DNA from: Candidatus Rokuibacteriota bacterium
GTDB lineage: Bacteria; Methylomirabilota; Methylomirabilia; Rokubacteriales; CSP1-6
DNA length: 64,000 bases
Assembly (NCBI GenBank): GCA_016188005.1
Contig: JACPIQ010000025.1
Span: 1-64,000 of the forward strand
Direction of reading: 5' to 3'
Shown here one piece after another: positions 1 through 64,000 of the stretch. Numbering within the stretch: position 1 is the stretch's first letter; each line of letters opens with the position of its first letter. The notes below the pieces were generated by a model. That model saw only the letters and a program-made list of their open reading frames with translations. It had not been told where the DNA came from and did no database searches. The position numbers were made by a program, and so were the translations under genes.

Positions 1-516
1 GGGCTGGGGGCGCTTCAGCCGGAACACCACGCTGTGAGGATCCGGCGCCTCCACACCCTCCACATTGGCGTACCAGTCCTTGCGCGGGTTGATCCGCAGC
101 TTGGCCTGGGCCTCCGGCGCCTCGCGAAGCATGTCGAAGGTGAACTTGACGTCCTTGGAGGTGAAAGGCTTGCCGTCGTGCCACTTGACGTTCTTGCGGA
201 GGAAGAAGACGAGGTTCCGGTAGTTGTCCTGCCAGGACCACCGCTCGGCCAGCTCCCCGATGATCGTGTCCACGCTCTCGACCGACTTGAGCGGGTCGAA
301 GAAGACCAGGTTGTTGAAGCACGGGCTCGCCGGGAACACCACGGAGATCGTGGCGGTCTCGTGGATGGCGAAGCCCTGGGACAGATCCTCGCGAAGCATG
401 ATGTTGATCGCGCCGCCCGATTTCGGCGCCTGAGCCGCAGCCGGGGTGAGCGTGAGTGCCACCAGCCCCGCCGCGGCGAGGCCTCCGACGATGAATGCAC
501 GCCGCCAGTTCCTCAT
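1..516 (-). CDS. ABC transporter substrate-binding protein, family 5 (peptide/nickel DppA/OppA-like). N-terminal part only; the gene runs off the 5' edge of the window.
   Basis: My own reverse-strand translation from the ATG at 516 gives MRNWRRAFIVGGLAAAGLVALTLTPAAAQA (a signal peptide). It is followed by family-5 SBP motifs (ERWSWQDNYRNLVFFLRKNVKWHDGKPFTSKDVKFTFDML). There is no stop before position 1. It is not in the ORF track because it is truncated at the edge. Confidence 0.7.
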   Translation of the reverse strand, partial: MRNWRRAFIVGGLAAAGLVALTLTPAAAQAPKSGGAINIMLREDLSQGFAIHETATISVVFPASPCFNNLVFFDPLKSVESVDTIIGELAERWSWQDNYRNLVFFLRKNVKWHDGKPFTSKDVKFTFDMLREAPEAQAKLRINPRKDWYANVEGVEAPDPHSVVFRLKRPQP

Positions 517-640
517 GCGCCGTTCTCCTCTCTGCGGGAGAAAGCTGCCGATTGTTCCGGGGATCCGTGATCGGCCCGACTATACGCGAACCCATCCCCA
601 CCGACAACCTCCCCCGGGGGGCCGGACCTCGCGCGCCGCG

Positions 641-2359
641 TCAGGGAGCGGGGCGGAGTGGCCGGCTGGGGCGCAGGAGCTGGTCGCGCTTGACGTCCCA
701 GACACCGCGGGAGGACAGCCGCACCGCCGGCAGGAAGTCGGCCACCATGAAGTAGAGCGTGAAGATGGGGTCGTGGAAGGGATAGCCGCGCGAGATCAGG
801 AGGCCCTTCAGCTCGCGCTCCTTCGCGGCCAGCTCGGGCAAGGGCCGCGTGGACATGAGCCCGGCCACCGGCAGCCCGAGCTCGAAGGCGACGCGCTCGC
901 CCTGCACCAGGACGACGCCGCCCCGCAGGGCCAGGAGGCGGTTCACCGCCCGCGCCATGGCCTCCGGGCTCCGCCCCACGGCGATGATCTGGTAGTCGGT
1001 GGACAGCGTGGCCGCGAGCCCATCGAGATCGGCGGCGAAGCCGGCCAGCGCCGTGGTCGTGACCCACCGTCCCAGCCTGTCCAGCAGCGCGACGTGGAGG
1101 TCGCCCGCCGCCGCTGGCCGCTCCTCGAGCGCCGTGATGACGGTGCTCACGAGCCGGATCACGGGCAGCGGGCCCGCGGGAAGCGCGAGGTCGGCCGGGG
1201 CGATCCGCCAGCGCCGCCCGAGCCTCGCGGCCCCCGAGGTGAAGACACGGTCCCAGGCGGGCTCGGCGAGGCGCGCCAGCAGCCGCCCGTCCCGGGCTGC
1301 GAGCCGTCCGCGGGCGATCACGGCGCTGGGACGGGGCTCGGTGAGATCGGCCAGCAGCAGGATGTCGGCGAAGCGGCCGGGCGCGATCCCGCCGAGATCG
1401 GCGTCCTTGCCGTAGTAGCTGGCCGGATTGAGCGTGACCATCCGGTAGGCCTCGACAGCCGGCACGCCCTCCTCCATGGCGAGGCGCACGAGGCCATCCA
1501 CGTGGCCGTGCTCCATGGTGAAGGCGGGGGTGCTGCCGTCCGTCGTCAGCATGAGCCGACCCAGAGAGCCCGACTTGACGAAGGGCTCGAGCAGGCCGCG
1601 GAGATCGGGGCGGAGCGAGGAGTGGCGCAGCATCAGGGCGATCCCCTGGCGGGCCCGGTCCAGCGCCTCCTGCCCCGTGATGGGCTCGTGGTCGGAGCTG
1701 AGCCCCGCGGCGGCCAGCGCGGCGATGCGCTCGGCATTGGCGCCGGCCGTGTGCCCCTCGATGCGCTTGCCGCGCGCCGGGCCCAGCGCCAGGCGCTCGA
1801 AGAGCCCCGGCCTGCCGGCCAGGAGGTCCATCCAGCGCGTCACCTCGCCGACCGCCGCGACCCGCGGGTTGTCGAGCATGCGCGCCAGTGCCCTCATGGG
1901 AAAGCGCGCCTCCTCCCCCGCCGTGCGCGACTGGGCGTGGGGACGGGCCATCCAGTAGAAGCGCAGCGGCCCGCGGGAGAGCGCCGCCACCGTCCGCTCG
2001 AAGCCCCGGAGGCCGGCAAGCCAGTAGAGGAGGAGGTTGTCGGCGAAGATCGTGGTGGTGCCCAGCGGCAGGATGTGGCGGGCCAGCCCCGCGGGCGTGC
2101 AGAGGTTCCAGGGATGCGTGTGGGGCTCGATGTAGCCCGGGACCAGCGTGCGGCCCGCGGCGTCGATGACCTCCGTGCGCGGCCCCACCATGGTCTCCCT
2201 GAGGCCCACATAGGCGATGCGCTCGCCCTTGATCGCGACGTTGGCCGGGTAGATCTCACCCGTGTACACGTTGAGGAGGAGGCCGCCCCGCACGTACCGG
2301 TCGGCCGGCGCCCGCCCCTGCGCCACGGCCACCAGCGCCCTGCGCTCCTTCGCCCACAT
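641..2359 (-). CDS. ade: Adenine deaminase (amidohydrolase superfamily).
   Basis: Track ORF 641..2437 - has the typical Ade N-terminus (LLLNVYTGEIY), the HxH metal motif (GYIEPHTHPW) and ~570 aa length. I chose the internal ATG (MWAKERRAL...) at 2359, because the upstream ATG at 2437 would run into the palindromic repeat at 2377..2448. Confidence 0.75.
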   Translation of the reverse strand: MWAKERRALVAVAQGRAPADRYVRGGLLLNVYTGEIYPANVAIKGERIAYVGLRETMVGPRTEVIDAAGRTLVPGYIEPHTHPWNLCTPAGLARHILPLGTTTIFADNLLLYWLAGLRGFERTVAALSRGPLRFYWMARPHAQSRTAGEEARFPMRALARMLDNPRVAAVGEVTRWMDLLAGRPGLFERLALGPARGKRIEGHTAGANAERIAALAAAGLSSDHEPITGQEALDRARQGIALMLRHSSLRPDLRGLLEPFVKSGSLGRLMLTTDGSTPAFTMEHGHVDGLVRLAMEEGVPAVEAYRMVTLNPASYYGKDADLGGIAPGRFADILLLADLTEPRPSAVIARGRLAARDGRLLARLAEPAWDRVFTSGAARLGRRWRIAPADLALPAGPLPVIRLVSTVITALEERPAAAGDLHVALLDRLGRWVTTTALAGFAADLDGLAATLSTDYQIIAVGRSPEAMARAVNRLLALRGGVVLVQGERVAFELGLPVAGLMSTRPLPELAAKERELKGLLISRGYPFHDPIFTLYFMVADFLPAVRLSSRGVWDVKRDQLLRPSRPLRPAP

Positions 2360-2376
2360 GGACGCGATTATCCCAC

Positions 2377-2448
2377 GGGGGTCAGGTCTTGCAATCCGAC
2401 ACGCAGCCCAACCGATGGCCCCGATGTCGTAATGCAAGACCTGACCCC
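2377..2448. repeat. Palindromic REP/MITE-like element, copy 1 (GGGGTCAGGTCTTGCAA ... TTGCAAGACCTGACCCC with a variable loop).
   Basis: It has a perfect 16-17 bp terminal inverted repeat. A second copy with identical arms and a different loop lies at 23557..23620. Copy 1 sits between the cyclase stop (2456) and the ade start (2359). Confidence 0.75.
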
Positions 2449-2455
2449 TGCTTGA

Positions 2456-3547
2456 CTACTTGAGGGCAAGGACGTTGAAGGCGGGGACGGGCCGCGAGAA
2501 GCCCCTGAGGGCGAGATCGCCGGCGGGCTCGGCCTCGACCAGCGAGTCCACGCCCGCCAGCACCCGGCGCGGGACGAGGATCTGGCCCGGCCGAGCCTCT
2601 CCGCAGAGACGGGCGGCGAGATTGGTGACCGTGCCGATGGCACCGTAGTCCCAGCGCCCCTCGAAGCCGATGGCGCCAATCGTGGCATAGCCCTGGGCGA
2701 TGCCGATGCCGAAGTCGAGCTCGTACCCCTGGCGGCGCCACGTGACGATCAGCTCGGCGACACGCTCGCGCATGGCCACTGCCATGCGTACGGCCCGCGC
2801 CGCGGGATCGGGTACGGGCACCGGGTCGTTGAAGAAGATCATCATGCCGTCGCCGGTGAAGCGCTCGAGCGTCCCCTCGTGGGCCAGGATCAGCCGCCCC
2901 ATCTCGGCGTGGTACTCGCGCAGCACCCCCATCACCTCCTCGGGCTCGGCCGTCTCGGCGAAGGCCGTGAAGCCGCGGAGGTCCAGGAAGACCACGGTGA
3001 CCTCCCTCCGGTGGCTCTGGAGCGGATCGGCGGCATCCCCCGCCACGATGAGCTCGGCCAGCTGGGGGGAGAAGAAGCGCTTGAGCCGGCCGAGGCGCTC
3101 GAGCTGGGCCACCTGCTGGCGCACGCGCTCCTCCAGCGTCCGGTTCGACTCGGCGAGCTGGTCGTGGAGCGCCTTGATGCGCAGGAGCGAGCGCACCCGC
3201 GCCAGCAGCTCGGCGTGATTCACCGGCTTCGTGAGGAAGTCGTCGGCTCCGGCATCGAGGCCCTTGATCCGCTCCTGCGCCGGGTCCAGCGCCGTGACCA
3301 TCACCACGGGGAGCATGGCCGTCGCGGGATCCTCGCGGATCGCGCGGCAGACCTCGTAGCCACTCATCTCCGGCATCATGACGTCCAGCAGCACGAGATC
3401 GGGACGGTCGGCCGTGACCCTGTCGAGGGCCTCGCGCCCGGAGGCCGCCGTCGCCACCGCGTAGCCCTTCACCGCCAGCAGGTCGGCCAGGAGCTTCACG
3501 TTGTGCGGCGTGTCGTCCACCACCAGGATGCGGGCGGGGTGAGTCAC
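2456..3547 (-). CDS. Response-regulator receiver domain fused to a class III adenylate/guanylate cyclase (REC-CHD).
   Basis: It has an N-terminal REC domain (ILVVDDTPHNVKLLADLL...DLVLLDVMMPEMSGYEV with a phospho-acceptor Asp context). The C-terminus has cyclase-homology-domain hallmarks (VTVVFLDLRGFTAFAE, FTGDGMMIFFN, GTVTNLAARL). It overlaps the upstream RR gene by 4 nt. Confidence 0.85.
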   Translation of the reverse strand: MTHPARILVVDDTPHNVKLLADLLAVKGYAVATAASGREALDRVTADRPDLVLLDVMMPEMSGYEVCRAIREDPATAMLPVVMVTALDPAQERIKGLDAGADDFLTKPVNHAELLARVRSLLRIKALHDQLAESNRTLEERVRQQVAQLERLGRLKRFFSPQLAELIVAGDAADPLQSHRREVTVVFLDLRGFTAFAETAEPEEVMGVLREYHAEMGRLILAHEGTLERFTGDGMMIFFNDPVPVPDPAARAVRMAVAMRERVAELIVTWRRQGYELDFGIGIAQGYATIGAIGFEGRWDYGAIGTVTNLAARLCGEARPGQILVPRRVLAGVDSLVEAEPAGDLALRGFSRPVPAFNVLALK

Positions 3548-3939
3548 GCCCCGCCTCCGGCGCCGCGGCTCCGGTCCAGCAGATCGCGCACGGCCTGGAG
3601 GAACTCCTTCACGTTGATGGGCTTGGACTGATAACCGTCGAACCCCGCGGCCATGATCTTCTGCCGGTCGTGCGTCATGGCCGAGGCCGTCACTGCCATG
3701 ACAGGGATCGCGCCCGTCCGCGGATCGGCCCGGAGCCGCCCCAGCGCCTCGATGCCGCTCATCCCCGGCAGCTGGATGTCCATGAGGATCAGCGCCGGCT
3801 GCTCCGCCTGCGCCAGCCGGAGACCCTCCTCCGCGGTGTCGCTCTCGATGGTGCGGTAGCCCTTGAACTGCAGGACGTCGCGGGCGAGCCTGCGGTTCCT
3901 CTCGTTGTCCTCGACGATCAGGATCAGCTCACTGGCCAT
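3544..3939 (-). CDS. Single-domain response regulator (CheY-like receiver).
   Basis: 131 aa. It carries LILIVEDNERNRRLARDVL...LILMDIQLPGMSGIEAL...KP receiver motifs. It is translationally coupled between the kinase and the REC-cyclase. Confidence 0.85.
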   Translation of the reverse strand: MASELILIVEDNERNRRLARDVLQFKGYRTIESDTAEEGLRLAQAEQPALILMDIQLPGMSGIEALGRLRADPRTGAIPVMAVTASAMTHDRQKIMAAGFDGYQSKPINVKEFLQAVRDLLDRSRGAGGGA

Positions 3940-6832
3940 GGCGCTCCACCGGAAGCGTGAAGGTGAACGTGGACCCCTGACCGACGGCGCTCTGGACCCG
4001 GATCGTGCCGCCGTGCAACTCCACGAGCCTGCGCGCCAGCGTGAGACCGAGACCGGTCCCCTCGCGCTTGCGTGCGTAGTCGGTGCCCACCTGGCGGAAC
4101 TCCTCGAAGATCGCCCCCTGGTCCTCCGGGGCGATGCCGATGCCGGTGTCAGACACCGACACCTCCACCGCCCCGCCGGCCGGCACGGCCCGGACGGTGA
4201 TCCGCCCGCCCTCGGGCGTGAACTTCACGGCGTTCGAGAGCAGGTTCAGGAGCACCTGCTTGACCTTGCGCTCGTCGCCGACGATCGGGCCCACCCGGTC
4301 GTCCACGGCGAGCCGGACCGTGATCCCGTGCCGCATCGCCCGCTCCCGCACCAGCGTGAGGGCATTGTCGAGCGCGACGGGCAGGTCGAATGTCGTCAGC
4401 TCGAGCTCCATCCTGCCCGCCTCGATCTTGGAGAGATCCAGGATGTCGTTGATGAGCGAGAGCAGGTGCCGGCCCGAGGAGAGAATGTCCTGGAGGTACT
4501 CGTCCTGCTTCGGATTCAGCTCGCCGAACATCCGCTCCAGCAGCACCTCCGAGAAGCCGATCACCGCGTTGAGCGGCGTCCTGAGCTCGTGGGACATGTT
4601 GGCCAGGAACTCCGACTTGTGCCGGTTGGCCACCTCGAGCTGGGCGCTCTTGTCCTCGATCTCGCGGAAGAGCCGCGCGTTCTGGATGGCCAGCGCCGAC
4701 TGGGTGGCGAAGGTGTTGAGGAGGGCGATGGCCTCGGGCGGGAACTCGCCGGGGCTCTTCCGGGTCACCACGAGCCCGCCGATCAGATGGTCCTCCCTGA
4801 GCAGCGGCACGGCCAGGAGCGCGCGGTAGCCCTGGCCCAGGAGAACGTCCCGCAGCCGGCTCTGGTACGCGTCCTCCCGGGCGATGTCCGGGATCTGGAC
4901 GGGCGCGCGCGTCTCGGCCAGCCGCCCCGTGGCGCCCTCCCCCTTCCGGAGCCCGATGGGGCGGGCGACCTCGAGGAACTCCTCGGGCAGGTTGCGGGTG
5001 GCGCGCAGGTGGAACTCCCCCGTATGCTCGTCGTACTCGTAGATGGCCCCGGCGTCGGTGCCGGACAGCGCGTTGGCCTGGGAGACGATGGTCGTCAGCA
5101 CGGTCTCGAGGTCCAGCGTCGAGGACACGGCCCGGCCCACCTCGCCCAGCGCCGTGAGCTGCTCCACCGACCGGGTCAGCTCCCCGGTCCGTGCCTGGAG
5201 CTCGCTGAACAGGCGCACGTTCTCGATGGCGATCACCGCCTGGTCGGCGAAGGTCGTGACCAGCTCGACCTGCTTGTCGGTGAAGGCCTTGGGGTCATCC
5301 CGCCAGAGGGCGAAGACCCCGATGGGAACACCTTCCCTCAGCATGGGGACTCCCAGGATCGCCCGGAAACCGCCCAGGCGCTGGGATTCGGCCCACTGGT
5401 ACTCGGGGTCGGCCAGGACATCGGGGATGTGGACCGCCCGTCGCTCGAGGGCGCTCCGTCCCACGAGGGTCCCTCGTCCGAGACGGATCGGGTTCCTGTC
5501 GAGGAACTCCAGCCACGCCGGGGAAGGAGCTCCGTAATGCACGGCCACCCGATACGCCTCATCGTCGAGCCGGAAGATGAGTCCTCGCTCCGCGCCGCAG
5601 AGCTTCGTCGCGTTCTCCACCAGCGTCTCGAGGACGGGCTGGAGATCGAAGGTCGAGCGGCTGATCACCTTGAGGACCTCGCTGGTCGCGGTCTGCTGCT
5701 CGAGGGACTCGCTGAGCTCGCGGGTGCGCTCCTCGACCTTCTGCTCGAGGGTGGCGTAGGACTCCTCGAGCTGGGCGGCGGCGGTGTTGAACTGGTCGGC
5801 CAGGGCCTCCAGCTCGTCGCCGGTGCGCACCTCGATGCGGTGGCCCAGCTCGCCCGCGCCGATGCGCGCCGCCCCGGCCTGGAGGGCCTGGATGGGCGTC
5901 ACCATGCGCCGGGCGAGGACCAGGCTGGCCAGCAGCGAAAGCACCAAGCCCACGGCGAGGAGCACCACCGTGCGGATGCTGGAGGCGTACAGCGGCGCGA
6001 AGGCCTCGCCGAGCGGCAGCTCCACGAACACCACCCAGCCGAGCGGCGCCACGGCAGCGTGGGCCGTGAGGACCTGCTTGCCGCGCGGGTCGGCGGCGAT
6101 GATCACCTCTTCCTTCGCCTCGCCGGGCCCCGGCGGCCCGGAGAGCGCCGATCTCACCTGGGCCAGCGCGGAGAGGTCGGTCTTCCGGAGGACGAGGCTG
6201 ATATCCGGGTGCGCCACGAGCTGGCCGCGCGAGTCCACCACGTAGGCCTGACCGGCCTTGCCGACCTTGATGCGGGAGACCACGTCCCAGATGAACTTGA
6301 GGTTCACCTCGGCCGCCGTCACGCCCCCGCCTCCGCGCTGCGGCACGGCGATGGTCATGTAGGGCTCGGATTCCTTCCGGAAGTACACGGGGCCGAAGTG
6401 CACCTTGCCGGCCCTGGGCTCCAGGAACCTGGGCTCCCCCGAGAAGTCGGCCTGGCTGCCTGCCACGTCCATGGCGAGCTGCGAGACGCGGAGCTGCTCC
6501 CGCCCGGAGGCGTCGAGATGGCTCACCTCGGTGATGGCGCGGACCTGGCTGATCAGCCGGATGAAGTCGAAGCGGCGCTGCGTGAGGGCATCGCCGCGCG
6601 CGGCCAGCAGCGGCTGGGTGGTCCAGCCGATCTGGCGCTCCACCTCGCGGACGAACTGCTCGATGCGCGCGGCCGCCCCCGCGGCCTTCTCGCGCTGCAC
6701 GGCCACCAGCGCGGCCCTGTTCTCCTGGTAGGAGAAGTAGATCTCCACGAGGCCGCTGGCGAGGAGGGCGCCGCTGACCAGGGTGGCGAACAGCGCGACG
6801 TACTTGAGGAAGAGGCCGCCGCGGCGTCTCAC
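3929..6832 (-). CDS. Sensor histidine kinase with TM-flanked extracytoplasmic sensor region, HAMP, tandem GAF domains, HisKA and HATPase_c (no receiver).
   Basis: Track ORF 3929..7231 - shows HisKA (ANRHKSEFLANMSHELRTPLNAVIGFSEVL), HATPase motifs (DTGIGI, GTGLGL), GAF-like blocks, a HAMP segment and two TM helices (LFLKYVALFATLVSGALLASGLVEI and VVLLAVGLVLSLLASLVLA). The first 130 residues of the track ORF are low-complexity. I placed the start at the in-frame GTG at 6832 (VRRRGGLFLKYVALF); the exact start is uncertain. Confidence 0.8.
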   Translation of the reverse strand: MRRRGGLFLKYVALFATLVSGALLASGLVEIYFSYQENRAALVAVQREKAAGAAARIEQFVREVERQIGWTTQPLLAARGDALTQRRFDFIRLISQVRAITEVSHLDASGREQLRVSQLAMDVAGSQADFSGEPRFLEPRAGKVHFGPVYFRKESEPYMTIAVPQRGGGGVTAAEVNLKFIWDVVSRIKVGKAGQAYVVDSRGQLVAHPDISLVLRKTDLSALAQVRSALSGPPGPGEAKEEVIIAADPRGKQVLTAHAAVAPLGWVVFVELPLGEAFAPLYASSIRTVVLLAVGLVLSLLASLVLARRMVTPIQALQAGAARIGAGELGHRIEVRTGDELEALADQFNTAAAQLEESYATLEQKVEERTRELSESLEQQTATSEVLKVISRSTFDLQPVLETLVENATKLCGAERGLIFRLDDEAYRVAVHYGAPSPAWLEFLDRNPIRLGRGTLVGRSALERRAVHIPDVLADPEYQWAESQRLGGFRAILGVPMLREGVPIGVFALWRDDPKAFTDKQVELVTTFADQAVIAIENVRLFSELQARTGELTRSVEQLTALGEVGRAVSSTLDLETVLTTIVSQANALSGTDAGAIYEYDEHTGEFHLRATRNLPEEFLEVARPIGLRKGEGATGRLAETRAPVQIPDIAREDAYQSRLRDVLLGQGYRALLAVPLLREDHLIGGLVVTRKSPGEFPPEAIALLNTFATQSALAIQNARLFREIEDKSAQLEVANRHKSEFLANMSHELRTPLNAVIGFSEVLLERMFGELNPKQDEYLQDILSSGRHLLSLINDILDLSKIEAGRMELELTTFDLPVALDNALTLVRERAMRHGITVRLAVDDRVGPIVGDERKVKQVLLNLLSNAVKFTPEGGRITVRAVPAGGAVEVSVSDTGIGIAPEDQGAIFEEFRQVGTDYARKREGTGLGLTLARRLVELHGGTIRVQSAVGQGSTFTFTLPVERHGQ

Positions 6833-6997
6833 GGGGTCACCCGGCTGGCCCGGGCACAGGGTCGCTCGACGGGCTGATGGTGGCTCACTCCAGCCAGGAG
6901 GATGACACCCCGGGCCCCACGGCGTCAATCGAGCCGTCGGGAGAAAAACCTCGCTGCCCCGCGCCGGGCGCGGTATGGGAGGGGGAGGAGGGACGCC

Positions 6998-7596
6998 ATG
7001 GGCAAGCTGGTCTTCGCCGCCGCGGTGCTCGTCGTGGGGCTCGCGTTCTACTACGCCCTCAAGCGCCAGGCCGATCTGTTCCGCGGCGGCACCCTCGCCC
7101 TCGTGCCCAGGATCGTGCTCACCCTCGCCGTGGGCATCCAAGCGCCCGCTCATCAAGGCCGACGTCCAGAAGGAGCTCACCACGTGGCTGGCGAAGTACG
7201 GGGTCGATCTCAAGGAGGCGGCGCTCGCCAATATCCGCTTCGATCCGAACTACGAGAAGGCCATCGAGGCCAAGCAGATCGAGGAGCAGAAGGCCGAGCA
7301 GAAGCGCTACGAGCTGATCCAGGCCCAGCGGCAGGCCGAGATCGTGGCCGCCCAGGCCAAGGGCAAGGGCGACGCCGCGCTGGCCGAGGCCAAGGGGGTG
7401 GCCGACGCCCTCCGCGTCAAGGGCGAGGCCGAGGCCACCTAAAATGCCCGCGTGGCCGCCTCGCTGACTCCCGTGCTCATCCAGCAGCAAGACCTGGCGA
7501 GATGGGACGGGCGGCTGCCGCAGTACATGCTCGGCGGCAACGCCTCGCCCCTGATCCAGATCCCGGGCCAGACCGGCGAGTCGCCCCGGCGCTGAC
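6998..7596 (+). pseudogene. Decayed SPFH/band-7 (prohibitin/HflC-like) gene. The N-terminal TM segment and C-terminal region lie in different frames, and an in-frame TAA precedes the conserved WDGKLPQYMLGG tail.
   Basis: Frame A (from the ATG at 6998) encodes MGKLVFAAAVLVVGLAFYYALKRQ... (membrane anchor). Frame B (ORF 6975..7442) encodes ...LIKADVQKELTTWLAKYGVDLKEAALANIRFDPNYEKAIEAKQIEEQKAEQKRYELIQAQRQAEIVAAQAKGKGDAALAEAKG (SPFH C-terminal coiled-coil region). A TAA at 7440..7442 is followed in-frame by NARVAASLTPVLIQQQDLARWDGRLPQYMLGGNASPLIQIP. The central ~100 aa SPFH core is missing. Confidence 0.65.
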
Positions 7597-7619
7597 CCGC
7601 GCGGCGCGCGGCCGAGCGG

Positions 7620-8150
7620 CTACCTCGTGATCACCCCGCAGGCGATGCGCGCCCCGCTATTGCCCGCGGGATCGGTTTTCCCGTCGTCGGCCTCTCTGTG
7701 GATGACGAGGGCGGTGCCCCGGCCGCCGAGGAGCGAGGTGGGGCCCGGTGAGAGCGTCACCGCCCTGGTGGTCACGTCGATGCCACCCTCGCCGAACGCG
7801 GCGACCTTCATGTTGGGCAGGTCGCCGGCATGCGGGCCGGCCGGGTTCTGCAGCCCATGCTGCTTGCCCGCGGGGTTGAAGTGGCCGCCCGCCGAGTCGA
7901 AGGTCGGGGGCTGGCACTGCCCCACCGCGTGGATGTGGATCCCCCGCTCGCCGGGCGGCAGGCGGCGGCCCGTCACCGCGATCCGCACCCCCGCGGCCGT
8001 CTCGATCAGCGTGGCCGACCCGACCGGCTTGCCGTCCTTGTCCCTCAGCGTGGCTTCCGCCGACGGAAGCATCGGAGGCTCCTGCTCTGCCATCATGCCC
8101 GCGCAGCCGCTCAGCACCATCCCCGCGCATGCCACCAGGAGCCGTCTCAC
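7620..8150 (-). CDS. sodC: Periplasmic Cu,Zn superoxide dismutase lipoprotein.
   Basis: The C-terminal end of track ORF 7620..10844 - reads ...GIHIHAVGQC...FDSAGGHFNP...GPHAGDLPNM...LVIHREADDGKTDPAGNSGARIACGVI, which are SodC signature blocks. The N-terminus VRRLLVACAGMVLSGCAG carries a lipobox. I placed the start at an in-frame GTG at 8150, with a GAGGG sequence 10 nt upstream. Confidence 0.8.
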   Translation of the reverse strand: MRRLLVACAGMVLSGCAGMMAEQEPPMLPSAEATLRDKDGKPVGSATLIETAAGVRIAVTGRRLPPGERGIHIHAVGQCQPPTFDSAGGHFNPAGKQHGLQNPAGPHAGDLPNMKVAAFGEGGIDVTTRAVTLSPGPTSLLGGRGTALVIHREADDGKTDPAGNSGARIACGVITR

Positions 8151-8167
8151 GGTTCTGTCGCCCTCCG

Positions 8168-11100
8168 TCAGTCGAGTCTCGCCATGAGCTGCCGTGCCGC
8201 GTCCCGGAACCGCCCCACGCTCTCGAGCTTGATGCCCTCGTAGCCCCGGATCCCGTCGGGGAGCTCCCCGATGGCCACGGCGGTATCGTGGTTCGCCGGG
8301 CCGAGCCTGGTCAAGACGGTCTCGATCATGCTCCGGTACTCGCCCGGCAGTGCCCGCTCCACCCGGCGCACCCGGGCCCGGCCGAAGGGGTCCAGCGCCG
8401 TCCCGCGCAGCCCCTTCATGGCCCGCAGGAGCCGGAGGCCCGGCGCGAACCAGCCGCCGAGACGGAGTTTCCGCTTGAGCCCCAGCGCCCTGAGCAGCGG
8501 CGGCTGGAGATGCCAGTGATAGGTGATGGCCTGGCCGAAGCGCGCCCGCAGCGCGGCCCCGAGCGCGGGATCCAGGTGCAGCCGCGCCACCTCGTACTCG
8601 TCCTTGTAGGCCATCAGCTTGAAGAGATAGCGCGCCACGGCCTCCGTGAGTCCCGTGCGCCCCGGCACACGCTCGGCCTCGGCGCGGGCGACTCGCGCCA
8701 CGAACTCGACGTACTGCCGGGCATAGTCGGGGCTCTGGTACGCGATCAGCTCGGGCACCCGCGCCTCCAGCAGCCGCCGGGCCTCCCCCTCGAGGCCGGC
8801 CGCGTCCACCAGTCGCTGAGTCTCGGGCGACAGCGCCCGCGCCTCGGCCTCGCGCCCCGTGGCCTTGCGGACGGCGGCCTCCACGCGCTTGCCATCCACC
8901 ACGGCCATGCGCCCCCACCGGAAGGCCAGGAGGTTCATCTCCACCGACACGCCGTTCAGCTCGATCGCCCGTTCGATGGAGGCGGCCGAGAGGGGCAGGG
9001 CCCCGGCCTGGTACGCCGCGCCCAGCATGAGGAGGTTGGTCGCCATGTGGTCCCCGAAGAGCCCCTCGGCGATTGCCCCGGCGTCGAGATAGACGTTGTC
9101 GTCCTTCCGAGAGGCGCGGTCGATGCTCATGAGCGTGCCGGCGAGCTCGGGGAAGTGCACGGCGGTGTCCACGATCATCTGGCCGGTGGGGATCTGGCTC
9201 GTGGAGATCACGGCGACGGTACGTCCGGGCTCGGCCCTGTCGAGATTGCCCGGGTCGGCGGCGACGAGGAGATCGAAGCCGAGGTACAGGTCGGCGCCAC
9301 CCGCCGAGACCTTGTTGGCCTCCTGGAGGGGGCGCCAGCCGATCTTCAGGTCCGAGACGACAGGCCCCCACTTCTGACTGAGCCCGGTCTGGTCGAGGCC
9401 GCGGACGTGTCGGCCGTCCAGGAGCGCGGCCGTGCCCAGGATCTGGTTGACGGTGACGACGCCCGTGCCGCCGATGCCCATCATGTGCACCGCGAAGCCG
9501 TCGGCGGGCACCTTGAGCGCGGGCTCGGGCAGCTCGGCCTCGAGCGGGGGCAGTCGCCGGTCGTTCTTCTGCGGAGGGCCCACCGGCTCCACCGTGAGGA
9601 ATGAGGGGCAGTCGCCGAGGAGGCAGGAATAGTCCTTGTTGCAGGAGGACTGGTGGATCTGCGTCTTCCGGCCGAACTCGGTCTCCACCGGCTGGACGGA
9701 GAGGCAGTTGGACTTCTTCCCGCAGTCGCCGCACCCCTCGCACACGCGCTCGTTGATGACGACGCGCCGCGCGGGATCGGCGAGCTTTCCGCGCTTGCGC
9801 AGGCGCCGCTTCTCGGCGGCGCATTGCTGGTCGTGGATGAGCACCGTGACACCCGGGATCGAGGCCAGCAGGGCCTGCGCCTCCAGCAGCCGGTCGCGGT
9901 GCCACACCTCGGCGATGCCCGCCAGCGCCACGCCCCGGTACGTCCCGGGGGCATCCGTGGTGATGACGATGCGCTTGACGCCCTCGGCCTCGAGCTTGCG
10001 CGTGAGCGCCGGGATCGCCAGGGCCCCGGCGGCGGCCTGGCCGCCGGTCATGGCCACCGCCCCGTTGTAGAGGATCTTGTAGGTGATGTTGGCCGCGGAG
10101 GCGATGGCGTAGCTGATCGCCAGCGTGCCCGAGTGGAAGAGCGTGCCGTCGCCCAGGTTCTGGAAGAGATGCGGCGTCTCGGTGAAGGGGGCGATGCCCA
10201 CCCACTGCGCCCCCTCGCCCCCCATGTGGGTGATGCCGATGAGGCCGCGGCCCATGCCGAGCGCCATGCCGTGGCAGCCGATGCCGGCCGCCGCCACGCT
10301 GCCCTCGGGGATGACCGTCGAGCGATTGTGCGGGCAGCCGGAGCAGAAGTAGGCCGACCGCGCCAGCGCCAGCGTCCGCGGCCGCCCCTTGACCTCGTCC
10401 AGGTGCCGGATCCGCGCCTCGGCCGACTCGACGCGCACCTTCCGCGCCAGCCGCCGGGCGACGGCGCGAGCGATCAGGTCGGAGTCCAGCTCGCCGGTGA
10501 CGGGCAAGAGCGGCCGCTCCTCCTCGTCCTGCTTGCCGACGATCCGGGGCCGCTCGGGCGCGCCGTAGAGGAGCTCCTTGGCGAACATCTCGAGGAAGGA
10601 ACGCTTCTCCTCGACCACGAGGATCTCCTCGAGCCCTCGCGCGAACTCGCGGAGGATGCGCGGTTCCATGGGGAAGAGCATCCCCATCTGCAGGAGACGG
10701 ATCCCGTGGCGCCGCAGGCCGGCGTCGTCGAGCCCCAGCTCCGAGAGCGCCTGCCGCACGTCGTAGTAGGTCTTGCCCGCCGCGAGGATCCCGAGCCATG
10801 CCCCCGGCGTGGGCACCGTGATGCGGTTGAGGTGATTCGCCCACGCGTAGCGGCGCGCCAGCTCGAGCCGCGCGTCATGGATGGTGCGCTCCATGTCGAG
10901 CCCGAAGGGCGGGATGAGCATCACGTTGATCTGGTGCCGGAAGGGGCGGCCGTCCAGCTCCACCGTGGGGATGACGGGGGCGATGCGCTCGGCGGCCACC
11001 TCGGCGGTGCCCGTCTCGTCGGCCACGTTCGTGACGATCTTGAACCCGACCCAGAGCCCCGAGGTGCGCGACAGCATGAAGCCGTGCTGCCCGAGGTCCA

Positions 11101-11644
11101 GGACCTCCTGGACATTGCCGGGGAAGAGCGTCGGCATGAAGGCGTCGTAGAAGGCCACCTCGGAGTGGCTCGGCAGCGTCGAGGACTTGGAGATGGGATC
11201 GTCGCCGGCCAGCGCCAGCACGCCGCCGTTGTCCCCGACGCCGGCGTAGTTCGCGTGCTTGAAGACGTCTCCCGTGCGGTCCACGCCGGGCGCCTTGCCA
11301 TACCACATGCCGAGGACGCCGTCGTACTTCGGCTTCGGGAAGAGGCCGGCCATCTGGCTGCCGAACACGGCCGTCGCGCCGAGGTCCTCGTTGAGGCCGG
11401 AGGAGAACACCACCTCGTGCCGGGCCAGGAGCGGCCTGAGCCGCTCCAGCGTGAGGTCGAGCCCGCCCAGCGGAGAGCCCCGGTAGCCCGAGATGAAGGT
11501 GGCCGTCCTGAGCCCCCGGCGGCGGTCGGCACGGTGCTGGTCGAGCGGGACCCGGACCAGCGCCTGGATGCCGCTCAGGTAGATGCGCCCCTGCTCCTGG
11601 GTGTACTTGCTCTCCAGCGAGAACTCCGCCGCCGTGCTCGTCAT
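8168..11644 (-). CDS. Indolepyruvate/2-oxoacid:ferredoxin oxidoreductase, fused alpha-beta type (IorA/IorB family).
   Basis: 1158 aa. It has a TPP-binding region (GDGTLFHSG, ITYKILYNGAVAMTGGQ), 4Fe-4S cysteine clusters (CEGCGDCGKKSNC, CNKDYSC...GDC) and C-terminal gamma/beta-like blocks. I chose the ATG at 11644 (MTSTAAEF...) over the upstream ATG at 11686. Confidence 0.85.
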   Translation of the reverse strand: MTSTAAEFSLESKYTQEQGRIYLSGIQALVRVPLDQHRADRRRGLRTATFISGYRGSPLGGLDLTLERLRPLLARHEVVFSSGLNEDLGATAVFGSQMAGLFPKPKYDGVLGMWYGKAPGVDRTGDVFKHANYAGVGDNGGVLALAGDDPISKSSTLPSHSEVAFYDAFMPTLFPGNVQEVLDLGQHGFMLSRTSGLWVGFKIVTNVADETGTAEVAAERIAPVIPTVELDGRPFRHQINVMLIPPFGLDMERTIHDARLELARRYAWANHLNRITVPTPGAWLGILAAGKTYYDVRQALSELGLDDAGLRRHGIRLLQMGMLFPMEPRILREFARGLEEILVVEEKRSFLEMFAKELLYGAPERPRIVGKQDEEERPLLPVTGELDSDLIARAVARRLARKVRVESAEARIRHLDEVKGRPRTLALARSAYFCSGCPHNRSTVIPEGSVAAAGIGCHGMALGMGRGLIGITHMGGEGAQWVGIAPFTETPHLFQNLGDGTLFHSGTLAISYAIASAANITYKILYNGAVAMTGGQAAAGALAIPALTRKLEAEGVKRIVITTDAPGTYRGVALAGIAEVWHRDRLLEAQALLASIPGVTVLIHDQQCAAEKRRLRKRGKLADPARRVVINERVCEGCGDCGKKSNCLSVQPVETEFGRKTQIHQSSCNKDYSCLLGDCPSFLTVEPVGPPQKNDRRLPPLEAELPEPALKVPADGFAVHMMGIGGTGVVTVNQILGTAALLDGRHVRGLDQTGLSQKWGPVVSDLKIGWRPLQEANKVSAGGADLYLGFDLLVAADPGNLDRAEPGRTVAVISTSQIPTGQMIVDTAVHFPELAGTLMSIDRASRKDDNVYLDAGAIAEGLFGDHMATNLLMLGAAYQAGALPLSAASIERAIELNGVSVEMNLLAFRWGRMAVVDGKRVEAAVRKATGREAEARALSPETQRLVDAAGLEGEARRLLEARVPELIAYQSPDYARQYVEFVARVARAEAERVPGRTGLTEAVARYLFKLMAYKDEYEVARLHLDPALGAALRARFGQAITYHWHLQPPLLRALGLKRKLRLGGWFAPGLRLLRAMKGLRGTALDPFGRARVRRVERALPGEYRSMIETVLTRLGPANHDTAVAIGELPDGIRGYEGIKLESVGRFRDAARQLMARLD

Positions 11645-11752
11645 GTGCCCTCGCGTCTCATCGCTGTCTCGGGGGATTGGGGACATCGCCGGCCTCGCGC
11701 ACCCATGGTAGGCCCGAACGGCGCATGAAGCAACTGACCCAGGGCAATTTAC

Positions 11753-12394
11753 TCAGGGGCTGAGCAGCGGGAGGAGGTGGGGCCAGAGGCGCTCGGCGAT
11801 CAGGCGATGGCCCTCGGCGGTGGGGTGGATGCCGTCGGGCTGGTTGAGGCGTGGGTTGCCGCCCACTCCGTCGAGGAGGAAGGGCATGAGGGGCACCCGG
11901 TGCTGGCGCGCGACGGCCTCGTACATCCGCCGGAACTCCTCGGCGTAGGGCCGGCCGTAGTTCGGGGGCAGCCGCATGCCCGCCAGCAGCACGCGGGCGC
12001 CGGCCCGCTGGAAGCGCCCGACCAGGGCATCGAGGTTCTCCCTCGCCCCGCGCAGGTCCTGGCCCCGGAGCCCGTCGTTGGCACCGAGCGCCAGGATCAC
12101 GATGGCGGGCTCGAGCCTGAGCGCCCAGTCCAGGCGGCGGAGCCCGCCCGCCGTCGTGTCGCCCGAGACGCCGGCATTGACGACGCGGTAGCGGTACCCT
12201 TCGGCCAGCAGCCGCGCGGCGAGCCGGGCCGGGTACGCCTCCGCGGGCGTCACGCCGAGCCCGGCCGTGAGGCTGTCGCCGAAGCAGAGGATGACGCGCT
12301 CGCCGGCGGCGGGCGCGGCGGTGCGGGCCAGCGCCATGCAGAGTGTCAGGGCGACGACGCCCGAGAGCGGAGCCAGGCGGCGGAAGGGGCTCAT
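11753..12394 (-). CDS. SGNH/GDSL hydrolase (TesA-like arylesterase/lysophospholipase) with signal peptide.
   Basis: MSPFRRLAPLSGVVALTLCMALA signal, then ILCFGDSLTAGLGV (GDSL block) and a C-terminal DGIHPTAEGHRLIA (catalytic DxxH). The start is the internal ATG of track ORF 11753..12673 -. It is divergent from, and 25 bp away from, the ABC ATPase gene. Confidence 0.8.
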   Translation of the reverse strand: MSPFRRLAPLSGVVALTLCMALARTAAPAAGERVILCFGDSLTAGLGVTPAEAYPARLAARLLAEGYRYRVVNAGVSGDTTAGGLRRLDWALRLEPAIVILALGANDGLRGQDLRGARENLDALVGRFQRAGARVLLAGMRLPPNYGRPYAEEFRRMYEAVARQHRVPLMPFLLDGVGGNPRLNQPDGIHPTAEGHRLIAERLWPHLLPLLSP

Positions 12395-12419
12395 GACCGT
12401 AGTGTAGTATGGGCGCATC

Positions 12420-13106
12420 ATGATCGAGATCGCGGGCCTCTTCATGCGGCTGTCGAGCGGCGGCAGGCCGCTGGAGGTGCTGAGCGATATCTCTCTCGAG
12501 GTGCCGGCCCGCCAGTTCGTGGCCATCGCGGGGCCTTCGGGCAGCGGGAAGTCCACCCTCCTCGGCCTCATCGCCGGGCTCGACCGGCCGAGCGCCGGCC
12601 GCATCACGGTCGGCGGTGTGGAGGTCACGCGGCTCGACCAGGACGCGCTGGCCCGCTTCAGGCGCGACACCATCGGTTACATCTTCCAGTCCTTCCATCT
12701 GATCCCGACACTCACGGCGCTGGAGAACGTGGCGGTGCCGCTCGAGCTGGGCGGCGACCGCGACGCGCTCGACCGGGCGCGCGCCCTCCTCGCCGAGGTG
12801 GGGCTCGCGGAGCGCGCCCACCATTACCCCGTGCAGCTCTCCGGCGGCGAGCAGCAACGCGTGGCCGTGGCGCGCGCCATCGCACGCCGGCCGCCGTTGC
12901 TCCTGGCCGACGAGCCCACGGGCAACCTCGACTCCGCCACGGGCAAGCAGATCATCGACCTCCTGCTGGCGCTGAACCGGACCCTGGGGAGCACGCTGGT
13001 GCTGGTGACCCACGACTCGGCGCTGGCCGCGCATGCCGACAGGCTGGTGCTGCTCCGCGACGGACGCATCGTGGGCGACGAGCCGATGAACGGGGCCATC
13101 GCGTGA
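12420..13106 (+). CDS. ABC transporter ATP-binding protein (YbbA/LolD/MacB-type).
   Basis: Walker A (GPSGSGKSTLLGL), Q-loop, ABC signature (LSGGEQQRVAVARA), Walker B (LLLADEPTGNLD) and H-loop (VTHD). Confidence 0.9.
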   Translation: MIEIAGLFMRLSSGGRPLEVLSDISLEVPARQFVAIAGPSGSGKSTLLGLIAGLDRPSAGRITVGGVEVTRLDQDALARFRRDTIGYIFQSFHLIPTLTALENVAVPLELGGDRDALDRARALLAEVGLAERAHHYPVQLSGGEQQRVAVARAIARRPPLLLADEPTGNLDSATGKQIIDLLLALNRTLGSTLVLVTHDSALAAHADRLVLLRDGRIVGDEPMNGAIA

Positions 13107-13111
13107 TCGGG

Positions 13112-15595
13112 ATGGCCGCGCGCGAGCTGCGCGGAGCCTGGCGGCACTGGGGCTATGCGCTGGCCTGTGTCACGCTGGGAGTGGGCGCGGTGGTCGCCGT
13201 GGGGAGCTTCGCCGATGCGCTGGAGCGGACGGTCGGCCGCTCGGCCCGGGCGCTCATGGGCGCCGATGTGGAGATCCGCTCGACGCGGCCCCTGTCCGGC
13301 GAGGCGGACCGCGCGCTCGACGCCCTGGCGCCCGAGGGGATCGAGCGCCTGCACGTGGCGGAGCTGGCGGCCATGGCGCGCGCCGGAGACGCGAGCGCGC
13401 TCGTCGAGCTCAAGGCAGTCCCGGCGGGCTACCCGTTCTATGGCCGGCTCACGACGGACCCGGACCGCCCGCTCCCGGCGCTGATCGGCGGCAGGCGTGC
13501 CCTCGTCCAGGACGCGTTGCTGGCGCGGCTGGGCCTTGCTCCGGGCGATCGCGTGTGGATCGGCGAGGCGGAGTTCACCATCGCCGGACGCATCACCGGA
13601 GAGCCTGACCGCTCGGCAGGCGTCTTCTCGCTCGGGCCGCGCGTCCTCATCGCCGACGGCGATCTCCCCGCCACCGGCCTCATCCAGCCGGGCAGCCGCG
13701 TCCGCCACCGCACCCTGCTGCGCCTTCCGGCGGGCGAGGAGGCGGACGGGCTCCGCGAGCGCGTGGCACAGCTCCTGCCCGACCCCGGGCTCCGCATCAC
13801 GACCTTCAGGCAGGCACAACCCGGGCTGCGTCGCTTCTGGGATCAGCTCACGCTCTATCTGGGGCTCACGGGACTCGTGGCACTCCTGGTGGGCGGCATC
13901 GGCGTGGGATCGAGCGTCAGCGCCTTCATCCGCGAGCGGCTCCGGACCATCGCCATTCTCAAGTGTCTGGGCGCCGGCTGGCGTCAGGTGCTCGCGATCT
14001 ACCTCGCGCAGACGGTGACGCTGGGGCTGGCCGGCGGCATGCTCGGGGCGGCCATGGGCACAGCGCTCCAGCCGCTGCTGATCCCGTTCCTCTCGACCCT
14101 CCTGCCCTTCGAGGTGGAGCCGGTGTTCTCCCCGGGGGCGATCCTCCGCGGGATCGCGCTCGGGCTGGGCGTCACGCTCCTCTGCTCGCTCTGGCCGCTG
14201 CTCGAGATCCGGCGCGTGCCCCCGGCGCTGATCCTGAGGCGCGAGATCGAAGGCGCCCTGCCCGGCCGGCGTCCCTGGGGCGCCGCGCTCCCCATCGCGG
14301 CGGGGCTGGCGGCGCTGGCGCTCTGGCAGGCGGGGTCCTGGAAGGTCGGCGGTCTCTTCGTCGGCGGGGTTGCCGCGGGGCTCGGCCTCCTCCTCCTGGC
14401 CGGGCGGGTCGCCATCGTGGTGTCCCGGCGGCTGCCGCGCCGCGGACCGCTGGTCTGGCGCCAGGGTGTGGCGGCGCTCCATCGCCCGGGCGGCCACACG
14501 CCAGCCGTCCTCGTCACGCTGGGGCTGGCCGTGATGCTCATCGTCTCGGTGGTGCTCCTCGAGCGGAGCCTTCGCAGCGAGATCGCGGGGCGCAGCCCCG
14601 AGCGAGCGCCGGCCTTCTTCTTCGTGGACGTGCAGCCCGATCAGGCTGAGCGCTTCGCGCGCCTCGTCGCCGAGACCAGTGGCGAGGCGCCTCCCGAGCT
14701 GATCCCGGTGGTGCGCTCGCGACTGGCGGCGATCAAGGGAGTGCCCGTGGCGCCCGAGGCGGGGCGGCGAGAGGAACAGTGGTACCTCACCCGCGAGTAC
14801 GTGCTGACCTGGGCGGCGGCGGCGCCGGGGCGCGACACCGTCGTGACCGGGCGCTGGTGGACGCCCGAGGAGGCGGCCCGCGAGCCGCTCTGCTCGGTCG
14901 AGGAGGAGATCGCGCGCACGCTGGGCGTCGCCCTCGGCGACACGCTGGCCTTCGACATCCAGGGCGTGACCGTGTCGGCCCGCGTCGCAAGCCTCAGGAA
15001 GGTCGACTGGCGGAGCCTCGGCGCCAACTTCTTCGTGATCTTCTCCCAGGGAGCGCTCGACGGCGCGCCCAGCATCTACCTCGCCACGGCGCGTGTGCGC
15101 CCCGAGCGGGAGGCGGCCGTGCAGTCAGCCGTGGTCACCGCCTTCCCCAACGTCACCGCCATCCCGGTCCGCGAGGTCCTCGAGCGCGTGGCGGCGATTC
15201 TCGAGCAGATCACGCTGGCCATCCGCCTGGTGGCGGCCTTCACCGTCGTGGCGGGGCTGGTGGTGCTGGCGGGAGCGCTGGCCATGACACGCCACCAGCG
15301 GCTCTACGAGTCGGTGATCTTCAAGGCCGTGGGCGCCACGCGAGGCCTCCTGGCCCGGGCCTTCGCCGTGGAGTACGCGCTCCTGGGCGGGGCGGCGGGG
15401 CTCGCCGGGACAGGGCTGGCCAGCGTGCTGGCGTGGGTCGTCGAGCGTTTCTTCCTCGAGGTGCCGTGGCGATGGCAGCCCGCGACGCTCCTGCTGGGAG
15501 TGGCGGGCCCCGCTGTCCTCGCCCTCGCTGTGGGCTTCCTCGCCAGCTTCCGCCTCCTCGGTCATCCGCCCCTCGGCGTCCTCCGCCAGGAGTGA
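13112..15595 (+). CDS. FtsX-like ABC transporter permease, two-FtsX-domain type (YbbP-like).
   Basis: The in-frame continuation of track ORF 11777..15595 + from MAARELRGAWRHWGYALACVTLGVGAVVAVGSF is ~828 aa. It has two repeated TM/FtsX halves (LVALLVGGIGVGSSV...; LVAAFTVVAGLVVLAGALAMT...). The start ATG is 6 nt after the ATPase stop; an alternative GTG at 13103 overlaps that stop. Confidence 0.8.
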   Translation: MAARELRGAWRHWGYALACVTLGVGAVVAVGSFADALERTVGRSARALMGADVEIRSTRPLSGEADRALDALAPEGIERLHVAELAAMARAGDASALVELKAVPAGYPFYGRLTTDPDRPLPALIGGRRALVQDALLARLGLAPGDRVWIGEAEFTIAGRITGEPDRSAGVFSLGPRVLIADGDLPATGLIQPGSRVRHRTLLRLPAGEEADGLRERVAQLLPDPGLRITTFRQAQPGLRRFWDQLTLYLGLTGLVALLVGGIGVGSSVSAFIRERLRTIAILKCLGAGWRQVLAIYLAQTVTLGLAGGMLGAAMGTALQPLLIPFLSTLLPFEVEPVFSPGAILRGIALGLGVTLLCSLWPLLEIRRVPPALILRREIEGALPGRRPWGAALPIAAGLAALALWQAGSWKVGGLFVGGVAAGLGLLLLAGRVAIVVSRRLPRRGPLVWRQGVAALHRPGGHTPAVLVTLGLAVMLIVSVVLLERSLRSEIAGRSPERAPAFFFVDVQPDQAERFARLVAETSGEAPPELIPVVRSRLAAIKGVPVAPEAGRREEQWYLTREYVLTWAAAAPGRDTVVTGRWWTPEEAAREPLCSVEEEIARTLGVALGDTLAFDIQGVTVSARVASLRKVDWRSLGANFFVIFSQGALDGAPSIYLATARVRPEREAAVQSAVVTAFPNVTAIPVREVLERVAAILEQITLAIRLVAAFTVVAGLVVLAGALAMTRHQRLYESVIFKAVGATRGLLARAFAVEYALLGGAAGLAGTGLASVLAWVVERFFLEVPWRWQPATLLLGVAGPAVLALAVGFLASFRLLGHPPLGVLRQE

Positions 15596-15598
15596 CGA

Positions 15599-16447
15599 GT
15601 GATGCCCGCCGACGGGTCCACGCTGCTGGACAGGCTCCGCGCACTCTTCCCCGAGGCCTCGACGACCAGTCTGCACCAGTGGCTCCGCGACGGGCGCGTG
15701 CGCGTCAACGGGGCCGTGAAGCGCGACGGGCGCGCGGCGGTGGGCGCTCGGGACAGGGTCGGCCTCGGCGCGACGGCCTCCCGCATGCCCTTCCCCGCCG
15801 CGCTCCGCCTCGTGCACGAGGACGCCGATCTCCTCGTGATCGACAAGCCGCCGGGCCTCCTCACGATCGCCACCGATCGGGAGCGGGAGCGCACGGCCTA
15901 CCGGATGCTCTGGAGCTATCTCGGCGCCGGGCGCCCGCCGCAGCGCCCCTTCATCGTCCATCGCCTCGACCGCGAGACCTCGGGGCTCCTGGTCGTGGCC
16001 AAGACCCCGGCCGCCAAGCGCATCCTGCAGGAGCAGTTCGAGGCCCGCTCGGTGGAGCGCGTCTACGTCGCCCTCGTGGAGGGCCGGGTGCGCGAGGATC
16101 ACGGGACGCTCGTCGCGCAACTTGCCCAGGACCGCGGGCTGCGCGTGCGCGCCGCCCGCGACGGCAAGGAGGCCATCACCCATTACCGCGTGCTGGAGCG
16201 GGACGCGGCCGTGACGCTGCTCGAGCTGACCCTGGGCACCGGGCGGCGGCAGCAGATCCGGGTCCAGCTCGCCGGCCTGGGCCACCCCATCGTGGGGGAT
16301 GCGCGTCACGGCAGCGCGCGGAGCCCCATCGGCAGGCTCTGCCTTCACGCCACGCGGCTCGGCTTCGTCCACCCGCGGAGCGGCGCCGCCATGCGCTTCG
16401 AGAGCCCCGCGCCGGCCGCCTTCTCCCGCGTCGGCCGCGCGCTATAA
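15599..16447 (+). CDS. RluA-family 23S rRNA pseudouridine synthase with N-terminal S4-like domain.
   Basis: An S4-like segment (LHQWLRDGRVRVNGAVKRDG) and the catalytic HRLDRETSGLLVVAKT motif, plus QQIRVQLAGLGHPIVGD. It starts 4 nt after the permease stop. Confidence 0.85.
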   Translation: MMPADGSTLLDRLRALFPEASTTSLHQWLRDGRVRVNGAVKRDGRAAVGARDRVGLGATASRMPFPAALRLVHEDADLLVIDKPPGLLTIATDRERERTAYRMLWSYLGAGRPPQRPFIVHRLDRETSGLLVVAKTPAAKRILQEQFEARSVERVYVALVEGRVREDHGTLVAQLAQDRGLRVRAARDGKEAITHYRVLERDAAVTLLELTLGTGRRQQIRVQLAGLGHPIVGDARHGSARSPIGRLCLHATRLGFVHPRSGAAMRFESPAPAAFSRVGRAL

Positions 16448-16766
16448 TCGCCGGGCGCGGGCGGGCGATAGCCCGGGTGCCCGCCAGGGGAAAACGGGAC
16501 TCCCGCAGCGCGATCGAGCAGCCACACGCCGTGTTCCGGCGGGCGCGGGCGGGCGATAGCCCGGGTGCCCGCCAGGGGAAAACGGGACTCCCGCAGCGCG
16601 ATCGAGCAGCCACACGCAGTGTTCCGGCGGGCGCGGGCGGGCGATAGCCCGGGTGCCCGCCAGGGGAAAACGGCAGGGGAAAACGGGACTCCCGCAGCGC
16701 GATCGAGCAGCCACACGCAGTGTTCCGGCGGGCGCGGGCGGGCGATAGCCCGGGTGCCCGCGCCTG
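16448..16766. repeat. Tandem array of ~88-bp units (3 full copies plus a truncated fourth; copy 3 carries an internal 14-bp duplication) filling the whole rluA-SDR intergenic region.
   Basis: Seen directly: CGGCGGGCGCGGGCGGGCGATAGCCCGGGTGCCCGCCAGGGGAAAACGGGACTCCCGCAGCGCGATCGAGCAGCCACACGC(A/C)GTGTTC repeated head-to-tail. The last partial copy runs into CCTGGTGAAGGAGG and then the ATG of the SDR gene. Each unit contains a GC-rich hairpin (GCGGGC GGGC GAUA GCCC GGGU GCCCGC). Confidence 0.85.
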
Positions 16767-16781
16767 GTGAAGGAGGCTTCC

Positions 16782-17573
16782 ATGGCCGCATCGCCGTTCT
16801 CGCTGGAAGGCAGGATCGCCATCGTCACCGGGGGGGGCCTGGGCATCGGCCGCTCGATCTCCCTGGAGTTCGCCCGCGCCGGCGCCGACGTCGTCGTGGC
16901 GAGCCGCAAGCTCGAACACCTGGAAGCCGTGGTCGCCGAGATCAAGGCGCTGGGCCGCCGCTCCTTCGCCATGGCGGTGGACGTGCGCCAGGAGGACGGC
17001 GTGAAAGCGCTCGTGGAGCGCACGGCCCGGGAGCTCGGGCGGCTGGATGTCATGGTGAACAACGCCGGCGCCTCCTTCCGCGCCAAGCCCGAGGAGATCT
17101 CGCCCAATGGCTGGAACGCCGTGATCGGGATCAATCTCAACGGCGTCTTCTTCGGCTGCAAGTGGGCGGGGCGGCAGATGATGAGCCAGGGCCGCGGCGT
17201 CATCATCAACATCGCCTCAATCGCCGGCGTCTACGGCTCGACGATGATGCCGCATTACGGCGCCGCCAAGGCCGCCGTCATCAACTTCACCCGCAGCCTC
17301 GGCATGGCCTGGGGACGCCAGGGCATCCGCGTCAACTCCGTCGCCCCCGGCCCCGTCGAGACCGAGGGCTACCTCGACGTCCTCCACAAGACCAACCCGG
17401 ACGCGAAGAGGACCTACGACGCCGTGGCCAACCGCGTGGGCATGGGCCGCTGGGGGCGCGTGGAGGAGATCGCCTACCCGTGCATCTTCCTCGCCTCCGA
17501 CGCCTCCTCGTTCATGACAGGGGAGACCATCATCGTGGATGGCGGCCCGGCCCCGCACCTCGGCGAGGGGTAG
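16782..17573 (+). CDS. SDR-family oxidoreductase (3-oxoacyl-ACP-reductase-like).
   Basis: It has a TGGGLGIG Rossmann motif, NNAG, a catalytic YGAAKAA (YxxxK) motif and PG. The ATG at 16782 sits 6 nt after GAAGGAGG. Confidence 0.85.
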   Translation: MAASPFSLEGRIAIVTGGGLGIGRSISLEFARAGADVVVASRKLEHLEAVVAEIKALGRRSFAMAVDVRQEDGVKALVERTARELGRLDVMVNNAGASFRAKPEEISPNGWNAVIGINLNGVFFGCKWAGRQMMSQGRGVIINIASIAGVYGSTMMPHYGAAKAAVINFTRSLGMAWGRQGIRVNSVAPGPVETEGYLDVLHKTNPDAKRTYDAVANRVGMGRWGRVEEIAYPCIFLASDASSFMTGETIIVDGGPAPHLGEG

Positions 17574-17676
17574 AGCGCCGGCCGGGACGGCAGTCGACAC
17601 GCGGCGCCCGGGGGGGGGCAGGGGGCCGGCCCCGCGGAACCGTGGCCCGTCCGGAGACGCTGCCGTGGGTGGCGAC

Positions 17677-18441
17677 TCAGCGTGTTCCGCGGGGAGGGGC
17701 CCCTACCCCGGCCGGCGCCGGCTGCTGTCTGACAAACTCGGGGTAGATGGCCGCCAGCTGCTCGCGCACGGGGCCGCGCAGGAGCGCGAGCTGGTGCGGG
17801 GTCGGCGGCGGGGTGACCGGCGTCGGCCGCGGCGGGTGGAGCGGGAAGCCCGTGCGGGCCTCGACGTCCTCGAGCGTCGCGCCCGGGTGCACGCTCGTCA
17901 GCTCGAGCCGCTTCCGCTCCGGGTGGAAGGTCAGCACGGCGAGATCGCTCACCACCTCGCTCACCCCGCCGCGGCGATAGACACTCGGCGGCGAGGAGCC
18001 CGGCGCCGTCACGAAGTCCACCCGCGGCACGAAGACGCGGCGGCTGTGGTCGGTGCGGAAGAGGATGGTGCGGGGGATGACGAAGGGGAGCACGCCCTGG
18101 GCCCGCCCGCCGGGAAGCCGCACCGTGGGCCGGGCCGGATCGCCGATCAGGCAGAGGTTGAAGGCCCCAGTCCCGTCGATCTGGGCGCCGCTGCCGAAGA
18201 AGACGTCGATGCACCCCCGCATGGCGAAGTTGTAGAACTCCTGCATCCCGCCGTTGAACGGGAAATGCTCCGGGCTGCCGAGCAGGATGAGGCGGGCCCG
18301 CGGGGCATGGGTCGCCTTTGCGAGAAGAGAGGCGCTGGCGGGGATCGGGGACACCGAGCCCACGGCGATGGTCTCCCCGTCGCGGAGGAGGCGGGCGATG
18401 GCGGCGGCCATCAGCTCGGCCGGGGTGTAGTCGGCCACCAC
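17677..18441 (-). CDS. CoA-transferase subunit B (glutaconate/3-oxoacid CoA-transferase family).
   Basis: 254 aa with ...LIGDPARPTVRLPGG...; it has subunit B architecture and length. It lies 3 nt downstream of the subunit A ORF. Confidence 0.65.
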   Translation of the reverse strand: MVADYTPAELMAAAIARLLRDGETIAVGSVSPIPASASLLAKATHAPRARLILLGSPEHFPFNGGMQEFYNFAMRGCIDVFFGSGAQIDGTGAFNLCLIGDPARPTVRLPGGRAQGVLPFVIPRTILFRTDHSRRVFVPRVDFVTAPGSSPPSVYRRGGVSEVVSDLAVLTFHPERKRLELTSVHPGATLEDVEARTGFPLHPPRPTPVTPPPTPHQLALLRGPVREQLAAIYPEFVRQQPAPAGVGAPPRGTR

Positions 18442-18444
18442 GGC

Positions 18445-19311
18445 TCAGCTCCGCGCCGCGCCGGCCGGCACGGCCGCGACGCGCTCGAGGTATTCCGCGT
18501 GGCTCCGAGTCCCGAGGACGTAGCGGGCCAGGTAGGCGCGCATCCCCTCGGCGCTTCCCGCCGCATGCAGGTACTCGGCGATATGGGCGCGGTCGTCGCC
18601 GTAATGTCCGACGCAACCGGTGGGGTGGGCGCCACGCGGGGCGTGGACCAGGGCTGTGACGTGGATGCCGGGGATCAGCACCCCCGTGTGCGGTTCCGCC
18701 GCCAGGTCCCCCTCCGACACCTCCTCCACGGTGGCGATGACGAGGCGGGCGGCCTGGGCGATCAGCTTGGCGTCCAGCCTCCCCCAGGTGATGACATTGC
18801 CTGCGCGGTCGCCGCGGAAGCCGTGGAACACGGCCACGTCCGGAGCGATGGCCGGCACCACGGCGATCTCCTCGCGGGGATCGTAGGGGTTCGCCATCGC
18901 GACGAAGTCGGGGCGGACCTTCATGTAGTCGGTCCCGAGGAGCCCCCGCACGGGGAGGAAGGGGACGTTCATCACTCCAGCCTGGAGCGCGGCGATGAGG
19001 GCAGGTCAGGTGTGCTCCCGGCACACGAGCGTGCCGGCCTCGGCGTGGCGGCGGAAATTGGTGGCGAAGCCGTACTCGAGGAAGGAGAGGCTCGAGAGCT
19101 CCACCTCGGCGAGCGCGCCTGCGCCGATCATCAGGTCGGCCACGAAGCCCGAGCTGGGCGCGAGGACCAGGCGGAGACGGCGCCGCTCCTGACGGAGGAG
19201 CTCGTGGAAGAAGGCCACGGGCTCCATCTTCATGTAGCCCACGTAGACCACCTGGTCGCCGTCACGCACCAGGCCGGCGGCCTCCCGCATGCTCATCGGG
19301 GCACTGTCCAT
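18445..19311 (-). pseudogene. CoA-transferase subunit A (GctA-like) interrupted by an in-frame TGA at 19006..19008.
   Basis: Track ORFs 19006..19311 - (N-terminal part ...FATNFRRHAEAGTLVCREHT*) and 18445..18975 - (...MNVPFLPVRGLL...) are in the same frame, separated only by one TGA. The read-through sequence FRRHAEAGTLVCREHT*PALIAALQAGVMNVPFLPV aligns residue-for-residue with the Acidaminococcus GctA segment FRKWFEAGKLTMEDYSQDVIYMMWHAAALGLPFLPV (recalled from memory). Confidence 0.6.
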
Positions 19312-19371
19312 CGCGGGCTCCCTCCTCGTGCCGGCATGGTATCACCGGAACCGGCCGCCCGGCCCCCGGCG

Positions 19372-19785
19372 CTATTGCCAGGCGAGGGCGGTGGCCCTGA
19401 ACCGCGCCAGGTCGCCCAGGCGCCCCGCGAGGATCCCGACGACGATCTCCGCGTCCACGCGTGCATACTCGTGGACGAGGACGTTGCGGAACCCGGCCAT
19501 GCGAACCATCTGCGCTGTCAGTGCGGCATCGAGCAGACCGGCCTCGCCCAGGATCTCGAAGGCTTCGGCGTAGGTGGCCGGAACGCGGAGACCGCGGTCG
19601 GCGATGATGTGACTCGCCACGTCCACGCACACCTCGATGGCCATCTGGAGGGTGCGCTCGACGATGCGCTGGATCTTCCAGTCCCGGCGGTACTCCTCGA
19701 CGGTGATCCCCCGGTACTCCGAGACCTGCACCAGGTACTGATCGAGGTCGGCGAGCTTGCGGAGGATCAGATCCGGGTCAACCAC
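19372..19785 (-). CDS. hepT: HepT-like (DUF86/HEPN) toxin of a nucleotidyltransferase-type toxin-antitoxin pair.
   Basis: 137 aa from an in-frame GTG at 19785. It has the HEPN Rx4HxY motif (RNVLVHEYARVD). It overlaps the 3' end of the upstream MNT gene by 8 nt. Confidence 0.7.
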   Translation of the reverse strand: MVDPDLILRKLADLDQYLVQVSEYRGITVEEYRRDWKIQRIVERTLQMAIEVCVDVASHIIADRGLRVPATYAEAFEILGEAGLLDAALTAQMVRMAGFRNVLVHEYARVDAEIVVGILAGRLGDLARFRATALAWQ

Positions 19786-20200
19786 GAGCGAACCGCCGCG
19801 ACAGGAGCCGGTGCTCCAGGACCCTGAAGTCCATGAACTGCCGGAGTACTTGCGACTCGAAGCGGTGACGGCGGAAGGGGTCCCGATCCAGGATGACCCG
19901 ACGCGTGCCGAGGATCCGCCCTGCCAGGGCCGTGGGCGCCATGTCGAGGACCACCAGGTCCACCTCGTCGGTGCCGAGGTGCCTGGTGAGCAGCTGGAGG
20001 ATCTCCAGCCGGGCGTCCGCCGGATCCGCTGACTCATCGACATAGACGGCCACGTCCACGTCGCTGAGGGGGCGGAGCGTGCGTGTCGCGGCGCTCCCGA
20101 AGAGGTACGCAAAGACGACGGCCGGGCAGGCCTCCAGCGTCCGACCCAGTGTGTGGAGCCGCGACTGGATGTCCGCCGGGAGGGGCTTCGCGCGAATCAT
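19778..20200 (-). CDS. mntA: MNT-type nucleotidyltransferase antitoxin.
   Basis: A GSAATRTLRPLSDVDVAV motif (GSx10-13SDxD). The start is the ATG at 20200 (MIRAKPLP...); an alternative ATG lies at 20230. Confidence 0.7.
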   Translation of the reverse strand: MIRAKPLPADIQSRLHTLGRTLEACPAVVFAYLFGSAATRTLRPLSDVDVAVYVDESADPADARLEILQLLTRHLGTDEVDLVVLDMAPTALAGRILGTRRVILDRDPFRRHRFESQVLRQFMDFRVLEHRLLSRRFARG

Positions 20201-20281
20201 GCGGGCATTATAGCGGTGGGCGGCGAGCACTGGCTCCGGTTTCCCTGGCGCCCCTGCCGGGCCCGCTGGCGATGGGGCCGG

Positions 20282-21583
20282 CTAGCGGATGACGAAGCGG
20301 AGGCAGGCGTGGGCCTGGCGGAGCGCGGCCTCGGCCTCGGCCGGCGTGTCGGCGCGGGAGAAGATGAAGCCGAGATAGCGGTGCCCCTCGGGGAGCGGCA
20401 CAAGCTCCTGCCCCGCATGCGCGCTGATCGTCACGTCCTCCACCAGCGGCACGGCGCGGGCGGCGTCGACCCCTTCCACAGCCTCGAGGATGCCGGCCCT
20501 CGGGATGGGAATCATCATCACCGCCGCCGCGCGGCCCTCGCGCTCGAGCGTCTCGATGGGCAGCCCCAGCGCATGCCGCAGGATGATCTCCTCGAGGCTC
20601 CACCCCGTGCCGAAGCGTAGCGTGCGCGAGCAGAGCCCGCCGATGGAGCGGGCGGCGATCTCGAGCATCCACGGCCCCTCGGTGTTCAGGCGCAGCTCGG
20701 CGTGCACGGGGCCATCCTGGAGCCCCAGCGCCGTTGCGGCGCGGGCGGCGCAGACCTGGATGGCCCGCTGCGTCGCAGCCGGGAGCCGGGAGGGTGTCAC
20801 GTAGATGGTCTCCTCGAAGAACGGGCCGTCCAGCGGGTCCGGCTTGTCGAAGAGCGCCAGCGTGTTGAGCTCGCCGTGATTGAGGAGCCCCTCCAGCGCC
20901 ACCTCGACGCCCGGGATGAAGCGCTCCACCAGGATGCGGTCGGCGCCCTCGCCGAGGGCCTGCACCTCCGGGTCCGCCAGGATGGCCGCGATGCGCCGGA
21001 AGGCCCGAACGAACTCCGCCTCGTCGTCGGCGCGGATCACCCCCCGGCTCGCCGACAACATGAGCGGTTTGAGCACGCAGGGGTACGGCACGCGCCGCGC
21101 GGCGGCCGCCGGGTCCTCGGTCGCCGCGAAGGCGATGTGGTCCGGTCCCGGCACCCCGGCCCGCGCCAGCATCGCGCGCATGCGGAGCTTGTTCCGCGTC
21201 GCGCTGACGGCCGCCACGGGATTCGCCGCAGGGAGACCCAGTCGCTCGGCGATGACCGCGCCTACCACCGTCGTGACGTCGTCCACGGGCACCACGGCAT
21301 GAATCGGGCGCTCGCGGGCCAGCGCCTCGACCTGCCGGGCGGCGGCCTCGGGGTCGTGGAAGGGAAGCGTGAGCAGGTGGTCCGGGAACTCGCCCGACAT
21401 GACGCTGGGCCGCTCCGAGGCGATGACGAGATCCACCCCGAGCTGGCTGGCCGCCGCGACGAAGTCCTCGGTGCGGTAGGTGCTGGTGGGGATCAGCAGG
21501 AGGAGGCGCTTGCGCCCGTCGCCGGGCCGTGGGCGGCGGCGGCTACGCGCGGGACGAGAGGTGCGGGCTGGCTCCGGGATCAT
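20282..21583 (-). CDS. ATP-grasp domain protein (carboxylate-amine/L-amino-acid-ligase-like) with an Arg-rich N-terminal extension.
   Basis: An ATP-grasp pre-domain and core (VLKPLMLSASRGVIRADDEAEFVRAF...LVERFIPGVEVALEGLLNHGELNTLALFDK...HAELRLNTEGPWMLEIAARSIGG). I chose the internal ATG at 21583 (MIPEPARTSRPARSRRRPRPGDGRKRLLLLIPTSTY); the track ORF start at 21799 would overlap the tandem repeat. Confidence 0.7.
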   Translation of the reverse strand: MIPEPARTSRPARSRRRPRPGDGRKRLLLLIPTSTYRTEDFVAAASQLGVDLVIASERPSVMSGEFPDHLLTLPFHDPEAAARQVEALARERPIHAVVPVDDVTTVVGAVIAERLGLPAANPVAAVSATRNKLRMRAMLARAGVPGPDHIAFAATEDPAAAARRVPYPCVLKPLMLSASRGVIRADDEAEFVRAFRRIAAILADPEVQALGEGADRILVERFIPGVEVALEGLLNHGELNTLALFDKPDPLDGPFFEETIYVTPSRLPAATQRAIQVCAARAATALGLQDGPVHAELRLNTEGPWMLEIAARSIGGLCSRTLRFGTGWSLEEIILRHALGLPIETLEREGRAAAVMMIPIPRAGILEAVEGVDAARAVPLVEDVTISAHAGQELVPLPEGHRYLGFIFSRADTPAEAEAALRQAHACLRFVIR

Positions 21584-21652
21584 GATGGGCAGAGTCGAAC
21601 GTGTCGCTCGCAGTGAAGTGAGTTTATCATGACGCAACCGAGGCGGTCGAAA

Positions 21653-21841
21653 CGGGGGTGACGGCGCCTGAGATCGCGCGAGGAGACCCGCCCAGCGCAA
21701 CCATCCGGCGGGGGCGGGCGTGGCGACAGCCCGGGTGCCCGCCCCTGTGGGGGTGACAGCACCTGAGATCGCGCGAGGAGACCCGCCCAGCGCAACCATC
21801 CGGCGGGGGCGGGCGTGGCGACAGCCCGGGTGCCCGCCCCT
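21653..21841. repeat. Tandem array of two ~96-bp units immediately upstream of the LLM oxidoreductase gene. The 3' module is homologous to the 16448..16766 repeat units.
   Basis: GGGGGTGAC(G/A)GC(G/A)CCTGAGATCGCGCGAGGAGACCCGCCCAGCGCAACCATCCGGCGGGGGCGGGCGTGGCGACAGCCCGGGTGCCCGCCCCTG occurs twice, followed by GTGAAGGAGCCATCGCATG. Each unit contains a 9-bp GC stem (GGGGCGGGC ... GCCCGCCCC). Confidence 0.85.
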
Positions 21842-21858
21842 GGTGAAGGAGCCATCGC

Positions 21859-22800
21859 ATGCGCATCGGCATCATGATCGAGGGACAGGAGGGGCTCACC
21901 TGGGAGCGCTGGTTCAGGCTCGCGCAGGCCGCCGAGGATCTCGGCTACGAGTCCCTGTGCCGCTCCGACCACCTGACGGGGCTCGCCGGCCAGTCGCGGC
22001 GGCCGTCACTCGAGACGTGGACCTCGATCGCGGCGCTGGCGACCCGCACGCGGCGCATCCGCTTCGGCCCCCTCGTCTCCCCCCTCACCTTCTACCATCC
22101 GGCGCTGCTCGCCAAGATGGCGGCGTCCGTGGACGCGCTGTCGGGCGGCCGGGTCGACCTCGGCATCGGCGCCGGCTGGAACGCGTACGAGCACGCGATG
22201 TTCGGGCTGCCGTTCCCCCCTCTCAAGGAGCGCCTCGATCGCCTCGAGTGCGGCGCCCGGCTCATCCGGGCTCTCGGCGTGGGCCAGCCCGTCACGCTCG
22301 AGCAGCCCTATTTCCCGCTCCTCAGGGCCGAGAGCCACCCCCTGCCGCGCCACGGTCGGCTACGGCTGGTGATCGGCGGGCGGGGCGAGCGCCGAACCCT
22401 GCGGATCGTGGCGGAGTTCGCCGACGAGTGGAATGTGACGCGCGTGGACGTGGGGGGCTTCCGCCAGAAGCGCCAGGTGCTGGCCGAGCACTGCCGGGCC
22501 GTCGGCCGCGATCCCGAGACCATCACTCGCTCGCTGATGGTCCCCCTGGCCCTCGGCGCCGACCCGGCCGACGTGGCGCAGCGGATCGGCGCCGCCCGGG
22601 CCATCTTCCCCGTCCTGCCCGAGGACGAGGAGGGCTGGCGCGCGGCGGGCTTCCTGGCCGGCTCCCCGGAGGCCGTCGCGCAGGATCTCCGGTGGTGGGC
22701 CGAGGCCGGAATGGAGCGGGTCCTCCTCCAGCTCCTGGATCAGGAGGACATCGCGGCGCTGGAGCTCTTCGCGCGGGCCGTGATGCCCGCCCTCGCCTGA
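21859..22800 (+). CDS. LLM-class (luciferase-like) flavin/F420-dependent oxidoreductase.
   Basis: MRIGIMIEGQEGLTWERW...SLCRSDHL...GRVDLGIGAGW is the typical LLM N-terminus and TIM-barrel block organisation. It is 313 aa. Confidence 0.8.
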   Translation: MRIGIMIEGQEGLTWERWFRLAQAAEDLGYESLCRSDHLTGLAGQSRRPSLETWTSIAALATRTRRIRFGPLVSPLTFYHPALLAKMAASVDALSGGRVDLGIGAGWNAYEHAMFGLPFPPLKERLDRLECGARLIRALGVGQPVTLEQPYFPLLRAESHPLPRHGRLRLVIGGRGERRTLRIVAEFADEWNVTRVDVGGFRQKRQVLAEHCRAVGRDPETITRSLMVPLALGADPADVAQRIGAARAIFPVLPEDEEGWRAAGFLAGSPEAVAQDLRWWAEAGMERVLLQLLDQEDIAALELFARAVMPALA

Positions 22801-22819
22801 GCCGCGGAACCCGGGGAGG

Positions 22820-23557
22820 ATGGCTGCCATGCCTGCAGGGGATGCGATCGTCGCGCTGGTCACCCTCACCGCCATGGAGATCGTGCTCGGCATCGACAAC
22901 GTCGTCTTCATCGCCATCCTGACGGGACGGCTGCCGACGGGCCAGCAGGCCCTGGCCCGTCGGCTCGGCCTCGCGCTGGCGCTGGTGATCCGGATCGGTC
23001 TCCTCTTCGCCATCTCGTGGATGATGGGCCTGACGGCCCCCTTCGTCTCCGTCCTCGGCCATCCCGTATCGGGGCGCGACCTGATCCTCCTGGGGGGCGG
23101 CCTCTTCCTGATCGGGAAGGCCACCTGGGAGGTCTACGACAAGCTGGAGGCCGAGCACGTCGAGACCGCGTCGGCCGGGCAGCGGACAGCCTTGCTGTGG
23201 GTCCTCGCGCAGATCCTCCTCCTCGACATCGTCTTCTCGCTCGATTCGGTGATCACGGCGGTGGGCATGGCCAGCCAGGTCTCCATCATGGTGGTCGCCA
23301 TGGTCCTCGCCATGCTGGTGATGCTCGTCTCCGCCGGCCCCATCGGCGGCTTCGTCGAGCGCCACCCGAGCGTGAAGATCCTGGCGCTGGCCTTCCTCCT
23401 GCTCATCGGCGTGATGCTGGTGGCCGAGGGGATGGGTACCCACGTGGAGAAGGGCTACCTCTACTTCGCCATGGCCTTCTCGCTCTTCGTGGAGCTGCTG
23501 AACCTGCGCTACCGCGCCAAGCGCCGGCCGCTGCCCCTCCACCACCGCTTCGAGTAG
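22820..23557 (+). CDS. TerC-family integral membrane protein.
   Basis: EIVLGIDNVVFIAIL... and LLLDIVFSLDSVITAVGM are duplicated TerC motifs. It is polytopic. Confidence 0.8.
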   Translation: MAAMPAGDAIVALVTLTAMEIVLGIDNVVFIAILTGRLPTGQQALARRLGLALALVIRIGLLFAISWMMGLTAPFVSVLGHPVSGRDLILLGGGLFLIGKATWEVYDKLEAEHVETASAGQRTALLWVLAQILLLDIVFSLDSVITAVGMASQVSIMVVAMVLAMLVMLVSAGPIGGFVERHPSVKILALAFLLLIGVMLVAEGMGTHVEKGYLYFAMAFSLFVELLNLRYRAKRRPLPLHHRFE

Positions 23558-23620
23558 GGGGTCAGGTCTTGCAAACCGACACGTCACCCTGACCGATGTC
23601 GTAATGCAAGACCTGACCCC
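23557..23620. repeat. Palindromic REP/MITE-like element, copy 2.
   Basis: GGGGTCAGGTCTTGCAAACCGACACG...CCGATGTCGTAATGCAAGACCTGACCCC. The arms are identical to copy 1 at 2377..2448 and the loop differs. It lies exactly between the convergent terC and HAD gene ends. Confidence 0.75.
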
Positions 23621-24402
23621 TACGAGAGGAGGCGGCGGAGCTGGGCCATGGACTTCACGACGAAGTGCGCGACGCCGTCGAGACCGCCGTCGGGGGCGAA
23701 GAGGATGGCCGTCATCCCCACGCGGCGGGCGCCGCGGATGTCGGAGTCCACGCTGTCCCCCACCATGGCGGCCTCCTCGGCGCGCACCCTCATACGCTGA
23801 AGCGCCAGCTCGAAGAGCGGCGGCTCGGGCTTGCCGATCACGACGGGGCGGGCGCCCGCCGCCGCCGCCACCGATTCCGCCACCGCCCCGCAGCCGGGGA
23901 GGAAGTCGCCGCCCTCGAGCGGCAGCCGCGGGTCGAGGTTCGCCGTGACGAAGGCCGCGCCGCCCGCGATCGCGCGAGCGGCGGCCGTCAGCCGCTCGAA
24001 GCTGAACGCGAAGTCGTTGCCCACCACGACCACCGTGGCCTCGCCGTAGCGGTCCATGGGCACCAGCGTGTGGCCGCCGTCCCGCACCGCCGCCTCGAGC
24101 TCGGGGCCCCCGATGGCGAGCACCCGCGACGCCCCCCAGCGCGCGGCGATCACCTGGCCGAGGATCTCGAGCGGCGTGAGGACGTCTTCCACCGCGGCCT
24201 CGACGCCCAGGCGCGCGAGCTTGGCGTGCATGGTGGCTGACCGCGCCCGCGAGTTGTTGGTGAGGAAGGACACCGCCCGCCCCTGCGCTCTCAGGAGGGC
24301 CAGCACCTCGGCCGCTCCCGGCACGAGGATGTCGCCCGTCCACACACAGCCGTCCAGATCGAAGACGAAGCCGCGCAGCGCGCGCAGCTCCCGGCGCGAC
24401 AT
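23620..24402 (-). CDS. HAD-IIA family hydrolase (NagD/pNPPase-like sugar-phosphate phosphatase).
   Basis: Motif I FVFDLDGCVW, motif II SFLTNNS, and C-terminal KPEPPLF...MVGDSVDSDIRGARRVG (motifs III/IV). It is the C-terminal 260 aa of track ORF 23620..25107 -. Confidence 0.8.
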   Translation of the reverse strand: MSRRELRALRGFVFDLDGCVWTGDILVPGAAEVLALLRAQGRAVSFLTNNSRARSATMHAKLARLGVEAAVEDVLTPLEILGQVIAARWGASRVLAIGGPELEAAVRDGGHTLVPMDRYGEATVVVVGNDFAFSFERLTAAARAIAGGAAFVTANLDPRLPLEGGDFLPGCGAVAESVAAAAGARPVVIGKPEPPLFELALQRMRVRAEEAAMVGDSVDSDIRGARRVGMTAILFAPDGGLDGVAHFVVKSMAQLRRLLS

Positions 24403-24404
24403 GG

Positions 24405-25211
24405 TCACGTCAGCCGCCTCCGGACGGCGGCGGAGCCCACCTCCGACAGCGCCACCACGCCGAGGATCACGAGCAGGATGAGCCCCACGCGCGCCCACTC
24501 GAGCCCGAGGATCGCGGTGTTCAGCACGAAGCCGATGCCGCCCGCGCCCACGATGCCGAGCACCGTGGACTCCCTGATGTTGATGTCCCAGCGGAAGACG
24601 CAGACCCCGGCGAACACGGGGCGGATCTGCGGCACGATCCCGAAGAAGAGCACGTGCAGGCGGCCCGCGCCGGTGGCGGTCACCGCCTCCACCTGCCCGC
24701 GGTCGATCTCCTCGATCCCCTCGGCGAAGAGCTTGGAGACGAAGCCGAGGGATCGGACCGCCACCGCCAGCGCTCCCGCCAGCGAGCCGGGCCCGACGAT
24801 GATGATGAAGATGAGGGCCCAGACCAGCGAGTCCACGGAGCGGCTCACCACGATCAGCAGCCGGGCGGCGAGATAGACGGGACGGTTGAGCGTGGTGTTG
24901 CGCGCCGCCAGGAAGGCGACGGGGCAGGCCAGGAGCACCGCCAGCGCCGTGCCCAGGGTGGCGATGTTCACGGTCTGCAACAACGGCTCCAGGAGCGCCC
25001 CCGCGAAGGCCCAGTCGGGCGGCAGCATGCGCCCGAAGAGGTCGGCCAGCTGGGTGGGTGAGTCCGCCACCCACTCCCAGCGGACGCCCATGCCCCGCGC
25101 CGCCCACACGATGGCCGCCACGATGGACACCCGCAGCAGGAGCCGGCCGGCCGCCTGGGCGGGCGTGTACCGCACCCAGACCTGCGGTCCCGCCTCCGGC
25201 CCGGCGATCAC
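24405..25211 (-). CDS. phnE: Phosphonate ABC transporter permease PhnE (copy 1).
   Basis: ...[50 protein letters not shown]... is the PhnE signature region. The GTG start overlaps the stop of the upstream phnE copy (GTGA). Confidence 0.75.
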   Translation of the reverse strand: MIAGPEAGPQVWVRYTPAQAAGRLLLRVSIVAAIVWAARGMGVRWEWVADSPTQLADLFGRMLPPDWAFAGALLEPLLQTVNIATLGTALAVLLACPVAFLAARNTTLNRPVYLAARLLIVVSRSVDSLVWALIFIIIVGPGSLAGALAVAVRSLGFVSKLFAEGIEEIDRGQVEAVTATGAGRLHVLFFGIVPQIRPVFAGVCVFRWDINIRESTVLGIVGAGGIGFVLNTAILGLEWARVGLILLVILGVVALSEVGSAAVRRRLT

Positions 25212-25999
25212 TGGATGCGCCGGCGCGCCCACGCGCTCAGCCACTCGCCGAGGCTCACGATGGCCACGATGACGAGCAGGATGGCCAGCGTGAAGTCGTA
25301 GTCGTAGCGGGAGAAGGAGTTGTACAGCGTGGTCCCGATGCCACCCGCCCCCACGATGCCGATGATGGTCGACTGGCGCAGGTGGATGTCCCACTGGTAC
25401 ACCGTGAGCCCCACGATGCGCGGCAGCACCTGGGGGAGCACCCCGTAGAGGAGCACCGCGCCGCGCCCGGCCCCGGTGGCGCGCACCGCCTCCACCTGGC
25501 CGCGGTCGATCTGCTCGATCTGCTCCGCCAGCAGCTTGCTGAAGAACCCCAGCGAGTTCACCGTCAGCGTGAGCATCCCCGCCAGTGGGCCGAAGCCCAC
25601 CGCCTTGACCAGGATGATGGCGACGATGATCTCGTGGAAGGTTCGCCCCACCGTGACGATGCCGCGCCCCGCGGCGTACACGGGCAGCGGCCCCACGTTG
25701 CGGGCGGCCATCACGGCCACGGGGATGCCGAGCACAGTGCCGAGGGCGGTGGAGAGCGTGGCCATCTGCAGGCTCTCCACGATCCCCTCCCGCAGGAGCT
25801 CCCACCGCTGGAAGTCCGGCGGGAAGGCCCGGCCGAAGACGGTGCCGGCCCGCGCGAGGCCGCGCGCGAGACGGGCCGCGTCCACCTCGAGGTTCCACAC
25901 GTTCCAGGCGAGGAAGGCTGCCAGGCCGAGCCAGGCGGCCGGGCCCATCCAGCGCGCGGGCCATGCGGAGGGCGGGCGCCAGACGGCGGCGTGGCTCAT
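25208..25999 (-). CDS. phnE: Phosphonate ABC transporter permease PhnE (copy 2).
   Basis: [10 protein letters not shown]...[50 protein letters not shown]; it is a paralogue of the downstream copy. Its ATG overlaps the phnC stop (ATGA). Confidence 0.75.
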
Positions 26000-26718
26000 G
26001 CCAGGGCCGCCTCCAGCTCCTCGCCGGCGCCGCCGTAGATCAGGCCGAGGGCGGCGCGGTCCAGGGCCGCGGGGGGGCCCTCGAAGACCACGCGGCCCGC
26101 GCTGAGCCCGATGATCCGCTGGGCGAAGCGGCGGGCCAGGCGCACGTCGTGGATGTTGATCAGGGCCGGGATGCGCTCCTCGACGGCGAGCTCGGTGATG
26201 AGCGCCATCACCGCCTCGGAGGTCTTCGGATCGAGGCTCGAGGTGGGTTCGTCCACGAGGAGGATCTTCGGGCGCTGCACCAGGGCGCGCGCGATGCCCA
26301 CCCGCTGGCGCTGCCCCCCGGAGAGCGCATCCGCCCGCTTGTTCTCCATCCCCTCGAGCCCCACGCGCCGGAGCGTGGCAAAGGCCATCGCCACGTCCGC
26401 GGGCGGGAAGCGACGGCGCCACGCCTTCCAGAGCCCCACGTAGCCCAGCCGGCCCGACAGCACGTTCTCCATCACGGTGAGGCGCTCCACGAGATTGAAC
26501 TCCTGGAAGATCATCCCCATCTGGCGGCGGGCGCGGCGCAGCTCGGCAGGGGGGAGCGTCCTCAGCTCGAGCCCGTCCAGCCGGACGGAGCCCGCGTCGG
26601 GCTCGACGAGCCGATTGATGCAGCGGATCACCTCGTCGTCGGCCACGGTGAGGGAGACCCCCCGCAGGGCGAGGTCACCCGTGGGGTAGCGCTTCGCGAG
26701 CGCCGAGACCTCGAGCAC
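25996..26718 (-). CDS. phnC: Phosphonate ABC transporter ATP-binding protein PhnC homologue lacking the Walker-A/P-loop segment (probably non-functional).
   Basis: [31 protein letters not shown]|[18 protein letters not shown]...[20 protein letters not shown]...[15 protein letters not shown]...[12 protein letters not shown]. The sequence is contiguous in the DNA, with about 14 aa missing at the '|' (near 26625) where GEfVAlIGPSGAGKSTLL is expected. All other ABC motifs are present. Confidence 0.6.
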
Positions 26719-26734
26719 CGCCGGGCTTTCGCGC

Positions 26735-27760
26735 CTACTCGCCGCCCTTGCGGGCCGGCCTGGAGAACTTCTGGTACTCGGGGGAGTCGCGGGTGAACCG
26801 GGCGCCGTTGGCCTCGAGGATGCCCACGACGGCCCCCCAGTCCTTCCGGTAGTCGATGGGCACGAAGCCCACCGAGTCCCTGAACTCCTTGCCCAGGCTC
26901 GACCCCTGGATCTTGAAGGTGTAGAAGGCCTCCTTGATCTTCTCCGCGAGCCGGGGCTCGAGCGCGTGGTAGTAGGCGAAACCCGCCGTGGGGAACACGG
27001 GCGAGGTGTAGACGACCTTGTAGTCGGTGGCCTTGACCACACCGCGGTTGACCATGCGCTCGAGCACGGAGTCGGCCACCGCCGCGGCGTCGTAGTCGCC
27101 ATTGACCACGCCGAGCACGGAGTTGTCGTGCTTGCCCGAGAACGCGATCTGGTAGTCCTTGCCCGGCACCACGCCGAGCTTCGAGAAGAAATACACCGGC
27201 GCCTGATGCCCCGAGTTGGAGGTCTGCGAGACGTGGGCCACGCGCTTCCCCTTGAGGTCGGCCACCGAGTTGATCCGGGCGTTCGCGGCCTGGACGATGA
27301 CGATCAGGTGATAGCCGCGCGCCCCCTTCGGCGTGGCCATCTGGGCGAAGGGCACGGCCCCCGAGAGGTTCACGCCGTAGGGCAGGCTCCCCGTGGAGTA
27401 CCCGGTGATGTGCAGCCGCCCCGAGCGCATGGCCTCCAGCTGGGCAGCGTAGTTCTGCGGTCCGAAGAACTGCGTCTTCTTCCCCGTCACCTTCTCGACG
27501 TGGCGGAGCAGGTCGGCGAACACCGAGCCGTACACGGCCGGGTCCTCCACCGGCACGTAGGCGAAGACCAGCGTGTCGGGGTTGAGGATCCTGGCGGGGT
27601 CCTTCGGGACATCGGGGATGCCGTCACCGTTCTCGTCGCAGTAGAGGACGTCGAGCGTGCCGCGCGCCTTGCAGGCCTCGGCGGCCCCGGCCGTCCCCGC
27701 GAGCACGAGGCCGGCGGCCACGAGGATGAGCAGCGGGGTCAGGACCCTGGGCGTTCGCAT
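26735..27760 (-). CDS. phnD: Phosphonate/phosphite ABC transporter substrate-binding protein (PhnD/PtxB family).
   Basis: A signal peptide ([26 protein letters not shown]) and the PhnD family block [17 protein letters not shown]. It is 341 aa. Confidence 0.75.
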
Positions 27761-27880
27761 GGTCTCCTCCCGGCCCGCTCAGTCCGCGAGCCGCTGACGG
27801 ATACTAACACGGGGCGCGCGGGGCCGAGGCGGCGGGGGAAAAGCCTGCCGGGGGCGGGCCATTCGCGCTAGAGTCCTCGT

Positions 27881-28477
27881 ATGGACCCGGCCCAGCCCAA
27901 GCCGCGGACCTACACTCTCCAGCGGGCCGGAGCGATCGTCTTCGCGCTCGCCGCCATCCTCCCGCTGCTCCTCCTCTCCTACACGCTCTACGACCTGGGC
28001 GTCCTCGGCAAGCCCCGGGCGCAGGTGGGCCTCGCTCTGGCGCTGGGTGGCGTGCTCATCGGCGCCTACATCTTCTGGGGCATGATGGCCCGCCTGGCGG
28101 AGGTTCTCCGCGCCTCGGTCAAGCTCCCGGAGGCCTCCCCGGGCCCGGAAGCTCCCGCAGCGCCGCCGGCCGAGTTCGACCTGCCCGGACTGGGGACGAT
28201 CCGGGAGGCCGAGCCCATCCGCGAGAGCGACATGCTTCCGGGCACCATCGACGAGCTCCGCGCCATGTGGCAGGCCGAGGCCGAGCCGCTGGTCGGCCGG
28301 CGGGTCTCCGTCTCCGTGCGCAATGCGCCCGAGCCCCTCATGGGCGCGCTCAGCCAGATCACCGGCGACGGCCTGCTCCTGCTGGACGACGACGGCAAGA
28401 AGCTGGGGGTCAGCTACCGCCGCATCTCGGCCATCGAGGCCCAGCGCGCCTCCTCCCCCCGCGCCGCCCCGCACTGA
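27881..28477 (+). CDS. Hypothetical membrane protein (two predicted TM helices, Pro/Ala-rich linker, conserved-looking C-terminal domain).
   Basis: Track ORF, 198 aa. It has the hydrophobic segments AIVFALAAILPLLLLSYTLY and GLALALGGVLIGAYIFWGMM. I recognise no family. Confidence 0.45.
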   Translation: MDPAQPKPRTYTLQRAGAIVFALAAILPLLLLSYTLYDLGVLGKPRAQVGLALALGGVLIGAYIFWGMMARLAEVLRASVKLPEASPGPEAPAAPPAEFDLPGLGTIREAEPIRESDMLPGTIDELRAMWQAEAEPLVGRRVSVSVRNAPEPLMGALSQITGDGLLLLDDDGKKLGVSYRRISAIEAQRASSPRAAPH

Positions 28478-28483
28478 CGCCGG

Positions 28484-29412
28484 CTACTTGCCGAGCCGGC
28501 GGCGCAGTCCCTCGCAGGGATCCGGCCGCACGGCCGGAGGCGTGAGCCAGACGATGTCGCCCGTTGCCTCCCGCACCACCTCGCCCGGATCGTCCCCCGG
28601 ACGCGCCTCGAGCAGCTCGACCACGAGCTGACGCGTCCCGGGCCGCAGCGCCTCGAGCTGGGCAGGCAGGCCGCCGGGCGCCTGATGGCCGCGCCCGGCG
28701 ATCACCACCACCTGCGGCGCCTGCCCGAGCGCCTCGGCGAGCCGCCGGGCCCCTCGGCGAGCCGCCGGGCCATGGCCACGTTGCGCGCATGCCAGCTCTC
28801 CACCATGGTGGGGATCGCCCGCTCGGGCAGCAGATCGCAGTGCCCCTCCTGGATGCTCCGGGCGATGGCCGCCTCCCGCCTGGGATCGGGAGGGAGCAGG
28901 GAGGCGAGACGCGCCCCGTCCGCCGACACCGCCAGCCCCTCCCGCGCGATCCGCCGCACGAGGGCGGGCTCCAGATCCGTCGCGAGGACGCGCAGCCTGT
29001 GCTGCCGCGCCACCTCGAAGAGCGGCCAGTACATGGCGAAGTCCGGCCAGCCCGCCCGGCTCCAGCCGAGCGCGGCATCGAGCTCGGCCGGCCCGCCGGA
29101 GGCGCCGAGCGCCTGATCCACGGTGCTCTGCCGCTCCGCGGGCAGCATCTCGAAGGCCACGACCGGGCGGGCGCCCTCTGCCAGCAGGGCCTCGAGCACC
29201 CGGCGCTGCTGGGCGTGATGGTGGGGGTTGTCGTGCACCTCGCCGAGGTAGAGCACCTCGACGCCGCGGGCGCTCTGCGCGACCAGGCCCGCCTGGCGCC
29301 CGGAGTCGCCAGACAGGGCGAGCACGAGGGAGGCCGGGCCGATGCCGGCGGGGGCGGCGCAGGCGGAGAGCAACAGGGCCGTCGCGGCCAGGAGTCGTAT
29401 TTCGATTATCAT
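28484..29412 (-). pseudogene. ChaN-like (Tiki/TraB/GumN superfamily, PF04187-like) lipoprotein gene disrupted by a ~20-bp tandem duplication.
   Basis: The N-terminal frame reads MIIEIRLLAATALLLSAC (lipobox)...VLYLGEVHDNPHHHAQQRR...ARNVAMARRLAE and then frameshifts. The duplicated CCTCGGCGAGCCGCCGGGC sits at 28731..28770. Removing one copy restores the frame into ...ALGQAPQVVVIAGRGHQAPGGLPAQLEAL...CEGLRRRLGK, which is track ORF 28484..28711 -. Confidence 0.65.
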
Positions 29413-29421
29413 GGCCCCATT

Positions 29422-31302
29422 ATGAGCCTTCCCGGGTGGTGGCGGGAACGCCGGGCGCGTGTCCTGCAGCTCTGGGGGGTGGGCATGGCCGCCAGCTTGC
29501 TCGTCACCGCGGCCTCCTCCCTGGGCTATCTCGAAGCCCTCCAGGCCCGGAGCGCCGACATCCTGATACACCTCCAGGGGCAGCGATTCGCCCCCGAGGT
29601 GGTGGTGGTCGCCATCGACGAGGAGGCCTTCGAGTCGCTCGGCCGACGCCAGCCCCTGCCCCGTGACTACCTCGCCAGGCTGCTGCGCGGGCTCCAGCGC
29701 GCCGGCGCCGCGGTGGTGGGAGTCGATATGGCGTTCAGCACCCCCACCACCGAGGCCGACGACGGGGCGCTGGCCCGGGCGATCACGGACTTCTCCGATG
29801 GGGGCGTGAGCCGCGTGGTCCTGGTGGAGGCGCCGCCTCCCAGGACCGGGCCCCTGGCCGACCCCGCCTTTCTGGGCTCGGTGCTCCGCGGAGCGGCCGA
29901 CGTCCCCCTGGACCGGGACGGGGTGATCCGTCGCGTCGCTCTCCTCTTGCCGCGGGGCTCGGAGCCGCCGCTGCCCGCCCTCTCGCTGGCCGTCGTGGCG
30001 CGCCTGGCGGGGCTGACCCGGGGCATGCTCGAGATCTCCCTCCGGGAGCGCGGCGGCATCTCGCCGCCCGCCTGGCGCGTCGGCGGAGGCTGGAGCCTCG
30101 TCGGGACGCCAGCGCTGGCGCTCCGGTCCAACGAGCTGTGGCGCATCAATTACGTGGGGCCCGCGGGCTCCTTCCTCGCGATCCCGAGCGGCGCCGTGGT
30201 GGCGCTGGCGGAGGACACGGCCGAGCTGGCCGCCGACAACCCGCTGCGCGGGCGGATCGTGCTGGTCGGGGGCACCTACGGCGAGAGCCGGGACTTCTAC
30301 CCGACGCCCCACGGCAGCATCGCCGGCGTCGAGGTGCACGCCAACGTGATCCACATGCTCGTGACCGGCTCCCACATCCGGCCCTCCGGCTGGGTCAGGA
30401 GCCTCGCCTTCCAGATCGCCATCGTCATGCTGGCCGGCGTCGTGATGGCCATCCTCCGTCCGCTGGCTGGCACCCTCGTCTGCCTCACGGCGGCCGTGCT
30501 GCTGGGGGTGCCCGCCTCGTACCTCGCCTTCCAGCGCAGCGGCTACTGGGTGGACTTCCTCCTGCCCGTCATCGTCACCTCGCTCCTCGGCCTCGTGGCG
30601 GAGGGGTTGGCCCGCCGGCGCTTCCGCGACTCCTTCGGTCGCTACGTGAGCCGGGAGATCGCCGCACAGGTGCTGGCCGAGGCCCCGAGCCTCCGCGGCG
30701 AGCGCCGCGCGGTTTCCATCCTCTTCTCCGACCTGCGCGGCTTCACCACGCTGTCCGAGACCATGCCCGCCGAGCAGGTGGCCGCGCGCCTCACCGAGTA
30801 CTTCGAGGCGATGACCGCCGCGATCTTCGCCCACCGCGGCATGATCAACGACTTCGTGGGCGACGGGATCGTCGCCATCTTCGGGGCGCCGCTGGCAGAC
30901 GCCGAGCACGCCTGGCACGCCGTGCTGAGCGCGGAGGCCATGCAGCGGGCACTGGACGGGCTCAACCGGCGCTGGAGCGCCGCGGGGCTCCCGACGCTCC
31001 GCATGGGCATCGGCGTCCACACCGGGCAGGTCTTCGTCGGCAACGTCGGGGGCGCCGCGCGGGTCAAGTACACGGTGGTCGGCGATCCCGTGAACCTGGC
31101 CTCCCGCGTGGAGGGCTTGAACAAGGAGCTCGGAACGACGATCCTGATCACCGAGGAGACGCGAGCGCTGGCCGGGGAGCGGGTGGAGGCCAAGGACCGG
31201 GGCCTCATGGCCGTCAAGGGCCGGAGCCAGCCGGTGCATGTCCACGAGCTGTTGGCGGTGCATGCCGAGCGCTGCCCGCCGCCGGGGGGAGGCGCGACAT
31301 GA
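29422..31302 (+). CDS. CHASE2 extracytoplasmic sensor domain fused to a class III adenylate/guanylate cyclase.
   Basis: From the ATG at 29422: MSLPGWWRERRARVLQLWGVGMAASLLVTAASSLGYLEALQARSADILIHL... It has a CHASE2-type periplasmic region, then TM helices, then CHD blocks (AVSILFSDLRGFTTLSE...FVGDGIVAIFGAP...GIGVHTGQVFVGNVG...YTVVGDPVNLASRVE). Confidence 0.8.
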   Translation: MSLPGWWRERRARVLQLWGVGMAASLLVTAASSLGYLEALQARSADILIHLQGQRFAPEVVVVAIDEEAFESLGRRQPLPRDYLARLLRGLQRAGAAVVGVDMAFSTPTTEADDGALARAITDFSDGGVSRVVLVEAPPPRTGPLADPAFLGSVLRGAADVPLDRDGVIRRVALLLPRGSEPPLPALSLAVVARLAGLTRGMLEISLRERGGISPPAWRVGGGWSLVGTPALALRSNELWRINYVGPAGSFLAIPSGAVVALAEDTAELAADNPLRGRIVLVGGTYGESRDFYPTPHGSIAGVEVHANVIHMLVTGSHIRPSGWVRSLAFQIAIVMLAGVVMAILRPLAGTLVCLTAAVLLGVPASYLAFQRSGYWVDFLLPVIVTSLLGLVAEGLARRRFRDSFGRYVSREIAAQVLAEAPSLRGERRAVSILFSDLRGFTTLSETMPAEQVAARLTEYFEAMTAAIFAHRGMINDFVGDGIVAIFGAPLADAEHAWHAVLSAEAMQRALDGLNRRWSAAGLPTLRMGIGVHTGQVFVGNVGGAARVKYTVVGDPVNLASRVEGLNKELGTTILITEETRALAGERVEAKDRGLMAVKGRSQPVHVHELLAVHAERCPPPGGGAT

Positions 31303-32276
31303 GGATGCGACTCGGGCACCCGACAACACTGGCGATCGGGCTCCTGGTCGGCCTGTCCGTACCCGCCGCCGTCCGGGCGGCGGAGCCCGTGGCGGTCCTC
31401 ACCGAGATCCGGCCGGGCCAGGGCGAGGTGCGGGTCAAGCTCGCCGGAGAGGCGCAGTGGAAGGCTCCCCAACCGCTCCTCTCGCTCCGCCCGGGAGATC
31501 AGGTCCGCGCATCGGCCGACGCCCGCGCGGTCCTCGTGTTCACAGGAGGCCGCGCACCCGAGTCGGTGACCGCCGCCAACTCGCCGTTCGCCGTGGCCGC
31601 TCCCAGCGGAGCGGCGGGCGGCCAGCGGGTCCAGGCCCTCGTCGACAGCGTCACCCAGTTCCTGGTGGGCAAGCAGGACAAGCCGGCCTACGTCTCCCTC
31701 TACGTCCCGCTCTCGACCCGCAGCGTGCGGCTGCCCCCGCCGACCCTCCTCGCCCCACGAGAGACGCGACTGCTGTTCGGCCCCGTCACCTTCGAGTGGT
31801 CCGGCTCGGACCGCCTCCGCTACATGATCCGCCTCTTCGGGCCCGACGGGCTCGTGTGGGAGGAAGGGGGCCTGGTGCGCCAGCCCGTCCTGTACCCGGC
31901 CACAGCCCCCGCGCTGCGCCCCGGCCTGCGCTACGCCTGGGAGCTACACACGGAGCGCCAGCCCGTCCAGCGCGCCGAGTTCGAGATCCTCCCGCCGGCC
32001 GACGCCCGGCGCGTCCAGCAGGCGCTCGCGCTCCTCGTGCCGTCGGCCCTGCCGGGCCAGTCGGGCTCGACCCTCGCGCTCCTCCGCGCGGGCTTCCTCT
32101 CCCAGGAAGGACTCTACCAGGAGGCCCGCAAGGAGCTGCTCGCCGCCATCGCAGCGGACGCCACGGAGCCCTCACTGCATCAGCTGCTCGGCCACGTCTA
32201 CGATCGGATGGGGATGAAGGATCTCGCCACCGATGCCTTCGACGAGGCGCGTTTCCTCGCGACGCCACGGCCCTGA
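31299..32276 (+). CDS. Secreted FecR-domain protein with a C-terminal helical (TPR-like) region.
   Basis: Its ATG overlaps the cyclase stop (ATGA). It has a signal peptide (MRMRLGHPTTLAIGLLVGLSVPAAVRAAEP) and a FecR-like block (LTEIRPGQGEVRVKLAGEAQWKAPQPLLSLRPGDQVRASADARAVLVFTGG). Confidence 0.6.
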   Translation: MRMRLGHPTTLAIGLLVGLSVPAAVRAAEPVAVLTEIRPGQGEVRVKLAGEAQWKAPQPLLSLRPGDQVRASADARAVLVFTGGRAPESVTAANSPFAVAAPSGAAGGQRVQALVDSVTQFLVGKQDKPAYVSLYVPLSTRSVRLPPPTLLAPRETRLLFGPVTFEWSGSDRLRYMIRLFGPDGLVWEEGGLVRQPVLYPATAPALRPGLRYAWELHTERQPVQRAEFEILPPADARRVQQALALLVPSALPGQSGSTLALLRAGFLSQEGLYQEARKELLAAIAADATEPSLHQLLGHVYDRMGMKDLATDAFDEARFLATPRP

Positions 32277-32302
32277 CGGCCGCGCGATCCGGGCAGCCGG
32301 TG

Positions 32303-32749
32303 TCAGCCGGGGCCCCTGCCCCCCCCGGATACCGGGAGGACCAGCGAGATCCGGTTGCGCTCGCCGTCGCGGACATAGCACAGCTCGCTCGCCAGGCTCT
32401 GGACGAGCCGCAGGCCGAGCCCGCCGACCGGCCGCTCCTCCGCCCCGCCCACCGGCTCCGCCGGACATGCCGCCGTGCGGGGGTCGTGGGGCGGGGCCGT
32501 GTCCTCGTAGGTGAGCGCGATCCGCCCCGGGGTGATCGCGAACCCGAGACGCACCGGCGCCTCGCTGTCCCCCCCATGGCCATGCGTCACCGTGTTGGCG
32601 AAGAGCTCCTCCACCAGCAGGGTGAGCCGGAGGGTGTCCTCGCGGCCGAGACCGGCGGCGCCGCAGATCTCGGCGACGAAGGCGACGGCCGCGGGCAGGG
32701 CATCCATGCGGGCGGGGAAGATTCCGGCCTGGTCGGGAGAGGTCGTCAC
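32303..32749 (-). CDS. Anti-sigma regulatory factor / serine protein kinase (RsbW/SpoIIAB-like, HATPase_c_2).
   Basis: 148 aa. It has the blocks LLVEELFANTVTHGHGG and GGLGLRLVQSLASEL, typical of partner-switching kinases. Confidence 0.7.
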   Translation of the reverse strand: MTTSPDQAGIFPARMDALPAAVAFVAEICGAAGLGREDTLRLTLLVEELFANTVTHGHGGDSEAPVRLGFAITPGRIALTYEDTAPPHDPRTAACPAEPVGGAEERPVGGLGLRLVQSLASELCYVRDGERNRISLVLPVSGGGRGPG

Positions 32750-32811
32750 AGGGTTGCTCGCCGGCTTATTATAGAGGCTGCATCCGGTCGCACCGAGGAA
32801 AGGAGTGCCCC

Positions 32812-33258
32812 ATGACGCGCTGGCCGATCCCCTTCGCGCTGCTCCTCCTCCTGGCCGCCACGCCCGCGCGGGCCGCCGACGTCGGACAGATCAAGGTCTC
32901 GCAGGGCGCCGTCCTCATCGAGCGGGCGGGCCAGAGACTGCCGGCCCCGGTCGGCGCGGGGGTCCAGGAGTCCGACGTGGTCGTGACGGGCGCCGACGGC
33001 TCCGTCGGCATCACCTTCGCGGACGCGAGCCTCCTCTCGGCCGGGCCCCACAGCGTGCTGGCCATCCAGCGCTTCGCCTTCGACCCCACCACGCACGACG
33101 GCGTGTTCGAGACACGCCTCCAGAAGGGAACGCTGGCTGCCGTGTCCGGCAAGATCGCGAAACGATCTCCGGACGCGATGCGGGTCAGGACCCCCGCCGC
33201 CCTGCTGGGCGTGCGCGGCACCGAGCTCGTCGTCCGCGTCACCGAGACCGCGCAGTGA
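32812..33258 (+). CDS. Secreted FecR-domain protein.
   Basis: A signal peptide (MTRWPIPFALLLLLAATPARA) and a FecR-like pattern (VKVSQGAVLIERAGQRLPAPVGAGVQESDVVVTGADGSVGITFADASLLSAGPHSVLAI...LGVRGTELVVRV). Confidence 0.65.
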   Translation: MTRWPIPFALLLLLAATPARAADVGQIKVSQGAVLIERAGQRLPAPVGAGVQESDVVVTGADGSVGITFADASLLSAGPHSVLAIQRFAFDPTTHDGVFETRLQKGTLAAVSGKIAKRSPDAMRVRTPAALLGVRGTELVVRVTETAQ

Positions 33259-33274
33259 GTGTGCCGGCGCCGCG

Positions 33275-33889
33275 GTGAGGCGCAAAGCGGGCGAGACGGC
33301 TCTCGGCCTGCTCGTCCTCTCCTTCGCCCTCTGGGCCGGCTGCGCCCGGGCCACCCGCGACGACCTCTACGTCCTGCTCCCCTCGCAGGACGGAACGCAC
33401 GCGGCCGTGGCGGTGACCCATGGCGCCCAGCAGCAGGTGCTCGAGCAGCCGTTTGACGCCGCGCGGATCCGGGTCGAGGGCCAGCTCGAGAAGGGGCGCG
33501 CCACGGAGCAGGAGATCCGCGAGGTCTTCGGAGCCGCCCTCGCCGCCCAGCCCGCCCGCCCGGTCTCGTTCACGCTCTACTTCCTCCACGGCAAGGACGA
33601 CCTCACGCCCGAATCCGAGCAGGTGGTCGGCCAGATCTTCTCCGAGATCGCCCGCCGGCCATCGCCGGAGGTGGTGGTGATCGGCCACGCCGACGCGGTG
33701 GGAAGCCACGAGTACAATGACAGGCTCTCGCTCCAGCGTGCCGGGCGGATGCGCGACGATCTGGTGAAGTGGGGCATCCCGGTCGAGCGCATCCGCGTGG
33801 AGGGGCGCGGCAAGCGCGAGCGGCGTGTGCCCACCGCGGAGGGCGTCCCCGAGCCCCTCAATCGGCGCGTCGAGATCAGCGTCCGCTGA
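33275..33889 (+). CDS. OmpA-family lipoprotein (C-terminal OmpA/MotB peptidoglycan-binding domain).
   Basis: A GTG start 16 nt after the FecR gene stop. It has a lipobox (LWAGCA) and an OmpA C-domain (VVVIGHADAVGSHEYNDRLSLQRAGRMRDDLVKWGIPVERIRVEGRG). Confidence 0.75.
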   Translation: MRRKAGETALGLLVLSFALWAGCARATRDDLYVLLPSQDGTHAAVAVTHGAQQQVLEQPFDAARIRVEGQLEKGRATEQEIREVFGAALAAQPARPVSFTLYFLHGKDDLTPESEQVVGQIFSEIARRPSPEVVVIGHADAVGSHEYNDRLSLQRAGRMRDDLVKWGIPVERIRVEGRGKRERRVPTAEGVPEPLNRRVEISVR

Positions 33890-35951
33890 CCGCGGCGCCT
33901 GGCCCGGCGGCGGCCGGCGCGCCCGGGGCCCCTCCCGGGCCATTCCAGCGCAGGACCATGATGGTGACATCGTCGGCCGGCTCCACTCCCTCGGTGAAGC
34001 CCGCCACGTCGGTGCGGATCGCGTGGCCCACGGTCTCCGGGCCTGCGCCCGTGCCGAGGCCGGCGAGCAGCGCCTCGAGCCGTTTGCGCCCGTAGAGCTC
34101 GCCCGACTTGCCCCGTGCCTCGGTGACGCCGTCGGTGACGAGGCAGAGCGTCTCGCCCGGCTCCATCTGGCGGGTCGCCGCCAGATAGGGAAATTCCTCC
34201 AGGACGCACAGGGGGGGGCCGCCGCCGCCCGAGAGCCTCTCGAGTCCGCGCTCGCCGTGGGGCAGGAGCCAGGGATCGTCGTGGCCGGCATTGCAGTACT
34301 CGAGCACGCCCATCCTCGCATCCAGGATGCCCGCGAAGAGGGTGACGAACAGCAGCTCCGTGTTGTCGCGTGAGATCTCGACATTCGCCTCGCGCATCAT
34401 GGCCGCGACCTGCCCACGGCGGCGGAGCGCGGTGCTCTTGTAGAGCGACTTGCTGACCGCCATGAAGAGGCTCCCGGGCAGGCCCTTGCCCGAGACGTCC
34501 CCGACGAGGAAGACGAGCCGGTCCTCGTCGAGGCGAAAGAAATCGTAGAGGTCCCCGCCCACTTCCTGCGCGGGCTCGAGAAAGGTGTACAGGCTGAAGC
34601 GCCGTTCCCCGGGGAACGCGCTGGCCGGACTCGGCAGGCTGCCCATCTGGATGCGACGGGCCGCCTCGAGCTCGCCCGCAACGCGGGCAGCCGCCTCGCG
34701 CTGCCGCTCCACCTGGCGGCGCAGGCTGGAGCGCTGACTGTCGGCCTCGGCCAGGGTGAGCCCGAGCATCGCGGTGAAGAGCCCCGCGAGGCCCATCGCC
34801 GGCGCCACCGCGTCCACGAGGATGCCCGCGCCCACGAAGAGCGCGATGCCCACGCCGAGGACCGCCGCAACCGCTCCCAGCCCCACCAGCACCGAGCGCC
34901 CCACGGGAAGCCCTGGCACCAGCAAGACGAGTCCGAGCCCACCGGCCAGGAGCAGGCCCGACTCGAGCCAGCGCGTCCAGGCCGGGCGCGACAGCAGGGT
35001 GCCGTCGACCAGCCCTTCCAGGAGCTGCGCGTGGATCTCCACGCCGGACATCCGGTCGCCCAGCGGCGTCGCCTGATAGTCCGAGAGTCCGAGCGCCGTG
35101 ACGCCGACGAGGACGAGCTTGCCGCGGAGCCGCGCCGGCTCGATCGCGCCGGCCAGCAGGTCGACGGCGGAGACGAATCGCGCCGGATCATGCGGCGAGA
35201 AGTGAAGCCACGCGCTGCCGTCGGGCTCGCTGCGCGCCGTCACGTCGCCGATGCCCACCGCCTCCAGCCCGCCCCTCCCCACTCGAAGGGTCAGCGCCGG
35301 CGTCCGGGTCGCCACCCGGAGCATCTCGACGCCGAGACCCGGCACGGGGGTTCGCCCCACCGCAGCCAGCAGCGGCAGCCGCCGGACCACGCCCGCTTCC
35401 GTATCCGCCGAGAGGAGACCATGCGCCCGGGCCGCGGCGTGGATCTCGTCGACGCTGCGGATGACTGACCCGTAGCGTCGAAGAAAAGGGATGGGATCGC
35501 CCCCGACCAGCCGCAGCGTCGGCTCGCGGAGCGCCGGGCGGGCGGCCGGAGACTCCGCGGTGTCGAGCCCGCCCACGCCCAGCACCGCCGGCAGGGCCCG
35601 GAGGGTCTCAGCCAGCGTCCCGTCGTTGGTGGGCATGCGCGCGAGGCGCTCCACCACCTCGCGCTCCATCCCCTGCACGAGGTCCGGGAGCCGGTCGGGC
35701 GAGAGCCGGTCCGGCTCCGGCATCAAGATGTCCAGCCCGATGGCGGCCGGGTCCGCCTCGCCGATCCTGGAGAGCAGCCGCGCGAGGAGTGTCCGCGGCC
35801 AGGGCCACTGGCCGTGACGGTCGAGACTCGCCTCATCCACGGCCACGATCAGCACGGGGGCGGTCGCGCGCTGACGCGGCGCCAGCATCTGGTAGGCATC
35901 GAAGCCGGCGAGGCGCAGCCAGCGAAGCCCGGACGGCCCGAGCGCGAGCAC
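33876..35951 (-). CDS. CHASE2 sensor domain fused to a PP2C/SpoIIE-type serine phosphatase (RsbU-like). The N-terminus is probably longer than annotated.
   Basis: A CHASE2 region (PVLIVAVDEASLDRHGQWPWPR...), C-terminal TM helices and a PP2C domain (FVGDVSGKGLPGSLFMAVSKSLY...GILDARMGVLEYCNAGHDDPWLL...VTDGVTEA). The open frame continues upstream of the first canonical start (35951). It encodes ...RPWLRALRGRRGRPAGLALLAVLLAGVLALGPSG (a TM helix) with no ATG/GTG/TTG up to the MBL gene stop. Confidence 0.7.
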   Translation of the reverse strand: MLALGPSGLRWLRLAGFDAYQMLAPRQRATAPVLIVAVDEASLDRHGQWPWPRTLLARLLSRIGEADPAAIGLDILMPEPDRLSPDRLPDLVQGMEREVVERLARMPTNDGTLAETLRALPAVLGVGGLDTAESPAARPALREPTLRLVGGDPIPFLRRYGSVIRSVDEIHAAARAHGLLSADTEAGVVRRLPLLAAVGRTPVPGLGVEMLRVATRTPALTLRVGRGGLEAVGIGDVTARSEPDGSAWLHFSPHDPARFVSAVDLLAGAIEPARLRGKLVLVGVTALGLSDYQATPLGDRMSGVEIHAQLLEGLVDGTLLSRPAWTRWLESGLLLAGGLGLVLLVPGLPVGRSVLVGLGAVAAVLGVGIALFVGAGILVDAVAPAMGLAGLFTAMLGLTLAEADSQRSSLRRQVERQREAAARVAGELEAARRIQMGSLPSPASAFPGERRFSLYTFLEPAQEVGGDLYDFFRLDEDRLVFLVGDVSGKGLPGSLFMAVSKSLYKSTALRRRGQVAAMMREANVEISRDNTELLFVTLFAGILDARMGVLEYCNAGHDDPWLLPHGERGLERLSGGGGPPLCVLEEFPYLAATRQMEPGETLCLVTDGVTEARGKSGELYGRKRLEALLAGLGTGAGPETVGHAIRTDVAGFTEGVEPADDVTIMVLRWNGPGGAPGAPAAAGPGAAVSGR

Positions 35952-36058
35952 CCCGGCGAGCAGGACGGCCAGCAGGGCCAGCCCGGCGGGCCGGCCGCGC
36001 CGGCCACGCAGGGCGCGCAGCCACGGCCGGTCGGCCCAGTGCCGATGGTCCGACCCGG

Positions 36059-37018
36059 TCAGACGGCGATCTCCATCCCGTCGTAGGCGGCCGAGATCTC
36101 GAGCCGCCGGCCGCTCCGCGTGAGCTCCTCGAGCCGGCGGGTCTCGCGCAGGATCCCGGCGATCTTCGCGTCGTCGTGGAGGGGCTCGTGATGGTACAGG
36201 CAGAGGTGCTTGACGGCCGCCAACTGGCAGAGCTCCACGCCCACGATATTGCTCGAGTGCCCCCAGTCCTCCTTGACCGAGATGGCATCGGCCAGCGAGT
36301 ACATGGCGTCGAAGATCACCAGGTCGGCGTCGCGAAAGAACTCGACGAAGGCCGCGGTCTCGCCGGGATCGTCACGCTTGTGTTCGGAGTCCGTCGAGTA
36401 CACCACCGCCTTGCCCTCTCTCTCGAAGCGATACCCGTAGGAGTCGCCCGAGTGCACCTGCCTGTGGGGCCGCACTTTCAGCCCCGCCATCGCGTAGTCG
36501 CGGCCGGCCTCCAGGCGGACGAACTCGATGGTGGCGCTGAGCTGCGAGAACTCCACCGGGAACGAGGGCGCCCCGTGCTGCCGGCGGAAGGCCTCCTCCA
36601 GGGCCGCGTGGCAGCCGTAGATGCGAATCCGGTTCCCGGGGAGATAGGCGGGGACGAAGAACGGAAAACCCATGATGTGGTCCCAGTGCGGGTGCGACAT
36701 GAAGACGTGGTACGTCTGGCCCCGGGCCGGGCCGTGCCGGGCGAGCGCGTGGTGGCCAAAGACCTGGGCCCCGGACCCGAGGTCACAGAGCACGTACTCG
36801 CCGCTCCCCGTCTCGATCTCCACGCACGAGGAGTTCCCGCCGAAGCTGTGCGCGGTCGCGAACTCCAGCTCGCGCTCCACGAAGGCTCGTGCCTTCGCCG
36901 GTGTGTCGAGCCCGCGTCCCGCTCCACGTACCAGCGCCGTCACGATCTTCTCCGTGACGGCGGCGGCAGACAGCGATACCGGGATGGAGCCGCGCGTGCC
37001 CCAGAAGCGGACGAGCAT
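36059..37018 (-). CDS. MBL-fold metallo-hydrolase.
   Basis: MLVRFWGTRGSIPVS... with the HxHxDH motif (SHPHWDHIMGFPFF). It is 319 aa. Its start ATG shares one nt with the STAS gene stop, and its stop abuts the upstream-extended CHASE2-PP2C frame. Confidence 0.7.
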   Translation of the reverse strand: MLVRFWGTRGSIPVSLSAAAVTEKIVTALVRGAGRGLDTPAKARAFVERELEFATAHSFGGNSSCVEIETGSGEYVLCDLGSGAQVFGHHALARHGPARGQTYHVFMSHPHWDHIMGFPFFVPAYLPGNRIRIYGCHAALEEAFRRQHGAPSFPVEFSQLSATIEFVRLEAGRDYAMAGLKVRPHRQVHSGDSYGYRFEREGKAVVYSTDSEHKRDDPGETAAFVEFFRDADLVIFDAMYSLADAISVKEDWGHSSNIVGVELCQLAAVKHLCLYHHEPLHDDAKIAGILRETRRLEELTRSGRRLEISAAYDGMEIAV

Positions 37019-37404
37019 CAGCCCACGCCGGTCTGCGAGAAGGCCGCGAGCGCCGCCGGCGAGACGGCGGCCAGCGCGTCGCGCGTGGTCGGGTACACGT
37101 CCAGGACCAGGTGGAAGCGGCTGATCTCGAAGATCTCGCGCACGATCGGCCCCAGCGCCGCGACGACCATCGTGCCCCCCTGCGCCTTGACCTGCTTGGC
37201 GGCCAGCATGAGCACGCGGAGACCCGCGCTGCTGATGTACTCCACGCCGGAGAGATCGAGGACCACACGGTCCCGCTCCGCCCCGCACCGGTCGAGGTGC
37301 GGCGCCAGCGCGGCCTTGAAATCGGGCGACACGGTGTGGTCGATGCGGCCGGCGGGACAGAGGATCACGGCGTCAGCGCAGCGGCGCGGTGCCAGCTCCA
37401 TGGT
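37018..37404 (-). CDS. STAS-domain anti-sigma-factor antagonist (SpoIIAA/RsbV-like).
   Basis: ...RDRVVLDLSGVEYISSAGLRVLMLAAKQVKAQGGTMVVAAL... with the conserved phosphorylatable Ser context (DLSGVEYISSAGL). The start is the ATG at 37404 (MELAPRR...). Confidence 0.7.
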   Translation of the reverse strand, partial: TMELAPRRCADAVILCPAGRIDHTVSPDFKAALAPHLDRCGAERDRVVLDLSGVEYISSAGLRVLMLAAKQVKAQGGTMVVAALGPIVREIFEISRFHLVLDVYPTTRDALAAVSPAALAAFSQTGVG

Positions 37405-37557
37405 CGGCTCGAATCTTACCACGCGAGGTCCTCCGGCGGGGGAGCCGGCGGGCATCCTGCGGCGGGACGAGATCAGATCAGCGTGCGACGTGTGCCCTGG
37501 GCCCGCGCCCGTGGAGTCACTCGGCGACGGGTCCGCGCGCGGCGGCGGGTCGTGGGC

Positions 37558-39558
37558 TCAGCGACGGCGGAGGCGCCGCCGCGCCGCCTCGAGCGCGTGA
37601 CGGAACCGGGAATCATCGGGGCGCAGCCGCAGCGCCTCCGCGTAGGCGGCAGCGGCCTCGTCGAGCCGCCTGAGCCGGACGAGCACCGCACCCAGGCGGG
37701 CGTGGGCCTCGGCGTGATCGGGCTTGACGCGGATCGCCTCGCGATAGGCCACCTCGCACTCGGCGTGCTTGCCTTGCCGCTCGAGCACCGTCCACAGGTT
37801 GAAATGATTCTGCGCCTCGGCCGGGCGCAGGCGGAGCGCCTCGCGATAGGCGGCCTCGGCCTCGGCATGGAGCCCCTGGGCCAGGAGCACGCCGCCGAGA
37901 CCGCGGTACGCCGACGGGCTGTCGGGCTTGGCGGCGATGGCGGCGCGGAAGGCCTCCGCCGCTTCCGCGGGCCGCCCCTGCTCGCTCAGGAGCTCGCCAA
38001 GATAGCTGTGGGTGCGCGCGAAGCCGGGCTTGAGGTGGGCCGCCTCGCGCAGCGCCGCCTCCGCCGCCGCGTACTTGCCCTGGAAGTACAGGACCACGCC
38101 GAGCCCCCGATGCAGCGCGGCGCCCCCGGGCTTGACGCGCAGGGCCTCGCGGTACACCGCCTCGGACTGCGCGTAGCGCCCCTGGCGGCCGAGGCCGACG
38201 GCGAGATTGCCGAGGGCGACCACATTCGTCGGGGCGAGCCGGACGGCCTCGCGCAGCGCCGCCTCCGCCTCGGCATGCTTGCCCTGCCGCCCGAGCGCGA
38301 TGCCCAGCTCCACGTGGTGATCGGCATCGCCCGGCGCCAGGGCCACCGCGGCGCGGAAGGCCGCTTCCGCCTCGGCGTCGAGCCCCTGGGCCGACAGCGC
38401 GAGCCCCAGATCGTAATGCAGCTCCGGATCGTCAGGACACAGGCGCAGCGCCCGGCGGTAGGTGTCGGCCTCCTCGGCCCAGCGGCTCTCCCGCCGGAGC
38501 ACCGCGGCCAGTCCCAGGTGGGTCGCGAGGTCCTCGGGGTGCAGACGGATCGCCTCCCGGAACGCCAGCGCGGCGGCGGCGAAATGCCCCTGGTGCTCGA
38601 GGACGCGGCCCAGGCGACCGTGCCACGCCGCGTTGCCAGGCTCGAGCCGGATCGCTTCCCGCAAGGCGGCCGCGGCCTCGCCGTGACGGCGCAGACGCCA
38701 GAGGACGACGCCCAGGCGGCCGTGGAGCGCGGCGACCGAGCCGCGGAGGCGGATGGCCTCGCGATAGGCGGCGGCGGCCGCACGCCAACGGCGCTGACGG
38801 CGCAGCACGCCGGCCAGGTGCGCGCGCGCCCTGGCAGAGGTGGGCGCGAGCCTGACGGCCTCGGCGAGCGCCACCGCCGCCTCGGCGTGCTTTCCCTGGG
38901 CGGCCAGGACCATCCCGAGCCCGTCGTGGACGTGGGGGTTCCGCGGCGCGAGCCTCGCCGCTTCCCTGAAGGCCGTCTCGGCCTCGAGGCGCAGGCCGCG
39001 GCGCGCAAGCGCGATGCCGAGGTTCTGTTGCGCCTCGGCGTGGCCAGGCGCCAGCCGCACGGCGTCGCGCAGCGCCTGCTCCTCGTCGGCGTACCTGCCC
39101 TGCCGCCGGCACATGAGGCCCAGCCGGAGAGGCACGAGAGGATGATCGGGCCTGAGCACCGCGGCCGCATGGTACGCCGCCTCGGCCTCGGCCCAGCGCC
39201 GCTGCCGCTCCAGCGCCAGCCCGAGCTTGAAGTGCCCCCTGAAGGCCTGCGGCGCCTGCGCCACCGCCTCGCGGTACTCGGCTTCCGCCTCGACCGGGCG
39301 CCCCTGCTCCAGGAGCGCATCGCCCAGGTCCACGCGCGCCGCGGCGGCCCGCGGCGAGAGGCGCACGGCCTCCCGGAAGGCGGCTTCCGCCTCTCGCGTG
39401 CGCCGCTGGCGGGTGAGGGCGGCGCCGAGCCGGGAATAGGCTTCCGCGCGCCGGGGGTCGCCCTCGATCGCGTGACGGCACTGGCGCTCGGCCTCGGCGT
39501 CGCGCCCCTCGCGAAGCGATGCCGCCGCGCGCTGCAGCCAGAGGGTGGTCTCGTCCAC
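37558..39558 (-). CDS. Tetratricopeptide-repeat protein (~19 consecutive 34-aa TPR units).
   Basis: 666 aa made of AEAxxREAxRLxP... units repeated throughout. There is no other domain. Confidence 0.8.
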   Translation of the reverse strand: MDETTLWLQRAAASLREGRDAEAERQCRHAIEGDPRRAEAYSRLGAALTRQRRTREAEAAFREAVRLSPRAAAARVDLGDALLEQGRPVEAEAEYREAVAQAPQAFRGHFKLGLALERQRRWAEAEAAYHAAAVLRPDHPLVPLRLGLMCRRQGRYADEEQALRDAVRLAPGHAEAQQNLGIALARRGLRLEAETAFREAARLAPRNPHVHDGLGMVLAAQGKHAEAAVALAEAVRLAPTSARARAHLAGVLRRQRRWRAAAAAYREAIRLRGSVAALHGRLGVVLWRLRRHGEAAAALREAIRLEPGNAAWHGRLGRVLEHQGHFAAAALAFREAIRLHPEDLATHLGLAAVLRRESRWAEEADTYRRALRLCPDDPELHYDLGLALSAQGLDAEAEAAFRAAVALAPGDADHHVELGIALGRQGKHAEAEAALREAVRLAPTNVVALGNLAVGLGRQGRYAQSEAVYREALRVKPGGAALHRGLGVVLYFQGKYAAAEAALREAAHLKPGFARTHSYLGELLSEQGRPAEAAEAFRAAIAAKPDSPSAYRGLGGVLLAQGLHAEAEAAYREALRLRPAEAQNHFNLWTVLERQGKHAECEVAYREAIRVKPDHAEAHARLGAVLVRLRRLDEAAAAYAEALRLRPDDSRFRHALEAARRRLRRR

Positions 39559-39603
39559 GCCCTCAAGGTAGGGAGGCGCGGAGAGCCTGTCAAGAACGCG
39601 GCG

Positions 39604-40194
39604 CTAGCTGCGGCCCTCGGCGCGATCGCGGACCGCCTTGATGGTGTCCACGAGGCCCTCGCGCTCGGCCCCGCGAGTGAGGAAGGCGGGCAACACGGTG
39701 CGGGCCGCGATCGAGTAGGTGAGCATGGTGGCCGCGCCATGGGGCTCGACGTGCCAGTAGCCCCAGTTCGCGCGGAACAGCCCATTGGAGCGCCCGGCCG
39801 CCAGCTGCCATGCCAGGCGCCGGCGTCCCGCGTCGGGGTAGTTGTCCACGTGGAAGCGAAACGAGAACAGCCCCACTCCCACCACGTACCGGACCAGGGC
39901 ATGATCGTCGCCGACCTCGAGGACCTCGGCCATCGTCACCTTCGGGTAAAGCCCAACGTGGCGGGGATAGTCGATGACGAGCTGCCACACTGCCTCCGGG
40001 GGGGCGTTGACGAGGCTGAATGCCGTTCCCCCCTGGGCCGCCGCGGCCTGGTGGCCGGGCGGGAGGATGTCGAGGACGACGACGTCGCCGCCCTCCAGGC
40101 GCCGGCGCTGCTCCTCCGACATGGCAAGGGTGCTTGCGGCGGGCGTCCAGGCCAGAAGGACGAGCACGGCGGCGATCGGCAACGAGCGCTTCAT
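39604..40194 (-). CDS. SRPBCC-superfamily (START/polyketide-cyclase-like) protein with signal peptide.
   Basis: The internal ATG gives MKRSLPIAAVLVLLAWTPAASTLA. It is a ~170-aa SRPBCC-like domain (WQLVIDYPRHVGLYPKV...WQLAAGRSNGLFRANWGYWHVEP). Confidence 0.55.
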   Translation of the reverse strand: MKRSLPIAAVLVLLAWTPAASTLAMSEEQRRRLEGGDVVVLDILPPGHQAAAAQGGTAFSLVNAPPEAVWQLVIDYPRHVGLYPKVTMAEVLEVGDDHALVRYVVGVGLFSFRFHVDNYPDAGRRRLAWQLAAGRSNGLFRANWGYWHVEPHGAATMLTYSIAARTVLPAFLTRGAEREGLVDTIKAVRDRAEGRS

Positions 40195-40274
40195 GAACAC
40201 TCCCTTGTCGTGGCAAGATGGATTTGCCCGGGCGGCGGTTGGCTGCCGCGGACCATTGCATCCTCCAGTGTCCC

Positions 40275-41018
40275 ATGGCGGAGAGGATCGTGCCAAGCGT
40301 TACGCGGTGGCTGGCAGCTTCCCTCCTCGCCCTCGTGGCCGCAGGCCTGGCCGTCGGCGAGGCCACCCTGCCCTGGCCGCCGTTCCTGCCGGGGCGCGTG
40401 ACCTTCCCGACCGAGATCGCGGCGGGCGTCGAGCGCACCTGGGGCCACCGTACCTGGAGCCGCACGGTGCGCGGGCGCCCGGCGCGCGCCCCCTTCGATC
40501 TCTACACCGCGCTCGTGGACGCGCCCGACATCACCGCCGCGGCGGCGCGCTTCCGCGATCTGGCGCGCCACGAGGTGCGAGCGCTCGGGGAGGACTGGTA
40601 CGAGGCCGACGACGGCGACGGCTCGCGCGGGCAGTACCGCATCCTCGTGCGCGCGGCGCGGCGCCGCGTTATGCTCTCCTGGGGCGAGCACTCGAGCGGC
40701 CTCATCGGGACCATCCGGGGCAGCGCGCTGACGGAGCTCTCGCTGGAGCCGCGCGGGGAGGACGTGGCCCAGGAGCTGACGGCGCATGTCCTCATCGAGA
40801 GCCGGGTGGCCGCGGCGCTGGCCCGGATGCTCCTCGTGCTCTTCGGCGGCATCGCCGACCGGCGGCTGCGCGAGGCCTTCGCCAGCGCCGGCCAGGTCGC
40901 CGAGTGGGCGACCGCTCAGCCAGCGGAGTTCTGCCAGTGGCTGGGGCGTGCGCCGATGCCGCCGGAGCGCCGCGCGCGCGTGGCAGGCCTCGTGCGCGGC
41001 TGCGGGGAGCCGTCGTGA
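40275..41018 (+). CDS. Hypothetical protein (N-terminal TM/signal-anchor; no recognised family).
   Basis: Track ORF 40218..41018. I prefer the ATG at 40275 (MAERIVPSVTRWLAASLLALVAAGLAV). Its stop overlaps the downstream gene start (GTGA). Confidence 0.45.
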   Translation: MAERIVPSVTRWLAASLLALVAAGLAVGEATLPWPPFLPGRVTFPTEIAAGVERTWGHRTWSRTVRGRPARAPFDLYTALVDAPDITAAAARFRDLARHEVRALGEDWYEADDGDGSRGQYRILVRAARRRVMLSWGEHSSGLIGTIRGSALTELSLEPRGEDVAQELTAHVLIESRVAAALARMLLVLFGGIADRRLREAFASAGQVAEWATAQPAEFCQWLGRAPMPPERRARVAGLVRGCGEPS

Positions 41019-41611
41019 CGCGCGGGGGGTGGATCCGCTGGATCGTCGTGGGGCTCGACCGGGGCTACCGGACACTCCACGCCCTCGATGCTCCGGCCGC
41101 CCAGGTGGGGCCCGCGCTCTGCCTCGAGGTGCGCCGGAGCCGCCGGACGTTCTCGCTGGCCGACGGCACGGCCGTGCGCCGCGGCGATCCCGTCGCCCTC
41201 CTGCATCTCAACAATCGCCGGATCGTGGCACTCCACCACGAGGAAGGCCGCCAGCACCCCGTGGGCCTCGTGTTCCGCCGCCGCTTCGTGACCTCGCTGG
41301 AGGCGCTGGCCACGCGCGCGGCGGACGGCGGCGACCTCGCGCACCTGCGCGCCTTCGCGGCCATGACCGTCTTCTTCGGCGGGCTTCAGCGGCTCGGCTT
41401 CGCCGAGGCGGCCGGGGACCGGCTGTTCTGGGCGCGCTGCGTCGCGGCGTATCAGCGCGTGCTCCTGGCGGCGTTCCACCCGGCGGGTGCCGCGCGTCGG
41501 CGGGCCGGGACCCGCACGCGCGCCCACCGGCTCTGGATCTCGCGCGAGCGCCTGCTGGCCCTGCACGGCCCCGCGCGGGCCCGGCGAGCGCGTCGCGCGC
41601 TCACCGGGTAG
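41015..41611 (+). CDS. Hypothetical protein, translationally coupled to 40275..41018.
   Basis: An in-frame GTG at 41015 (VTRGGWIRWIVVGLDRGYRTL...) within track ORF 39974..41611 +. It is 198 aa with no recognised family. Confidence 0.45.
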   Translation: MTRGGWIRWIVVGLDRGYRTLHALDAPAAQVGPALCLEVRRSRRTFSLADGTAVRRGDPVALLHLNNRRIVALHHEEGRQHPVGLVFRRRFVTSLEALATRAADGGDLAHLRAFAAMTVFFGGLQRLGFAEAAGDRLFWARCVAAYQRVLLAAFHPAGAARRRAGTRTRAHRLWISRERLLALHGPARARRARRALTG

Positions 41612-41616
41612 GCGCC

Positions 41617-42570
41617 CTACTCGCCCTTGAGTGTCGGATCGAGGAGGTCCCGGAGCCAGTCGCCGGTGCGGCTCACGACGATGGAGGTCGCCATGAGGAC
41701 GAGCCCCGGGCACGTCGAGATCCACCACGCCGAGTCCAGGTACTCCCGCCCCTCGTGGACCATGCCGCCCCAGGACGGGGTCGGCGGCTGGATGCCGAGG
41801 CCGAGGAAGGACAGGGTCGCCTCCAGCACGATGGCGCGCGCCAGCTCGAGAGTGGCGATCACCACCAGCGAGGAGAGCACGTTGGGCAGCACGTGCCGGA
41901 GCACGATGCGCGGAACCGAGCCCCCGAGGGCGTGGACCGCGTCCACGAACTCCCGCGAGCGAAGCGACAGCACCTGGGAGCGCAGGACGCGCGCGTAGGA
42001 GACCCACCCGGACAGCCCGATCACCACCACGAGCGTCGGGAACGACGGCCCCAGCACCGCGATGATCCCGATGGCGAGCAGGATGAAGGGGAAGGCGAGC
42101 TGGGCATCGGCGAGCGACAGCGCTTGCTTAACCAACGGGTTGTTGAGCGGGGGGACCTTGCTGTTCACGCCGATGCAGTACAGGCCGGCGTAGAGCGCTC
42201 CGACCACGCGGGGCGACGGATTGACGTTGACCCGCTCCCCGTGATCGGGCGGGAGCTGGGTGATGATATCCACCTCGCCCTTGAGCAGGCTCGCGATCCG
42301 CGGCGCCATCTCGGGGATGGCACGCACGACGAGGGTCGCCGCGTCGGGCGTCTCGATCCTGTCGATGGTGGTGAACACCGTGGAGACGCGGGCCTTGACC
42401 TTCGGGTCCAGCGTGCGCTGGAGACTCCACTTGGCGTCTGCCGACGAGAAGGGGTCCCCGTTGTGCCACTTCACCCCCTGGCGGATCTTGAAGACCCAGG
42501 TGGTCTGGCCCTGGATCTTCCACTCCGTGGCCAGGGCCGCGTGCAGCTTGCCGTCCGGGTGCCGGCTCAC
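41617..42570 (-). pseudogene. Gene remnant: an internal fragment of a family-5 peptide SBP fused in-frame to the C-terminal half of a DppC/OppC-type ABC permease.
   Basis: N-part ...HPDGKLHAALATEWKIQGQTTWVFKIRQGVKWHNGDPFSSADAKWSLQRT... (SBP_bac_5 core with no signal peptide; a stop lies 30 codons upstream). C-part ...FPFILLAIGIIAVLGPSFPTLVVVIGLSGWVSYARVLRSQVLSLRSREFVDAVHALG...LVVIATLELARAIVLEATLSFLGLGIQPP (BPD_transp_1 EAA-loop region). Confidence 0.6.
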
Positions 42571-42721
42571 GAGGTTGTCGAAGAGGTTGAGCTCGACAGT
42601 GCACGACTGAAGCGGGCCTGCGACGCCTGAGGACGCTCAGCCGGAACAGCGACTGGACACGTCGTGTTCTTTCCAGGCGGCAGGTCCGGGGCATCCGCGG
42701 GCCGGGTGAACGGGGCGAACC

Positions 42722-44335
42722 TCAGTGGCCCGCGGTACCCGAGCGGTAGGTCGGCGCCGCCACGCCGTCGATCAGGACATTGATGCAGGCCGGGGCGCCG
42801 GACCCGATGGCGCGGGCGAGGGCCGGCTCGAGATCGGCGGGGTCGTCCACGAGTGCGCCGTATCCCCCGAGCGCCGCGGCCACCTGGTCATAGCGCGACG
42901 GGCACAGCTCGCAGCCGACGGCGCGGTCAGCGCCGTAGCGCTGGAGCTGGAGCTGATGCTCGGCGTTCCAGCGGGCGTCGTTGCCGACCACGGCGACCAG
43001 TGGCAGTCCCACGCGCAGGGCCGTGTCGAGCTCGAAGGCGTGGAAGCCGAAGGTGCCGTCGCCCAGCACGGCCAGGACCTGGCACTCGGGATGCGCGAGC
43101 TTCGCCCCGAGCGCCATCGGGATGGCGCTGCCGATGGAGCCCGACGGCCCGTTGATGAGGCGCCTCTCCGCCTCGAGACCGGCCTGGGCCCACTGGCCGA
43201 ACTCCCCTCCATCCACGACGAGCACGGCCCCCCTGTCCAGCAGGGGCTGTAGCGCCGCGCAGACGCGGAGCGGGTGCATGGGGCGGCTCGACGATCGCCG
43301 AAGGGACTCCCACTCCAGGGGGACCCTCTTCCGGGCCGACGCAACCTCATCGCCCCAGGCGCGATGCGTCCAGGTCCACGCGCTCGCCGCGGCGGCCATC
43401 CGGGCCAGCACGCCGGCCGGCTCGCCGGTGATCGCCATGGCCACGCGCCCGTCTGGCTGGGGCTGGGCCTCGGCGTCGATCTGGACGAAGCGGCACCCCG
43501 GCGCGAAGGCGGGAGGCTCGCCGAAGCGCAGGGCGAAGTCGAGCCGCTTGCCCGCGAGCAGCACGACATCGGCCTGGTCGAGGCAGCTGGCCGCCGTGTG
43601 GAGCCACGGGTCATTGATGCCGCGCGGGCTCTCCACCGGCAGCGCGGGGACACCTGTCAGCGTGGCGAGGCGCTCCACCGCGGCCCGGCGCCACCCCCGC
43701 GCCATGGCGGGGCCGGCGAGGAGGAGCGGTCGCTTCGCGCCGGCCACGAGCGCGAGCGCCGTCTCGATGGGGCCATCGAGATCGTCGGGCGCGGGCGCGG
43801 TGGGACGACGCGCCGCGGCCGGAGGGGCGCCGACGCGCGCCTCCAGCAGGTCGCCAGGCAGGCTCACGTGCACCGGCCCCGGGCGGCCGCTTCGCGCGAT
43901 CTCGAGCGCCGTCGCCACCTCCTCGCCGAGCCGCTCGGCGTCCTGAGCGAGCCAGGCCGCCTTGGTCACGGGGCGTGCGGCGCCCACCTGGTCCATCTCC
44001 TGGAAGGCGCCGCGGCCCGCCTGGGAGAGCGGCGCATGCCCGCTGAGCAGGACCACGGGCGACTCGGCCATGCGGGCGCCGTAGAGGGCGGACAGCGCGT
44101 TCAGGTGGCCGGGGCCGGCGGTGACGAGGGCGACACCCGGCTCGTCGGTGAGCCGCCCCCAGGCATCGGCCATGTGGACGGCGGCGGCCTCGTGCCGCGT
44201 GTGGATGATGGACAGCGGCCGCCCGATGGTCGCGTCGTAGACGGACAGGATCTGGTTGCCGGAGAGCGAGAAGACGTGGCGGATGCCCGCCGCCAGCAAG
44301 GCCTCGACGACCAGGTGGGCTCCGGTTCGCGTCAT
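42722..44335 (-). CDS. Thiamine-pyrophosphate-dependent enzyme (acetolactate-synthase/benzoylformate-decarboxylase-like).
   Basis: An N-terminal TPP_enzyme_N domain (GAHLVVEALLAAGIRHVFSLSGNQ...GVALVTAGPG) and a C-terminal TPP-binding GDG motif (VLAVLGDGTFGFHAFELDTA...VVGNDARWN). The start is the ATG at 44335. Confidence 0.75.
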   Translation of the reverse strand: MTRTGAHLVVEALLAAGIRHVFSLSGNQILSVYDATIGRPLSIIHTRHEAAAVHMADAWGRLTDEPGVALVTAGPGHLNALSALYGARMAESPVVLLSGHAPLSQAGRGAFQEMDQVGAARPVTKAAWLAQDAERLGEEVATALEIARSGRPGPVHVSLPGDLLEARVGAPPAAARRPTAPAPDDLDGPIETALALVAGAKRPLLLAGPAMARGWRRAAVERLATLTGVPALPVESPRGINDPWLHTAASCLDQADVVLLAGKRLDFALRFGEPPAFAPGCRFVQIDAEAQPQPDGRVAMAITGEPAGVLARMAAAASAWTWTHRAWGDEVASARKRVPLEWESLRRSSSRPMHPLRVCAALQPLLDRGAVLVVDGGEFGQWAQAGLEAERRLINGPSGSIGSAIPMALGAKLAHPECQVLAVLGDGTFGFHAFELDTALRVGLPLVAVVGNDARWNAEHQLQLQRYGADRAVGCELCPSRYDQVAAALGGYGALVDDPADLEPALARAIGSGAPACINVLIDGVAAPTYRSGTAGH

Positions 44336-44559
44336 GTCAGCGGCGTCTCCCGGCGGCCGCGGATCAGGTCGAGGGCAGGAGCGTGCAGCCGGCCGTTGGT
44401 CGCCAGCCCCGTGCCCGAGTAGATGGTGGGCGTCCCCGTCAGGTCGGTGAAGCGCCCGCCCGCCTCCTCGACGAGGATCTTGAGCGCCGCCAGGTCCCAG
44501 GGCTTCTGCCTGATCGGCGCCCACAGCGTCACGGGGCGGGTGGCGGAGGTGCTGACCAT
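44332..44559 (-). pseudogene. C-terminal fragment of an inositol-monophosphatase-family gene.
   Basis: 75-aa ORF ...KPWDLAALKILVEEAGGRFTDLTGTP...LATNGRLH is the IMPase C-terminal signature (WDxAAG...EAGG). The N-terminal ~190 aa of the family are absent. Confidence 0.5.
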
Positions 44560-44806
44560 GGTCTGCTTCGGCGTCGGAGGCTACCTGCTGCGCAAGCTCG
44601 GCTTCGAGGCCGCCCCGCTCGTCCTGGCCCTGATCCTCGGCCGGCCCCTGGAGGAGGCGCTGCGCCAGGCGCTGGCGCTGTCCCAGGGCAGCTTCCTGCC
44701 CTTCGTCACGCGCCCCATCTCGCTCGTGCTGCTCCTGGCCACCGCCGCCTCGCTCGCCGCGCCGCTCGTCATCCGGCGGCGACCGCCCGCGCCGGCTGCC
44801 GCCTGA
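44558..44806 (+). pseudogene. C-terminal fragment of a TctA-family (DUF112) tripartite tricarboxylate transporter membrane protein.
   Basis: MVCFGVGGYLLRKLGFEAAPLVLALILGRPLEEALRQALALSQGSFLPFVTRPISLVLLL matches the extreme C-terminus of TctA proteins. There is no upstream remainder. Confidence 0.5.
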
Positions 44807-46082
44807 GCACGGGCACGACCGACCCGCCGTGGGGCATGACGTAGGTCGTGGGCGTCCGGCCCAGCTGCGCGTGGGCGGCCCGGAGCCCCTCGCCCGCTGA
44901 CCCCACCGGCTCCAGGCCCAGCTGCCGGCAGTGGCGCTGCTCGAGCGCGGTGACGATCAGCACGCGGCACCGGCTGGCGTGCTTCTGGATCACGTAGGTG
45001 ACCAGGGCGCCGATCGTGAACTTGCGCCGCATGAGCTCCTCGGTCTGCTGCTTGTCGCCGCCCTCCTCGAGGGCCGTGGCGAACTCCTCGGCGCCGAGGC
45101 CATCGCGGCAGCAGGTCAGCCAGAGCATCACGCCGCCCGGGGCGACGGCCCGCGCGGCGTTGTCTATCGTCTTGCTGGACTGCCACATGTTGATGTCCTT
45201 GGGGTAGCCGCCGTTCGAGACGATGACGAGGTCGGCCAGGTGGGGAATCCCGCAGCACACCGTCTCTCGCACGATGTCGCAGGCTGCGCGGTGGGAGGCC
45301 TCCCAGTGGCCGCCGATGATCCGCGCGATCTGCATGTCCTCGTTGACGATCACGTTCAGTCCGAAGCAGGGCTTGAGCATGCCCGCGGCCTCGGCCATGT
45401 CCTCGGACACGGCGTTCCCGTCGGCGAGGAGCGAATCCACGGTCGGCAGGACGCCCTCGCCCCGGGTGAGGCTGAGCGACAGCTTGTGGTTCGTCTGGAT
45501 CGTCTCGTAGGCGGCGACGCCCGGCACGATCGCCTTGCGCCCGCCCCCGTAGCCGGCCAGGAAGTGCTGCGTCACGGCGCCGGAGAGAATGAGCTGCTCG
45601 GCCCCGGCCACCACACGGTTCACCCTGACCGGCGTGCCGCGGCTGGTCGTCCCCACGTGCACCATCGCCGCCTGATCCCGGCTGTCGTGCTCCACGAACC
45701 GCACGCGCGGCAGCACGGCGGGGCCGACGAGGGCGCGGCGCTCCTCCGGCGTCTGCGGGCGGTGCGTGCCCGTGGCGGAGATGACGGTGATCGCGGCATC
45801 AGGCACCCCGAAGCGGTTCAGCTCGTCGAGCAGCGGCGGCAGGTAGAGGTCGGGGCGGGACCAGCTCCGTGTCGTGTCCCCGATCACGACCGTGACCGGC
45901 CGGCCCGGCCGGATCACGCCGGCCAGGGGCGGAGAACCGATCGGGCGCTGAAGGGCCTCGCGCACGACCGTGGCCACGTCCCTCGCCGCGGACAGGTGCC
46001 GGGCGGAGAGGGTGCCAAGGAAGCCCTCGTCCGGGAGATCGACAGTCTGGACCGTCTCGTCATAGGCTAGATCGATTCGCAT
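44769..46082 (-). CDS. larA: LarA-like nickel-dependent lactate racemase family protein (DUF2088).
   Basis: From the ATG at 46082: MRIDLAYDETVQTVDLPDEG..., with the LarA blocks ISATGTHRP and FLAGYGGGRKAIVPGVAAYETIQTNH. It is 437 aa. Confidence 0.7.
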   Translation of the reverse strand: MRIDLAYDETVQTVDLPDEGFLGTLSARHLSAARDVATVVREALQRPIGSPPLAGVIRPGRPVTVVIGDTTRSWSRPDLYLPPLLDELNRFGVPDAAITVISATGTHRPQTPEERRALVGPAVLPRVRFVEHDSRDQAAMVHVGTTSRGTPVRVNRVVAGAEQLILSGAVTQHFLAGYGGGRKAIVPGVAAYETIQTNHKLSLSLTRGEGVLPTVDSLLADGNAVSEDMAEAAGMLKPCFGLNVIVNEDMQIARIIGGHWEASHRAACDIVRETVCCGIPHLADLVIVSNGGYPKDINMWQSSKTIDNAARAVAPGGVMLWLTCCRDGLGAEEFATALEEGGDKQQTEELMRRKFTIGALVTYVIQKHASRCRVLIVTALEQRHCRQLGLEPVGSAGEGLRAAHAQLGRTPTTYVMPHGGSVVPVLRRQPARAVAAG

Positions 46083-46243
46083 GGGTTGGCCCCCCTCGTT
46101 GCGGACGATTATAGTCCGGCCGCCCCCGCGGCGTGGCCGGACATCCGGCAGGCCCGGTGTCCGCCCTTGCCGGGGCGGCGCCTGCTTGCTAGGCTGTCCC
46201 CGGCGCGCGCGCCGACCGGAGCTCACGACAGGCGGGAGGAGCC

Positions 46244-47200
46244 ATGGCAAAGCTCACGAGGGAAGACGTCCTGAAGAAGGCCGAAGCGCTCAAGAACTGG
46301 GGCAAGTGGGGGCCGGACGACCAGCTCGGCGTGCTCAACTACATCACGCCCGAGGACATCGTCAAGGCGGCCAGGCTGGTGAAGAAGGGCAAGGTGTTCC
46401 GGCTCGGCCTCAATCTCGACGAGAACGGGCCCCAGCGCGGCATGTTCGGCGGCCGCTGGAACCCCATCCACCAGATGCTCGCCACGGGCACCGACGCCGT
46501 CGCCGGCAAGCACGACGTCACGCCGGGCCTCCGCTACGCGGATGACGCCATCAACCTGCCCACCCAGGCCGCCACGCAGTGGGATGCGCTCTCGCATGTC
46601 TTCCTCGGCGAGCAGATGTGGAACGGCTACCCGGCCACGCTCGTGGACTGCCGCGGCGCGCACCGGAACGGCATCGAGCAGTTCGCCAGCAAGATGGTGG
46701 GCCGGGGCGTTCTGCTCGATGTGGCGCGCCACAAGGGGGTCGAGTTCCTCCGGGACGGATACCCCATCACCATCCGCGACCTCGACGAGACGGCGAAGGC
46801 GGAGCGGGTGGAGGTGGGGCGGGCCGACTTCGTGATCATCCGCACCGGGCAGATGGAAGACCGGCTGAAGCGGGACGACTGGGGCGGCTACGCGGGGGGC
46901 GACGCGCCGGGGCTGGCCTTCGAGACCCTGGACTGGATCCACGCCAAGCAGGTCGCGGCCATGTGCAGCGACACCTGGGGGATCGAGGTGCGGCCGAACG
47001 ACTCGGGACCGGATGTCTTCCAGCCCTGGCACTGGGTCACGATCCCGGCCATCGGGATCGTCCACGGCGAGATCTTCTACCTCAAGGAGCTCGCCGAGGA
47101 CTGCGCGGCCGACCGCGTGTACGAGTTCTTCTTCTGCGCGCCGCCGCTGGTGATCACCGGCGGCACTGGCTCCCCCATCAACCCGCAGGCGATCAAGTAG
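46244..47200 (+). CDS. Cyclase-family protein (kynurenine-formamidase-like, PF04199).
   Basis: 318 aa with typical metal-binding His/Asp blocks (...HVFLGEQMWNGYP...GVLLDVARHKG...FVIIRTGQMEDR...). Confidence 0.65.
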   Translation: MAKLTREDVLKKAEALKNWGKWGPDDQLGVLNYITPEDIVKAARLVKKGKVFRLGLNLDENGPQRGMFGGRWNPIHQMLATGTDAVAGKHDVTPGLRYADDAINLPTQAATQWDALSHVFLGEQMWNGYPATLVDCRGAHRNGIEQFASKMVGRGVLLDVARHKGVEFLRDGYPITIRDLDETAKAERVEVGRADFVIIRTGQMEDRLKRDDWGGYAGGDAPGLAFETLDWIHAKQVAAMCSDTWGIEVRPNDSGPDVFQPWHWVTIPAIGIVHGEIFYLKELAEDCAADRVYEFFFCAPPLVITGGTGSPINPQAIK

Positions 47201-47220
47201 CCGGCCGGCGGGAGGGAGCC

Positions 47221-48036
47221 ATGAGCGACCGCGGGACGAGCGGCGGAGAGAACCTGGGCGGACGGGTGGTCCTCATCACGGGGGCGGCCGGCGGCATCGG
47301 CGCGGCCTGCGCGCGCCGGCTCCACGCCCAGGGGGCGCGTCTGGTGCTGGCCGACGTGGACGGCCCCGCGGTGGAGCGGCTCGCCGCCGCGCTCGGCCAG
47401 GCGGCGGTCCAGGTCGATGTGACGCGAGGGGCCGACATCGCGCGCATGGTGGAGGAGCCCTATCGCCGCTTCGGCCGCCTCGACGTCCTCTTCAACAACG
47501 CGGGCGTGATCAGGGCCCAGCCCCTGCTCGAGGTCAGCGAGGCCGAGTGGGACCGCGTCGTGGCGGTCAACCTGAAAGCGGCGTTCTTCGTGCTCCAGGC
47601 ATCCGCGCGGCGCATGGTCGCGCAGGACCCGATCCCGGGCTCCGAGCTCCGCGGCAAGCTCATCCAGACAGCCTCCATCGCCGCGTACCGCGGCGGCAAC
47701 CCGCTGCTCGCCCCCTACGCGGCGACCAAGGCGGGCCTCATCAGCCTCACCCGCTCGGGAGCCCAGGCCCTGGCCCGCCACCGGATCACCTCCAACTGCG
47801 TCTGCCCGGGCGCGGTGGACACCCCCATGTGGGAGCAGATCGACCGCGAGTGGGGCGCGCTCGAGGGGTGGCCCGTCGGCGAGGCGTGGAAGCGGCGCAC
47901 GGCGGATATCCCGCTGGGCCGGCCGGAGCGCGCCGAGGACGTGGCCGGCGTGGTGGCCTTCCTCGCCGGCCCCGACTCCGACTACATGACCGGGCAGGCC
48001 ATCAAGGTGGACGGGGGCCTGGTCATGGGCGACTGA
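47221..48036 (+). CDS. SDR-family oxidoreductase.
   Basis: The ATG at 47221 follows GGGAGGGAG. It has the motifs ITGAAGGIGAA, NNAG, YAATKAG (YxxxK) and PG. Confidence 0.85.
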   Translation: MSDRGTSGGENLGGRVVLITGAAGGIGAACARRLHAQGARLVLADVDGPAVERLAAALGQAAVQVDVTRGADIARMVEEPYRRFGRLDVLFNNAGVIRAQPLLEVSEAEWDRVVAVNLKAAFFVLQASARRMVAQDPIPGSELRGKLIQTASIAAYRGGNPLLAPYAATKAGLISLTRSGAQALARHRITSNCVCPGAVDTPMWEQIDREWGALEGWPVGEAWKRRTADIPLGRPERAEDVAGVVAFLAGPDSDYMTGQAIKVDGGLVMGD

Positions 48037-48073
48037 GGCGCGCCCCGCCCGGCGCCCCGATGAGGAGCACGAC

Positions 48074-49456
48074 ATGCTCGATCTGGTGATTCGCGGCGGA
48101 CAGGTCGTCACCCCGCAGGGCGTGGGGGCCTGGGACATCGGCGTCCAGGGCGAGCGGATCGCCATGGTGGGGCTGCTCGGCGAGCTCCGGGACGTCGGGC
48201 GCGTGGTCGACGCCACGGGGAAGATCGTCGTCCCGGGCGGCGTGGAGCCCCACACGCATCTCGCCCACTGGATCTCCATGCAGCCGGAGGAGCCGCTCTT
48301 CACGCTGGGCCCCGAGGAGGACACCCGCGGGATGGCCTTCGGCGGCACCACGACGCACGTGGACTTCTGCTTCGTGCGACCCGGCAAGGACCTGGCCGAG
48401 GTGATCGAGCCCCGCGTGGCGCTGCTGGGCGTCCAGCCGCTGCGGATCTTCGACCAGATCCCCGAGGCGATACAGCAGGGGTTCCCGTCCATCAAGGTCT
48501 TCACCGCCGACATCCTGCCCCCGCATGCGAAGCGGCCCCCCTCGCGGCTCGACTTCGGCCGGATCCAGGCCGCCATGGAGCAGGTGGCCCGCCACGGCGG
48601 GATCATGGCCGTGCACGGCGAGGACCACGACATCGTCCAGTTCAACTACGAGCGGTTCCGGGCAGACGGCCGGCTCGAGGGCGCCAACCTGCACCTCATC
48701 CACAACACGCTCTCGGAGGCGCTGTCCTTCCGCCGGACGATCGCGCTCGCCCGGGCGACGGGCGCCGCCGTCTACTTCGTCCACACCTCCGCGCAGGCCG
48801 GCGTCGAGGCCGTCGCCGAGGCGCGCGCGGCGGGGCAGCCCGTGTACGCGGAGACGCTCCACCATTACACGTGCTTCACCGCCGACGACTACCGGACCCC
48901 GCGCGGCTTCTGCTACCACACCTACCCCTCCCTCAAGGGTCCGGAGGATCAGCGCGCGCTCTGGGATGGCCTGCTGGGCAGCGGGGTGTCCACGGTCGGC
49001 ACCGACGAGTTCCCCACCTCGCTCGAGCTCAAGCTCAGGGGCAAGAGCGTGGAGGATGTCACGGGCGGCAACCTCGGCGCCGAGGCCCGGATGGGCATCG
49101 TGTTCACCGAGGGCGTGGTCGGGCACGGCATGTCGCTCCAGCGCTTCGCCGAGGTCACGGCGACGAACGCGGCCCGCCTGCTCGGGCTCTACCCCCGAAA
49201 AGGGGTGATCGCGCCCGGGAGCGACGCCGATCTCGTCCTCATCGACCCCGCCATCAGGAAGCGGCTCACCCGCGAGGACTTCCACGTGAGCGACTACAGC
49301 CCCTGGGAGGGGTGGGAGGCGCGCGGCTGGCCCGTGACGACCATCTTGCGTGGCAAGGTCATCGTGGAGGGCGGCCGGCTGCTGGGCGGCACGGACGACG
49401 GCCGCCTCGTCCCCCGGAAGATCGACCCCGCCGTGCTCGCGCGCCCGGCCTGCTGA
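48074..49456 (+). CDS. Cyclic amidohydrolase (dihydropyrimidinase/D-hydantoinase family).
   Basis: 460 aa. It has the metal ligands GGVEPHTHL (HxH), the carbamylated-Lys context PSIKVF and the MAVHGED...HLIH blocks. Confidence 0.8.
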   Translation: MLDLVIRGGQVVTPQGVGAWDIGVQGERIAMVGLLGELRDVGRVVDATGKIVVPGGVEPHTHLAHWISMQPEEPLFTLGPEEDTRGMAFGGTTTHVDFCFVRPGKDLAEVIEPRVALLGVQPLRIFDQIPEAIQQGFPSIKVFTADILPPHAKRPPSRLDFGRIQAAMEQVARHGGIMAVHGEDHDIVQFNYERFRADGRLEGANLHLIHNTLSEALSFRRTIALARATGAAVYFVHTSAQAGVEAVAEARAAGQPVYAETLHHYTCFTADDYRTPRGFCYHTYPSLKGPEDQRALWDGLLGSGVSTVGTDEFPTSLELKLRGKSVEDVTGGNLGAEARMGIVFTEGVVGHGMSLQRFAEVTATNAARLLGLYPRKGVIAPGSDADLVLIDPAIRKRLTREDFHVSDYSPWEGWEARGWPVTTILRGKVIVEGGRLLGGTDDGRLVPRKIDPAVLARPAC

Positions 49457-49523
49457 CCCCGCGGCTGTGCCCTGAAGGGAGCGGCCCGACGCCGGGGAGC
49501 GGCTCCTCCTCGGACGTTCGCGC

Positions 49524-50180
49524 TCACGCTGACGCGGCGATGCCGACCGGGCACCCGACGCCGGTGCCGCCGAGCCCGCAGTACCCGGACGGATCTTTCG
49601 CGAGGTACTGCTGGTGGTACTCCTCCGCGTAGTAGAACTCCGGCGCCTCGACGATCTCGGTGGTGATGGGCCCGTACCCTGCCTGGCGGAGCGCCCGCTG
49701 GTAGGCGTCGCGTGAGGCCTCGGCGAGTCGGCGCTGCTCGGGCGTGTGGATGTAGATTCCCGAGCGGTACTGCGTGCCGACGTCGTTGCCCTGGCGCATG
49801 CCCTGCGTGGGATCGTGGCTCTCCCAGAAGCGGCGGAGCAGCGCCTCGTAGCTGGCCGCCTGCGGATCGAACACCACCCGCACCACCTCATTGTGGCCGG
49901 TGAGGCCCGAGCACACCTCCTCGTACGTCGGGTTGGGCGTCACGCCTCCCGCGTAGCCGACGGCGGTCGTCCACACCCCGGGGATCTGCCAGAAGACGCG
50001 TTCGGCGCCCCAGAAGCACCCGAGTCCGAACAGGGCCGACTCGAGGCCCTCGGGGAACGGCGGCCGGAGCCTCCGGCCATGGACGAAGTGCCGGTCGGAC
50101 AGGGGCATCGGCTCCGCGCGCCCGGCCAGCGCCTGCTCTCGCGTCGGCATCACGATCGTCTTCTTCCACGCTCCCAGCAT
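49524..50180 (-). CDS. msrA: Peptide methionine sulfoxide reductase MsrA.
   Basis: [43 protein letters not shown]...[13 protein letters not shown]...[18 protein letters not shown] is collinear with E. coli MsrA, including the catalytic GCFWG. It is the C-terminal 218 aa of track ORF 49524..51890 -. The start is +/-1 nt. Confidence 0.85.
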
Positions 50181-50279
50181 GGTGCCCCCCTCCTCCCCGG
50201 GTAGACACAGCGTACCCCCCAGGGCAAGCGCGGCCGACTGGAGGCGTCTTCGGGTACCATGGATGGCGGAGGTGACGTC

Positions 50280-52199
50280 ATGAGGATCTGGCTGGCCGCC
50301 CTCCTGCTCGCGGGCTGCGCCATGGCGCCGGCGGGTCCGACGCCCGCACCCTCCCGCCCGCCCGAGCTGATCGCGCTTCGCCACTTCTTCGCGAGCCGCG
50401 AGGTCAACTGGGGCTATCGCGTGTCCCCTGACGGGACGCGTCTCGGCTGGCTCGCCTCCCACGGGGGCCGCAGCACCGTGCACTTCCGCACGATCGGGGC
50501 GGACGACGCTCGCCCGATCGACACGCACTCGCGGCGCACCGTCTTCTCCTTCACGTGGGCGGCCGACAGCCGCCGCATCCTGTACCTGCACGACCAGGGC
50601 GGGGACGAGAACACCCACGTCTACCTGGCGTCCATCGATCGCCCGGATGACCCGCCCGTCGATCTCACGCCAGCGCCGGGCAGCCGGGCCTGGGTTCACC
50701 GCGTGAGCCGGAGGGATCCGGCCCACGTCGTCATCGCCTGGAACAGGCGGGACCGGGCGGTCTTCGACCTGTACCGGGTGCACCTCGACACGCGCCAGCC
50801 GGCGCTGATCGCCGAGAACCCCGGCGACGTCCTCGACTGGCTCACCGACGCGGACAGCCGCCCTCGCGCGCGGGTCCGCCGGATCGGCGCCGAGGCGCGC
50901 GCGCTCGAGGTCCTGCGCGAGGGCGGCTGGGTCGAGCTCCAGCGCCTGGACCTCGAGGAGTTCAACCTCCGGATGCTCGACGTCACGCCGGACGACCGCG
51001 GGCTCTGGCTCCTGTCCAGCCGTGGGCGCGACCGCCTCTCGCTCGTCCGCGTCGATCTCACGACCGGGGCGGAGTCGCTCGTCCACGAAGACCCCCGGCT
51101 CGACCTCGAGTGGGCGATCATGAGCGCGCGGACGCGGACCCCCCTCGCCGTCGTGACGTACCCGGGCCGCCAGGCGATCCACTTCTTCGACCCGTCGTTG
51201 CAGGCGGATCTCGAGCCCCTCCGGCGCGGGATCCCGACGGGCTTCCACATGCTCAGCTTCGATGATGCCGAGCGCTTCGTGACCGTCGAGGTCTTCACCG
51301 AGAAAGGCTTCGAGAACTATCTCGTGGACCGGCAGACGAAGGCGCGCACCCTTCTCGGCCGCTCGCAGATGGTCCAGTTCGCGGAGGCCCTCGCCACGAC
51401 CGAGCCGATCGGGCTCCCCACCCGCGACGGCCTGTCCCTGCACGGCTACCTCACGCGCCCCCCCGGCTTCGCGGGCCCGGGCCCGGTGGTGCTGCTCGTC
51501 CACGGCGGCCACTGGGCCCGCGATTACTGGGGCTACAGCAGCCTCGTCCAGTTCCTCGCCAACCGCGGCTACGCGGTGCTCCAGGTGAACTACCGGGGCT
51601 CGACCGGGTACGGCCGGGCGTTCCGCGAGCTCGCGGTCGGCGAGTACGCCGGCAAGATGCACGATGACCTGATCGACGCGGTGCGGTGGGCGGTCGGCAC
51701 GGGCGTCGCCGACCCCGCGCGGGTGGCGATTTACGGCGGCAGCTACGGCGGCTACGCGAGCCTCGTGGGCATGACCTTCACGCCGCAGCAGTTCGCCTGC
51801 GGCGTCGCGATCGTGGGCATCTCGAATCTGGTGACCTTCTACGAGACGGTGCCGCCGTACTGGCAACTCGGGGTCATGCCGCTCTTTCACAAGTACGTGG
51901 GCGATCCCGGCCGTCCCGAGGACCGGCGACGCCTGGAGGCGAAGTCACCGCTCTTCAGGGCGCACCAGGCCGAGCGGCCCCTGCTCATCATCCACGGCGC
52001 CCGGGACGTCCGCGTCAACGTCCGCGAGTCCGAGCAGATGGTCGCCGCGCTCCAGCAGGCCGGCAAGGAGGTGCGCTTCGTCGTCTTCCCCGACGAAGGC
52101 CACAGCCGCAGCTACGGCAACTGGCGGAACGCGATCCGGCACTACACGGAGGTCGAGGACTTCCTCGCCCGCTGCCTCGGCGGGCGGAGAACGCCGTGA
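50280..52199 (+). CDS. S9-family serine peptidase (prolyl-oligopeptidase/acylaminoacyl-peptidase-like) lipoprotein.
   Basis: [14 protein letters not shown] lipobox, an N-terminal beta-propeller-like region and a C-terminal alpha/beta hydrolase domain with a GGSYGG nucleophile motif and a catalytic D...H (FPDEGHS). Confidence 0.8.
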
Positions 52200-52273
52200 G
52201 GGTCGCACTCGGACACTCTCGCCTTCCCTGGGCTCTTGCCGCGCAGCCGGAACGGCGGCATGCTACCGGGGGC

Positions 52274-52765
52274 ATGGCCGACCCCGGGGCGAGAACGCCG
52301 GTCACGGACAGGCTCGAGCGGTGGCTGCGCGAGTCCGGGGTGGACTTCGCCATCTTCGAGCACGCGCCGGTGCACACCAGCGAGGAGGCCTCCCGCGCCC
52401 GGGGCACGCCGCTCGAGGAGGGCGCCAAGGCGCTCGTGGTGCGCGCGGACGATCGCTACGTGCAGGTCGTCCTGCCCGCGCACCTCAAGGCCGACAATGC
52501 GCAGCTCCGCATCATCCTCGGCACCCGAAAGCTCCGCTTCGCGACGCCGGAGGAGCTCTCCGCCCTGACCGGCTGCGCCCCCGGCGCGGTGCCGCCCTTC
52601 GGCAACCTGTTCGGCCTGCCCGTGCTCGTCGACGAGGCGCTCTGCCGGAACGAGCGGGTGGCGTTCAACGCGGGAAGCAACTCCGTCTCGATCACCATGC
52701 GCCGTGAGGACCTCGTGCGGATCTCCGGCGCCACCGTGTGCCGGTTCGCGCGACCCAGCACCTAG
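52274..52765 (+). CDS. YbaK/ProX-type aminoacyl-tRNA deacylase domain protein.
   Basis: ...GAKALVVRADDRYVQVVLPA...LTGCAPGAVPPFGNLFGLPVLVDE is the YbaK/ProRS-associated editing domain signature. It is 163 aa from the ATG at 52274. Confidence 0.7.
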   Translation: MADPGARTPVTDRLERWLRESGVDFAIFEHAPVHTSEEASRARGTPLEEGAKALVVRADDRYVQVVLPAHLKADNAQLRIILGTRKLRFATPEELSALTGCAPGAVPPFGNLFGLPVLVDEALCRNERVAFNAGSNSVSITMRREDLVRISGATVCRFARPST

Positions 52766-52945
52766 GCAGGCTGCTGAAAGAGGCCCATCTGCGGAGGTAC
52801 GGCGCCCTCGGCCGCACGCTCAACGTACAGCGAGTACGCCTCGCGTGCGACCGTCGGGCGCCGCCTCGCATCTGAACCTCTTTGAGCCGCCTGCAGGGTT
52901 TTCCCGCAATAGCGAAGCGGCCATGACCGGGAAGGAGACGGGGCC

Positions 52946-53953
52946 ATGAAGGTGGCGACCTGGCGGGGCGGCGACCGCTTCACGATCGACGGGGTGCCCG
53001 ATCCCGCGCCGGGGGCGAGGCAGGTGGTCGTCGATGTCGAGGCCGCCGGCATCTGCGGCACCGACGTCCATACCGTCCAGGGCCTCTTCGCTCGCCCGGC
53101 GCCCTTCGTCCTCGGCCACGAGTACAGCGGCGTGGTACGAGAGACGGGCCGGGGCGTGAACCCCCGCCTCGTCGGGCGCCGGGTGGCCTGCGAGCCCTCG
53201 TACGGGTGCGGCCGGTGCGATCCGTGCCGCCTCGGGCGCATCAGCCAGTGCGCACAGTGCGTCCGTGTCGGCGGCTTCGCCGAGCGCGCCCTGCTGCCCG
53301 CCGGCTGCGTCCACCCGCTGCCCCGAGGGCTCGACCCCGTCACTGCCGCAATGGCCGAGCCGGCCGCCTGCTGTCTGGCCGGCCTCGAGGCGTTCCGCAT
53401 GCCGCCCGAGGCCACCGTGCTCGTCATCGGAGGAGGCCTCATGGGGCTCCTCACCATGGTGCTGGCCCGACGGCGCGGGGCGCGGCGCCTCGTCCTCTCC
53501 GACCCCGTCGAGGAGCGCCGCCGGGTGGCCCGGCGGCTCGGGGCTCACGCCGTCGTGGACCCCGCGAGGGAGGACCTGCGCGACCGGCTGATGGCACTGA
53601 CGCGCGGGCGCGGCGCGGACGTCGTCTGCGAGGCCGTCGGCAGGCCGGAGCTCGTGGCCCAATCGGTGGCCCTGACCAGATTCGCCGGCATCGTGAACCT
53701 GGTGGGCGTGAGCCCCCGGGAAAGTCGCCTCCCGCTGGATCTCTTCGACGCCCAGTACCGTGAGATCAGGATCGGCGGCGTGTTCGGCCGCGGCACCGCC
53801 TTCCGTCGCGCCCTCGCGCTCTTGCCGTCACTGGGCGTCGAGCGGCTCGTGACCGCGCGCTTCCCGCTCGACTGCATCGCCGAGGCCTTCGCCCACGCCG
53901 CGGCCGGGAAGGGCATCAAGACCGTCATCACGCCAGCCGGCTCACGCCCCTGA
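52946..53953 (+). CDS. Zinc-dependent medium-chain dehydrogenase/reductase (threonine/sorbitol-dehydrogenase-like).
   Basis: Catalytic Zn motif GICGTDVHTVQG...GHEYSG, structural Zn cysteines (CGRCDPCRLG) and a Rossmann LVIGGGLMG. Confidence 0.85.
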   Translation: MKVATWRGGDRFTIDGVPDPAPGARQVVVDVEAAGICGTDVHTVQGLFARPAPFVLGHEYSGVVRETGRGVNPRLVGRRVACEPSYGCGRCDPCRLGRISQCAQCVRVGGFAERALLPAGCVHPLPRGLDPVTAAMAEPAACCLAGLEAFRMPPEATVLVIGGGLMGLLTMVLARRRGARRLVLSDPVEERRRVARRLGAHAVVDPAREDLRDRLMALTRGRGADVVCEAVGRPELVAQSVALTRFAGIVNLVGVSPRESRLPLDLFDAQYREIRIGGVFGRGTAFRRALALLPSLGVERLVTARFPLDCIAEAFAHAAAGKGIKTVITPAGSRP

Positions 53954-54958
53954 CCGCCGAAGTACCGGCCGGGCGCAGGCCGCCTCGACGATCGCCACGT
54001 TGGCCGCGGCCTCGTCGCCCGTCGCGCCCACCCCCCGCTGCCCGCGCACCGCGCGCACGAAGTCCGCGACCAGGGCCGCGTACGGCGCCAGCGCTGCCGG
54101 TGCCGCGAAAGTCCCTCCCCCGGCGGCGGAGGTCTGGAGCGTGGCCGCCCCGGTGAACGTGTCATCGGCGCGAATCCAGCCGGCGCTGCCGTAGATCTCG
54201 ACGCGGCTTCCGGGGCTGGCGCTGGCCGCGCTGGTCTCGACGATGCCGATGCCCTGGCCCCCCAGGGCGAGGAGCAGCGCGGCCGTGTCCTCGGTCTCCA
54301 CCGCGAAGCGCTGCGCGGCGAGCGCGGCGCCGACCAGGCTGGCCTCGGGCCCGCCCAGCCACAGCATGAGATCGATCAGATGAGAGCCGAGATCGTTGAT
54401 GACCCAGCCCCCGCTCTCCACCGCCGACCGCCGCCACGACGGCGGGCCGGAGGCGTCCTGGTCGCCATAGTAGGGATAGCGCCAGAAGCGGTGGATGCGA
54501 AAGAGGCCGATGTCGCCGACGGCGCCCGCCCCCAGCAGGTCCCGCAGCCGGAGATGCGCGGGACGGAAGCGATGCTGGTACCCCACCCTCAGCGTCACGC
54601 GGGCCTCGTGCGCGGCGCCGATGGCGACCGCGGCGTCCCGGTCGGTCGTGGCCAGCGGCTTCTCGGCGAGGATGTGCTTGCCGGCCGCCGCGCAGCGGGC
54701 GATGTGGGTGGCGTGCAGGAAGTTGGGCGAGCAGATCCAGACGGCGTCGACCTCCGGGTCGCCGAGCATGTCATCCAGGGAGCCGTACACGCGGGGCAGC
54801 TCGTGGCGGGCCGCGAACTCGGCGCTGCGCTCCGGACGGCTCCCCACCGCACCGAGCACGACCGTGTCCGGGCTCTGCCGGAGAGCCGGCGCCGCGACGC
54901 GGCTGGCGTGGCCGGACGTTCCGACGAGCCCGAAGCGCAACTCTTTCTCTCCCCTCAT
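53942..54958 (-). CDS. Gfo/Idh/MocA-family NAD(P)-dependent oxidoreductase.
   Basis: An N-terminal Rossmann fold (LRFGLVGTSGHASRV...AVWICSPNFLHATH...AEKPLATT). It is 338 aa from the ATG at 54958. It overlaps the ADH gene 3' end by 12 nt (convergent). Confidence 0.8.
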   Translation of the reverse strand: MRGEKELRFGLVGTSGHASRVAAPALRQSPDTVVLGAVGSRPERSAEFAARHELPRVYGSLDDMLGDPEVDAVWICSPNFLHATHIARCAAAGKHILAEKPLATTDRDAAVAIGAAHEARVTLRVGYQHRFRPAHLRLRDLLGAGAVGDIGLFRIHRFWRYPYYGDQDASGPPSWRRSAVESGGWVINDLGSHLIDLMLWLGGPEASLVGAALAAQRFAVETEDTAALLLALGGQGIGIVETSAASASPGSRVEIYGSAGWIRADDTFTGAATLQTSAAGGGTFAAPAALAPYAALVADFVRAVRGQRGVGATGDEAAANVAIVEAACARPVLRRSGA

Positions 54959-55195
54959 GCCCACCTCGAGCCAGCCACCGTCGAATCGGGCGCAGGCCGG
55001 ATATCCTCGGCGACTGCCCGCGTGATGCGCGGCATCCCGCCTGCCGCGGGGCCGATCACACCGCACTTGCCGGGCGCCATACTGCGCGGGCGGCCGGGGG
55101 CTGTCAAGAGAGGTGGACGGAAGAGGTCGCCGCGGTCTTCGGGGGCAACGTCCGCCGCGTGTTCCAGGCAAGCGTGGGCTGAGGCTGCGGGGCGC

Positions 55196-55831
55196 TCAGT
55201 ACAGCCCGGTGCGGTAGCCGTCCTGGAGGCGCCGATCGAGGGCTTCGACCGTCGTGTCCGCAGGCTGCGCGTGATCCATGAACACCTGGGCGGCCGAGGG
55301 CAGGTCGGAGCGATCCGGCCAGCGCCCGGGCTCCCAGAGGCCGGAGCGCTTGAAGGCCTTGGCGCAGTGGAGGAAGCACTCCTCGACCTCGACGACGACG
55401 GCGAGCCGCGGCGGCTTGCCCTGCACCGAGAGGCGCTCCAGGAGCTCGGCGTCGCGCACGATCGCGGCGCGGCCGTTCACGCGCAGCGTCTCCTCCATCC
55501 CGGGCACGAGGAAGATGAGCCCCACGCGCGGGTTCTGGACGAGGTTGCGCATGCCGTCGAGCCGCTTGTTCCCCGGCCGGTCGGGGATCGCCAGGTGCGT
55601 GTCGTCCAGAACGAGGACGAAGCCCGGCGCATCGCCTTTGGGCGACACGTCGCAGCGCCCCTGGGCATCCGCCGTGGCCATCAGCAGGAACGGCGAGTGC
55701 GCGATCAAGGCGCGGCAGTGGGTGTCCAGCCGCCCGATCTGCTTCCGGAGCGCCATCTCGCTCGGCGCCCCGATCAGCGCGCGCAGCTCGCCCTCTGACG
55801 TCACCACATGCCGGAACGTGCCGTTCGTCAC
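55196..55831 (-). CDS. Pyridoxamine-5'-phosphate-oxidase-like FMN-binding flavoprotein (MSMEG_1061-type).
   Basis: 211 aa. It has a split-barrel FMN-binding pattern (...LLMATADAQGRCDVSPKGDAPGFVLVLDDTHLAIPDRPGNKRLDGMRNLVQNPRVGLIFLVPG...). Confidence 0.7.
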   Translation of the reverse strand: MTNGTFRHVVTSEGELRALIGAPSEMALRKQIGRLDTHCRALIAHSPFLLMATADAQGRCDVSPKGDAPGFVLVLDDTHLAIPDRPGNKRLDGMRNLVQNPRVGLIFLVPGMEETLRVNGRAAIVRDAELLERLSVQGKPPRLAVVVEVEECFLHCAKAFKRSGLWEPGRWPDRSDLPSAAQVFMDHAQPADTTVEALDRRLQDGYRTGLY

Positions 55832-56130
55832 GGTGTCATCCCTCCCGCGTCAGGCCCCTCGGCGAACGCGCCACCGGGGCGCTGCCACTGGCTCCCCTCC
55901 CAGCTGCCATGCTCCTTCCCGCTCGGGTCTTGCGCCTGCATCTTACCTCGTGCAGCGGGAGGTCGATCAGCCCTTCACGGCCGATGGCCATGCCCACGTG
56001 GGGATTCGGGCCGGACGGGGAGGCGACTCGTCAGTGAGCGGCGACTGCGTGGTCGAGGATGAGGGGCACCGGGAGCCGGCAGGACGAGGAGCGGGGCGCC
56101 CGGCGGGTCCGAGCGTCCGCCCTGGACAGC

Positions 56131-56550
56131 TCAGCGCAGGTATACGGCCTTGAGCAGCTTGCTCGTGCCGTCGAAGCGGAGCACGGAGACCCGATCCAGG
56201 GTCACCGTCCCGGTCGCGCTGCGCTCGAGGTCGGTTTCCGCGCGCGTGAGACGCTTGACATTGGCCTCGTCTGCCGCGGCCCGGACCTGGTAGACCCAGA
56301 ACTGGTCGCCCCCCACAGAGAATGTCCGCAGCGGCAGGCCAACGACTCGCGTGATGCCGAAGGCCGTGTCGAGGCCCACGGTGACCGGCGGGTTGTCGGC
56401 CTCGGCGACGCGTGCCCCCGGCAGCATGAGACCGCCTGAGAGCCCGAAGCCGGCCGGGGCCAGAATGAAGAAGGCCGCCAGGGCCAGCGGGCTCAAGAAG
56501 ACGACCCCGCGCAGCCAGGTCACGAGGCTGAACGCTCCATCCCGTGTCAT
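56131..56550 (-). CDS. Hypothetical membrane-anchored protein.
   Basis: The internal ATG of track ORF 56131..56730 gives MTRDGAFSLVTWLRGVVFLSPLALAAFFILAPAGFG (TM) followed by a ~100-aa soluble domain. I recognise no family. Confidence 0.4.
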   Translation of the reverse strand: MTRDGAFSLVTWLRGVVFLSPLALAAFFILAPAGFGLSGGLMLPGARVAEADNPPVTVGLDTAFGITRVVGLPLRTFSVGGDQFWVYQVRAAADEANVKRLTRAETDLERSATGTVTLDRVSVLRFDGTSKLLKAVYLR

Positions 56551-56848
56551 GTGCCTGCCCCCCTTCCCGCACAGGTGAGGAGCAAGCCTCGTGCCGGCCT
56601 TGAGACGCTGGCCCGTAGAGACATAAGGGGGGGTTAGCCGCCGCCCCTGCGGACAACTCTGGCGCCGACGCCAGGGGTCTGGCGCTGACGCAAGGGGGCG
56701 GCTGCCAGCCAAGATGCCGTATCGCCGCATCCCGGGGCGGGGGTGCCCGGGGGCATCGGGCCTTCGCCCCGGAGGTCGTGCGCACCGGCCGGTTCAGATC
56801 CACCGCCAGCACGCCGAGAAAGCGCCGGGCGGGGCTCGGGCCGCTCCG

Positions 56849-58345
56849 CTACTTGAGCGTGGCCGGGTGGAAAAGAAGCCACTGGTCGGCGCGGGGCGTC
56901 CAGGCGAGCCGGTCGCGCGTGGCGTAGATGTCCACCTGCTGCATGAGGAACACCCACGTGGCATCCTCGACCATCGCCCTGGCCAGGTCGCCGTAGATCT
57001 TCTTCCGCCGGGCGGCGTCGGTGGTGCTGCGCCCGAGGTCGAAGAGCTCGTCCACGCGCTCGTTCTTGTAGTAGAGCCCGCGCCCCTTGGAGGAGACCAG
57101 GTTGTAGAGCTCGTCGCCGTCCTGCATCGGGCCGCCGAGCCCCAGGAGATAGGCGTCCTGCATCTGCTTGCCGAGGTAGCGCTTGAAGTAGGCGCCCCAC
57201 TCGGCCACCTGCACCCTGGGCTTGAAGCCGGCCTTCTGCCACTGCCCGCCCAGCGCCTCGGCGATCTCCTTGTCCCCCTGGTAGCGCCCCGCCGGCGACT
57301 CGAGGGTGATCTCGAGCCCGTCGGGGTAGCCCGCCTCGGCCAGCAATCGTTTCGCCTTCGCCGGGTCGTGGGCATAGCCCTTCACGGAGGCGTCGTAGCC
57401 GAACATGTTGGGCGTGAAGGGCCCCTGCTGGCGGCGCCCGTTGCCGTCCATCACGCTCTTGATGATGGCCTCCACGTCGGTGGCGTGGTTGAGCGCCTGC
57501 CTCACGCGGACGTCGGACAGAGGCTTCTTGAAGGCGTTGAGACCGAGATAGATGATCCACGTGCTGGGCACCCGGTGGACCTTGATACCCGCCACCCTGT
57601 CCAGCTCGCGCCCAAGGTTGGGCGGCACCGTGGTGATGAGGTCCACCTCGCCGTTGCGGAGCGCCGCCGCCCGCGTGAAGGGCTCCGGGATCGGCTTGTA
57701 GACGATGCGGCGGATCTTCGGCGCCCCGCGCCAGTGCCGGTCGAAAGCCTCCACGACCATGTGGTCGTCCTTGACGAGCTCGACGAACCGGAACGGGCCG
57801 GTGCCCACCGGGCGCAGCGCGAGCCCCGGGTTGCCCTTCTCGGCGGTGTACTTCGGCGGGACGATGGCGAAGTCGATGAGCCGGTTGATGAGCGGGGCGT
57901 AGGGATTCCTCGTGACCAGGTTCACCGTGTAGTCGTCGAGGACGTCGATCCGGACGACCTCGGAGACGGTGGCGCGGTTCGGCGACTTCTGCTCGGGGGC
58001 GAGCACCCGCTGGAAGGTGAACCGCACGGCCTCGGCGTTGAACGGCTCGCCGTTGTGGAAGACCACGCCTCGGCGCAGCTTGAACTGCCAGGTGCGATCG
58101 TCCAGGAGGCGCCAGGACTCGGCCAGCTCCGGCACGATGCGGTTGTCGGCGTCCCGCCCCACCAGCGAGTCGAACAGGCTCACACCCACCTGGGCCCGGA
58201 TCGAGGACAGGTTCATGGTGGGGTCCAGGTTCTCTGGCGTCCACGGGATGGCGACGCGCAGCTCACCCTGGGCGGCGGCTGGATTCACGGGCAGGAAGGC
58301 GGAGAGCAGCAGAGCGGCGAGGCCGACGAGAAAACGGATCTTCAT
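56849..58345 (-). CDS. ABC transporter substrate-binding protein, family 5 (peptide/nickel).
   Basis: From the ATG at 58345: MKIRFLVGLAALLLSAFLPVNPAAAQGELRVA... (signal peptide). It has SBP_bac_5 blocks (AESWRLLDDRTWQFKLRRGVVFHNGEPFNAEAVRFTFQR). Confidence 0.85.
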   Translation of the reverse strand: MKIRFLVGLAALLLSAFLPVNPAAAQGELRVAIPWTPENLDPTMNLSSIRAQVGVSLFDSLVGRDADNRIVPELAESWRLLDDRTWQFKLRRGVVFHNGEPFNAEAVRFTFQRVLAPEQKSPNRATVSEVVRIDVLDDYTVNLVTRNPYAPLINRLIDFAIVPPKYTAEKGNPGLALRPVGTGPFRFVELVKDDHMVVEAFDRHWRGAPKIRRIVYKPIPEPFTRAAALRNGEVDLITTVPPNLGRELDRVAGIKVHRVPSTWIIYLGLNAFKKPLSDVRVRQALNHATDVEAIIKSVMDGNGRRQQGPFTPNMFGYDASVKGYAHDPAKAKRLLAEAGYPDGLEITLESPAGRYQGDKEIAEALGGQWQKAGFKPRVQVAEWGAYFKRYLGKQMQDAYLLGLGGPMQDGDELYNLVSSKGRGLYYKNERVDELFDLGRSTTDAARRKKIYGDLARAMVEDATWVFLMQQVDIYATRDRLAWTPRADQWLLFHPATLK

Positions 58346-59325
58346 GACGGGCTCCTCACGGTTCTGACGACGGCGTCGAGATGCGCCTCCGGGGTGTCCA
58401 GCGGCAAGACGCATCCCGGCGCGACGATGAGGCCCAGGCCCCCGGTCTGGCGGACGGCATCCCGGACCTCGGCGGCGATGGCCGCCGCCGGCCCCTGCCT
58501 GAGCGTGGTCCACTCGGCCAGCCCGCCGACCGCCGCGCCCTTGAAACGCCGCTGCGCCTCGGCGAGGGAGGGCGCGGTCAGCCGGTCGTGCCAGTTGATG
58601 GCATGCGCGGGGAGGGCGGCGACCTCGTCGAAGAGGATGTCCTGGCCGTGGACGTGGAGCAGCGTGAAGGGCGACGCCCCCTCGATGGCCTCGAGGACGC
58701 GGCGCGTGTACGGGGCCGAGAAGCGCCGGTACTGCTCGACGGTGAGGACCTCGCGGCTCGCGGTCTGGCTGGCGAAGAAGATCCCGTCGGCTCCTGCCTC
58801 GAGCGCGGTGAGCGTGTAGCGGATCACCGTCTCGGTGATGGCATCCAGCGCGCGAAAGACTGCGTCAGGATCGGCGAGCAGATCCTCGGTGAGCCTGTCG
58901 CCCGCGAGCTTCCGCGCGATCGTGAGCGGCGAGAAGATGGTGTGTAGCACCGGGGTATCGTCCCCGCGGCCTCGCGCGATGAGTCGGAGCGCCTCCAGCT
59001 CGCGCCCCAGCGCTCCCGCGCCGGGGTCCAGGGGCTTGATCCGCGCCCAGTCGTCAAGCGAGCGGACGGCGTGCTCGGTACACTGCTTGGCGCCGCCGGG
59101 GGAGCCGGTGTAGGCGACCCGACATCCCCAGTCTTCCACGCAGTACACGCCGCTCGACATGATCTTGATGAGGTCGAGATCCCAGCGCCGGTGAAAGGCC
59201 AGCATGGCCTCGGCGAGGCCGGCCGCCGTGTGGTCCACGTCGGGCGCATGCCGCCAGAAGGCCACGGGCGGGTGATCCACGGGCTTCCGGGAGAGTGCCG
59301 CCTCGACCCGCTGGCGCTTGGTCAT
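58342..59325 (-). CDS. Uroporphyrinogen-decarboxylase (URO-D) family protein (MtaA/CmuA-like methyltransferase or decarboxylase homologue).
   Basis: 327 aa (MTKRQRVEAALSRKPVDHPPVAFW...) with URO-D-fold organisation. Its stop overlaps the SBP start (ATGA). Confidence 0.6.
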   Translation of the reverse strand: MTKRQRVEAALSRKPVDHPPVAFWRHAPDVDHTAAGLAEAMLAFHRRWDLDLIKIMSSGVYCVEDWGCRVAYTGSPGGAKQCTEHAVRSLDDWARIKPLDPGAGALGRELEALRLIARGRGDDTPVLHTIFSPLTIARKLAGDRLTEDLLADPDAVFRALDAITETVIRYTLTALEAGADGIFFASQTASREVLTVEQYRRFSAPYTRRVLEAIEGASPFTLLHVHGQDILFDEVAALPAHAINWHDRLTAPSLAEAQRRFKGAAVGGLAEWTTLRQGPAAAIAAEVRDAVRQTGGLGLIVAPGCVLPLDTPEAHLDAVVRTVRSPS

Positions 59326-59399
59326 CGCGGTCACGCCGCCGAGTGTACCACCAGGGCGCCGCGCTCTCGGAGCCCGGCGCCGACGGCCCCGGCCACAGG

Positions 59400-61736
59400 T
59401 CACAGGACCCGGTAGAGGCGGACGGGGGCGTCCACGTTCTTGAGCGCCCGCGCCCCCAGGTCCTCCACCGGCACCTCCTGGCCCAGCCGCGCCCGCGTCG
59501 TCTCGCTGATGACGATCTCGCCGCCCTGCGCCACGGCCGCCAGGCGCGCGGCGAGATTGGTCGTGAGGCCGGAGGCGGTGTAGGTCCACCGCGTCCCGGC
59601 CCGCCCCTCGATCTTCGTGGCGCCGAGCAGCGCCGGGCCCGTGTTGATCCCGATGTGCATCGCCAGCGGCCCCGCCTGCCCCTCGAGCGCGGCGCCGAGC
59701 TCGCGCGCCCGGCGGTGGATCCCCCGGGCGGCGGCCACCGCGGCCCGGCCGTGGTCGCCCTCGTGGAAGATCACCATCAGGCCGTCGCCCGCCGTCTCGT
59801 TCACGTCCCCGCCGTGTCTCACGATCTCGTCGAGGAAGGCGCCGAAGTAGCGCTCCACGAGTGCGTCCAGCGCCTCGGGAGCCAGCGTGGAGGACAGCCG
59901 CGTGTAGCCGGTGATGTCGGCGAAGAGCACCGTGACGTCGGCCTCCCGCTTCTCGAGGGACGGCGCCTCGGGCGACTCCTCGATCAGCTCGCGCACCCGC
60001 TGCGGGACGAACTTCGCCAGGTTGGTGCGGATCAGCAGGCTCCGCTCGAGCTCGCGCGCGTAGTCGAGCACGCGGCGGTGGGCCTCCGCGTTGGCCACGG
60101 CCACCGCCGCCTGATCGGCGACGGCCTCGAGCAGCGCCAGGTCCTCGGCGGTGTAGGGCGCCTCCGAGCGCTTGGGCCCGAGGAGCAGCAGGCCGCGCAC
60201 CTCGTCCTGGAAGCGGAGGGGCACCACCACCTCGGCCCCGAGGGCGGCGTAGGCGGTGGCCGCGCCCGCGCCCGCGCCGGCCACGCGCGGGTCGGCCGCC
60301 ACCTGGTAGCGCGACAGCGCGCCCGGCACGGCCTCGAACACGGGGGCGAGCGCGGGCTCGATCGGCCCCACGAGAAGCCGCGCGGCGCGCGCGTGCATGG
60401 AGGTCTCGAGGGTCGTCGTCAGCCGGCGGGTGATCTCCTCCAGGTCCAGGAGGCTGCGCATGGAGCGCGCGAGCCCCTGGAGCGTCCGCACGTAGTCCAG
60501 CCGCTCGCGGAAGAAGGTTCGGTCCACGGCGCGCCTCACACGCTCCCGCAGCGGATTGAACAGGAGCACGACGACGAACATGAAGCCGGCCGAGAACCAC
60601 GGCGAGCGCACGAGATCGGACTGGGCGAGCAGCGCGTTCGCCCCGGCGAGCAGGAGCGCGTACGCGCCCGTGATGAGGCCGGCCAGCGCCGTGTAGACCA
60701 CCGATCGGCGGATCACGACCGTGGCGTCGAAGAGACGGTAGCGCACGGTGGCATAGGCGATGGCCGCGGGGTAGAGGAGGACCAGGGCCGAGCCGAGCTG
60801 CGGGTCCACCGGCCCCGCGTAGAGGTGGGTCAGCGGCCCGAGCATCAGCGTGTTCCAGAGGCCGAGCCCCAGCCCGATGCCCAGCAGCAGCACGGTGGTC
60901 TGCTGGTTGACGAGCGGAGAGGCTGCCCGGCGCCGCGTGTCGAGGAGGGCGGCGATCTTGATGGGGAACGAGATGACGGCGAGGCTCACCTGGAAGCCGA
61001 GCGAGACCCGGTAGAGCGTGCCCTCGGCGAGCCACTCCGGCGCCGCCAGGTACGCGACGCCGAAGACGGAGGTCGAGAGGATGCCCAGGGCGATGGCGGC
61101 GGCGTAGAGGCGTGGCGCCACACGGTGGCGGGCGAGCCAGGCCTCGCGCGGCGGGTTCGCGGGATAGGTGAGAAAGAAGACCCAGCCGTGGACCGGCAGC
61201 AGGACGCCGACCAGGCCCACGAGCGAGGCCCCCCACTTGGCGGGGCCGAGGACGGCCTCCGGCACGGCCGTGTTGGACACGGCCCAGAGGCACATGTACA
61301 CGAGGAAGTACCGGTTGGGCCGGGCCGCGGGGTTCTGCCAGAAGACGAACACGCCGGTCGCGAGCATGACGGCGGAGACGAGGAAGTAGACGGCGAAGCG
61401 GTCCACGACGCGCTCCCAGGCGAGCGGGCGCGGGCCGATCTCGACAGTGAGCCGGCGGCCCGCTCGCTCGACGTCATATCGGATGGGGCGCGAGGGGTCG
61501 CGCACGCGCGCCATCAGCGTCACCGGCGAGCGGCCGTCCACGGCCACGAGGCGGTCGCCGAAGGCCAGGCCGGCCGCGCGCGCTGCCGGCTCGACGGGAA
61601 AGACGCGATAGTCCACCGCGAAGAAGAAGCCGGGGTACGGGCGGCCGACCTCCGCCGCCAGCCCGAGGCCCAGCGCGAGAAGGGCCGCGGCGCTCGCGGC
61701 CACGAGGACGGTGAAGCGCAGGTCTTGCCGCATCAT
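59400..61736 (-). CDS. Membrane-bound class III adenylate/guanylate cyclase with N-terminal periplasmic region, multi-TM module and GAF-like domain.
   Basis: The C-terminal CHD (ADVTVLFADITGYTRLSS...GDGLMVIFHEGDH...GINTGPALLG...NLAARL), ~7 predicted TM helices in the middle, and a GAF-like block (VVVPLRFQDEVRGLLLLGPKRSEAPYTAEDLALLEAVADQAAVAV). The start is the ATG at 61736 (MMRQDLRFTVLVAASAAALLALG). Confidence 0.8.
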   Translation of the reverse strand: MMRQDLRFTVLVAASAAALLALGLGLAAEVGRPYPGFFFAVDYRVFPVEPAARAAGLAFGDRLVAVDGRSPVTLMARVRDPSRPIRYDVERAGRRLTVEIGPRPLAWERVVDRFAVYFLVSAVMLATGVFVFWQNPAARPNRYFLVYMCLWAVSNTAVPEAVLGPAKWGASLVGLVGVLLPVHGWVFFLTYPANPPREAWLARHRVAPRLYAAAIALGILSTSVFGVAYLAAPEWLAEGTLYRVSLGFQVSLAVISFPIKIAALLDTRRRAASPLVNQQTTVLLLGIGLGLGLWNTLMLGPLTHLYAGPVDPQLGSALVLLYPAAIAYATVRYRLFDATVVIRRSVVYTALAGLITGAYALLLAGANALLAQSDLVRSPWFSAGFMFVVVLLFNPLRERVRRAVDRTFFRERLDYVRTLQGLARSMRSLLDLEEITRRLTTTLETSMHARAARLLVGPIEPALAPVFEAVPGALSRYQVAADPRVAGAGAGAATAYAALGAEVVVPLRFQDEVRGLLLLGPKRSEAPYTAEDLALLEAVADQAAVAVANAEAHRRVLDYARELERSLLIRTNLAKFVPQRVRELIEESPEAPSLEKREADVTVLFADITGYTRLSSTLAPEALDALVERYFGAFLDEIVRHGGDVNETAGDGLMVIFHEGDHGRAAVAAARGIHRRARELGAALEGQAGPLAMHIGINTGPALLGATKIEGRAGTRWTYTASGLTTNLAARLAAVAQGGEIVISETTRARLGQEVPVEDLGARALKNVDAPVRLYRVL

Positions 61737-61779
61737 CGAGCTCAGGGGATCATACCCCGCTGCGCTATACTCCTCCACC

Positions 61780-63924
61780 GTGACCACCGCGCCACGCTCC
61801 GTCACCGATCCGTGGTTCGAGGCCCTGATCGCCCCGCGGGCCATCGCCGTCCTCGGGGCCTCCGATGACCCCGTCAAGATCGGCGGCCGACCGCTCGCCT
61901 TCCTGCTCCGTCACGGCTACCGCGGCGGGCTCTTCCCGGTGAACCCCACGCGCGCCACGGTGCAGGGCCTGCCCGCCTTCCCGAGCCTCGACGCCCTCCC
62001 GTCAGCCGTGGACCTCGCCATCGTCGTCGTGCCGGCCGAGCGCGTGCTGGAGACACTCGGGGCGGCGGCCGCCGGGGGCGTGCGGGTCGCCATCGTGTTC
62101 AGCAGCGGCTTCGCCGAGGGGGGCGAGGCCGGCCGCCGCGAGCAGGCGCGCATCGGCGAGCTGGCGCGGCGCACGGGCCTGCGCGTGCTCGGACCCAACT
62201 GCCAGGGCTTCGCCCATCTGCCCTCGCGTCTGCTTGCCACCTTCGCCTCCTCCTTCCTCGACGAGACGCTCCACGTGGGCCCCGTCGCCATGGTCAGCCA
62301 GTCGGGCGCCATGGCGGGCATGCTCTACGAGATGGCGCGCGACACGAGCCTCGGCTTCAACTACTGGGTCAGCACCGGCAACGAGGCCGACCTCCAGGCA
62401 GCCGAGATCCTCGCCGAGGTGGTGGAGGACCCGGAAACACGCGTGGCCCTCTGCTACCTCGAGGATGTGAAGGATGCCGCGCGGTTCCGGGAGGCGCTCG
62501 GCCGGGCGCATCGCCGAAACGTCCCCGTCTTCGTCCTCAAGACCGGCCGCACCGCCGAGGGCCGCCGGGCCGCCCGCTCTCACACCGGCGCGCTGGCGGG
62601 AGAGGATGCCGTGTACGACGCCGTCTTCAGGGAGTGGGGCGCGATCCGCGCCGCCGACCCCGCGGATCTCCTCCACCTGCCCCAGGCCTTCCTGCGCTAT
62701 CGCCAGGCGGGGCCCCGCGTCGCCATCCTTTCCAACTCCGGCGGGCTCGGCGTGCTCTCGGTGGATCTCTGCGCCGATCTCGGCCTCGTGCCCGCGGTGT
62801 TCACCGTGGAGACGACGGCGGGGCTGCGGGCCGCGCTCCCGATCTTCGCCGCGCCCCAGAACCCCGTGGACCTCACGGCCCAGCTCCTGTCCGACCCGGG
62901 CATGCTCATGCGCGTGCTGCCACTCCTCGAGGGCGATCCCGGCGTGGACATGATCGTCTTCCAGGTCGCGCTCTTCGGCGCGGCCAGCGACGTGGCCCGC
63001 TTCGTCGGCGACGTGGCGGCCGTGGCGCAGCGCACGAGCAAGGTCGTGGCGGTGTCCTGCCCCCAGCGTCACATCGTGGAGCGCTTCCGTCAGGCTAGCG
63101 TGCTCGCCTTCGACGATTCGACCGTCGCGCTCCGGTCCCTGGCCTGTCTGGCTCACGCCACGCGGCAGCGCTCACGCTGCCTGGCGCGCACGACCGCCAT
63201 CGTCGGGCCGCCGCCGCCCGCGCCGCCCATCCCGCGCGCGCGGGCCTCGGCCCATGGCTTCCTCAGCGAGTGGGAGAGCCGCCGCCTGCTCGAGCCCTTC
63301 GGGCTGCCGCTGGTCCAGAGCGCCCTCTGCGCCGATCCGGACGAGGCCGCCCGCGTCGCGGAGAGGCTCGGCTACCCGGTCGTCGTCAAGATCTGCTCGC
63401 GCGATCTTCCCCACAAGTCCGAGGCGGGCGGCGTGGCGCTCGGACTGACGGACGCGCGGGCGGTCGCCGAGGCCTGTCGCCGCATCCGGGCCTGCGTCGC
63501 CGAGCGCGCACCGGGCGCGGCCGTGGAGGGGTTCCTCGTGCAGCGGCATGCGGCCGGGTCGCTCGAGCTGGCCTTGGGGGTCAAGACCGACCCGGTCTTC
63601 GGCCCCGTGGTGCTGGTCGCCGCGGGCGGGATCCTCGTGGAGGCGCTCCGTGACTTCCGGCTGCTGCTGCCGCCCATCGACCGGGCGGCGGCCGAAGAGG
63701 CACTGCGCGGGCTGCGCGTGGGCCCACTCTGGGACGGGGCGCGCGGGAGCGCGCCGCTCGATCTGCCGGCGGCGGCCGATCTCCTGGTGAGGCTGGGCGT
63801 GGCCACGCAGGCTCTCGGCGGAGCGGTCGCCGAGATCGACCTGAATCCGGTGCTCGTGGGCCCCCGGGACGCGGGGGCCACGGTACTCGACGCCCTCGTC
63901 CGCCTCACGGTCGCGCCGCGCTGA
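61780..63924 (+). CDS. ADP-forming acyl-CoA synthetase (NDP-forming acetate--CoA ligase family; CoA-binding + succinyl-CoA-synthetase-like flavodoxin + ATP-grasp domains).
   Basis: RAIAVLGASDDPVKIGGRPL (CoA_binding), LGPNCQG, the phospho-His region SHTGALAG, and a C-terminal ATP-grasp_5 (LGYPVVVKICSRDLPHKSEAGGVALGL). I placed the start at an in-frame GTG at 61780; the track ORF start at 61711 would overlap the divergent cyclase gene. Confidence 0.75.
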   Translation: MTTAPRSVTDPWFEALIAPRAIAVLGASDDPVKIGGRPLAFLLRHGYRGGLFPVNPTRATVQGLPAFPSLDALPSAVDLAIVVVPAERVLETLGAAAAGGVRVAIVFSSGFAEGGEAGRREQARIGELARRTGLRVLGPNCQGFAHLPSRLLATFASSFLDETLHVGPVAMVSQSGAMAGMLYEMARDTSLGFNYWVSTGNEADLQAAEILAEVVEDPETRVALCYLEDVKDAARFREALGRAHRRNVPVFVLKTGRTAEGRRAARSHTGALAGEDAVYDAVFREWGAIRAADPADLLHLPQAFLRYRQAGPRVAILSNSGGLGVLSVDLCADLGLVPAVFTVETTAGLRAALPIFAAPQNPVDLTAQLLSDPGMLMRVLPLLEGDPGVDMIVFQVALFGAASDVARFVGDVAAVAQRTSKVVAVSCPQRHIVERFRQASVLAFDDSTVALRSLACLAHATRQRSRCLARTTAIVGPPPPAPPIPRARASAHGFLSEWESRRLLEPFGLPLVQSALCADPDEAARVAERLGYPVVVKICSRDLPHKSEAGGVALGLTDARAVAEACRRIRACVAERAPGAAVEGFLVQRHAAGSLELALGVKTDPVFGPVVLVAAGGILVEALRDFRLLLPPIDRAAAEEALRGLRVGPLWDGARGSAPLDLPAAADLLVRLGVATQALGGAVAEIDLNPVLVGPRDAGATVLDALVRLTVAPR

Positions 63925-64000
63925 GGGCGCGCGCCATGACAACCCCGCTCACTGATTGCTTGACAGGAGATGCGCGAGAGGACTGTACTGGTGATGCGAC

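Follow-up and report, generated by a model that had tools for sequence, protein, structure and literature searches.

CHASE2 receptors of a Rokubacteria contig are paired with secreted FecR-type proteins, a conserved and enriched gene pairing among bacteria

CHASE2 receptors and secreted FecR-type proteins are genuinely paired, in a gene arrangement that is conserved and shows strong enrichment among bacteria. We analyzed 64,000 nucleotides from Candidatus Rokubacteria/Methylomirabilota (the window; positions 1 to 64,000 of contig JACPIQ010000025.1, assembly GCA_016188005.1), which carry two genes for CHASE2 membrane sensors, each adjoining one gene for a secreted FecR-type protein (Table 1). 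Pfam confirmed both receptors, one as CHASE2 plus Guanylate_cyc and the other as CHASE2 plus SpoIIE/PP2C. They pass the PF05226 cut-off of 26.3 bits with 144 and 173 bits, and TM helices flanking CHASE2 can be read from both sequences. An earlier note on this DNA had proposed that the pairing recurs, and we find it kept in both subfamilies and enriched over phyla and output domains. The pairing has been described before, but piecemeal; it is not wholly new, and the idea of FecR beside CHASE2 is less novel than the earlier note implied. Established here are the gene identities, the domain architectures, the MtxA and FecR homology, the conservation of the gene pairs, and their enrichment.

Table 1. 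Features of the two CHASE2 modules, with Pfam or other matches (E values where given).
Feature	Position	Strand	Evidence or remark
ChaN-like (Cofac_haem_bdg) lipoprotein gene	28702..29412	-	PF04187 1.5e-38
CHASE2 receptor–class III nucleotidyl cyclase fusion, 626 aa	29422..31302	+	PF05226 6.8e-42; PF00211 5.7e-21
MtxA-family secreted protein, 325 aa	31299..32276	+	start overlaps cyclase stop (ATGA)
N-terminal beta domain, aa 27-105, divergent FecR-like half-domain	31377..31613	+	
Ig-like beta-sandwich, aa 149-230, DUF928-related	31743..31988	+	AF2 strands
TPR-like helical domain, aa 233-321	31995..32261	+	
RsbW-like anti-sigma-factor/serine kinase gene (HATPase_c_2)	32303..32749	-	PF13581 4.5e-22
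Sigma-70-like promoter match (candidate)	32743..32772	+	in 62-bp gap upstream of FecR gene
Small secreted FecR-domain protein, 148 aa	32812..33258	+	PF04773 2e-09
OmpA/Pal-like peptidoglycan-binding lipoprotein, 204 aa	33275..33889	+	PF00691 8e-17
CHASE2 receptor–PP2C (SpoIIE-type) phosphatase fusion	33876..36062	-	PF05226 1.5e-50; PF07228 4.6e-41
MBL-fold hydrolase gene, between STAS and CHASE2-PP2C	36059..36994	-	PF12706 8.1e-17
STAS anti-sigma-factor antagonist, RsbV-like	37018..37455	-	PF01740 2e-18; TIGR00377 3.8e-21 (above cut-off)

In module 1, the cyclase opens with an N-terminal TM helix, followed by the CHASE2 domain in the periplasm (aa 25 to 340), three further TM helices, and the cyclase domain in the cytoplasm (aa 429 to 603; 75.4 bits against a cut-off of 21.9), and its N-terminus, WWRERRARVLQLW, is kept among homologues. 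The module had been given as running from 29412, which is the first base of the ChaN-like gene on the minus strand (its start, CAT, reads at 29410 to 29412); the cyclase ATG lies at 29422. The two starts are indeed divergent and 9 bp apart (29413 to 29421), so that promoters would sit inside coding sequence if the annotated starts are right. The closest relative, L011, has the identical 9-bp spacing and is the only one among all loci to retain the ChaN-like gene, which is context and does not belong to the conserved module. At the other end, the cyclase stop TGA (31300 to 31302) overlaps the ATG of the next gene at 31299, as the earlier note described, and this ATGA overlap suggests translational coupling. 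When relatives were looked up, a CHASE2 cyclase gene lay immediately upstream on the same strand in five of five cases, with differing other neighbors. Each of the 14 MtxA-like genes that the genome loci contain directly adjoins a CHASE2 gene, and at least 7 of these pairs have the identical 4-bp overlap.

The protein encoded at 31299..32276 had been called a FecR-domain protein, a description that stands for its N-terminal domain in a divergent form; the protein as a whole belongs to the MtxA family. Pfam FecR (PF04773) does not match it even at E ≤ 10 and is called in 0/39 of its relatives, and 2 of 30 distant relatives reach it at E ~ 1e-3. A custom FecR HMM, made from 38 Pfam-checked FecR domains and nothing else, matched the N-domain at E = 5.8e-06 (best unrelated ORF of 5838: 0.086) and all 19 tested family members at 5e-09 to 5e-03. 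Because the custom HMM matches and Pfam does not, we regard this domain as FecR-like, corresponding to about half of the Pfam domain (the N-terminal ~70 to 80 residues), and not as a Pfam member. The AF2 model of the protein is confident and puts strands at aa 149 to 230, and among the 39 relatives DUF928 (PF06051) matches 30 (best E 9.6e-07) and Pfam TPR matches 38. The architecture is that of the MtxA family (signal peptide, beta N-region, Ig-like domain, and TPR domain in ~313 to 325 aa), the gene stands beside a CHASE2 cyclase gene in the window and in relatives, and the MtxA-Big domain of 4Z29 can be aligned to its Ig-like region. Homology to MtxA itself is established transitively only. 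Direct similarity was undetectable with the close-family profile A1 (no match at E ≤ 1) and with an Ig-only profile (no match at E ≤ 10); profile A10, for which distant members recovered by A1 itself at E ≤ 1e-28 were used, matched 4Z29_A at E = 5.3e-16 over a single stretch, residues 18 to 295. In magnetotactic bacteria, mtxA (MGR_0208, PDB 4Z29) adjoins a CHASE2 adenylate cyclase gene, and its deletion in Magnetospirillum gave no phenotype; that paper reported no homology and did not mention the FecR-like N-domain (PMC4439547). There, mtxA precedes the cyclase gene, whereas the window's gene follows it and overlaps its stop, and magnetotaxis is not known for the window's host. The family name is a historical one.

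Module 2 is a partner-switching cluster in which RsbU/RsbV/RsbW-type genes (PF07228, PF01740/TIGR00377, and PF13581) are encoded together. The gene at 32812..33258 had been placed upstream of OmpA and convergent with CHASE2-PP2C, at coordinates that agree with ours, and it encodes a true Pfam FecR protein (aa 55 to 144; 38.2 bits against a gathering threshold of 24) whose relatives all carry PF04773 and whose signal sequence reads MTRWPIPFALLLLLAATPARA/AD. The OmpA-like gene follows after 16 bp, encodes the lipobox LWAGC, and at its end overlaps the convergent CHASE2-PP2C gene by 14 bp; its NCBIfam matches to YiaD (9.1e-19) and YfiB (6.4e-15) are both under cut-off. An N-terminal signal sequence can be seen by eye in each of the three accessory proteins, and the OmpA-like and ChaN-like proteins have lipoboxes. 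Although the ORF lister started CHASE2-PP2C at GTG 35951 (691 aa), the frame runs on with a conserved N-terminus and TM1 to CTG 36062, overlapping the MBL stop codon. The upstream in-frame translation, HWADRPWLRALRGRRGRPAGLALLAVLLAGVLAL, matches the N-termini of homologues, and TM1 is present only if the start lies upstream of 35951, where the gene almost certainly begins. The MBL-fold protein resembles RNase Z and cyclic-nucleotide phosphodiesterases, with NCBIfam matches (RNase_Z 1.3e-16; cyc_nuc_deg_phdiest 2e-14) far under cut-off. STAS is the presumed substrate of the PP2C, and its translation may in fact begin at an internal ATG, giving ~127 aa. The RsbW-like gene, whose NCBIfam RsbA/RsbW matches are under cut-off, is divergent from the FecR gene. 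A consensus promoter scan over 7.6 kb gave two sites where 0.2 would be expected, as pattern matches only.

The order of this cluster, STAS–MBL–CHASE2-PP2C / OmpA–FecR / RsbW-like kinase, is kept in relatives. The OmpA plus FecR pair, convergent to the receptor gene, occurs in 53 to 54 of 55 related loci, STAS is upstream of CHASE2-PP2C in 47/47 and MBL in 41/47, and the RsbW-like gene is at the equivalent position in 30 of the 39 related loci with enough sequence. The phosphatase, antagonist, and kinase genes recall RsbU-RsbV-RsbW; unlike in that system, the window's phosphatase is itself a membrane receptor whose CHASE2 domain lies in the periplasm, the MBL-fold gene is inserted between STAS and PP2C, and there is no evident cognate sigma factor. 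No sigma factor gene was found among the module 2 cluster genes; in relatives L006 and L007, an ECF sigma gene lies ~4 kb away.

Beyond the window, we surveyed 80 genome loci, which were the best tblastn matches to the window's cyclase and not a random sample of CHASE2 genes; in these diverse genomes from many phyla, a FecR-type gene was present at 49/80, on the same strand in 46/49. It was the immediate neighbor, within 200 bp, at 37/80 loci, and Pfam confirmed FecR in 33 of the 35 non-MtxA cases. Of the 49 FecR-type domains, 27 lay no more than 1 kb from the CHASE2 gene, against 6.6 expected (binomial P = 7e-12). The density of FecR-type domains within 1 kb was ~16-fold above that beyond 3 kb, and FecR-domain density fell from 27.8 per 100 kb within 500 bp to ~1 per 100 kb beyond 5 kb. 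The earlier note had proposed such a co-occurrence check, naming a lack of enrichment as grounds for abandoning the idea; the enrichment found leaves the idea in place. The pairing occurred with cyclase, histidine-kinase, GGDEF, Ser/Thr-kinase, and PP2C outputs, and thus tracks the sensor domain and not the output. Partners often came with protein- or peptidoglycan-binding modules (TPR in six, LysM in three, or a separate OmpA gene). The remaining 31/80 loci had no FecR-type neighbor and no alternative conserved neighbor, so the partner is either not obligatory or encoded elsewhere.

We explain these observations best, and with moderate confidence, by two independent modules, in each of which a CHASE2 receptor of the inner membrane has a secreted FecR-type partner to itself and would receive a trans-envelope input. 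In module 1, the CHASE2-nucleotidyl cyclase would be translationally coupled to an MtxA-family periplasmic protein. In module 2, CHASE2-PP2C would dephosphorylate STAS, which would then engage the RsbW-like kinase/anti-sigma factor, and the small periplasmic FecR and the peptidoglycan-binding OmpA/Pal-like outer-membrane lipoprotein are encoded alongside. A partner role that acts on the periplasmic CHASE2 domain is plausible, and we infer physical contact, the direction of signaling, and the nature of the signal as follows. The FecR-type domain would contact periplasmic CHASE2 and set the activity of the cytoplasmic enzyme, while the other end of the protein, or a companion, would report on a protein ligand or on outer envelope layers; this part would fall to the Ig and TPR domains in module 1 and to the OmpA-like lipoprotein in module 2. 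CHASE2 would thus receive protein-mediated, trans-envelope input and bind no small ligand itself. Counting against this explanation are the mtxA deletion without phenotype, the loci without a partner, the convergent FecR-OmpA genes, which do not share a transcript with the receptor gene, the Sinorhizobium meliloti findings on smc02177 and NsrA, and the limited resolution of the co-divergence test (see below).

By analogy, the relay would resemble YfiB-YfiR-YfiN in layout and FecA-to-FecR in logic. The YfiBNR system of Pseudomonas aeruginosa joins an OmpA/Pal-like outer-membrane lipoprotein to a small protein, soluble in the periplasm, and to an inner-membrane signaling enzyme that has a periplasmic domain. 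Its likeness to module 2 is one of three-part layout and of logic only: FecR is not homologous to YfiR, nor CHASE2-PP2C to YfiN, and the YfiB model scores 55.4 bits against the OmpA-like protein, where the cut-off is 128. The periplasmic domain of E. coli FecR takes its signal from the outer-membrane protein FecA, according to work cited in PMC5498481. The shared idea is a periplasmic FecR domain that relays from an outer-membrane component to an inner-membrane step; the window's proteins differ in having neither the cytoplasmic anti-sigma domain of FecR nor its TM helix. Nor do they fit a FecIRA-type anti-sigma factor: both are short and secreted with cleavable signal sequences, and their neighbors are the RsbW-like kinase, OmpA, and CHASE2 genes, with no adjacent ECF sigma factor or TonB-dependent transducer gene.

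It is possible, though unlikely, that the FecR-type proteins are instead pathway outputs, namely envelope proteins whose expression or function the second messenger or partner-switching controls, with adjacency serving co-regulation. In Sinorhizobium meliloti, smc02178 and the FecR-domain gene smc02177 beside cyaD1 are cAMP-Clr-induced and reported dispensable for signal perception, and the cAMP regulator Clr targets both, as it does smb20495 (PMC5498481). The result for smc02177, from the sole experimental test that we found, argues against a FecR role in perception. In module 2, the FecR-OmpA pair has a promoter-like site to itself and lies outside the CHASE2-PP2C transcription unit. However, the conserved translational coupling in module 1 is easier to reconcile with a complex of fixed ratio than with a regulated target, and a pairing that follows CHASE2 over five unrelated output chemistries is hard to explain for the target of a single output.

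A shared envelope function, co-inheritance, or co-expression, in which the FecR-type protein has no direct contact with CHASE2, would accommodate the 31 loci without a partner, and co-divergence does not discriminate against it. All parts of module 2 co-diverge (distance correlations r = 0.86 to 0.92); FecR gives a partial r of 0.55 with the periplasmic domain against 0.22 for the reverse, and the cytoplasmic STAS control gives 0.51 against 0.36, so periplasmic and cytoplasmic parts are not cleanly separated. We nevertheless consider this improbable in view of the immediate, same-strand adjacency, the conserved start-stop overlaps, and the near-invariance of module 2 (54/55).

The narrower reading put forward earlier, that the FecR-type protein binds a periplasmic small molecule and presents it to CHASE2 like a periplasmic binding protein, is in our view highly doubtful. 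The partners are secreted and soluble and their adjacency is conserved, as this reading expects, but they show no likeness to a known small-molecule binding fold, their added modules (TPR, Ig-like, LysM, OmpA) bind protein or peptidoglycan, and the known role of FecR is a protein-protein relay. Moreover, the earlier statement that CHASE2 ligands are unknown needs qualifying: the single identified CHASE2 signal is a protein, the plant protein uL2, to which S. meliloti CHASE2 cyclases respond through the outer-membrane protein NsrA, which perception requires (PMC13001267). The CyaD1/CyaD2/CyaK systems resemble the window in having a CHASE2 cyclase with a FecR-domain protein nearby, and their signal passes via an outer-membrane protein; they differ in that the FecR-domain gene is a pathway target and reportedly dispensable for perception. 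Coincidental adjacency within the window has next to no probability, for although the two modules stand side by side in this genome only and an MtxA-like gene was found in none of 80 PP2C loci, each pairing by itself is conserved and enriched, which refutes it.

Comparable gene sets are known with other outputs and arrangements. A Campylobacterota cluster encodes a CHASE2 adenylate cyclase, a phosphodiesterase, a FecR-domain protein of the outer membrane, plus a TPR protein (PMC9239204). FecR and TPR functions accompany a CHASE2 cyclase there too, on separate proteins and with a dedicated phosphodiesterase, whereas the window's MtxA-like protein holds them in one chain; at L059, the Campylobacterales locus in our survey, the survey's HMM found no FecR match. 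The Burkholderia BiofilmReg operon and the P. aeruginosa PA4035/PA4036-type pair join a LysM-FecR protein with a CHASE2 histidine kinase (PMC5192318), and so place a secreted FecR-domain protein and a peptidoglycan-binding module beside a CHASE2 receptor. Unlike the window's receptors, they signal through a histidine kinase and a response regulator, and their genes are co-directional with LysM fused to FecR, whereas module 2 has convergent genes and a separate OmpA-like lipoprotein.

Few extracytoplasmic sensor domains of Bacteria are as widespread as CHASE2, and we know of almost nothing that says what it detects. The earlier note on this DNA proposed that CHASE2 genes recurrently adjoin genes for FecR-domain proteins, and we find that this adjacency extends well beyond the window. 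We surveyed the 80 best CHASE2 loci, each with 10-kb flanks, on contigs from one genome per species, drawn from Methylomirabilota, Proteobacteria, Desulfobacterota, Nitrospirota, Cyanobacteria, Chloroflexota, candidate phyla, and others. Because these loci are the best matches to the window's CHASE2 domain, and thus biased toward relatives of its cyclase, the proportions are indicative and not a census: a FecR-type open reading frame (ORF) occurs in the flanks of 49 of the 80 loci (same strand in 46 of 49) and is the immediate neighbor (<200 bp) in 37. FecR-domain density falls from 27.8 per 100 kb inside 500 bp of the CHASE2 gene to ~1 per 100 kb past 5 kb, and the count of FecR domains inside 1 kb is 27 where 6.6 would be expected (p = 7e-12).

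Loci with a cyclase output comprise 26 with a FecR gene, 13 with an MtxA-like gene, and 19 with no partner; for other outputs, the respective counts are 9, 1, and 12. The partnered non-cyclase outputs include histidine kinases, GGDEF proteins, and Ser/Thr kinases, and the PP2C family described below is a fifth output. Extra modules on the FecR partners include TPR repeats (6), LysM (3), and others. Among the 31 loci without a partner, a Pfam scan of 121 neighboring ORFs returned only unrelated housekeeping genes and no alternative conserved neighbor. Eight of these 31 are syntenic cyanobacterial CHASE2 Ser/Thr kinases (comparison loci L050, L062, L070, L071, L075, L078, L081, and L086), which adjoin LeuA-like and NYN-domain genes. 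Two other cyanobacterial CHASE2 kinase genes (L053 and L066) are directly followed downstream by a FecR gene that lies on the opposite strand.

Genes of the two CHASE2 modules and the preceding ChaN-like gene (window positions)
Feature	Position	Strand
ChaN-like lipoprotein	28702..29412	-
CHASE2 + class III cyclase	29422..31302	+
325-aa secreted protein (MtxA family)	31299..32276	+
RsbW-like kinase	32303..32749	-
FecR protein, 148 aa	32812..33258	+
OmpA-like lipoprotein	33275..33889	+
CHASE2 + PP2C/SpoIIE phosphatase	33876..35951 or further	-
MBL-fold hydrolase	36059..36994	-
STAS protein	37018..37455	-

The 325-aa protein encoded next to the cyclase had been described as a FecR protein. This description fits its N-terminal domain; the protein as a whole belongs to the MtxA family. 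It is 100% identical to a protein of a metagenome-assembled genome labeled Candidatus Rokubacteria/Methylomirabilota. Pfam gave no FecR match to it even at E ≤ 10, and neither did NCBIfam. Among 39 relatives, Pfam found FecR in none, DUF928 in 30, and TPR in 38. A confident AlphaFold model (pLDDT 86, pTM 0.83) places a signal peptide first and then a small beta domain (aa 27-100); after a helix come an Ig-like sandwich (aa 149-230) and a TPR-like region (aa 233-321). MtxA, known from magnetotactic bacteria, is a secreted protein of 313 aa that shares this four-region layout; its gene adjoins a CHASE2 adenylate cyclase gene, and its deletion gave no phenotype (PMC4439547). Direct searches with a close-family or an Ig-only sequence profile did not match MtxA. 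A broadened profile, made from 30 of the more distant family members, matched it in a single stretch (residues 18-295, E = 5.3e-16). On the four-region layout and this match, we therefore assign the 325-aa protein to the MtxA family. Searching 1.84 billion cluster representatives at E ≤ 1e-10 returned 773 family clusters (at 50% identity), mostly of 310 to 330 aa. The orphan MtxA thereby acquires relatives in at least 773 sequence clusters, and its likely context has nothing to do with magnetotaxis.

The N-domain of these proteins is FecR-like. We built a FecR hidden Markov model (HMM) only from the FecR domains of other CHASE2-adjacent proteins (33 of 35 from genome loci were confirmed by Pfam). 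It matched the 325-aa protein (E = 5.8e-06) and all 19 of 19 MtxA-like N-termini (E from 5e-09 to 5e-03), compared with 0.086 for the best-scoring unrelated ORF out of 5838. In the reverse search with an N-domain HMM, the top seven matches beyond its own family were all FecR proteins. The FecR domain is matched over roughly its first half. Aligning the N-domain family to the true FecR family with hhalign gave a weak result that is insufficient alone (probability 17%, pairwise E = 0.0014). Searching the Protein Data Bank with the N-domain profile returned only NusG, which we rejected as a chance match. At locus L052 (12424..13434 and 13597..14307), the MtxA domains seem to be divided over two genes: one ORF, flanked by the CHASE2 gene and an independent FecR gene, matches the MtxA profile over the Ig-like/DUF928 part (E = 1e-05).

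The second CHASE2 gene of the window has a neighbor that is a FecR protein in the strict sense, with a clear Pfam FecR domain and a cleavable signal sequence. An OmpA/Pal-like lipoprotein (lipobox LWAGC) is encoded 16 bp beyond it. We compared this region with 80 metagenomic loci whose CHASE2-PP2C proteins are 45-69% identical to that of the window. Convergent OmpA and FecR genes are present in 53-54 of the 55 loci with enough downstream sequence; one extra apparent exception is an ORF-calling artifact. A STAS gene lies upstream in 47 of 47 loci, the MBL gene keeps its place between STAS and CHASE2-PP2C in 41 of 47, and on the far side of FecR there is an RsbW-like gene in 30 of 39. Looking up relatives of the FecR protein recovered this arrangement too. 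Together these genes form a conserved cluster of six, in which a CHASE2 receptor serves as the phosphatase of a partner-switching system and two envelope proteins are encoded as well. Our literature search found no description of CHASE2 combined with PP2C or partner switching. We rejected the idea that the two modules form one larger conserved unit, as MtxA-like genes and linked CHASE2-cyclase genes alike occur in 0 of 80 PP2C loci. Mirror-tree and partial correlation analysis of 32 complete clusters did not single out co-evolution with the periplasmic domain, and the test is non-discriminating because all parts co-diverge, the cytoplasmic control alike. The MBL protein scores on RNase Z and cyclic-nucleotide-degrading phosphodiesterase models, both far below cut-off, and a homolog has a weak match to the Anti-Pycsar protein Apyc1; with the gene near a cyclase gene, a putative nucleotide-hydrolyzing role is worth testing.

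Several separate reports bear on the pairing. In Burkholderia and P. aeruginosa, a LysM-FecR gene adjoins a CHASE2 histidine kinase (PMC5192318), and in Nostoc a DUF928 gene lies beside a CHASE2 gene (PMC5587647). The neighbor of S. meliloti cyaD1 is the FecR-domain gene smc02177, a Clr target that is reportedly dispensable for plant-signal perception (PMC5498481); S. meliloti perceives the plant protein uL2 by way of NsrA, a protein of the outer membrane (PMC13001267). The CHASE2/FecR pairing is therefore already documented in pieces. The MtxA-FecR fold link, the breadth across outputs, and the PP2C cluster are absent from the literature that we found on it. Our analysis joins MtxA, the Burkholderia BiofilmReg operon, the Campylobacterota cluster (PMC9239204), and the Sinorhizobium neighbors in one pattern.

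In both receptors, the periplasmic CHASE2 domain lies between transmembrane helices, and the partners are secreted. Judging from the overlap of stop and start codons (ATGA, 31299-31302), which had been noted correctly, the partner of the cyclase is probably made from its receptor's message. We propose that the FecR-type domain would bind the periplasmic CHASE2 domain and modulate the cytoplasmic enzyme, while the partner's added modules, or the OmpA-like lipoprotein, would provide a link to peptidoglycan, the outer membrane, or a protein ligand. In the six-gene cluster, the PP2C phosphatase would dephosphorylate the STAS protein, which would then bind the RsbW-like kinase, as in the established partner-switching scheme. 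The three-part layout of YfiB-YfiR-YfiN resembles that of this cluster; there is no homology, so the likeness is one of analogy.

The main rival explanation, suggested by the Sinorhizobium data, is that FecR-type partners are outputs of the pathway and not inputs. Across our survey, the partner tracks the sensor domain over unrelated outputs, and a co-sensor type of interpretation is plausible, if only partly new. A doubtful generalization would make CHASE2 not a ligand-binding sensor at all, but an inner-membrane docking site for secreted FecR-fold adaptors. The MtxA family, LysM-FecR, FecR-TPR, and FecR with OmpA would then be versions of one ancient partnership relaying protein-mediated outer-envelope information to cyclase, kinase, GGDEF, and PP2C outputs, a widespread FecA-FecR counterpart without a sigma factor. 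Should the receptor regularly include a dedicated secreted partner, the search would move from a ligand to the partner protein and its binding target, which ordinary binding and reporter assays can address. For the window itself, the result is a sound annotation of a nine-gene signaling region, not a new principle.

The CHASE2-PP2C gene appears, from its reading frame, to start upstream of GTG 35951. The in-frame stretch 35952..36062 (-) encodes HWADRPWLRALRGRRGRPAGLALLAVLLAGVLAL, matching the conserved N-terminus and first transmembrane helix of homologs. Lacking any ATG, GTG, or TTG, it offers one candidate start alone, the CTG at 36062, which overlaps the stop codon of the MBL gene (CTGA), unless the assembly is in error.

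The cyclase had been placed from 29412, which is the first base of the ChaN-like gene; the sequence does show a gap of 9 bp separating the two starts. This spacing (window 29400..29430) is kept in L011, the closest relative (8550..8590). Judged by eye, it leaves neither gene space, outside the coding sequence of the other, for an upstream promoter or a standard ribosome-binding site, and the minus strand carries a CATAAT, 6 nt upstream of the ChaN start codon (ATG), which would fit a leaderless transcript. The G+C content of the window is 72%.

CHAT or caspase-like (Peptidase_C14) genes adjoin the CHASE2-cyclase/MtxA-like pair in three of five relatives examined (L168, 6482..7897; L169, 8..1462; and the P0120 contig); the window has none. 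CHASE2-cyclase genes also occur on two contigs (L008 and L016; DASRWT010000061.1 and DASRWT010000021.1) of a metagenome-assembled genome labeled as the archaeon Candidatus Nitrosocosmicus, one of them followed by an MtxA-like gene. Their identities to the Rokubacteria protein are 71% and 38%, and the contigs look like mis-binned bacterial DNA. Just past the STAS gene, the window encodes a 666-aa protein made up almost entirely of TPR repeats (37558..39558, -), whose TPR region is touched by the MtxA-family HMM (E = 4.8e-06).

What the first reader, a model, noticed from the sequence alone, without database searches (positions are those of the whole stretch)
32303..37404. Unusual partner-switching island: RsbW-like kinase, FecR+OmpA pair, CHASE2-PP2C phosphatase, embedded MBL-fold hydrolase, STAS antagonist, TPR protein
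The classic RsbU/RsbV/RsbW trio is present but rearranged around an extracytoplasmic-sensing input:
- The PP2C phosphatase carries a CHASE2 sensor and TM helices.
- The STAS antagonist gene shares a nucleotide with the start of an MBL-fold hydrolase.
- That hydrolase in turn abuts the phosphatase gene.
- The anti-sigma-type kinase is encoded separately, convergent to a FecR gene.
- No sigma factor gene is in the window.

An MBL hydrolase translationally coupled inside a partner-switching operon is not a standard component. I regard this as the most system-like unexplained assembly in the window.
Basis: partly seen in the sequence, partly recalled or inferred. Interest (0 to 1): 0.7.

Follow-up and report, generated by a model that had tools for sequence, protein, structure and literature searches.

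The report
Conserved partner-switch cassette with MBL hydrolase
A six-gene signalling cassette is conserved in order and orientation in dozens of soil and freshwater bacterial species, and its RNase Z-like metallo-hydrolase appears to take the place normally held by a sigma factor, a kind of output not described for such systems.

Summary
Window 32303-37455 encodes six proteins:
- an RsbW-like kinase;
- a secreted FecR-domain protein;
- an OmpA-like lipoprotein;
- a CHASE2/PP2C membrane phosphatase;
- an MBL-fold hydrolase;
- a STAS protein, whose stop codon overlaps the MBL start (TGATG).

No sigma factor gene lies anywhere in the 64 kb.

Two details were wrong. The kinase is divergent from, not convergent with, the FecR gene. 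The TPR gene is not a conserved member.

The gene order is not unique:
- Of 57 species-level genomes with enough flanking sequence, 47 carry all six genes in the same order and orientation. They include Methylomirabilota, Burkholderiales with cultured Duganella and Rugamonas, Gamma- and Alphaproteobacteria, and Acidobacteriota.
- No seventh gene is conserved beside the cassette.
- The MBL protein is the best-conserved member, at a mean of 64% identity.
- Its family is fused to STAS in both orders, and also as MBL-STAS-Ser/Thr kinase(-AAA-TPR).
- It also occurs next to a dCache-PP2C or a PP2C-kinase fusion.

By sequence and fold the enzyme is an ELAC/RNase Z-like phosphodiesterase that reaches no curated family cut-off.

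My best reading is an envelope-sensing partner switch whose phospho-STAS controls this hydrolase. That link is inferred, not shown, and the substrate is unknown. I found no description in the searchable literature. I rate it a new variant of a known kind.

The parts
32303..32749 (-). RsbW-like serine kinase (HATPase_c_2), 148 aa. Its own transcription unit, divergent from the FecR gene.
   Evidence: Pfam HATPase_c_2, E 4.5e-22, covering 1-126 of 127 profile positions. N-box EELF(A/T)N and G2 box GGLG are conserved in 56 homologues. Present next to the FecR gene in 49 of 57 loci.
32750..32811 (.). Divergent 62-bp spacer between the kinase and FecR genes. It holds the only AT-rich patch, a -10-like TATTAT, and a GGAG ribosome-binding site before the FecR ATG.
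   Evidence: Sequence. Promoter-like sites at 32743-32772: 2 found against 0.1 expected. This is a consensus match only.
32812..33258 (+). Secreted FecR-domain protein, 148 aa, with signal peptide ...ATPARA/AD.
   Evidence: Pfam FecR, 2e-9. Sub-threshold similarity to Leptospira LipL45 and Lsa33. Second-best conserved member, mean 59% identity. Present in 56 of 57 loci.
33275..33889 (+). OmpA-like peptidoglycan-binding protein, 204 aa, probable lipoprotein (…LWAGC).
   Evidence: Pfam OmpA, 8e-17. Hits to YiaD, YfiB and Pal-type lipoprotein models, all below cut-off. Present in 55 of 57 loci. Its stop overlaps the PP2C stop by 14 nt.
33876..36062 (-). CHASE2 sensor / 3-4 transmembrane helices / PP2C (SpoIIE-type) phosphatase. 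691 aa from GTG 35951; probably 728 aa from CTG 36062, which overlaps the MBL stop.
   Evidence: Pfam CHASE2 1.5e-50 and SpoIIE 4.6e-41. Hydrophobic segments at 23-49 and 365-437 of the extended protein. The N-terminal motif HWxxRxWLRALRGxRGRPxG plus the first transmembrane helix, conserved in homologues, are encoded upstream of GTG 35951. PP2C metal-binding motifs GDVSGKG, TDGVTEA and DDVT are conserved.
36059..37018 (-). MBL-fold hydrolase, 319 aa, ELAC/RNase Z-like phosphodiesterase. HPHWDH motif at 36677-36694. Proposed regulated output.
37018..37455 (-). STAS anti-sigma-antagonist-type protein, 127-145 aa depending on the start (ATG 37401, GTG 37422 or ATG 37455). Predicted phospho-acceptor Ser is encoded at 37231-37233, in the motif YISSAGLR.
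   Evidence: Pfam STAS 2e-18. TIGR00377 ant_ant_sig 75 bits, above its cut-off of 53. The SS dipeptide is kept in 74 of 80 homologues. TGATG overlap with the MBL start. The junction overlaps in 27 of 81 loci and is mostly 16 nt or less.

Best explanation
**What it is.** The region is one copy of a self-contained, horizontally spread six-gene signalling cassette. It has three transcription units: STAS>MBL>CHASE2-PP2C, FecR>OmpA-like, and the kinase alone.

**Proposed mechanism.**
1. A periplasmic or envelope cue is read by the CHASE2 domain, together with the secreted FecR-domain protein and the peptidoglycan-anchored OmpA-like lipoprotein.
2. That cue sets the activity of the cytoplasmic PP2C domain.
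3. The PP2C removes the phosphate that the RsbW-like kinase puts on the conserved serine of the STAS protein.
4. The phosphorylation state of STAS then controls the co-translated MBL-fold enzyme, an ELAC/RNase Z-like phosphodiesterase. The substrate would be RNA or a nucleotide. In this reading the enzyme takes the place that a sigma factor holds in classical systems.

**Shown.** Domain content, intact catalytic and phospho-acceptor motifs, cassette conservation, absence of a linked sigma factor, and recurrent STAS-MBL gene fusion.

**Inferred.** Who phosphorylates whom (from knowledge of the RsbU/V/W family), the STAS-to-MBL regulatory link (from fusions and gene order), the co-sensor role of FecR and OmpA (from their linkage with CHASE2), and the substrate class (from fold and sequence neighbours).
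For: **Cassette conservation**
- The same six genes, in the same order and orientation, appear in L007 and L009 with entirely different flanks.
- They appear in 47 of 57 GTDB species loci with enough flank. More than 588 species stretches matched in the scan.
- No other gene family occurs in more than 7 of 81 loci.

**Link between MBL and STAS**
- Overlapping or nearly touching STAS stop and MBL start.
- Fusions: STAS-MBL (P0039, P0123 and others), MBL-STAS (P0130, P0189), and MBL-STAS-Pkinase(-AAA_16-TPR) in 34 of the top 150 clusters at 50% identity.
- One STAS-MBL fusion sits inside an otherwise normal cassette (L098).

**Exchangeable input and kinase modules around the same MBL**
- dCache-HAMP-PP2C (L125).
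- PP2C-HATPase_c_2 fusion (L096).
- Kinase>STAS>MBL (L127).

**An active enzyme under strong constraint**
- Invariant HxHxDH, His and Asp ligands.
- Highest identity of the six proteins.

**Phosphodiesterase or nuclease fold**.

**No sigma factor in the window**.

**Precedents from papers**
- A PP2C, a STAS-type kinase and a STAS protein regulating an enzyme (SiaABCD): PMC9239204, read.
- CHASE2 linked with FecR-domain proteins: PMC5192318 and PMC9239204.
Against: - There is no direct evidence that STAS binds or regulates the MBL.
- AlphaFold2 on the natural fusion P0039 gave pTM 0.63, so the packing of the two domains is not confidently predicted.
- A sigma factor or other kinase target could be encoded elsewhere in the genome.
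- Eight betaproteobacterial loci lack an adjacent kinase.
- Stand-alone STAS-MBL fusions have no signalling neighbours at all.
- The substrate is open. The enzyme reaches no curated family cut-off, and its structural neighbours range from RNases to cAMP phosphodiesterase and PhnP.
- The phosphatase lacks a canonical start codon that would include its first transmembrane helix.
Confidence: 0.55

Rival explanations
1. This is a classical partner switch whose target is encoded elsewhere. The RsbW-like kinase sequesters a sigma factor or other regulator from a distant locus, and dephosphorylated STAS releases it. The MBL hydrolase is an accessory member, for example one co-induced with the response, and is not the regulated output.
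For: The STAS protein passes the ant_ant_sig model cut-off, and the kinase resembles RsbW and RsbA. The kinase is transcribed separately and is missing from 8 of 57 loci, so components can act in trans. Sigma factors encoded away from their switch are known from established knowledge of Chlamydia and Pseudomonas partner switches.
Against: No sigma factor or transcription factor is linked in any of 81 loci. A mere passenger would not be the best-conserved gene. Nor would it be fused to STAS repeatedly and in both orders, including with unrelated Hanks-type kinases.
Confidence: 0.25
2. The MBL enzyme is a cyclic-nucleotide phosphodiesterase. The cassette would tune cAMP or cGMP levels, and in this genome it would act against the neighbouring CHASE2-adenylate/guanylate cyclase.
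For: - Sub-threshold hits to the cyclic-nucleotide-degrading phosphodiesterase model NF041851 and faint hits to Anti-Pycsar Apyc1.
- A CHASE2-cyclase lies 1 kb away, and there are three class III cyclases in the window.
- In Campylobacterota, CHASE2-cyclases cluster with a phosphodiesterase, a FecR-domain protein and a TPR protein (PMC9239204).
Against: - The cyclase is not conserved next to the cassette in other genomes.
- The score is 53 bits against a cut-off of 400.
- The closest sequence relatives in the PDB are RNase Z, ELAC and other RNA-processing nucleases.
- Distant MBL-only relatives sit beside helicase, exonuclease and primase genes.
Confidence: 0.2
3. The MBL enzyme acts upstream instead of as the output. 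It would make or destroy a small phosphodiester ligand that controls STAS, the kinase or the PP2C, as an input or feedback element.
For: Only the gene linkage and the fusions, which do not give a direction. Some STAS domains bind nucleotides (established knowledge, not tested here).
Against: The cassette already has an elaborate extracytoplasmic input. In the long fusion proteins the MBL sits at the N-terminus of kinase-AAA-TPR proteins, a position typical of effector domains (inference).
Confidence: 0.1
4. The genes are neighbours by chance and belong to unrelated housekeeping families.
For: None beyond the general frequency of MBL-fold genes.
Against: Cassette conservation across phyla with changing flanks, plus the gene fusions.
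Confidence: 0.01

Closest known systems
RsbU/RsbV/RsbW and SpoIIE/SpoIIAA/SpoIIAB partner-switching systems
   Same: A STAS protein with a conserved serine, an HATPase_c_2 serine kinase, and a SpoIIE-type PP2C phosphatase whose N-terminal part is the input.
   Different: No sigma factor is linked, and none lies within the 64 kb. An MBL-fold hydrolase is an obligatory fourth cytoplasmic member and is often fused to STAS. The input is CHASE2 plus FecR plus an OmpA-like protein. The gene order is fixed in three transcription units.
SiaABCD of Pseudomonas aeruginosa (PP2C SiaA, kinase SiaB, STAS-like SiaC, diguanylate cyclase SiaD)
   Same: A partner switch whose phospho-protein controls an enzyme of nucleotide metabolism instead of a sigma factor (as summarised in PMC9239204). 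The PP2C domain here has a weak hit to the SiaA model.
   Different: The output here is an MBL-fold phosphodiesterase, not a GGDEF cyclase. The SiaA hit is far below cut-off (33.7 against 700 bits). The sensor domain and periplasmic partners differ. The regulation itself is not shown here.
CHASE2 sensors paired with FecR-domain periplasmic proteins: the Burkholderia 'BiofilmReg' operon (LysM-FecR protein plus CHASE2 histidine kinase; PA4035/36 in P. aeruginosa), and the Campylobacterota CHASE2-cyclase clusters
   Same: A CHASE2 transmembrane sensor encoded next to a secreted FecR-domain protein that is joined to, or accompanied by, a peptidoglycan-binding module. Sources: PMC5192318 and PMC9239204.
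   Different: The transmitter here is a PP2C phosphatase, not a histidine kinase or cyclase. The peptidoglycan-binding part is a separate OmpA-like lipoprotein, not a fused LysM domain.
RNase Z / ELAC zinc phosphodiesterases and the small relatives BA1088 and YhfI
   Same: The fold, the HxHxDH motif, the GHSS ('HST') loop and the other metal ligands. These are the best sequence and structure matches.
   Different: About 20-24% identity. RNase_Z model score is 60 bits against a cut-off of 293. There is a family-specific helical insertion at residues 12-62. I saw no counterpart of the tRNA-binding flexible arm, though I did not analyse this rigorously.
WalJ/YycJ, the MBL-fold protein in the walRKHIJ two-component operon of Bacillus
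   Same: An MBL-fold hydrolase of the same broad group (COG1235; JGI labels this family PhnP-like) embedded in a signalling operon. This comparison comes from my own knowledge and was not tested here.
   Different: A different signalling system (two-component, not a partner switch). No STAS fusions are known. It was not recovered among the hits here.

Membership tests
Partner-switching system (RsbU/V/W type) | STAS anti-sigma-antagonist with a phosphorylatable Ser/Thr in the D-x-x-x-x-x-S-S-G-L motif | tested here: met
   TIGR00377 75 bits against a cut-off of 53. YISSAGLR motif, with SS kept in 74 of 80 homologues.
Partner-switching system (RsbU/V/W type) | HATPase_c_2 serine kinase / anti-factor | tested here: met
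   Pfam PF13581, 78.8 bits against a cut-off of 27.4. N-box and G2 box conserved. The RsbW equivalog models are not reached.
Partner-switching system (RsbU/V/W type) | PP2C/SpoIIE phosphatase with a sensory N-terminal part | tested here: met
   PF07228, 141 bits, and CHASE2, 173 bits, in one protein.
Partner-switching system (RsbU/V/W type) | A sigma factor sequestered by the kinase, usually encoded in the same locus | tested here: not met
   No sigma-factor domain in about 56 gene models of the window. No conserved seventh gene in 81 loci. A target encoded elsewhere cannot be excluded.
Partner-switching system (RsbU/V/W type) | Reversible phosphorylation of STAS by the kinase and the PP2C, and exchange of binding partners | not testable with these tools
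   Needs biochemistry.
RNase Z (TIGR02651) | Score above the curated cut-off; tRNA 3'-processing architecture with a flexible arm | tested here: not met
Cyclic nucleotide-degrading phosphodiesterase (NF041851; Apyc1/YhfI type) | Score above the curated cut-off | tested here: not met
   53.5 bits against a cut-off of 400. The Pfam Anti-Pycsar_Apyc1 hit is only faint or weak in precomputed tables and was absent in my own scan up to E = 5.
PhnP (TIGR03307) | Score above the curated cut-off; location in a phn operon | tested here: not met
   21.7 bits against a cut-off of 272. No C-P lyase genes are adjacent; a phosphonate-binding ABC system at 23620-27760 is unlinked.
Class II 3',5'-cyclic-nucleotide phosphodiesterase (PDEase_II) | Pfam PF02112 match; HxHLDH signature | tested here: not met
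CHASE2 / FecR-domain sensory pair | CHASE2 transmembrane protein encoded next to a secreted FecR-domain protein | tested here: met
   Pfam. Adjacent in 56 of 57 loci. Literature precedents. Physical interaction was not tested.
Known anti-phage defence systems (PADLOC) | Match of any cassette protein to a defence-system model | tested here: not met
   Only a weak OmpA/MotB-type hit to ZorB, E 3e-4.

The most novel reading that the evidence does not exclude
In this widespread cassette, and in the related MBL-STAS-kinase fusion proteins, an RNase Z-like metallo-phosphodiesterase has replaced the sigma factor as the end-point of partner switching. Envelope signals read by CHASE2, FecR and the OmpA-like protein would be turned directly into regulated cleavage of RNA or of a nucleotide messenger, gated by STAS phosphorylation. 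That would be a post-transcriptional or second-messenger output class not yet described for these systems.
Probability: 0.4. Interest if true: 0.8.

Novelty: new variant of a known kind. Interest (0 to 1): 0.68.

Why it matters
- Partner-switching systems are mostly understood as regulators of sigma factors, with a few enzyme-directed exceptions such as SiaABCD.
- This analysis defines a compact cassette found in hundreds of species-level genomes. In it an MBL-fold phosphodiesterase is the most conserved member and is repeatedly fused to STAS.
- That gives a concrete, testable candidate for a new output type.
- It also gives a function-by-association for a large family of unannotated 'MBL fold metallo-hydrolases': more than 6000 clusters at 50% identity.
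- It offers a handle on two poorly understood periplasmic modules, CHASE2 and stand-alone FecR-domain proteins, whose signals are unknown.
- Cultured hosts exist (Duganella vulcania FT82W, Rugamonas rivuli FT103W), so genetics and biochemistry are feasible.

Tried and rejected
1. **Chance adjacency or housekeeping genes.** Rejected on cassette conservation and gene fusions.
2. **TPR protein (37558-39558), SRPBCC genes and the CHASE2-cyclase as cassette members.** Rejected: none recurs in other loci.
3. **Anti-phage defence system.** No PADLOC match.
4. **Filing the MBL protein under RNase Z, PhnP, Apyc1/YhfI-type phosphodiesterase or class II phosphodiesterase.** All curated cut-offs are missed by a wide margin.
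5. **AlphaFold2 of the natural STAS-MBL fusion P0039, to see whether STAS docks on the active site.** pTM 0.63 with a shallow paired alignment. The result is inconclusive, and the tool returns no contacts.
6. **Testing whether the 325-aa secreted protein after the cyclase is a second FecR protein.** BLASTP E 0.2-0.3 and no Pfam FecR hit; only weak TPR hits. Left open.
7. **Literature.** Seven full-text searches, on CHASE2 with FecR, on STAS or partner switching with MBL, Lactamase_B_2 or phosphodiesterase, and on CHASE2 with PP2C, RsbU or SpoIIE. They found no description of the cassette or of a STAS-MBL link. A review of STAS-only proteins mentions neither hydrolases nor fusions. Subscription journals are not covered.
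8. **A first STAS profile built from sequences that ran into the MBL gene.** It gave false 'MBL-STAS' calls. I rebuilt it and used only the corrected counts.
Full report
**Source and setting.** The window is 72% G+C. Its MBL protein is identical to a GenBank protein from a 'Candidatus Rokubacteria' (Methylomirabilota) metagenome-assembled genome (P0001).

| Coordinates | Strand | Domain(s) |
|---|---|---|
| 32303-32749 | - | HATPase_c_2 |
| 32812-33258 | + | FecR |
| 33275-33889 | + | OmpA |
| 33876-35951 | - | CHASE2 + SpoIIE (PP2C) |
| 36059-37018 | - | Lactamase_B_2 |
| 37018-37455 | - | STAS |

- The STAS stop and the MBL start overlap by one base (ggcTGATGctc).
- The FecR protein has a cleavable signal peptide. 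The OmpA-like protein has a lipoprotein-like N-terminus (read from the sequence).
- I made about 56 gene models with a GC3-based caller and scanned them all. None hits a sigma-factor domain.

**Corrections.**
- The kinase is head to head with the FecR gene. The 62-bp spacer holds the only promoter-like TATTAT of the region. The two genes are not convergent.
- From its first canonical start (GTG 35951), the phosphatase gene is 107 nt from the MBL stop. That start would cut off the first transmembrane helix. The N-terminal motif conserved in homologues (HWxxRxWLRALRGxRGRPxG, then the helix) is encoded in frame upstream, with no ATG, GTG or TTG available. A CTG at 36062 overlaps the MBL stop as CTGA. 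The three genes are probably translationally linked, through either a rare start codon or an assembly error.
- The OmpA and PP2C genes overlap tail to tail by 14 nt.

**Is the gene order conserved?** Yes, strongly.
- Two homologues from unrelated metagenome contigs (73% and 71% identical MBL) sit in the same six-gene arrangement: STAS>MBL>CHASE2-PP2C> <OmpA <FecR kinase>. Their flanks are completely different.
The best 80 loci come from Methylomirabilota, many Burkholderiales (including cultured Duganella vulcania and Rugamonas rivuli), Gammaproteobacteria (Lysobacter, Rudaea, Nevskia), Alphaproteobacteria, Acidobacteriota and others.
- I searched these loci with the window's proteins. Of 57 loci with enough flank, 47 have all six genes in the same order and orientation. 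Eight betaproteobacterial loci lack only the adjacent kinase, and in L030 glgC follows the FecR gene. One locus lacks the OmpA gene, and one is a different arrangement.
- All-against-all clustering of the flanking ORFs found no further family in more than 7 of 81 loci. The cassette is therefore self-contained. It has no conserved sigma factor, transcription factor or cyclase, and the TPR gene next to it in this window is not part of it.
- Mean identity to the window across 52 full cassettes:

| Component | Mean identity (%) |
|---|---|
| MBL | 64 |
| FecR | 59 |
| PP2C | 54 |
| STAS | 52 |
| OmpA | 48 |
| CHASE2 | 45 |
| Kinase | 43 |

**The MBL-STAS link.**
- The STAS-MBL junction overlaps by 4 or 1 nt in 27 of 81 loci. 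In most of the others the gap is 16 nt or less.
- The MBL family is repeatedly fused to STAS. Among the close relatives there are 444-aa STAS-MBL proteins; P0039 is seen on 37 contigs.
- After correcting an initial profile artefact, the 150 best clusters at 50% identity contain 69 MBL-only, 7 STAS-MBL, 3 MBL-STAS and 34 MBL-STAS-X proteins. Pfam shows X to be a Hanks-type Ser/Thr kinase, often followed by AAA_16 and TPR.
- Fusion in both orders, and with a kinase class unrelated to RsbW, argues that MBL and STAS act as one functional unit that different kinases feed into.
- A second scan, started from distant relatives, showed the same core with other inputs:
  - kinase>STAS>MBL (L127);
  - periplasmic binding protein > dCache-HAMP-PP2C > MBL (L125);
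  - MBL > PP2C-HATPase_c_2 fusion (L096);
  - a STAS-MBL fusion inside an otherwise standard CHASE2 cassette (L098).
- The predicted phospho-acceptor (first Ser of YISSAGLR, codon 37231-37233) is kept in 74 of 80 cassette STAS proteins. This includes those from loci without an adjacent kinase. It is S or T in the STAS-MBL fusions and in many kinase fusions.

**What the MBL protein is.**
- All metal ligands (HPHWDH, further His and Asp) are invariant, so it is an enzyme and not a scaffold.
- It reaches no curated NCBIfam cut-off. The best sub-threshold hits are RNase Z (60 bits against 293), cyclic-nucleotide-degrading phosphodiesterase (53 against 400) and PhnP (22 against 272).
- A family profile finds, by sequence, BA1088, RNase Z, YhfI and ELAC1, then CPSF73, IntS11 and RNase J.
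- More distant MBL-only relatives (30-40% identity) lie beside nucleic-acid genes: YceG and DnaG (L145), an MrfA-like DEAD helicase with an RNase H-like domain (L090), and a 3'-5' exonuclease (L104).
- The chemistry is therefore almost certainly phosphodiester hydrolysis on RNA, DNA or a nucleotide. I cannot tell which. A family-specific helical insertion (residues 12-62) and a highly conserved but poorly modelled loop (241-254, YSLADAISVKEDWGH) are candidates for partner or substrate contacts. That is inference.

**The input side.**
- CHASE2 sits between an N-terminal helix and a block of three to four helices, followed by a linker and the PP2C domain.
- The FecR and OmpA-like genes travel with it in 55-56 of 57 loci.
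- Linkage of CHASE2 sensors with periplasmic FecR-domain proteins that carry or accompany a peptidoglycan-binding module is documented in two places. One is the Burkholderia LysM-FecR / CHASE2 histidine kinase operon (PMC5192318). The other is the CHASE2-cyclase clusters of Campylobacterota (PMC9239204).
- The same mBio paper notes that PP2C plus STAS-type kinase plus STAS sets can regulate enzymes, citing SiaABCD. This is the closest mechanistic precedent.

**Mechanism proposed.**
1. An envelope cue acts through FecR, the OmpA-like protein and CHASE2 to set PP2C activity.
2. PP2C and the RsbW-like kinase set the phosphorylation state of STAS.
3. STAS controls the MBL phosphodiesterase.

Steps 1 and 2 are inferred from what the families are known to do. 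Step 3 is inferred from fusion, translational coupling and the lack of any other conserved output. I put this at about 0.55.

The rivals are as follows:
- **A trans-encoded sigma factor or other target, with the MBL as an accessory (0.25).** This cannot be excluded without genome-wide or experimental data, but it explains the fusions and the MBL's top conservation poorly.
- **A cyclic-nucleotide phosphodiesterase sub-hypothesis (0.2; it overlaps the main model).** This is attractive here because a CHASE2-cyclase lies next door, but that neighbour is not conserved.
- **An upstream or feedback role for the enzyme (0.1).**
- **Chance adjacency.** Refuted.

**What did not help.** AlphaFold2 of the natural fusion gave pTM 0.63, so there is no confident packing of the two domains. 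PADLOC gave nothing. Seven literature searches found no description of the cassette or of a STAS-MBL connection. Papers in subscription journals are not covered, so prior description cannot be fully excluded.

**Verdict.** This is a real feature, far beyond chance, and not unique to this genome. It is a widespread, apparently undescribed variant of the partner-switching theme, with a CHASE2/FecR/OmpA input and an RNase Z-like MBL hydrolase as an integral member and the likely output. Novelty: new variant of a known kind. Interest: 0.68.

Noticed in passing
window 28702-32276: A second CHASE2 system lies directly beside the cassette. It comprises a ChaN/Cofac_haem_bdg lipoprotein (28702-29481, -), a CHASE2 + class III cyclase (about 29422-31302, +), and an overlapping 325-aa secreted protein with only weak TPR hits (31299-32276, +). 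It recalls the CHASE2-cyclase / FecR / TPR / phosphodiesterase clusters reported in Campylobacterota (PMC9239204). It is not conserved next to the cassette elsewhere.
   Followed up: partly
window 35951-36062: The CHASE2-PP2C gene has no canonical start codon that would include its conserved N-terminal motif and first transmembrane helix. The only candidate is CTG 36062, which overlaps the MBL stop (CTGA). This is either a rare start with re-initiation or an error in the assembly.
   Followed up: partly
window 33876-33889; loci L007-L089: The stop codons of the convergent OmpA and PP2C genes overlap in a 14-nt near-palindrome (TCAGCGTCCGCTGA). A 14-nt tail-to-tail overlap recurs in 21 of 66 loci and a 4-nt overlap in 7. 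Its significance is unknown.
   Followed up: partly
window 2456-6832 and 59400-61844: There are two further class III cyclases. One is REC + Guanylate_cyc (2456-3547), in an operon with a REC protein and a dCache-HAMP-GAF histidine kinase (3544-6832). The other is GAF + Guanylate_cyc (59400-61844). The genome region is rich in cyclic-nucleotide signalling.
   Followed up: no
window 19372-20230: A HepT-like RNase and a nucleotidyltransferase (MNT) form a toxin-antitoxin pair on the minus strand.
   Followed up: no
window 41617-42570 and 44423-44806: One ORF combines an N-terminal fragment of a solute-binding protein (SBP_bac_5) with an ABC permease domain (BPD_transp_1). A 127-aa ORF matches only the last 40 residues of TctA. 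These may be gene remnants, a deletion, or an assembly join.
   Followed up: no
L145 6074-10908, L090 7987-10950, L104 7999-8637 (also L144, L151, L156, L168): Distant MBL-only relatives of the family (30-40% identity) sit in a different conserved context: TPR - CxxCxxCC - MBL - YceG - DnaG primase. Others lie next to an MrfA-like DEAD helicase or a 3'-5' exonuclease. This hints at an ancestral role in nucleic-acid processing.
   Followed up: partly
P0152, P0162, P0175 and about 30 other clusters: Large proteins of 1200-1650 aa have the architecture MBL-STAS-Ser/Thr kinase-AAA_16-TPR. All come from unnamed metagenomic sources. I know of no characterised member.
   Followed up: partly
L001-L006 8001-9335: The 444-aa STAS-MBL fusion P0039 (76% identical to the window MBL) is encoded between an ABC transporter and metabolic genes. 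No kinase or phosphatase lies nearby, so it must be controlled in trans or act on its own.
   Followed up: no
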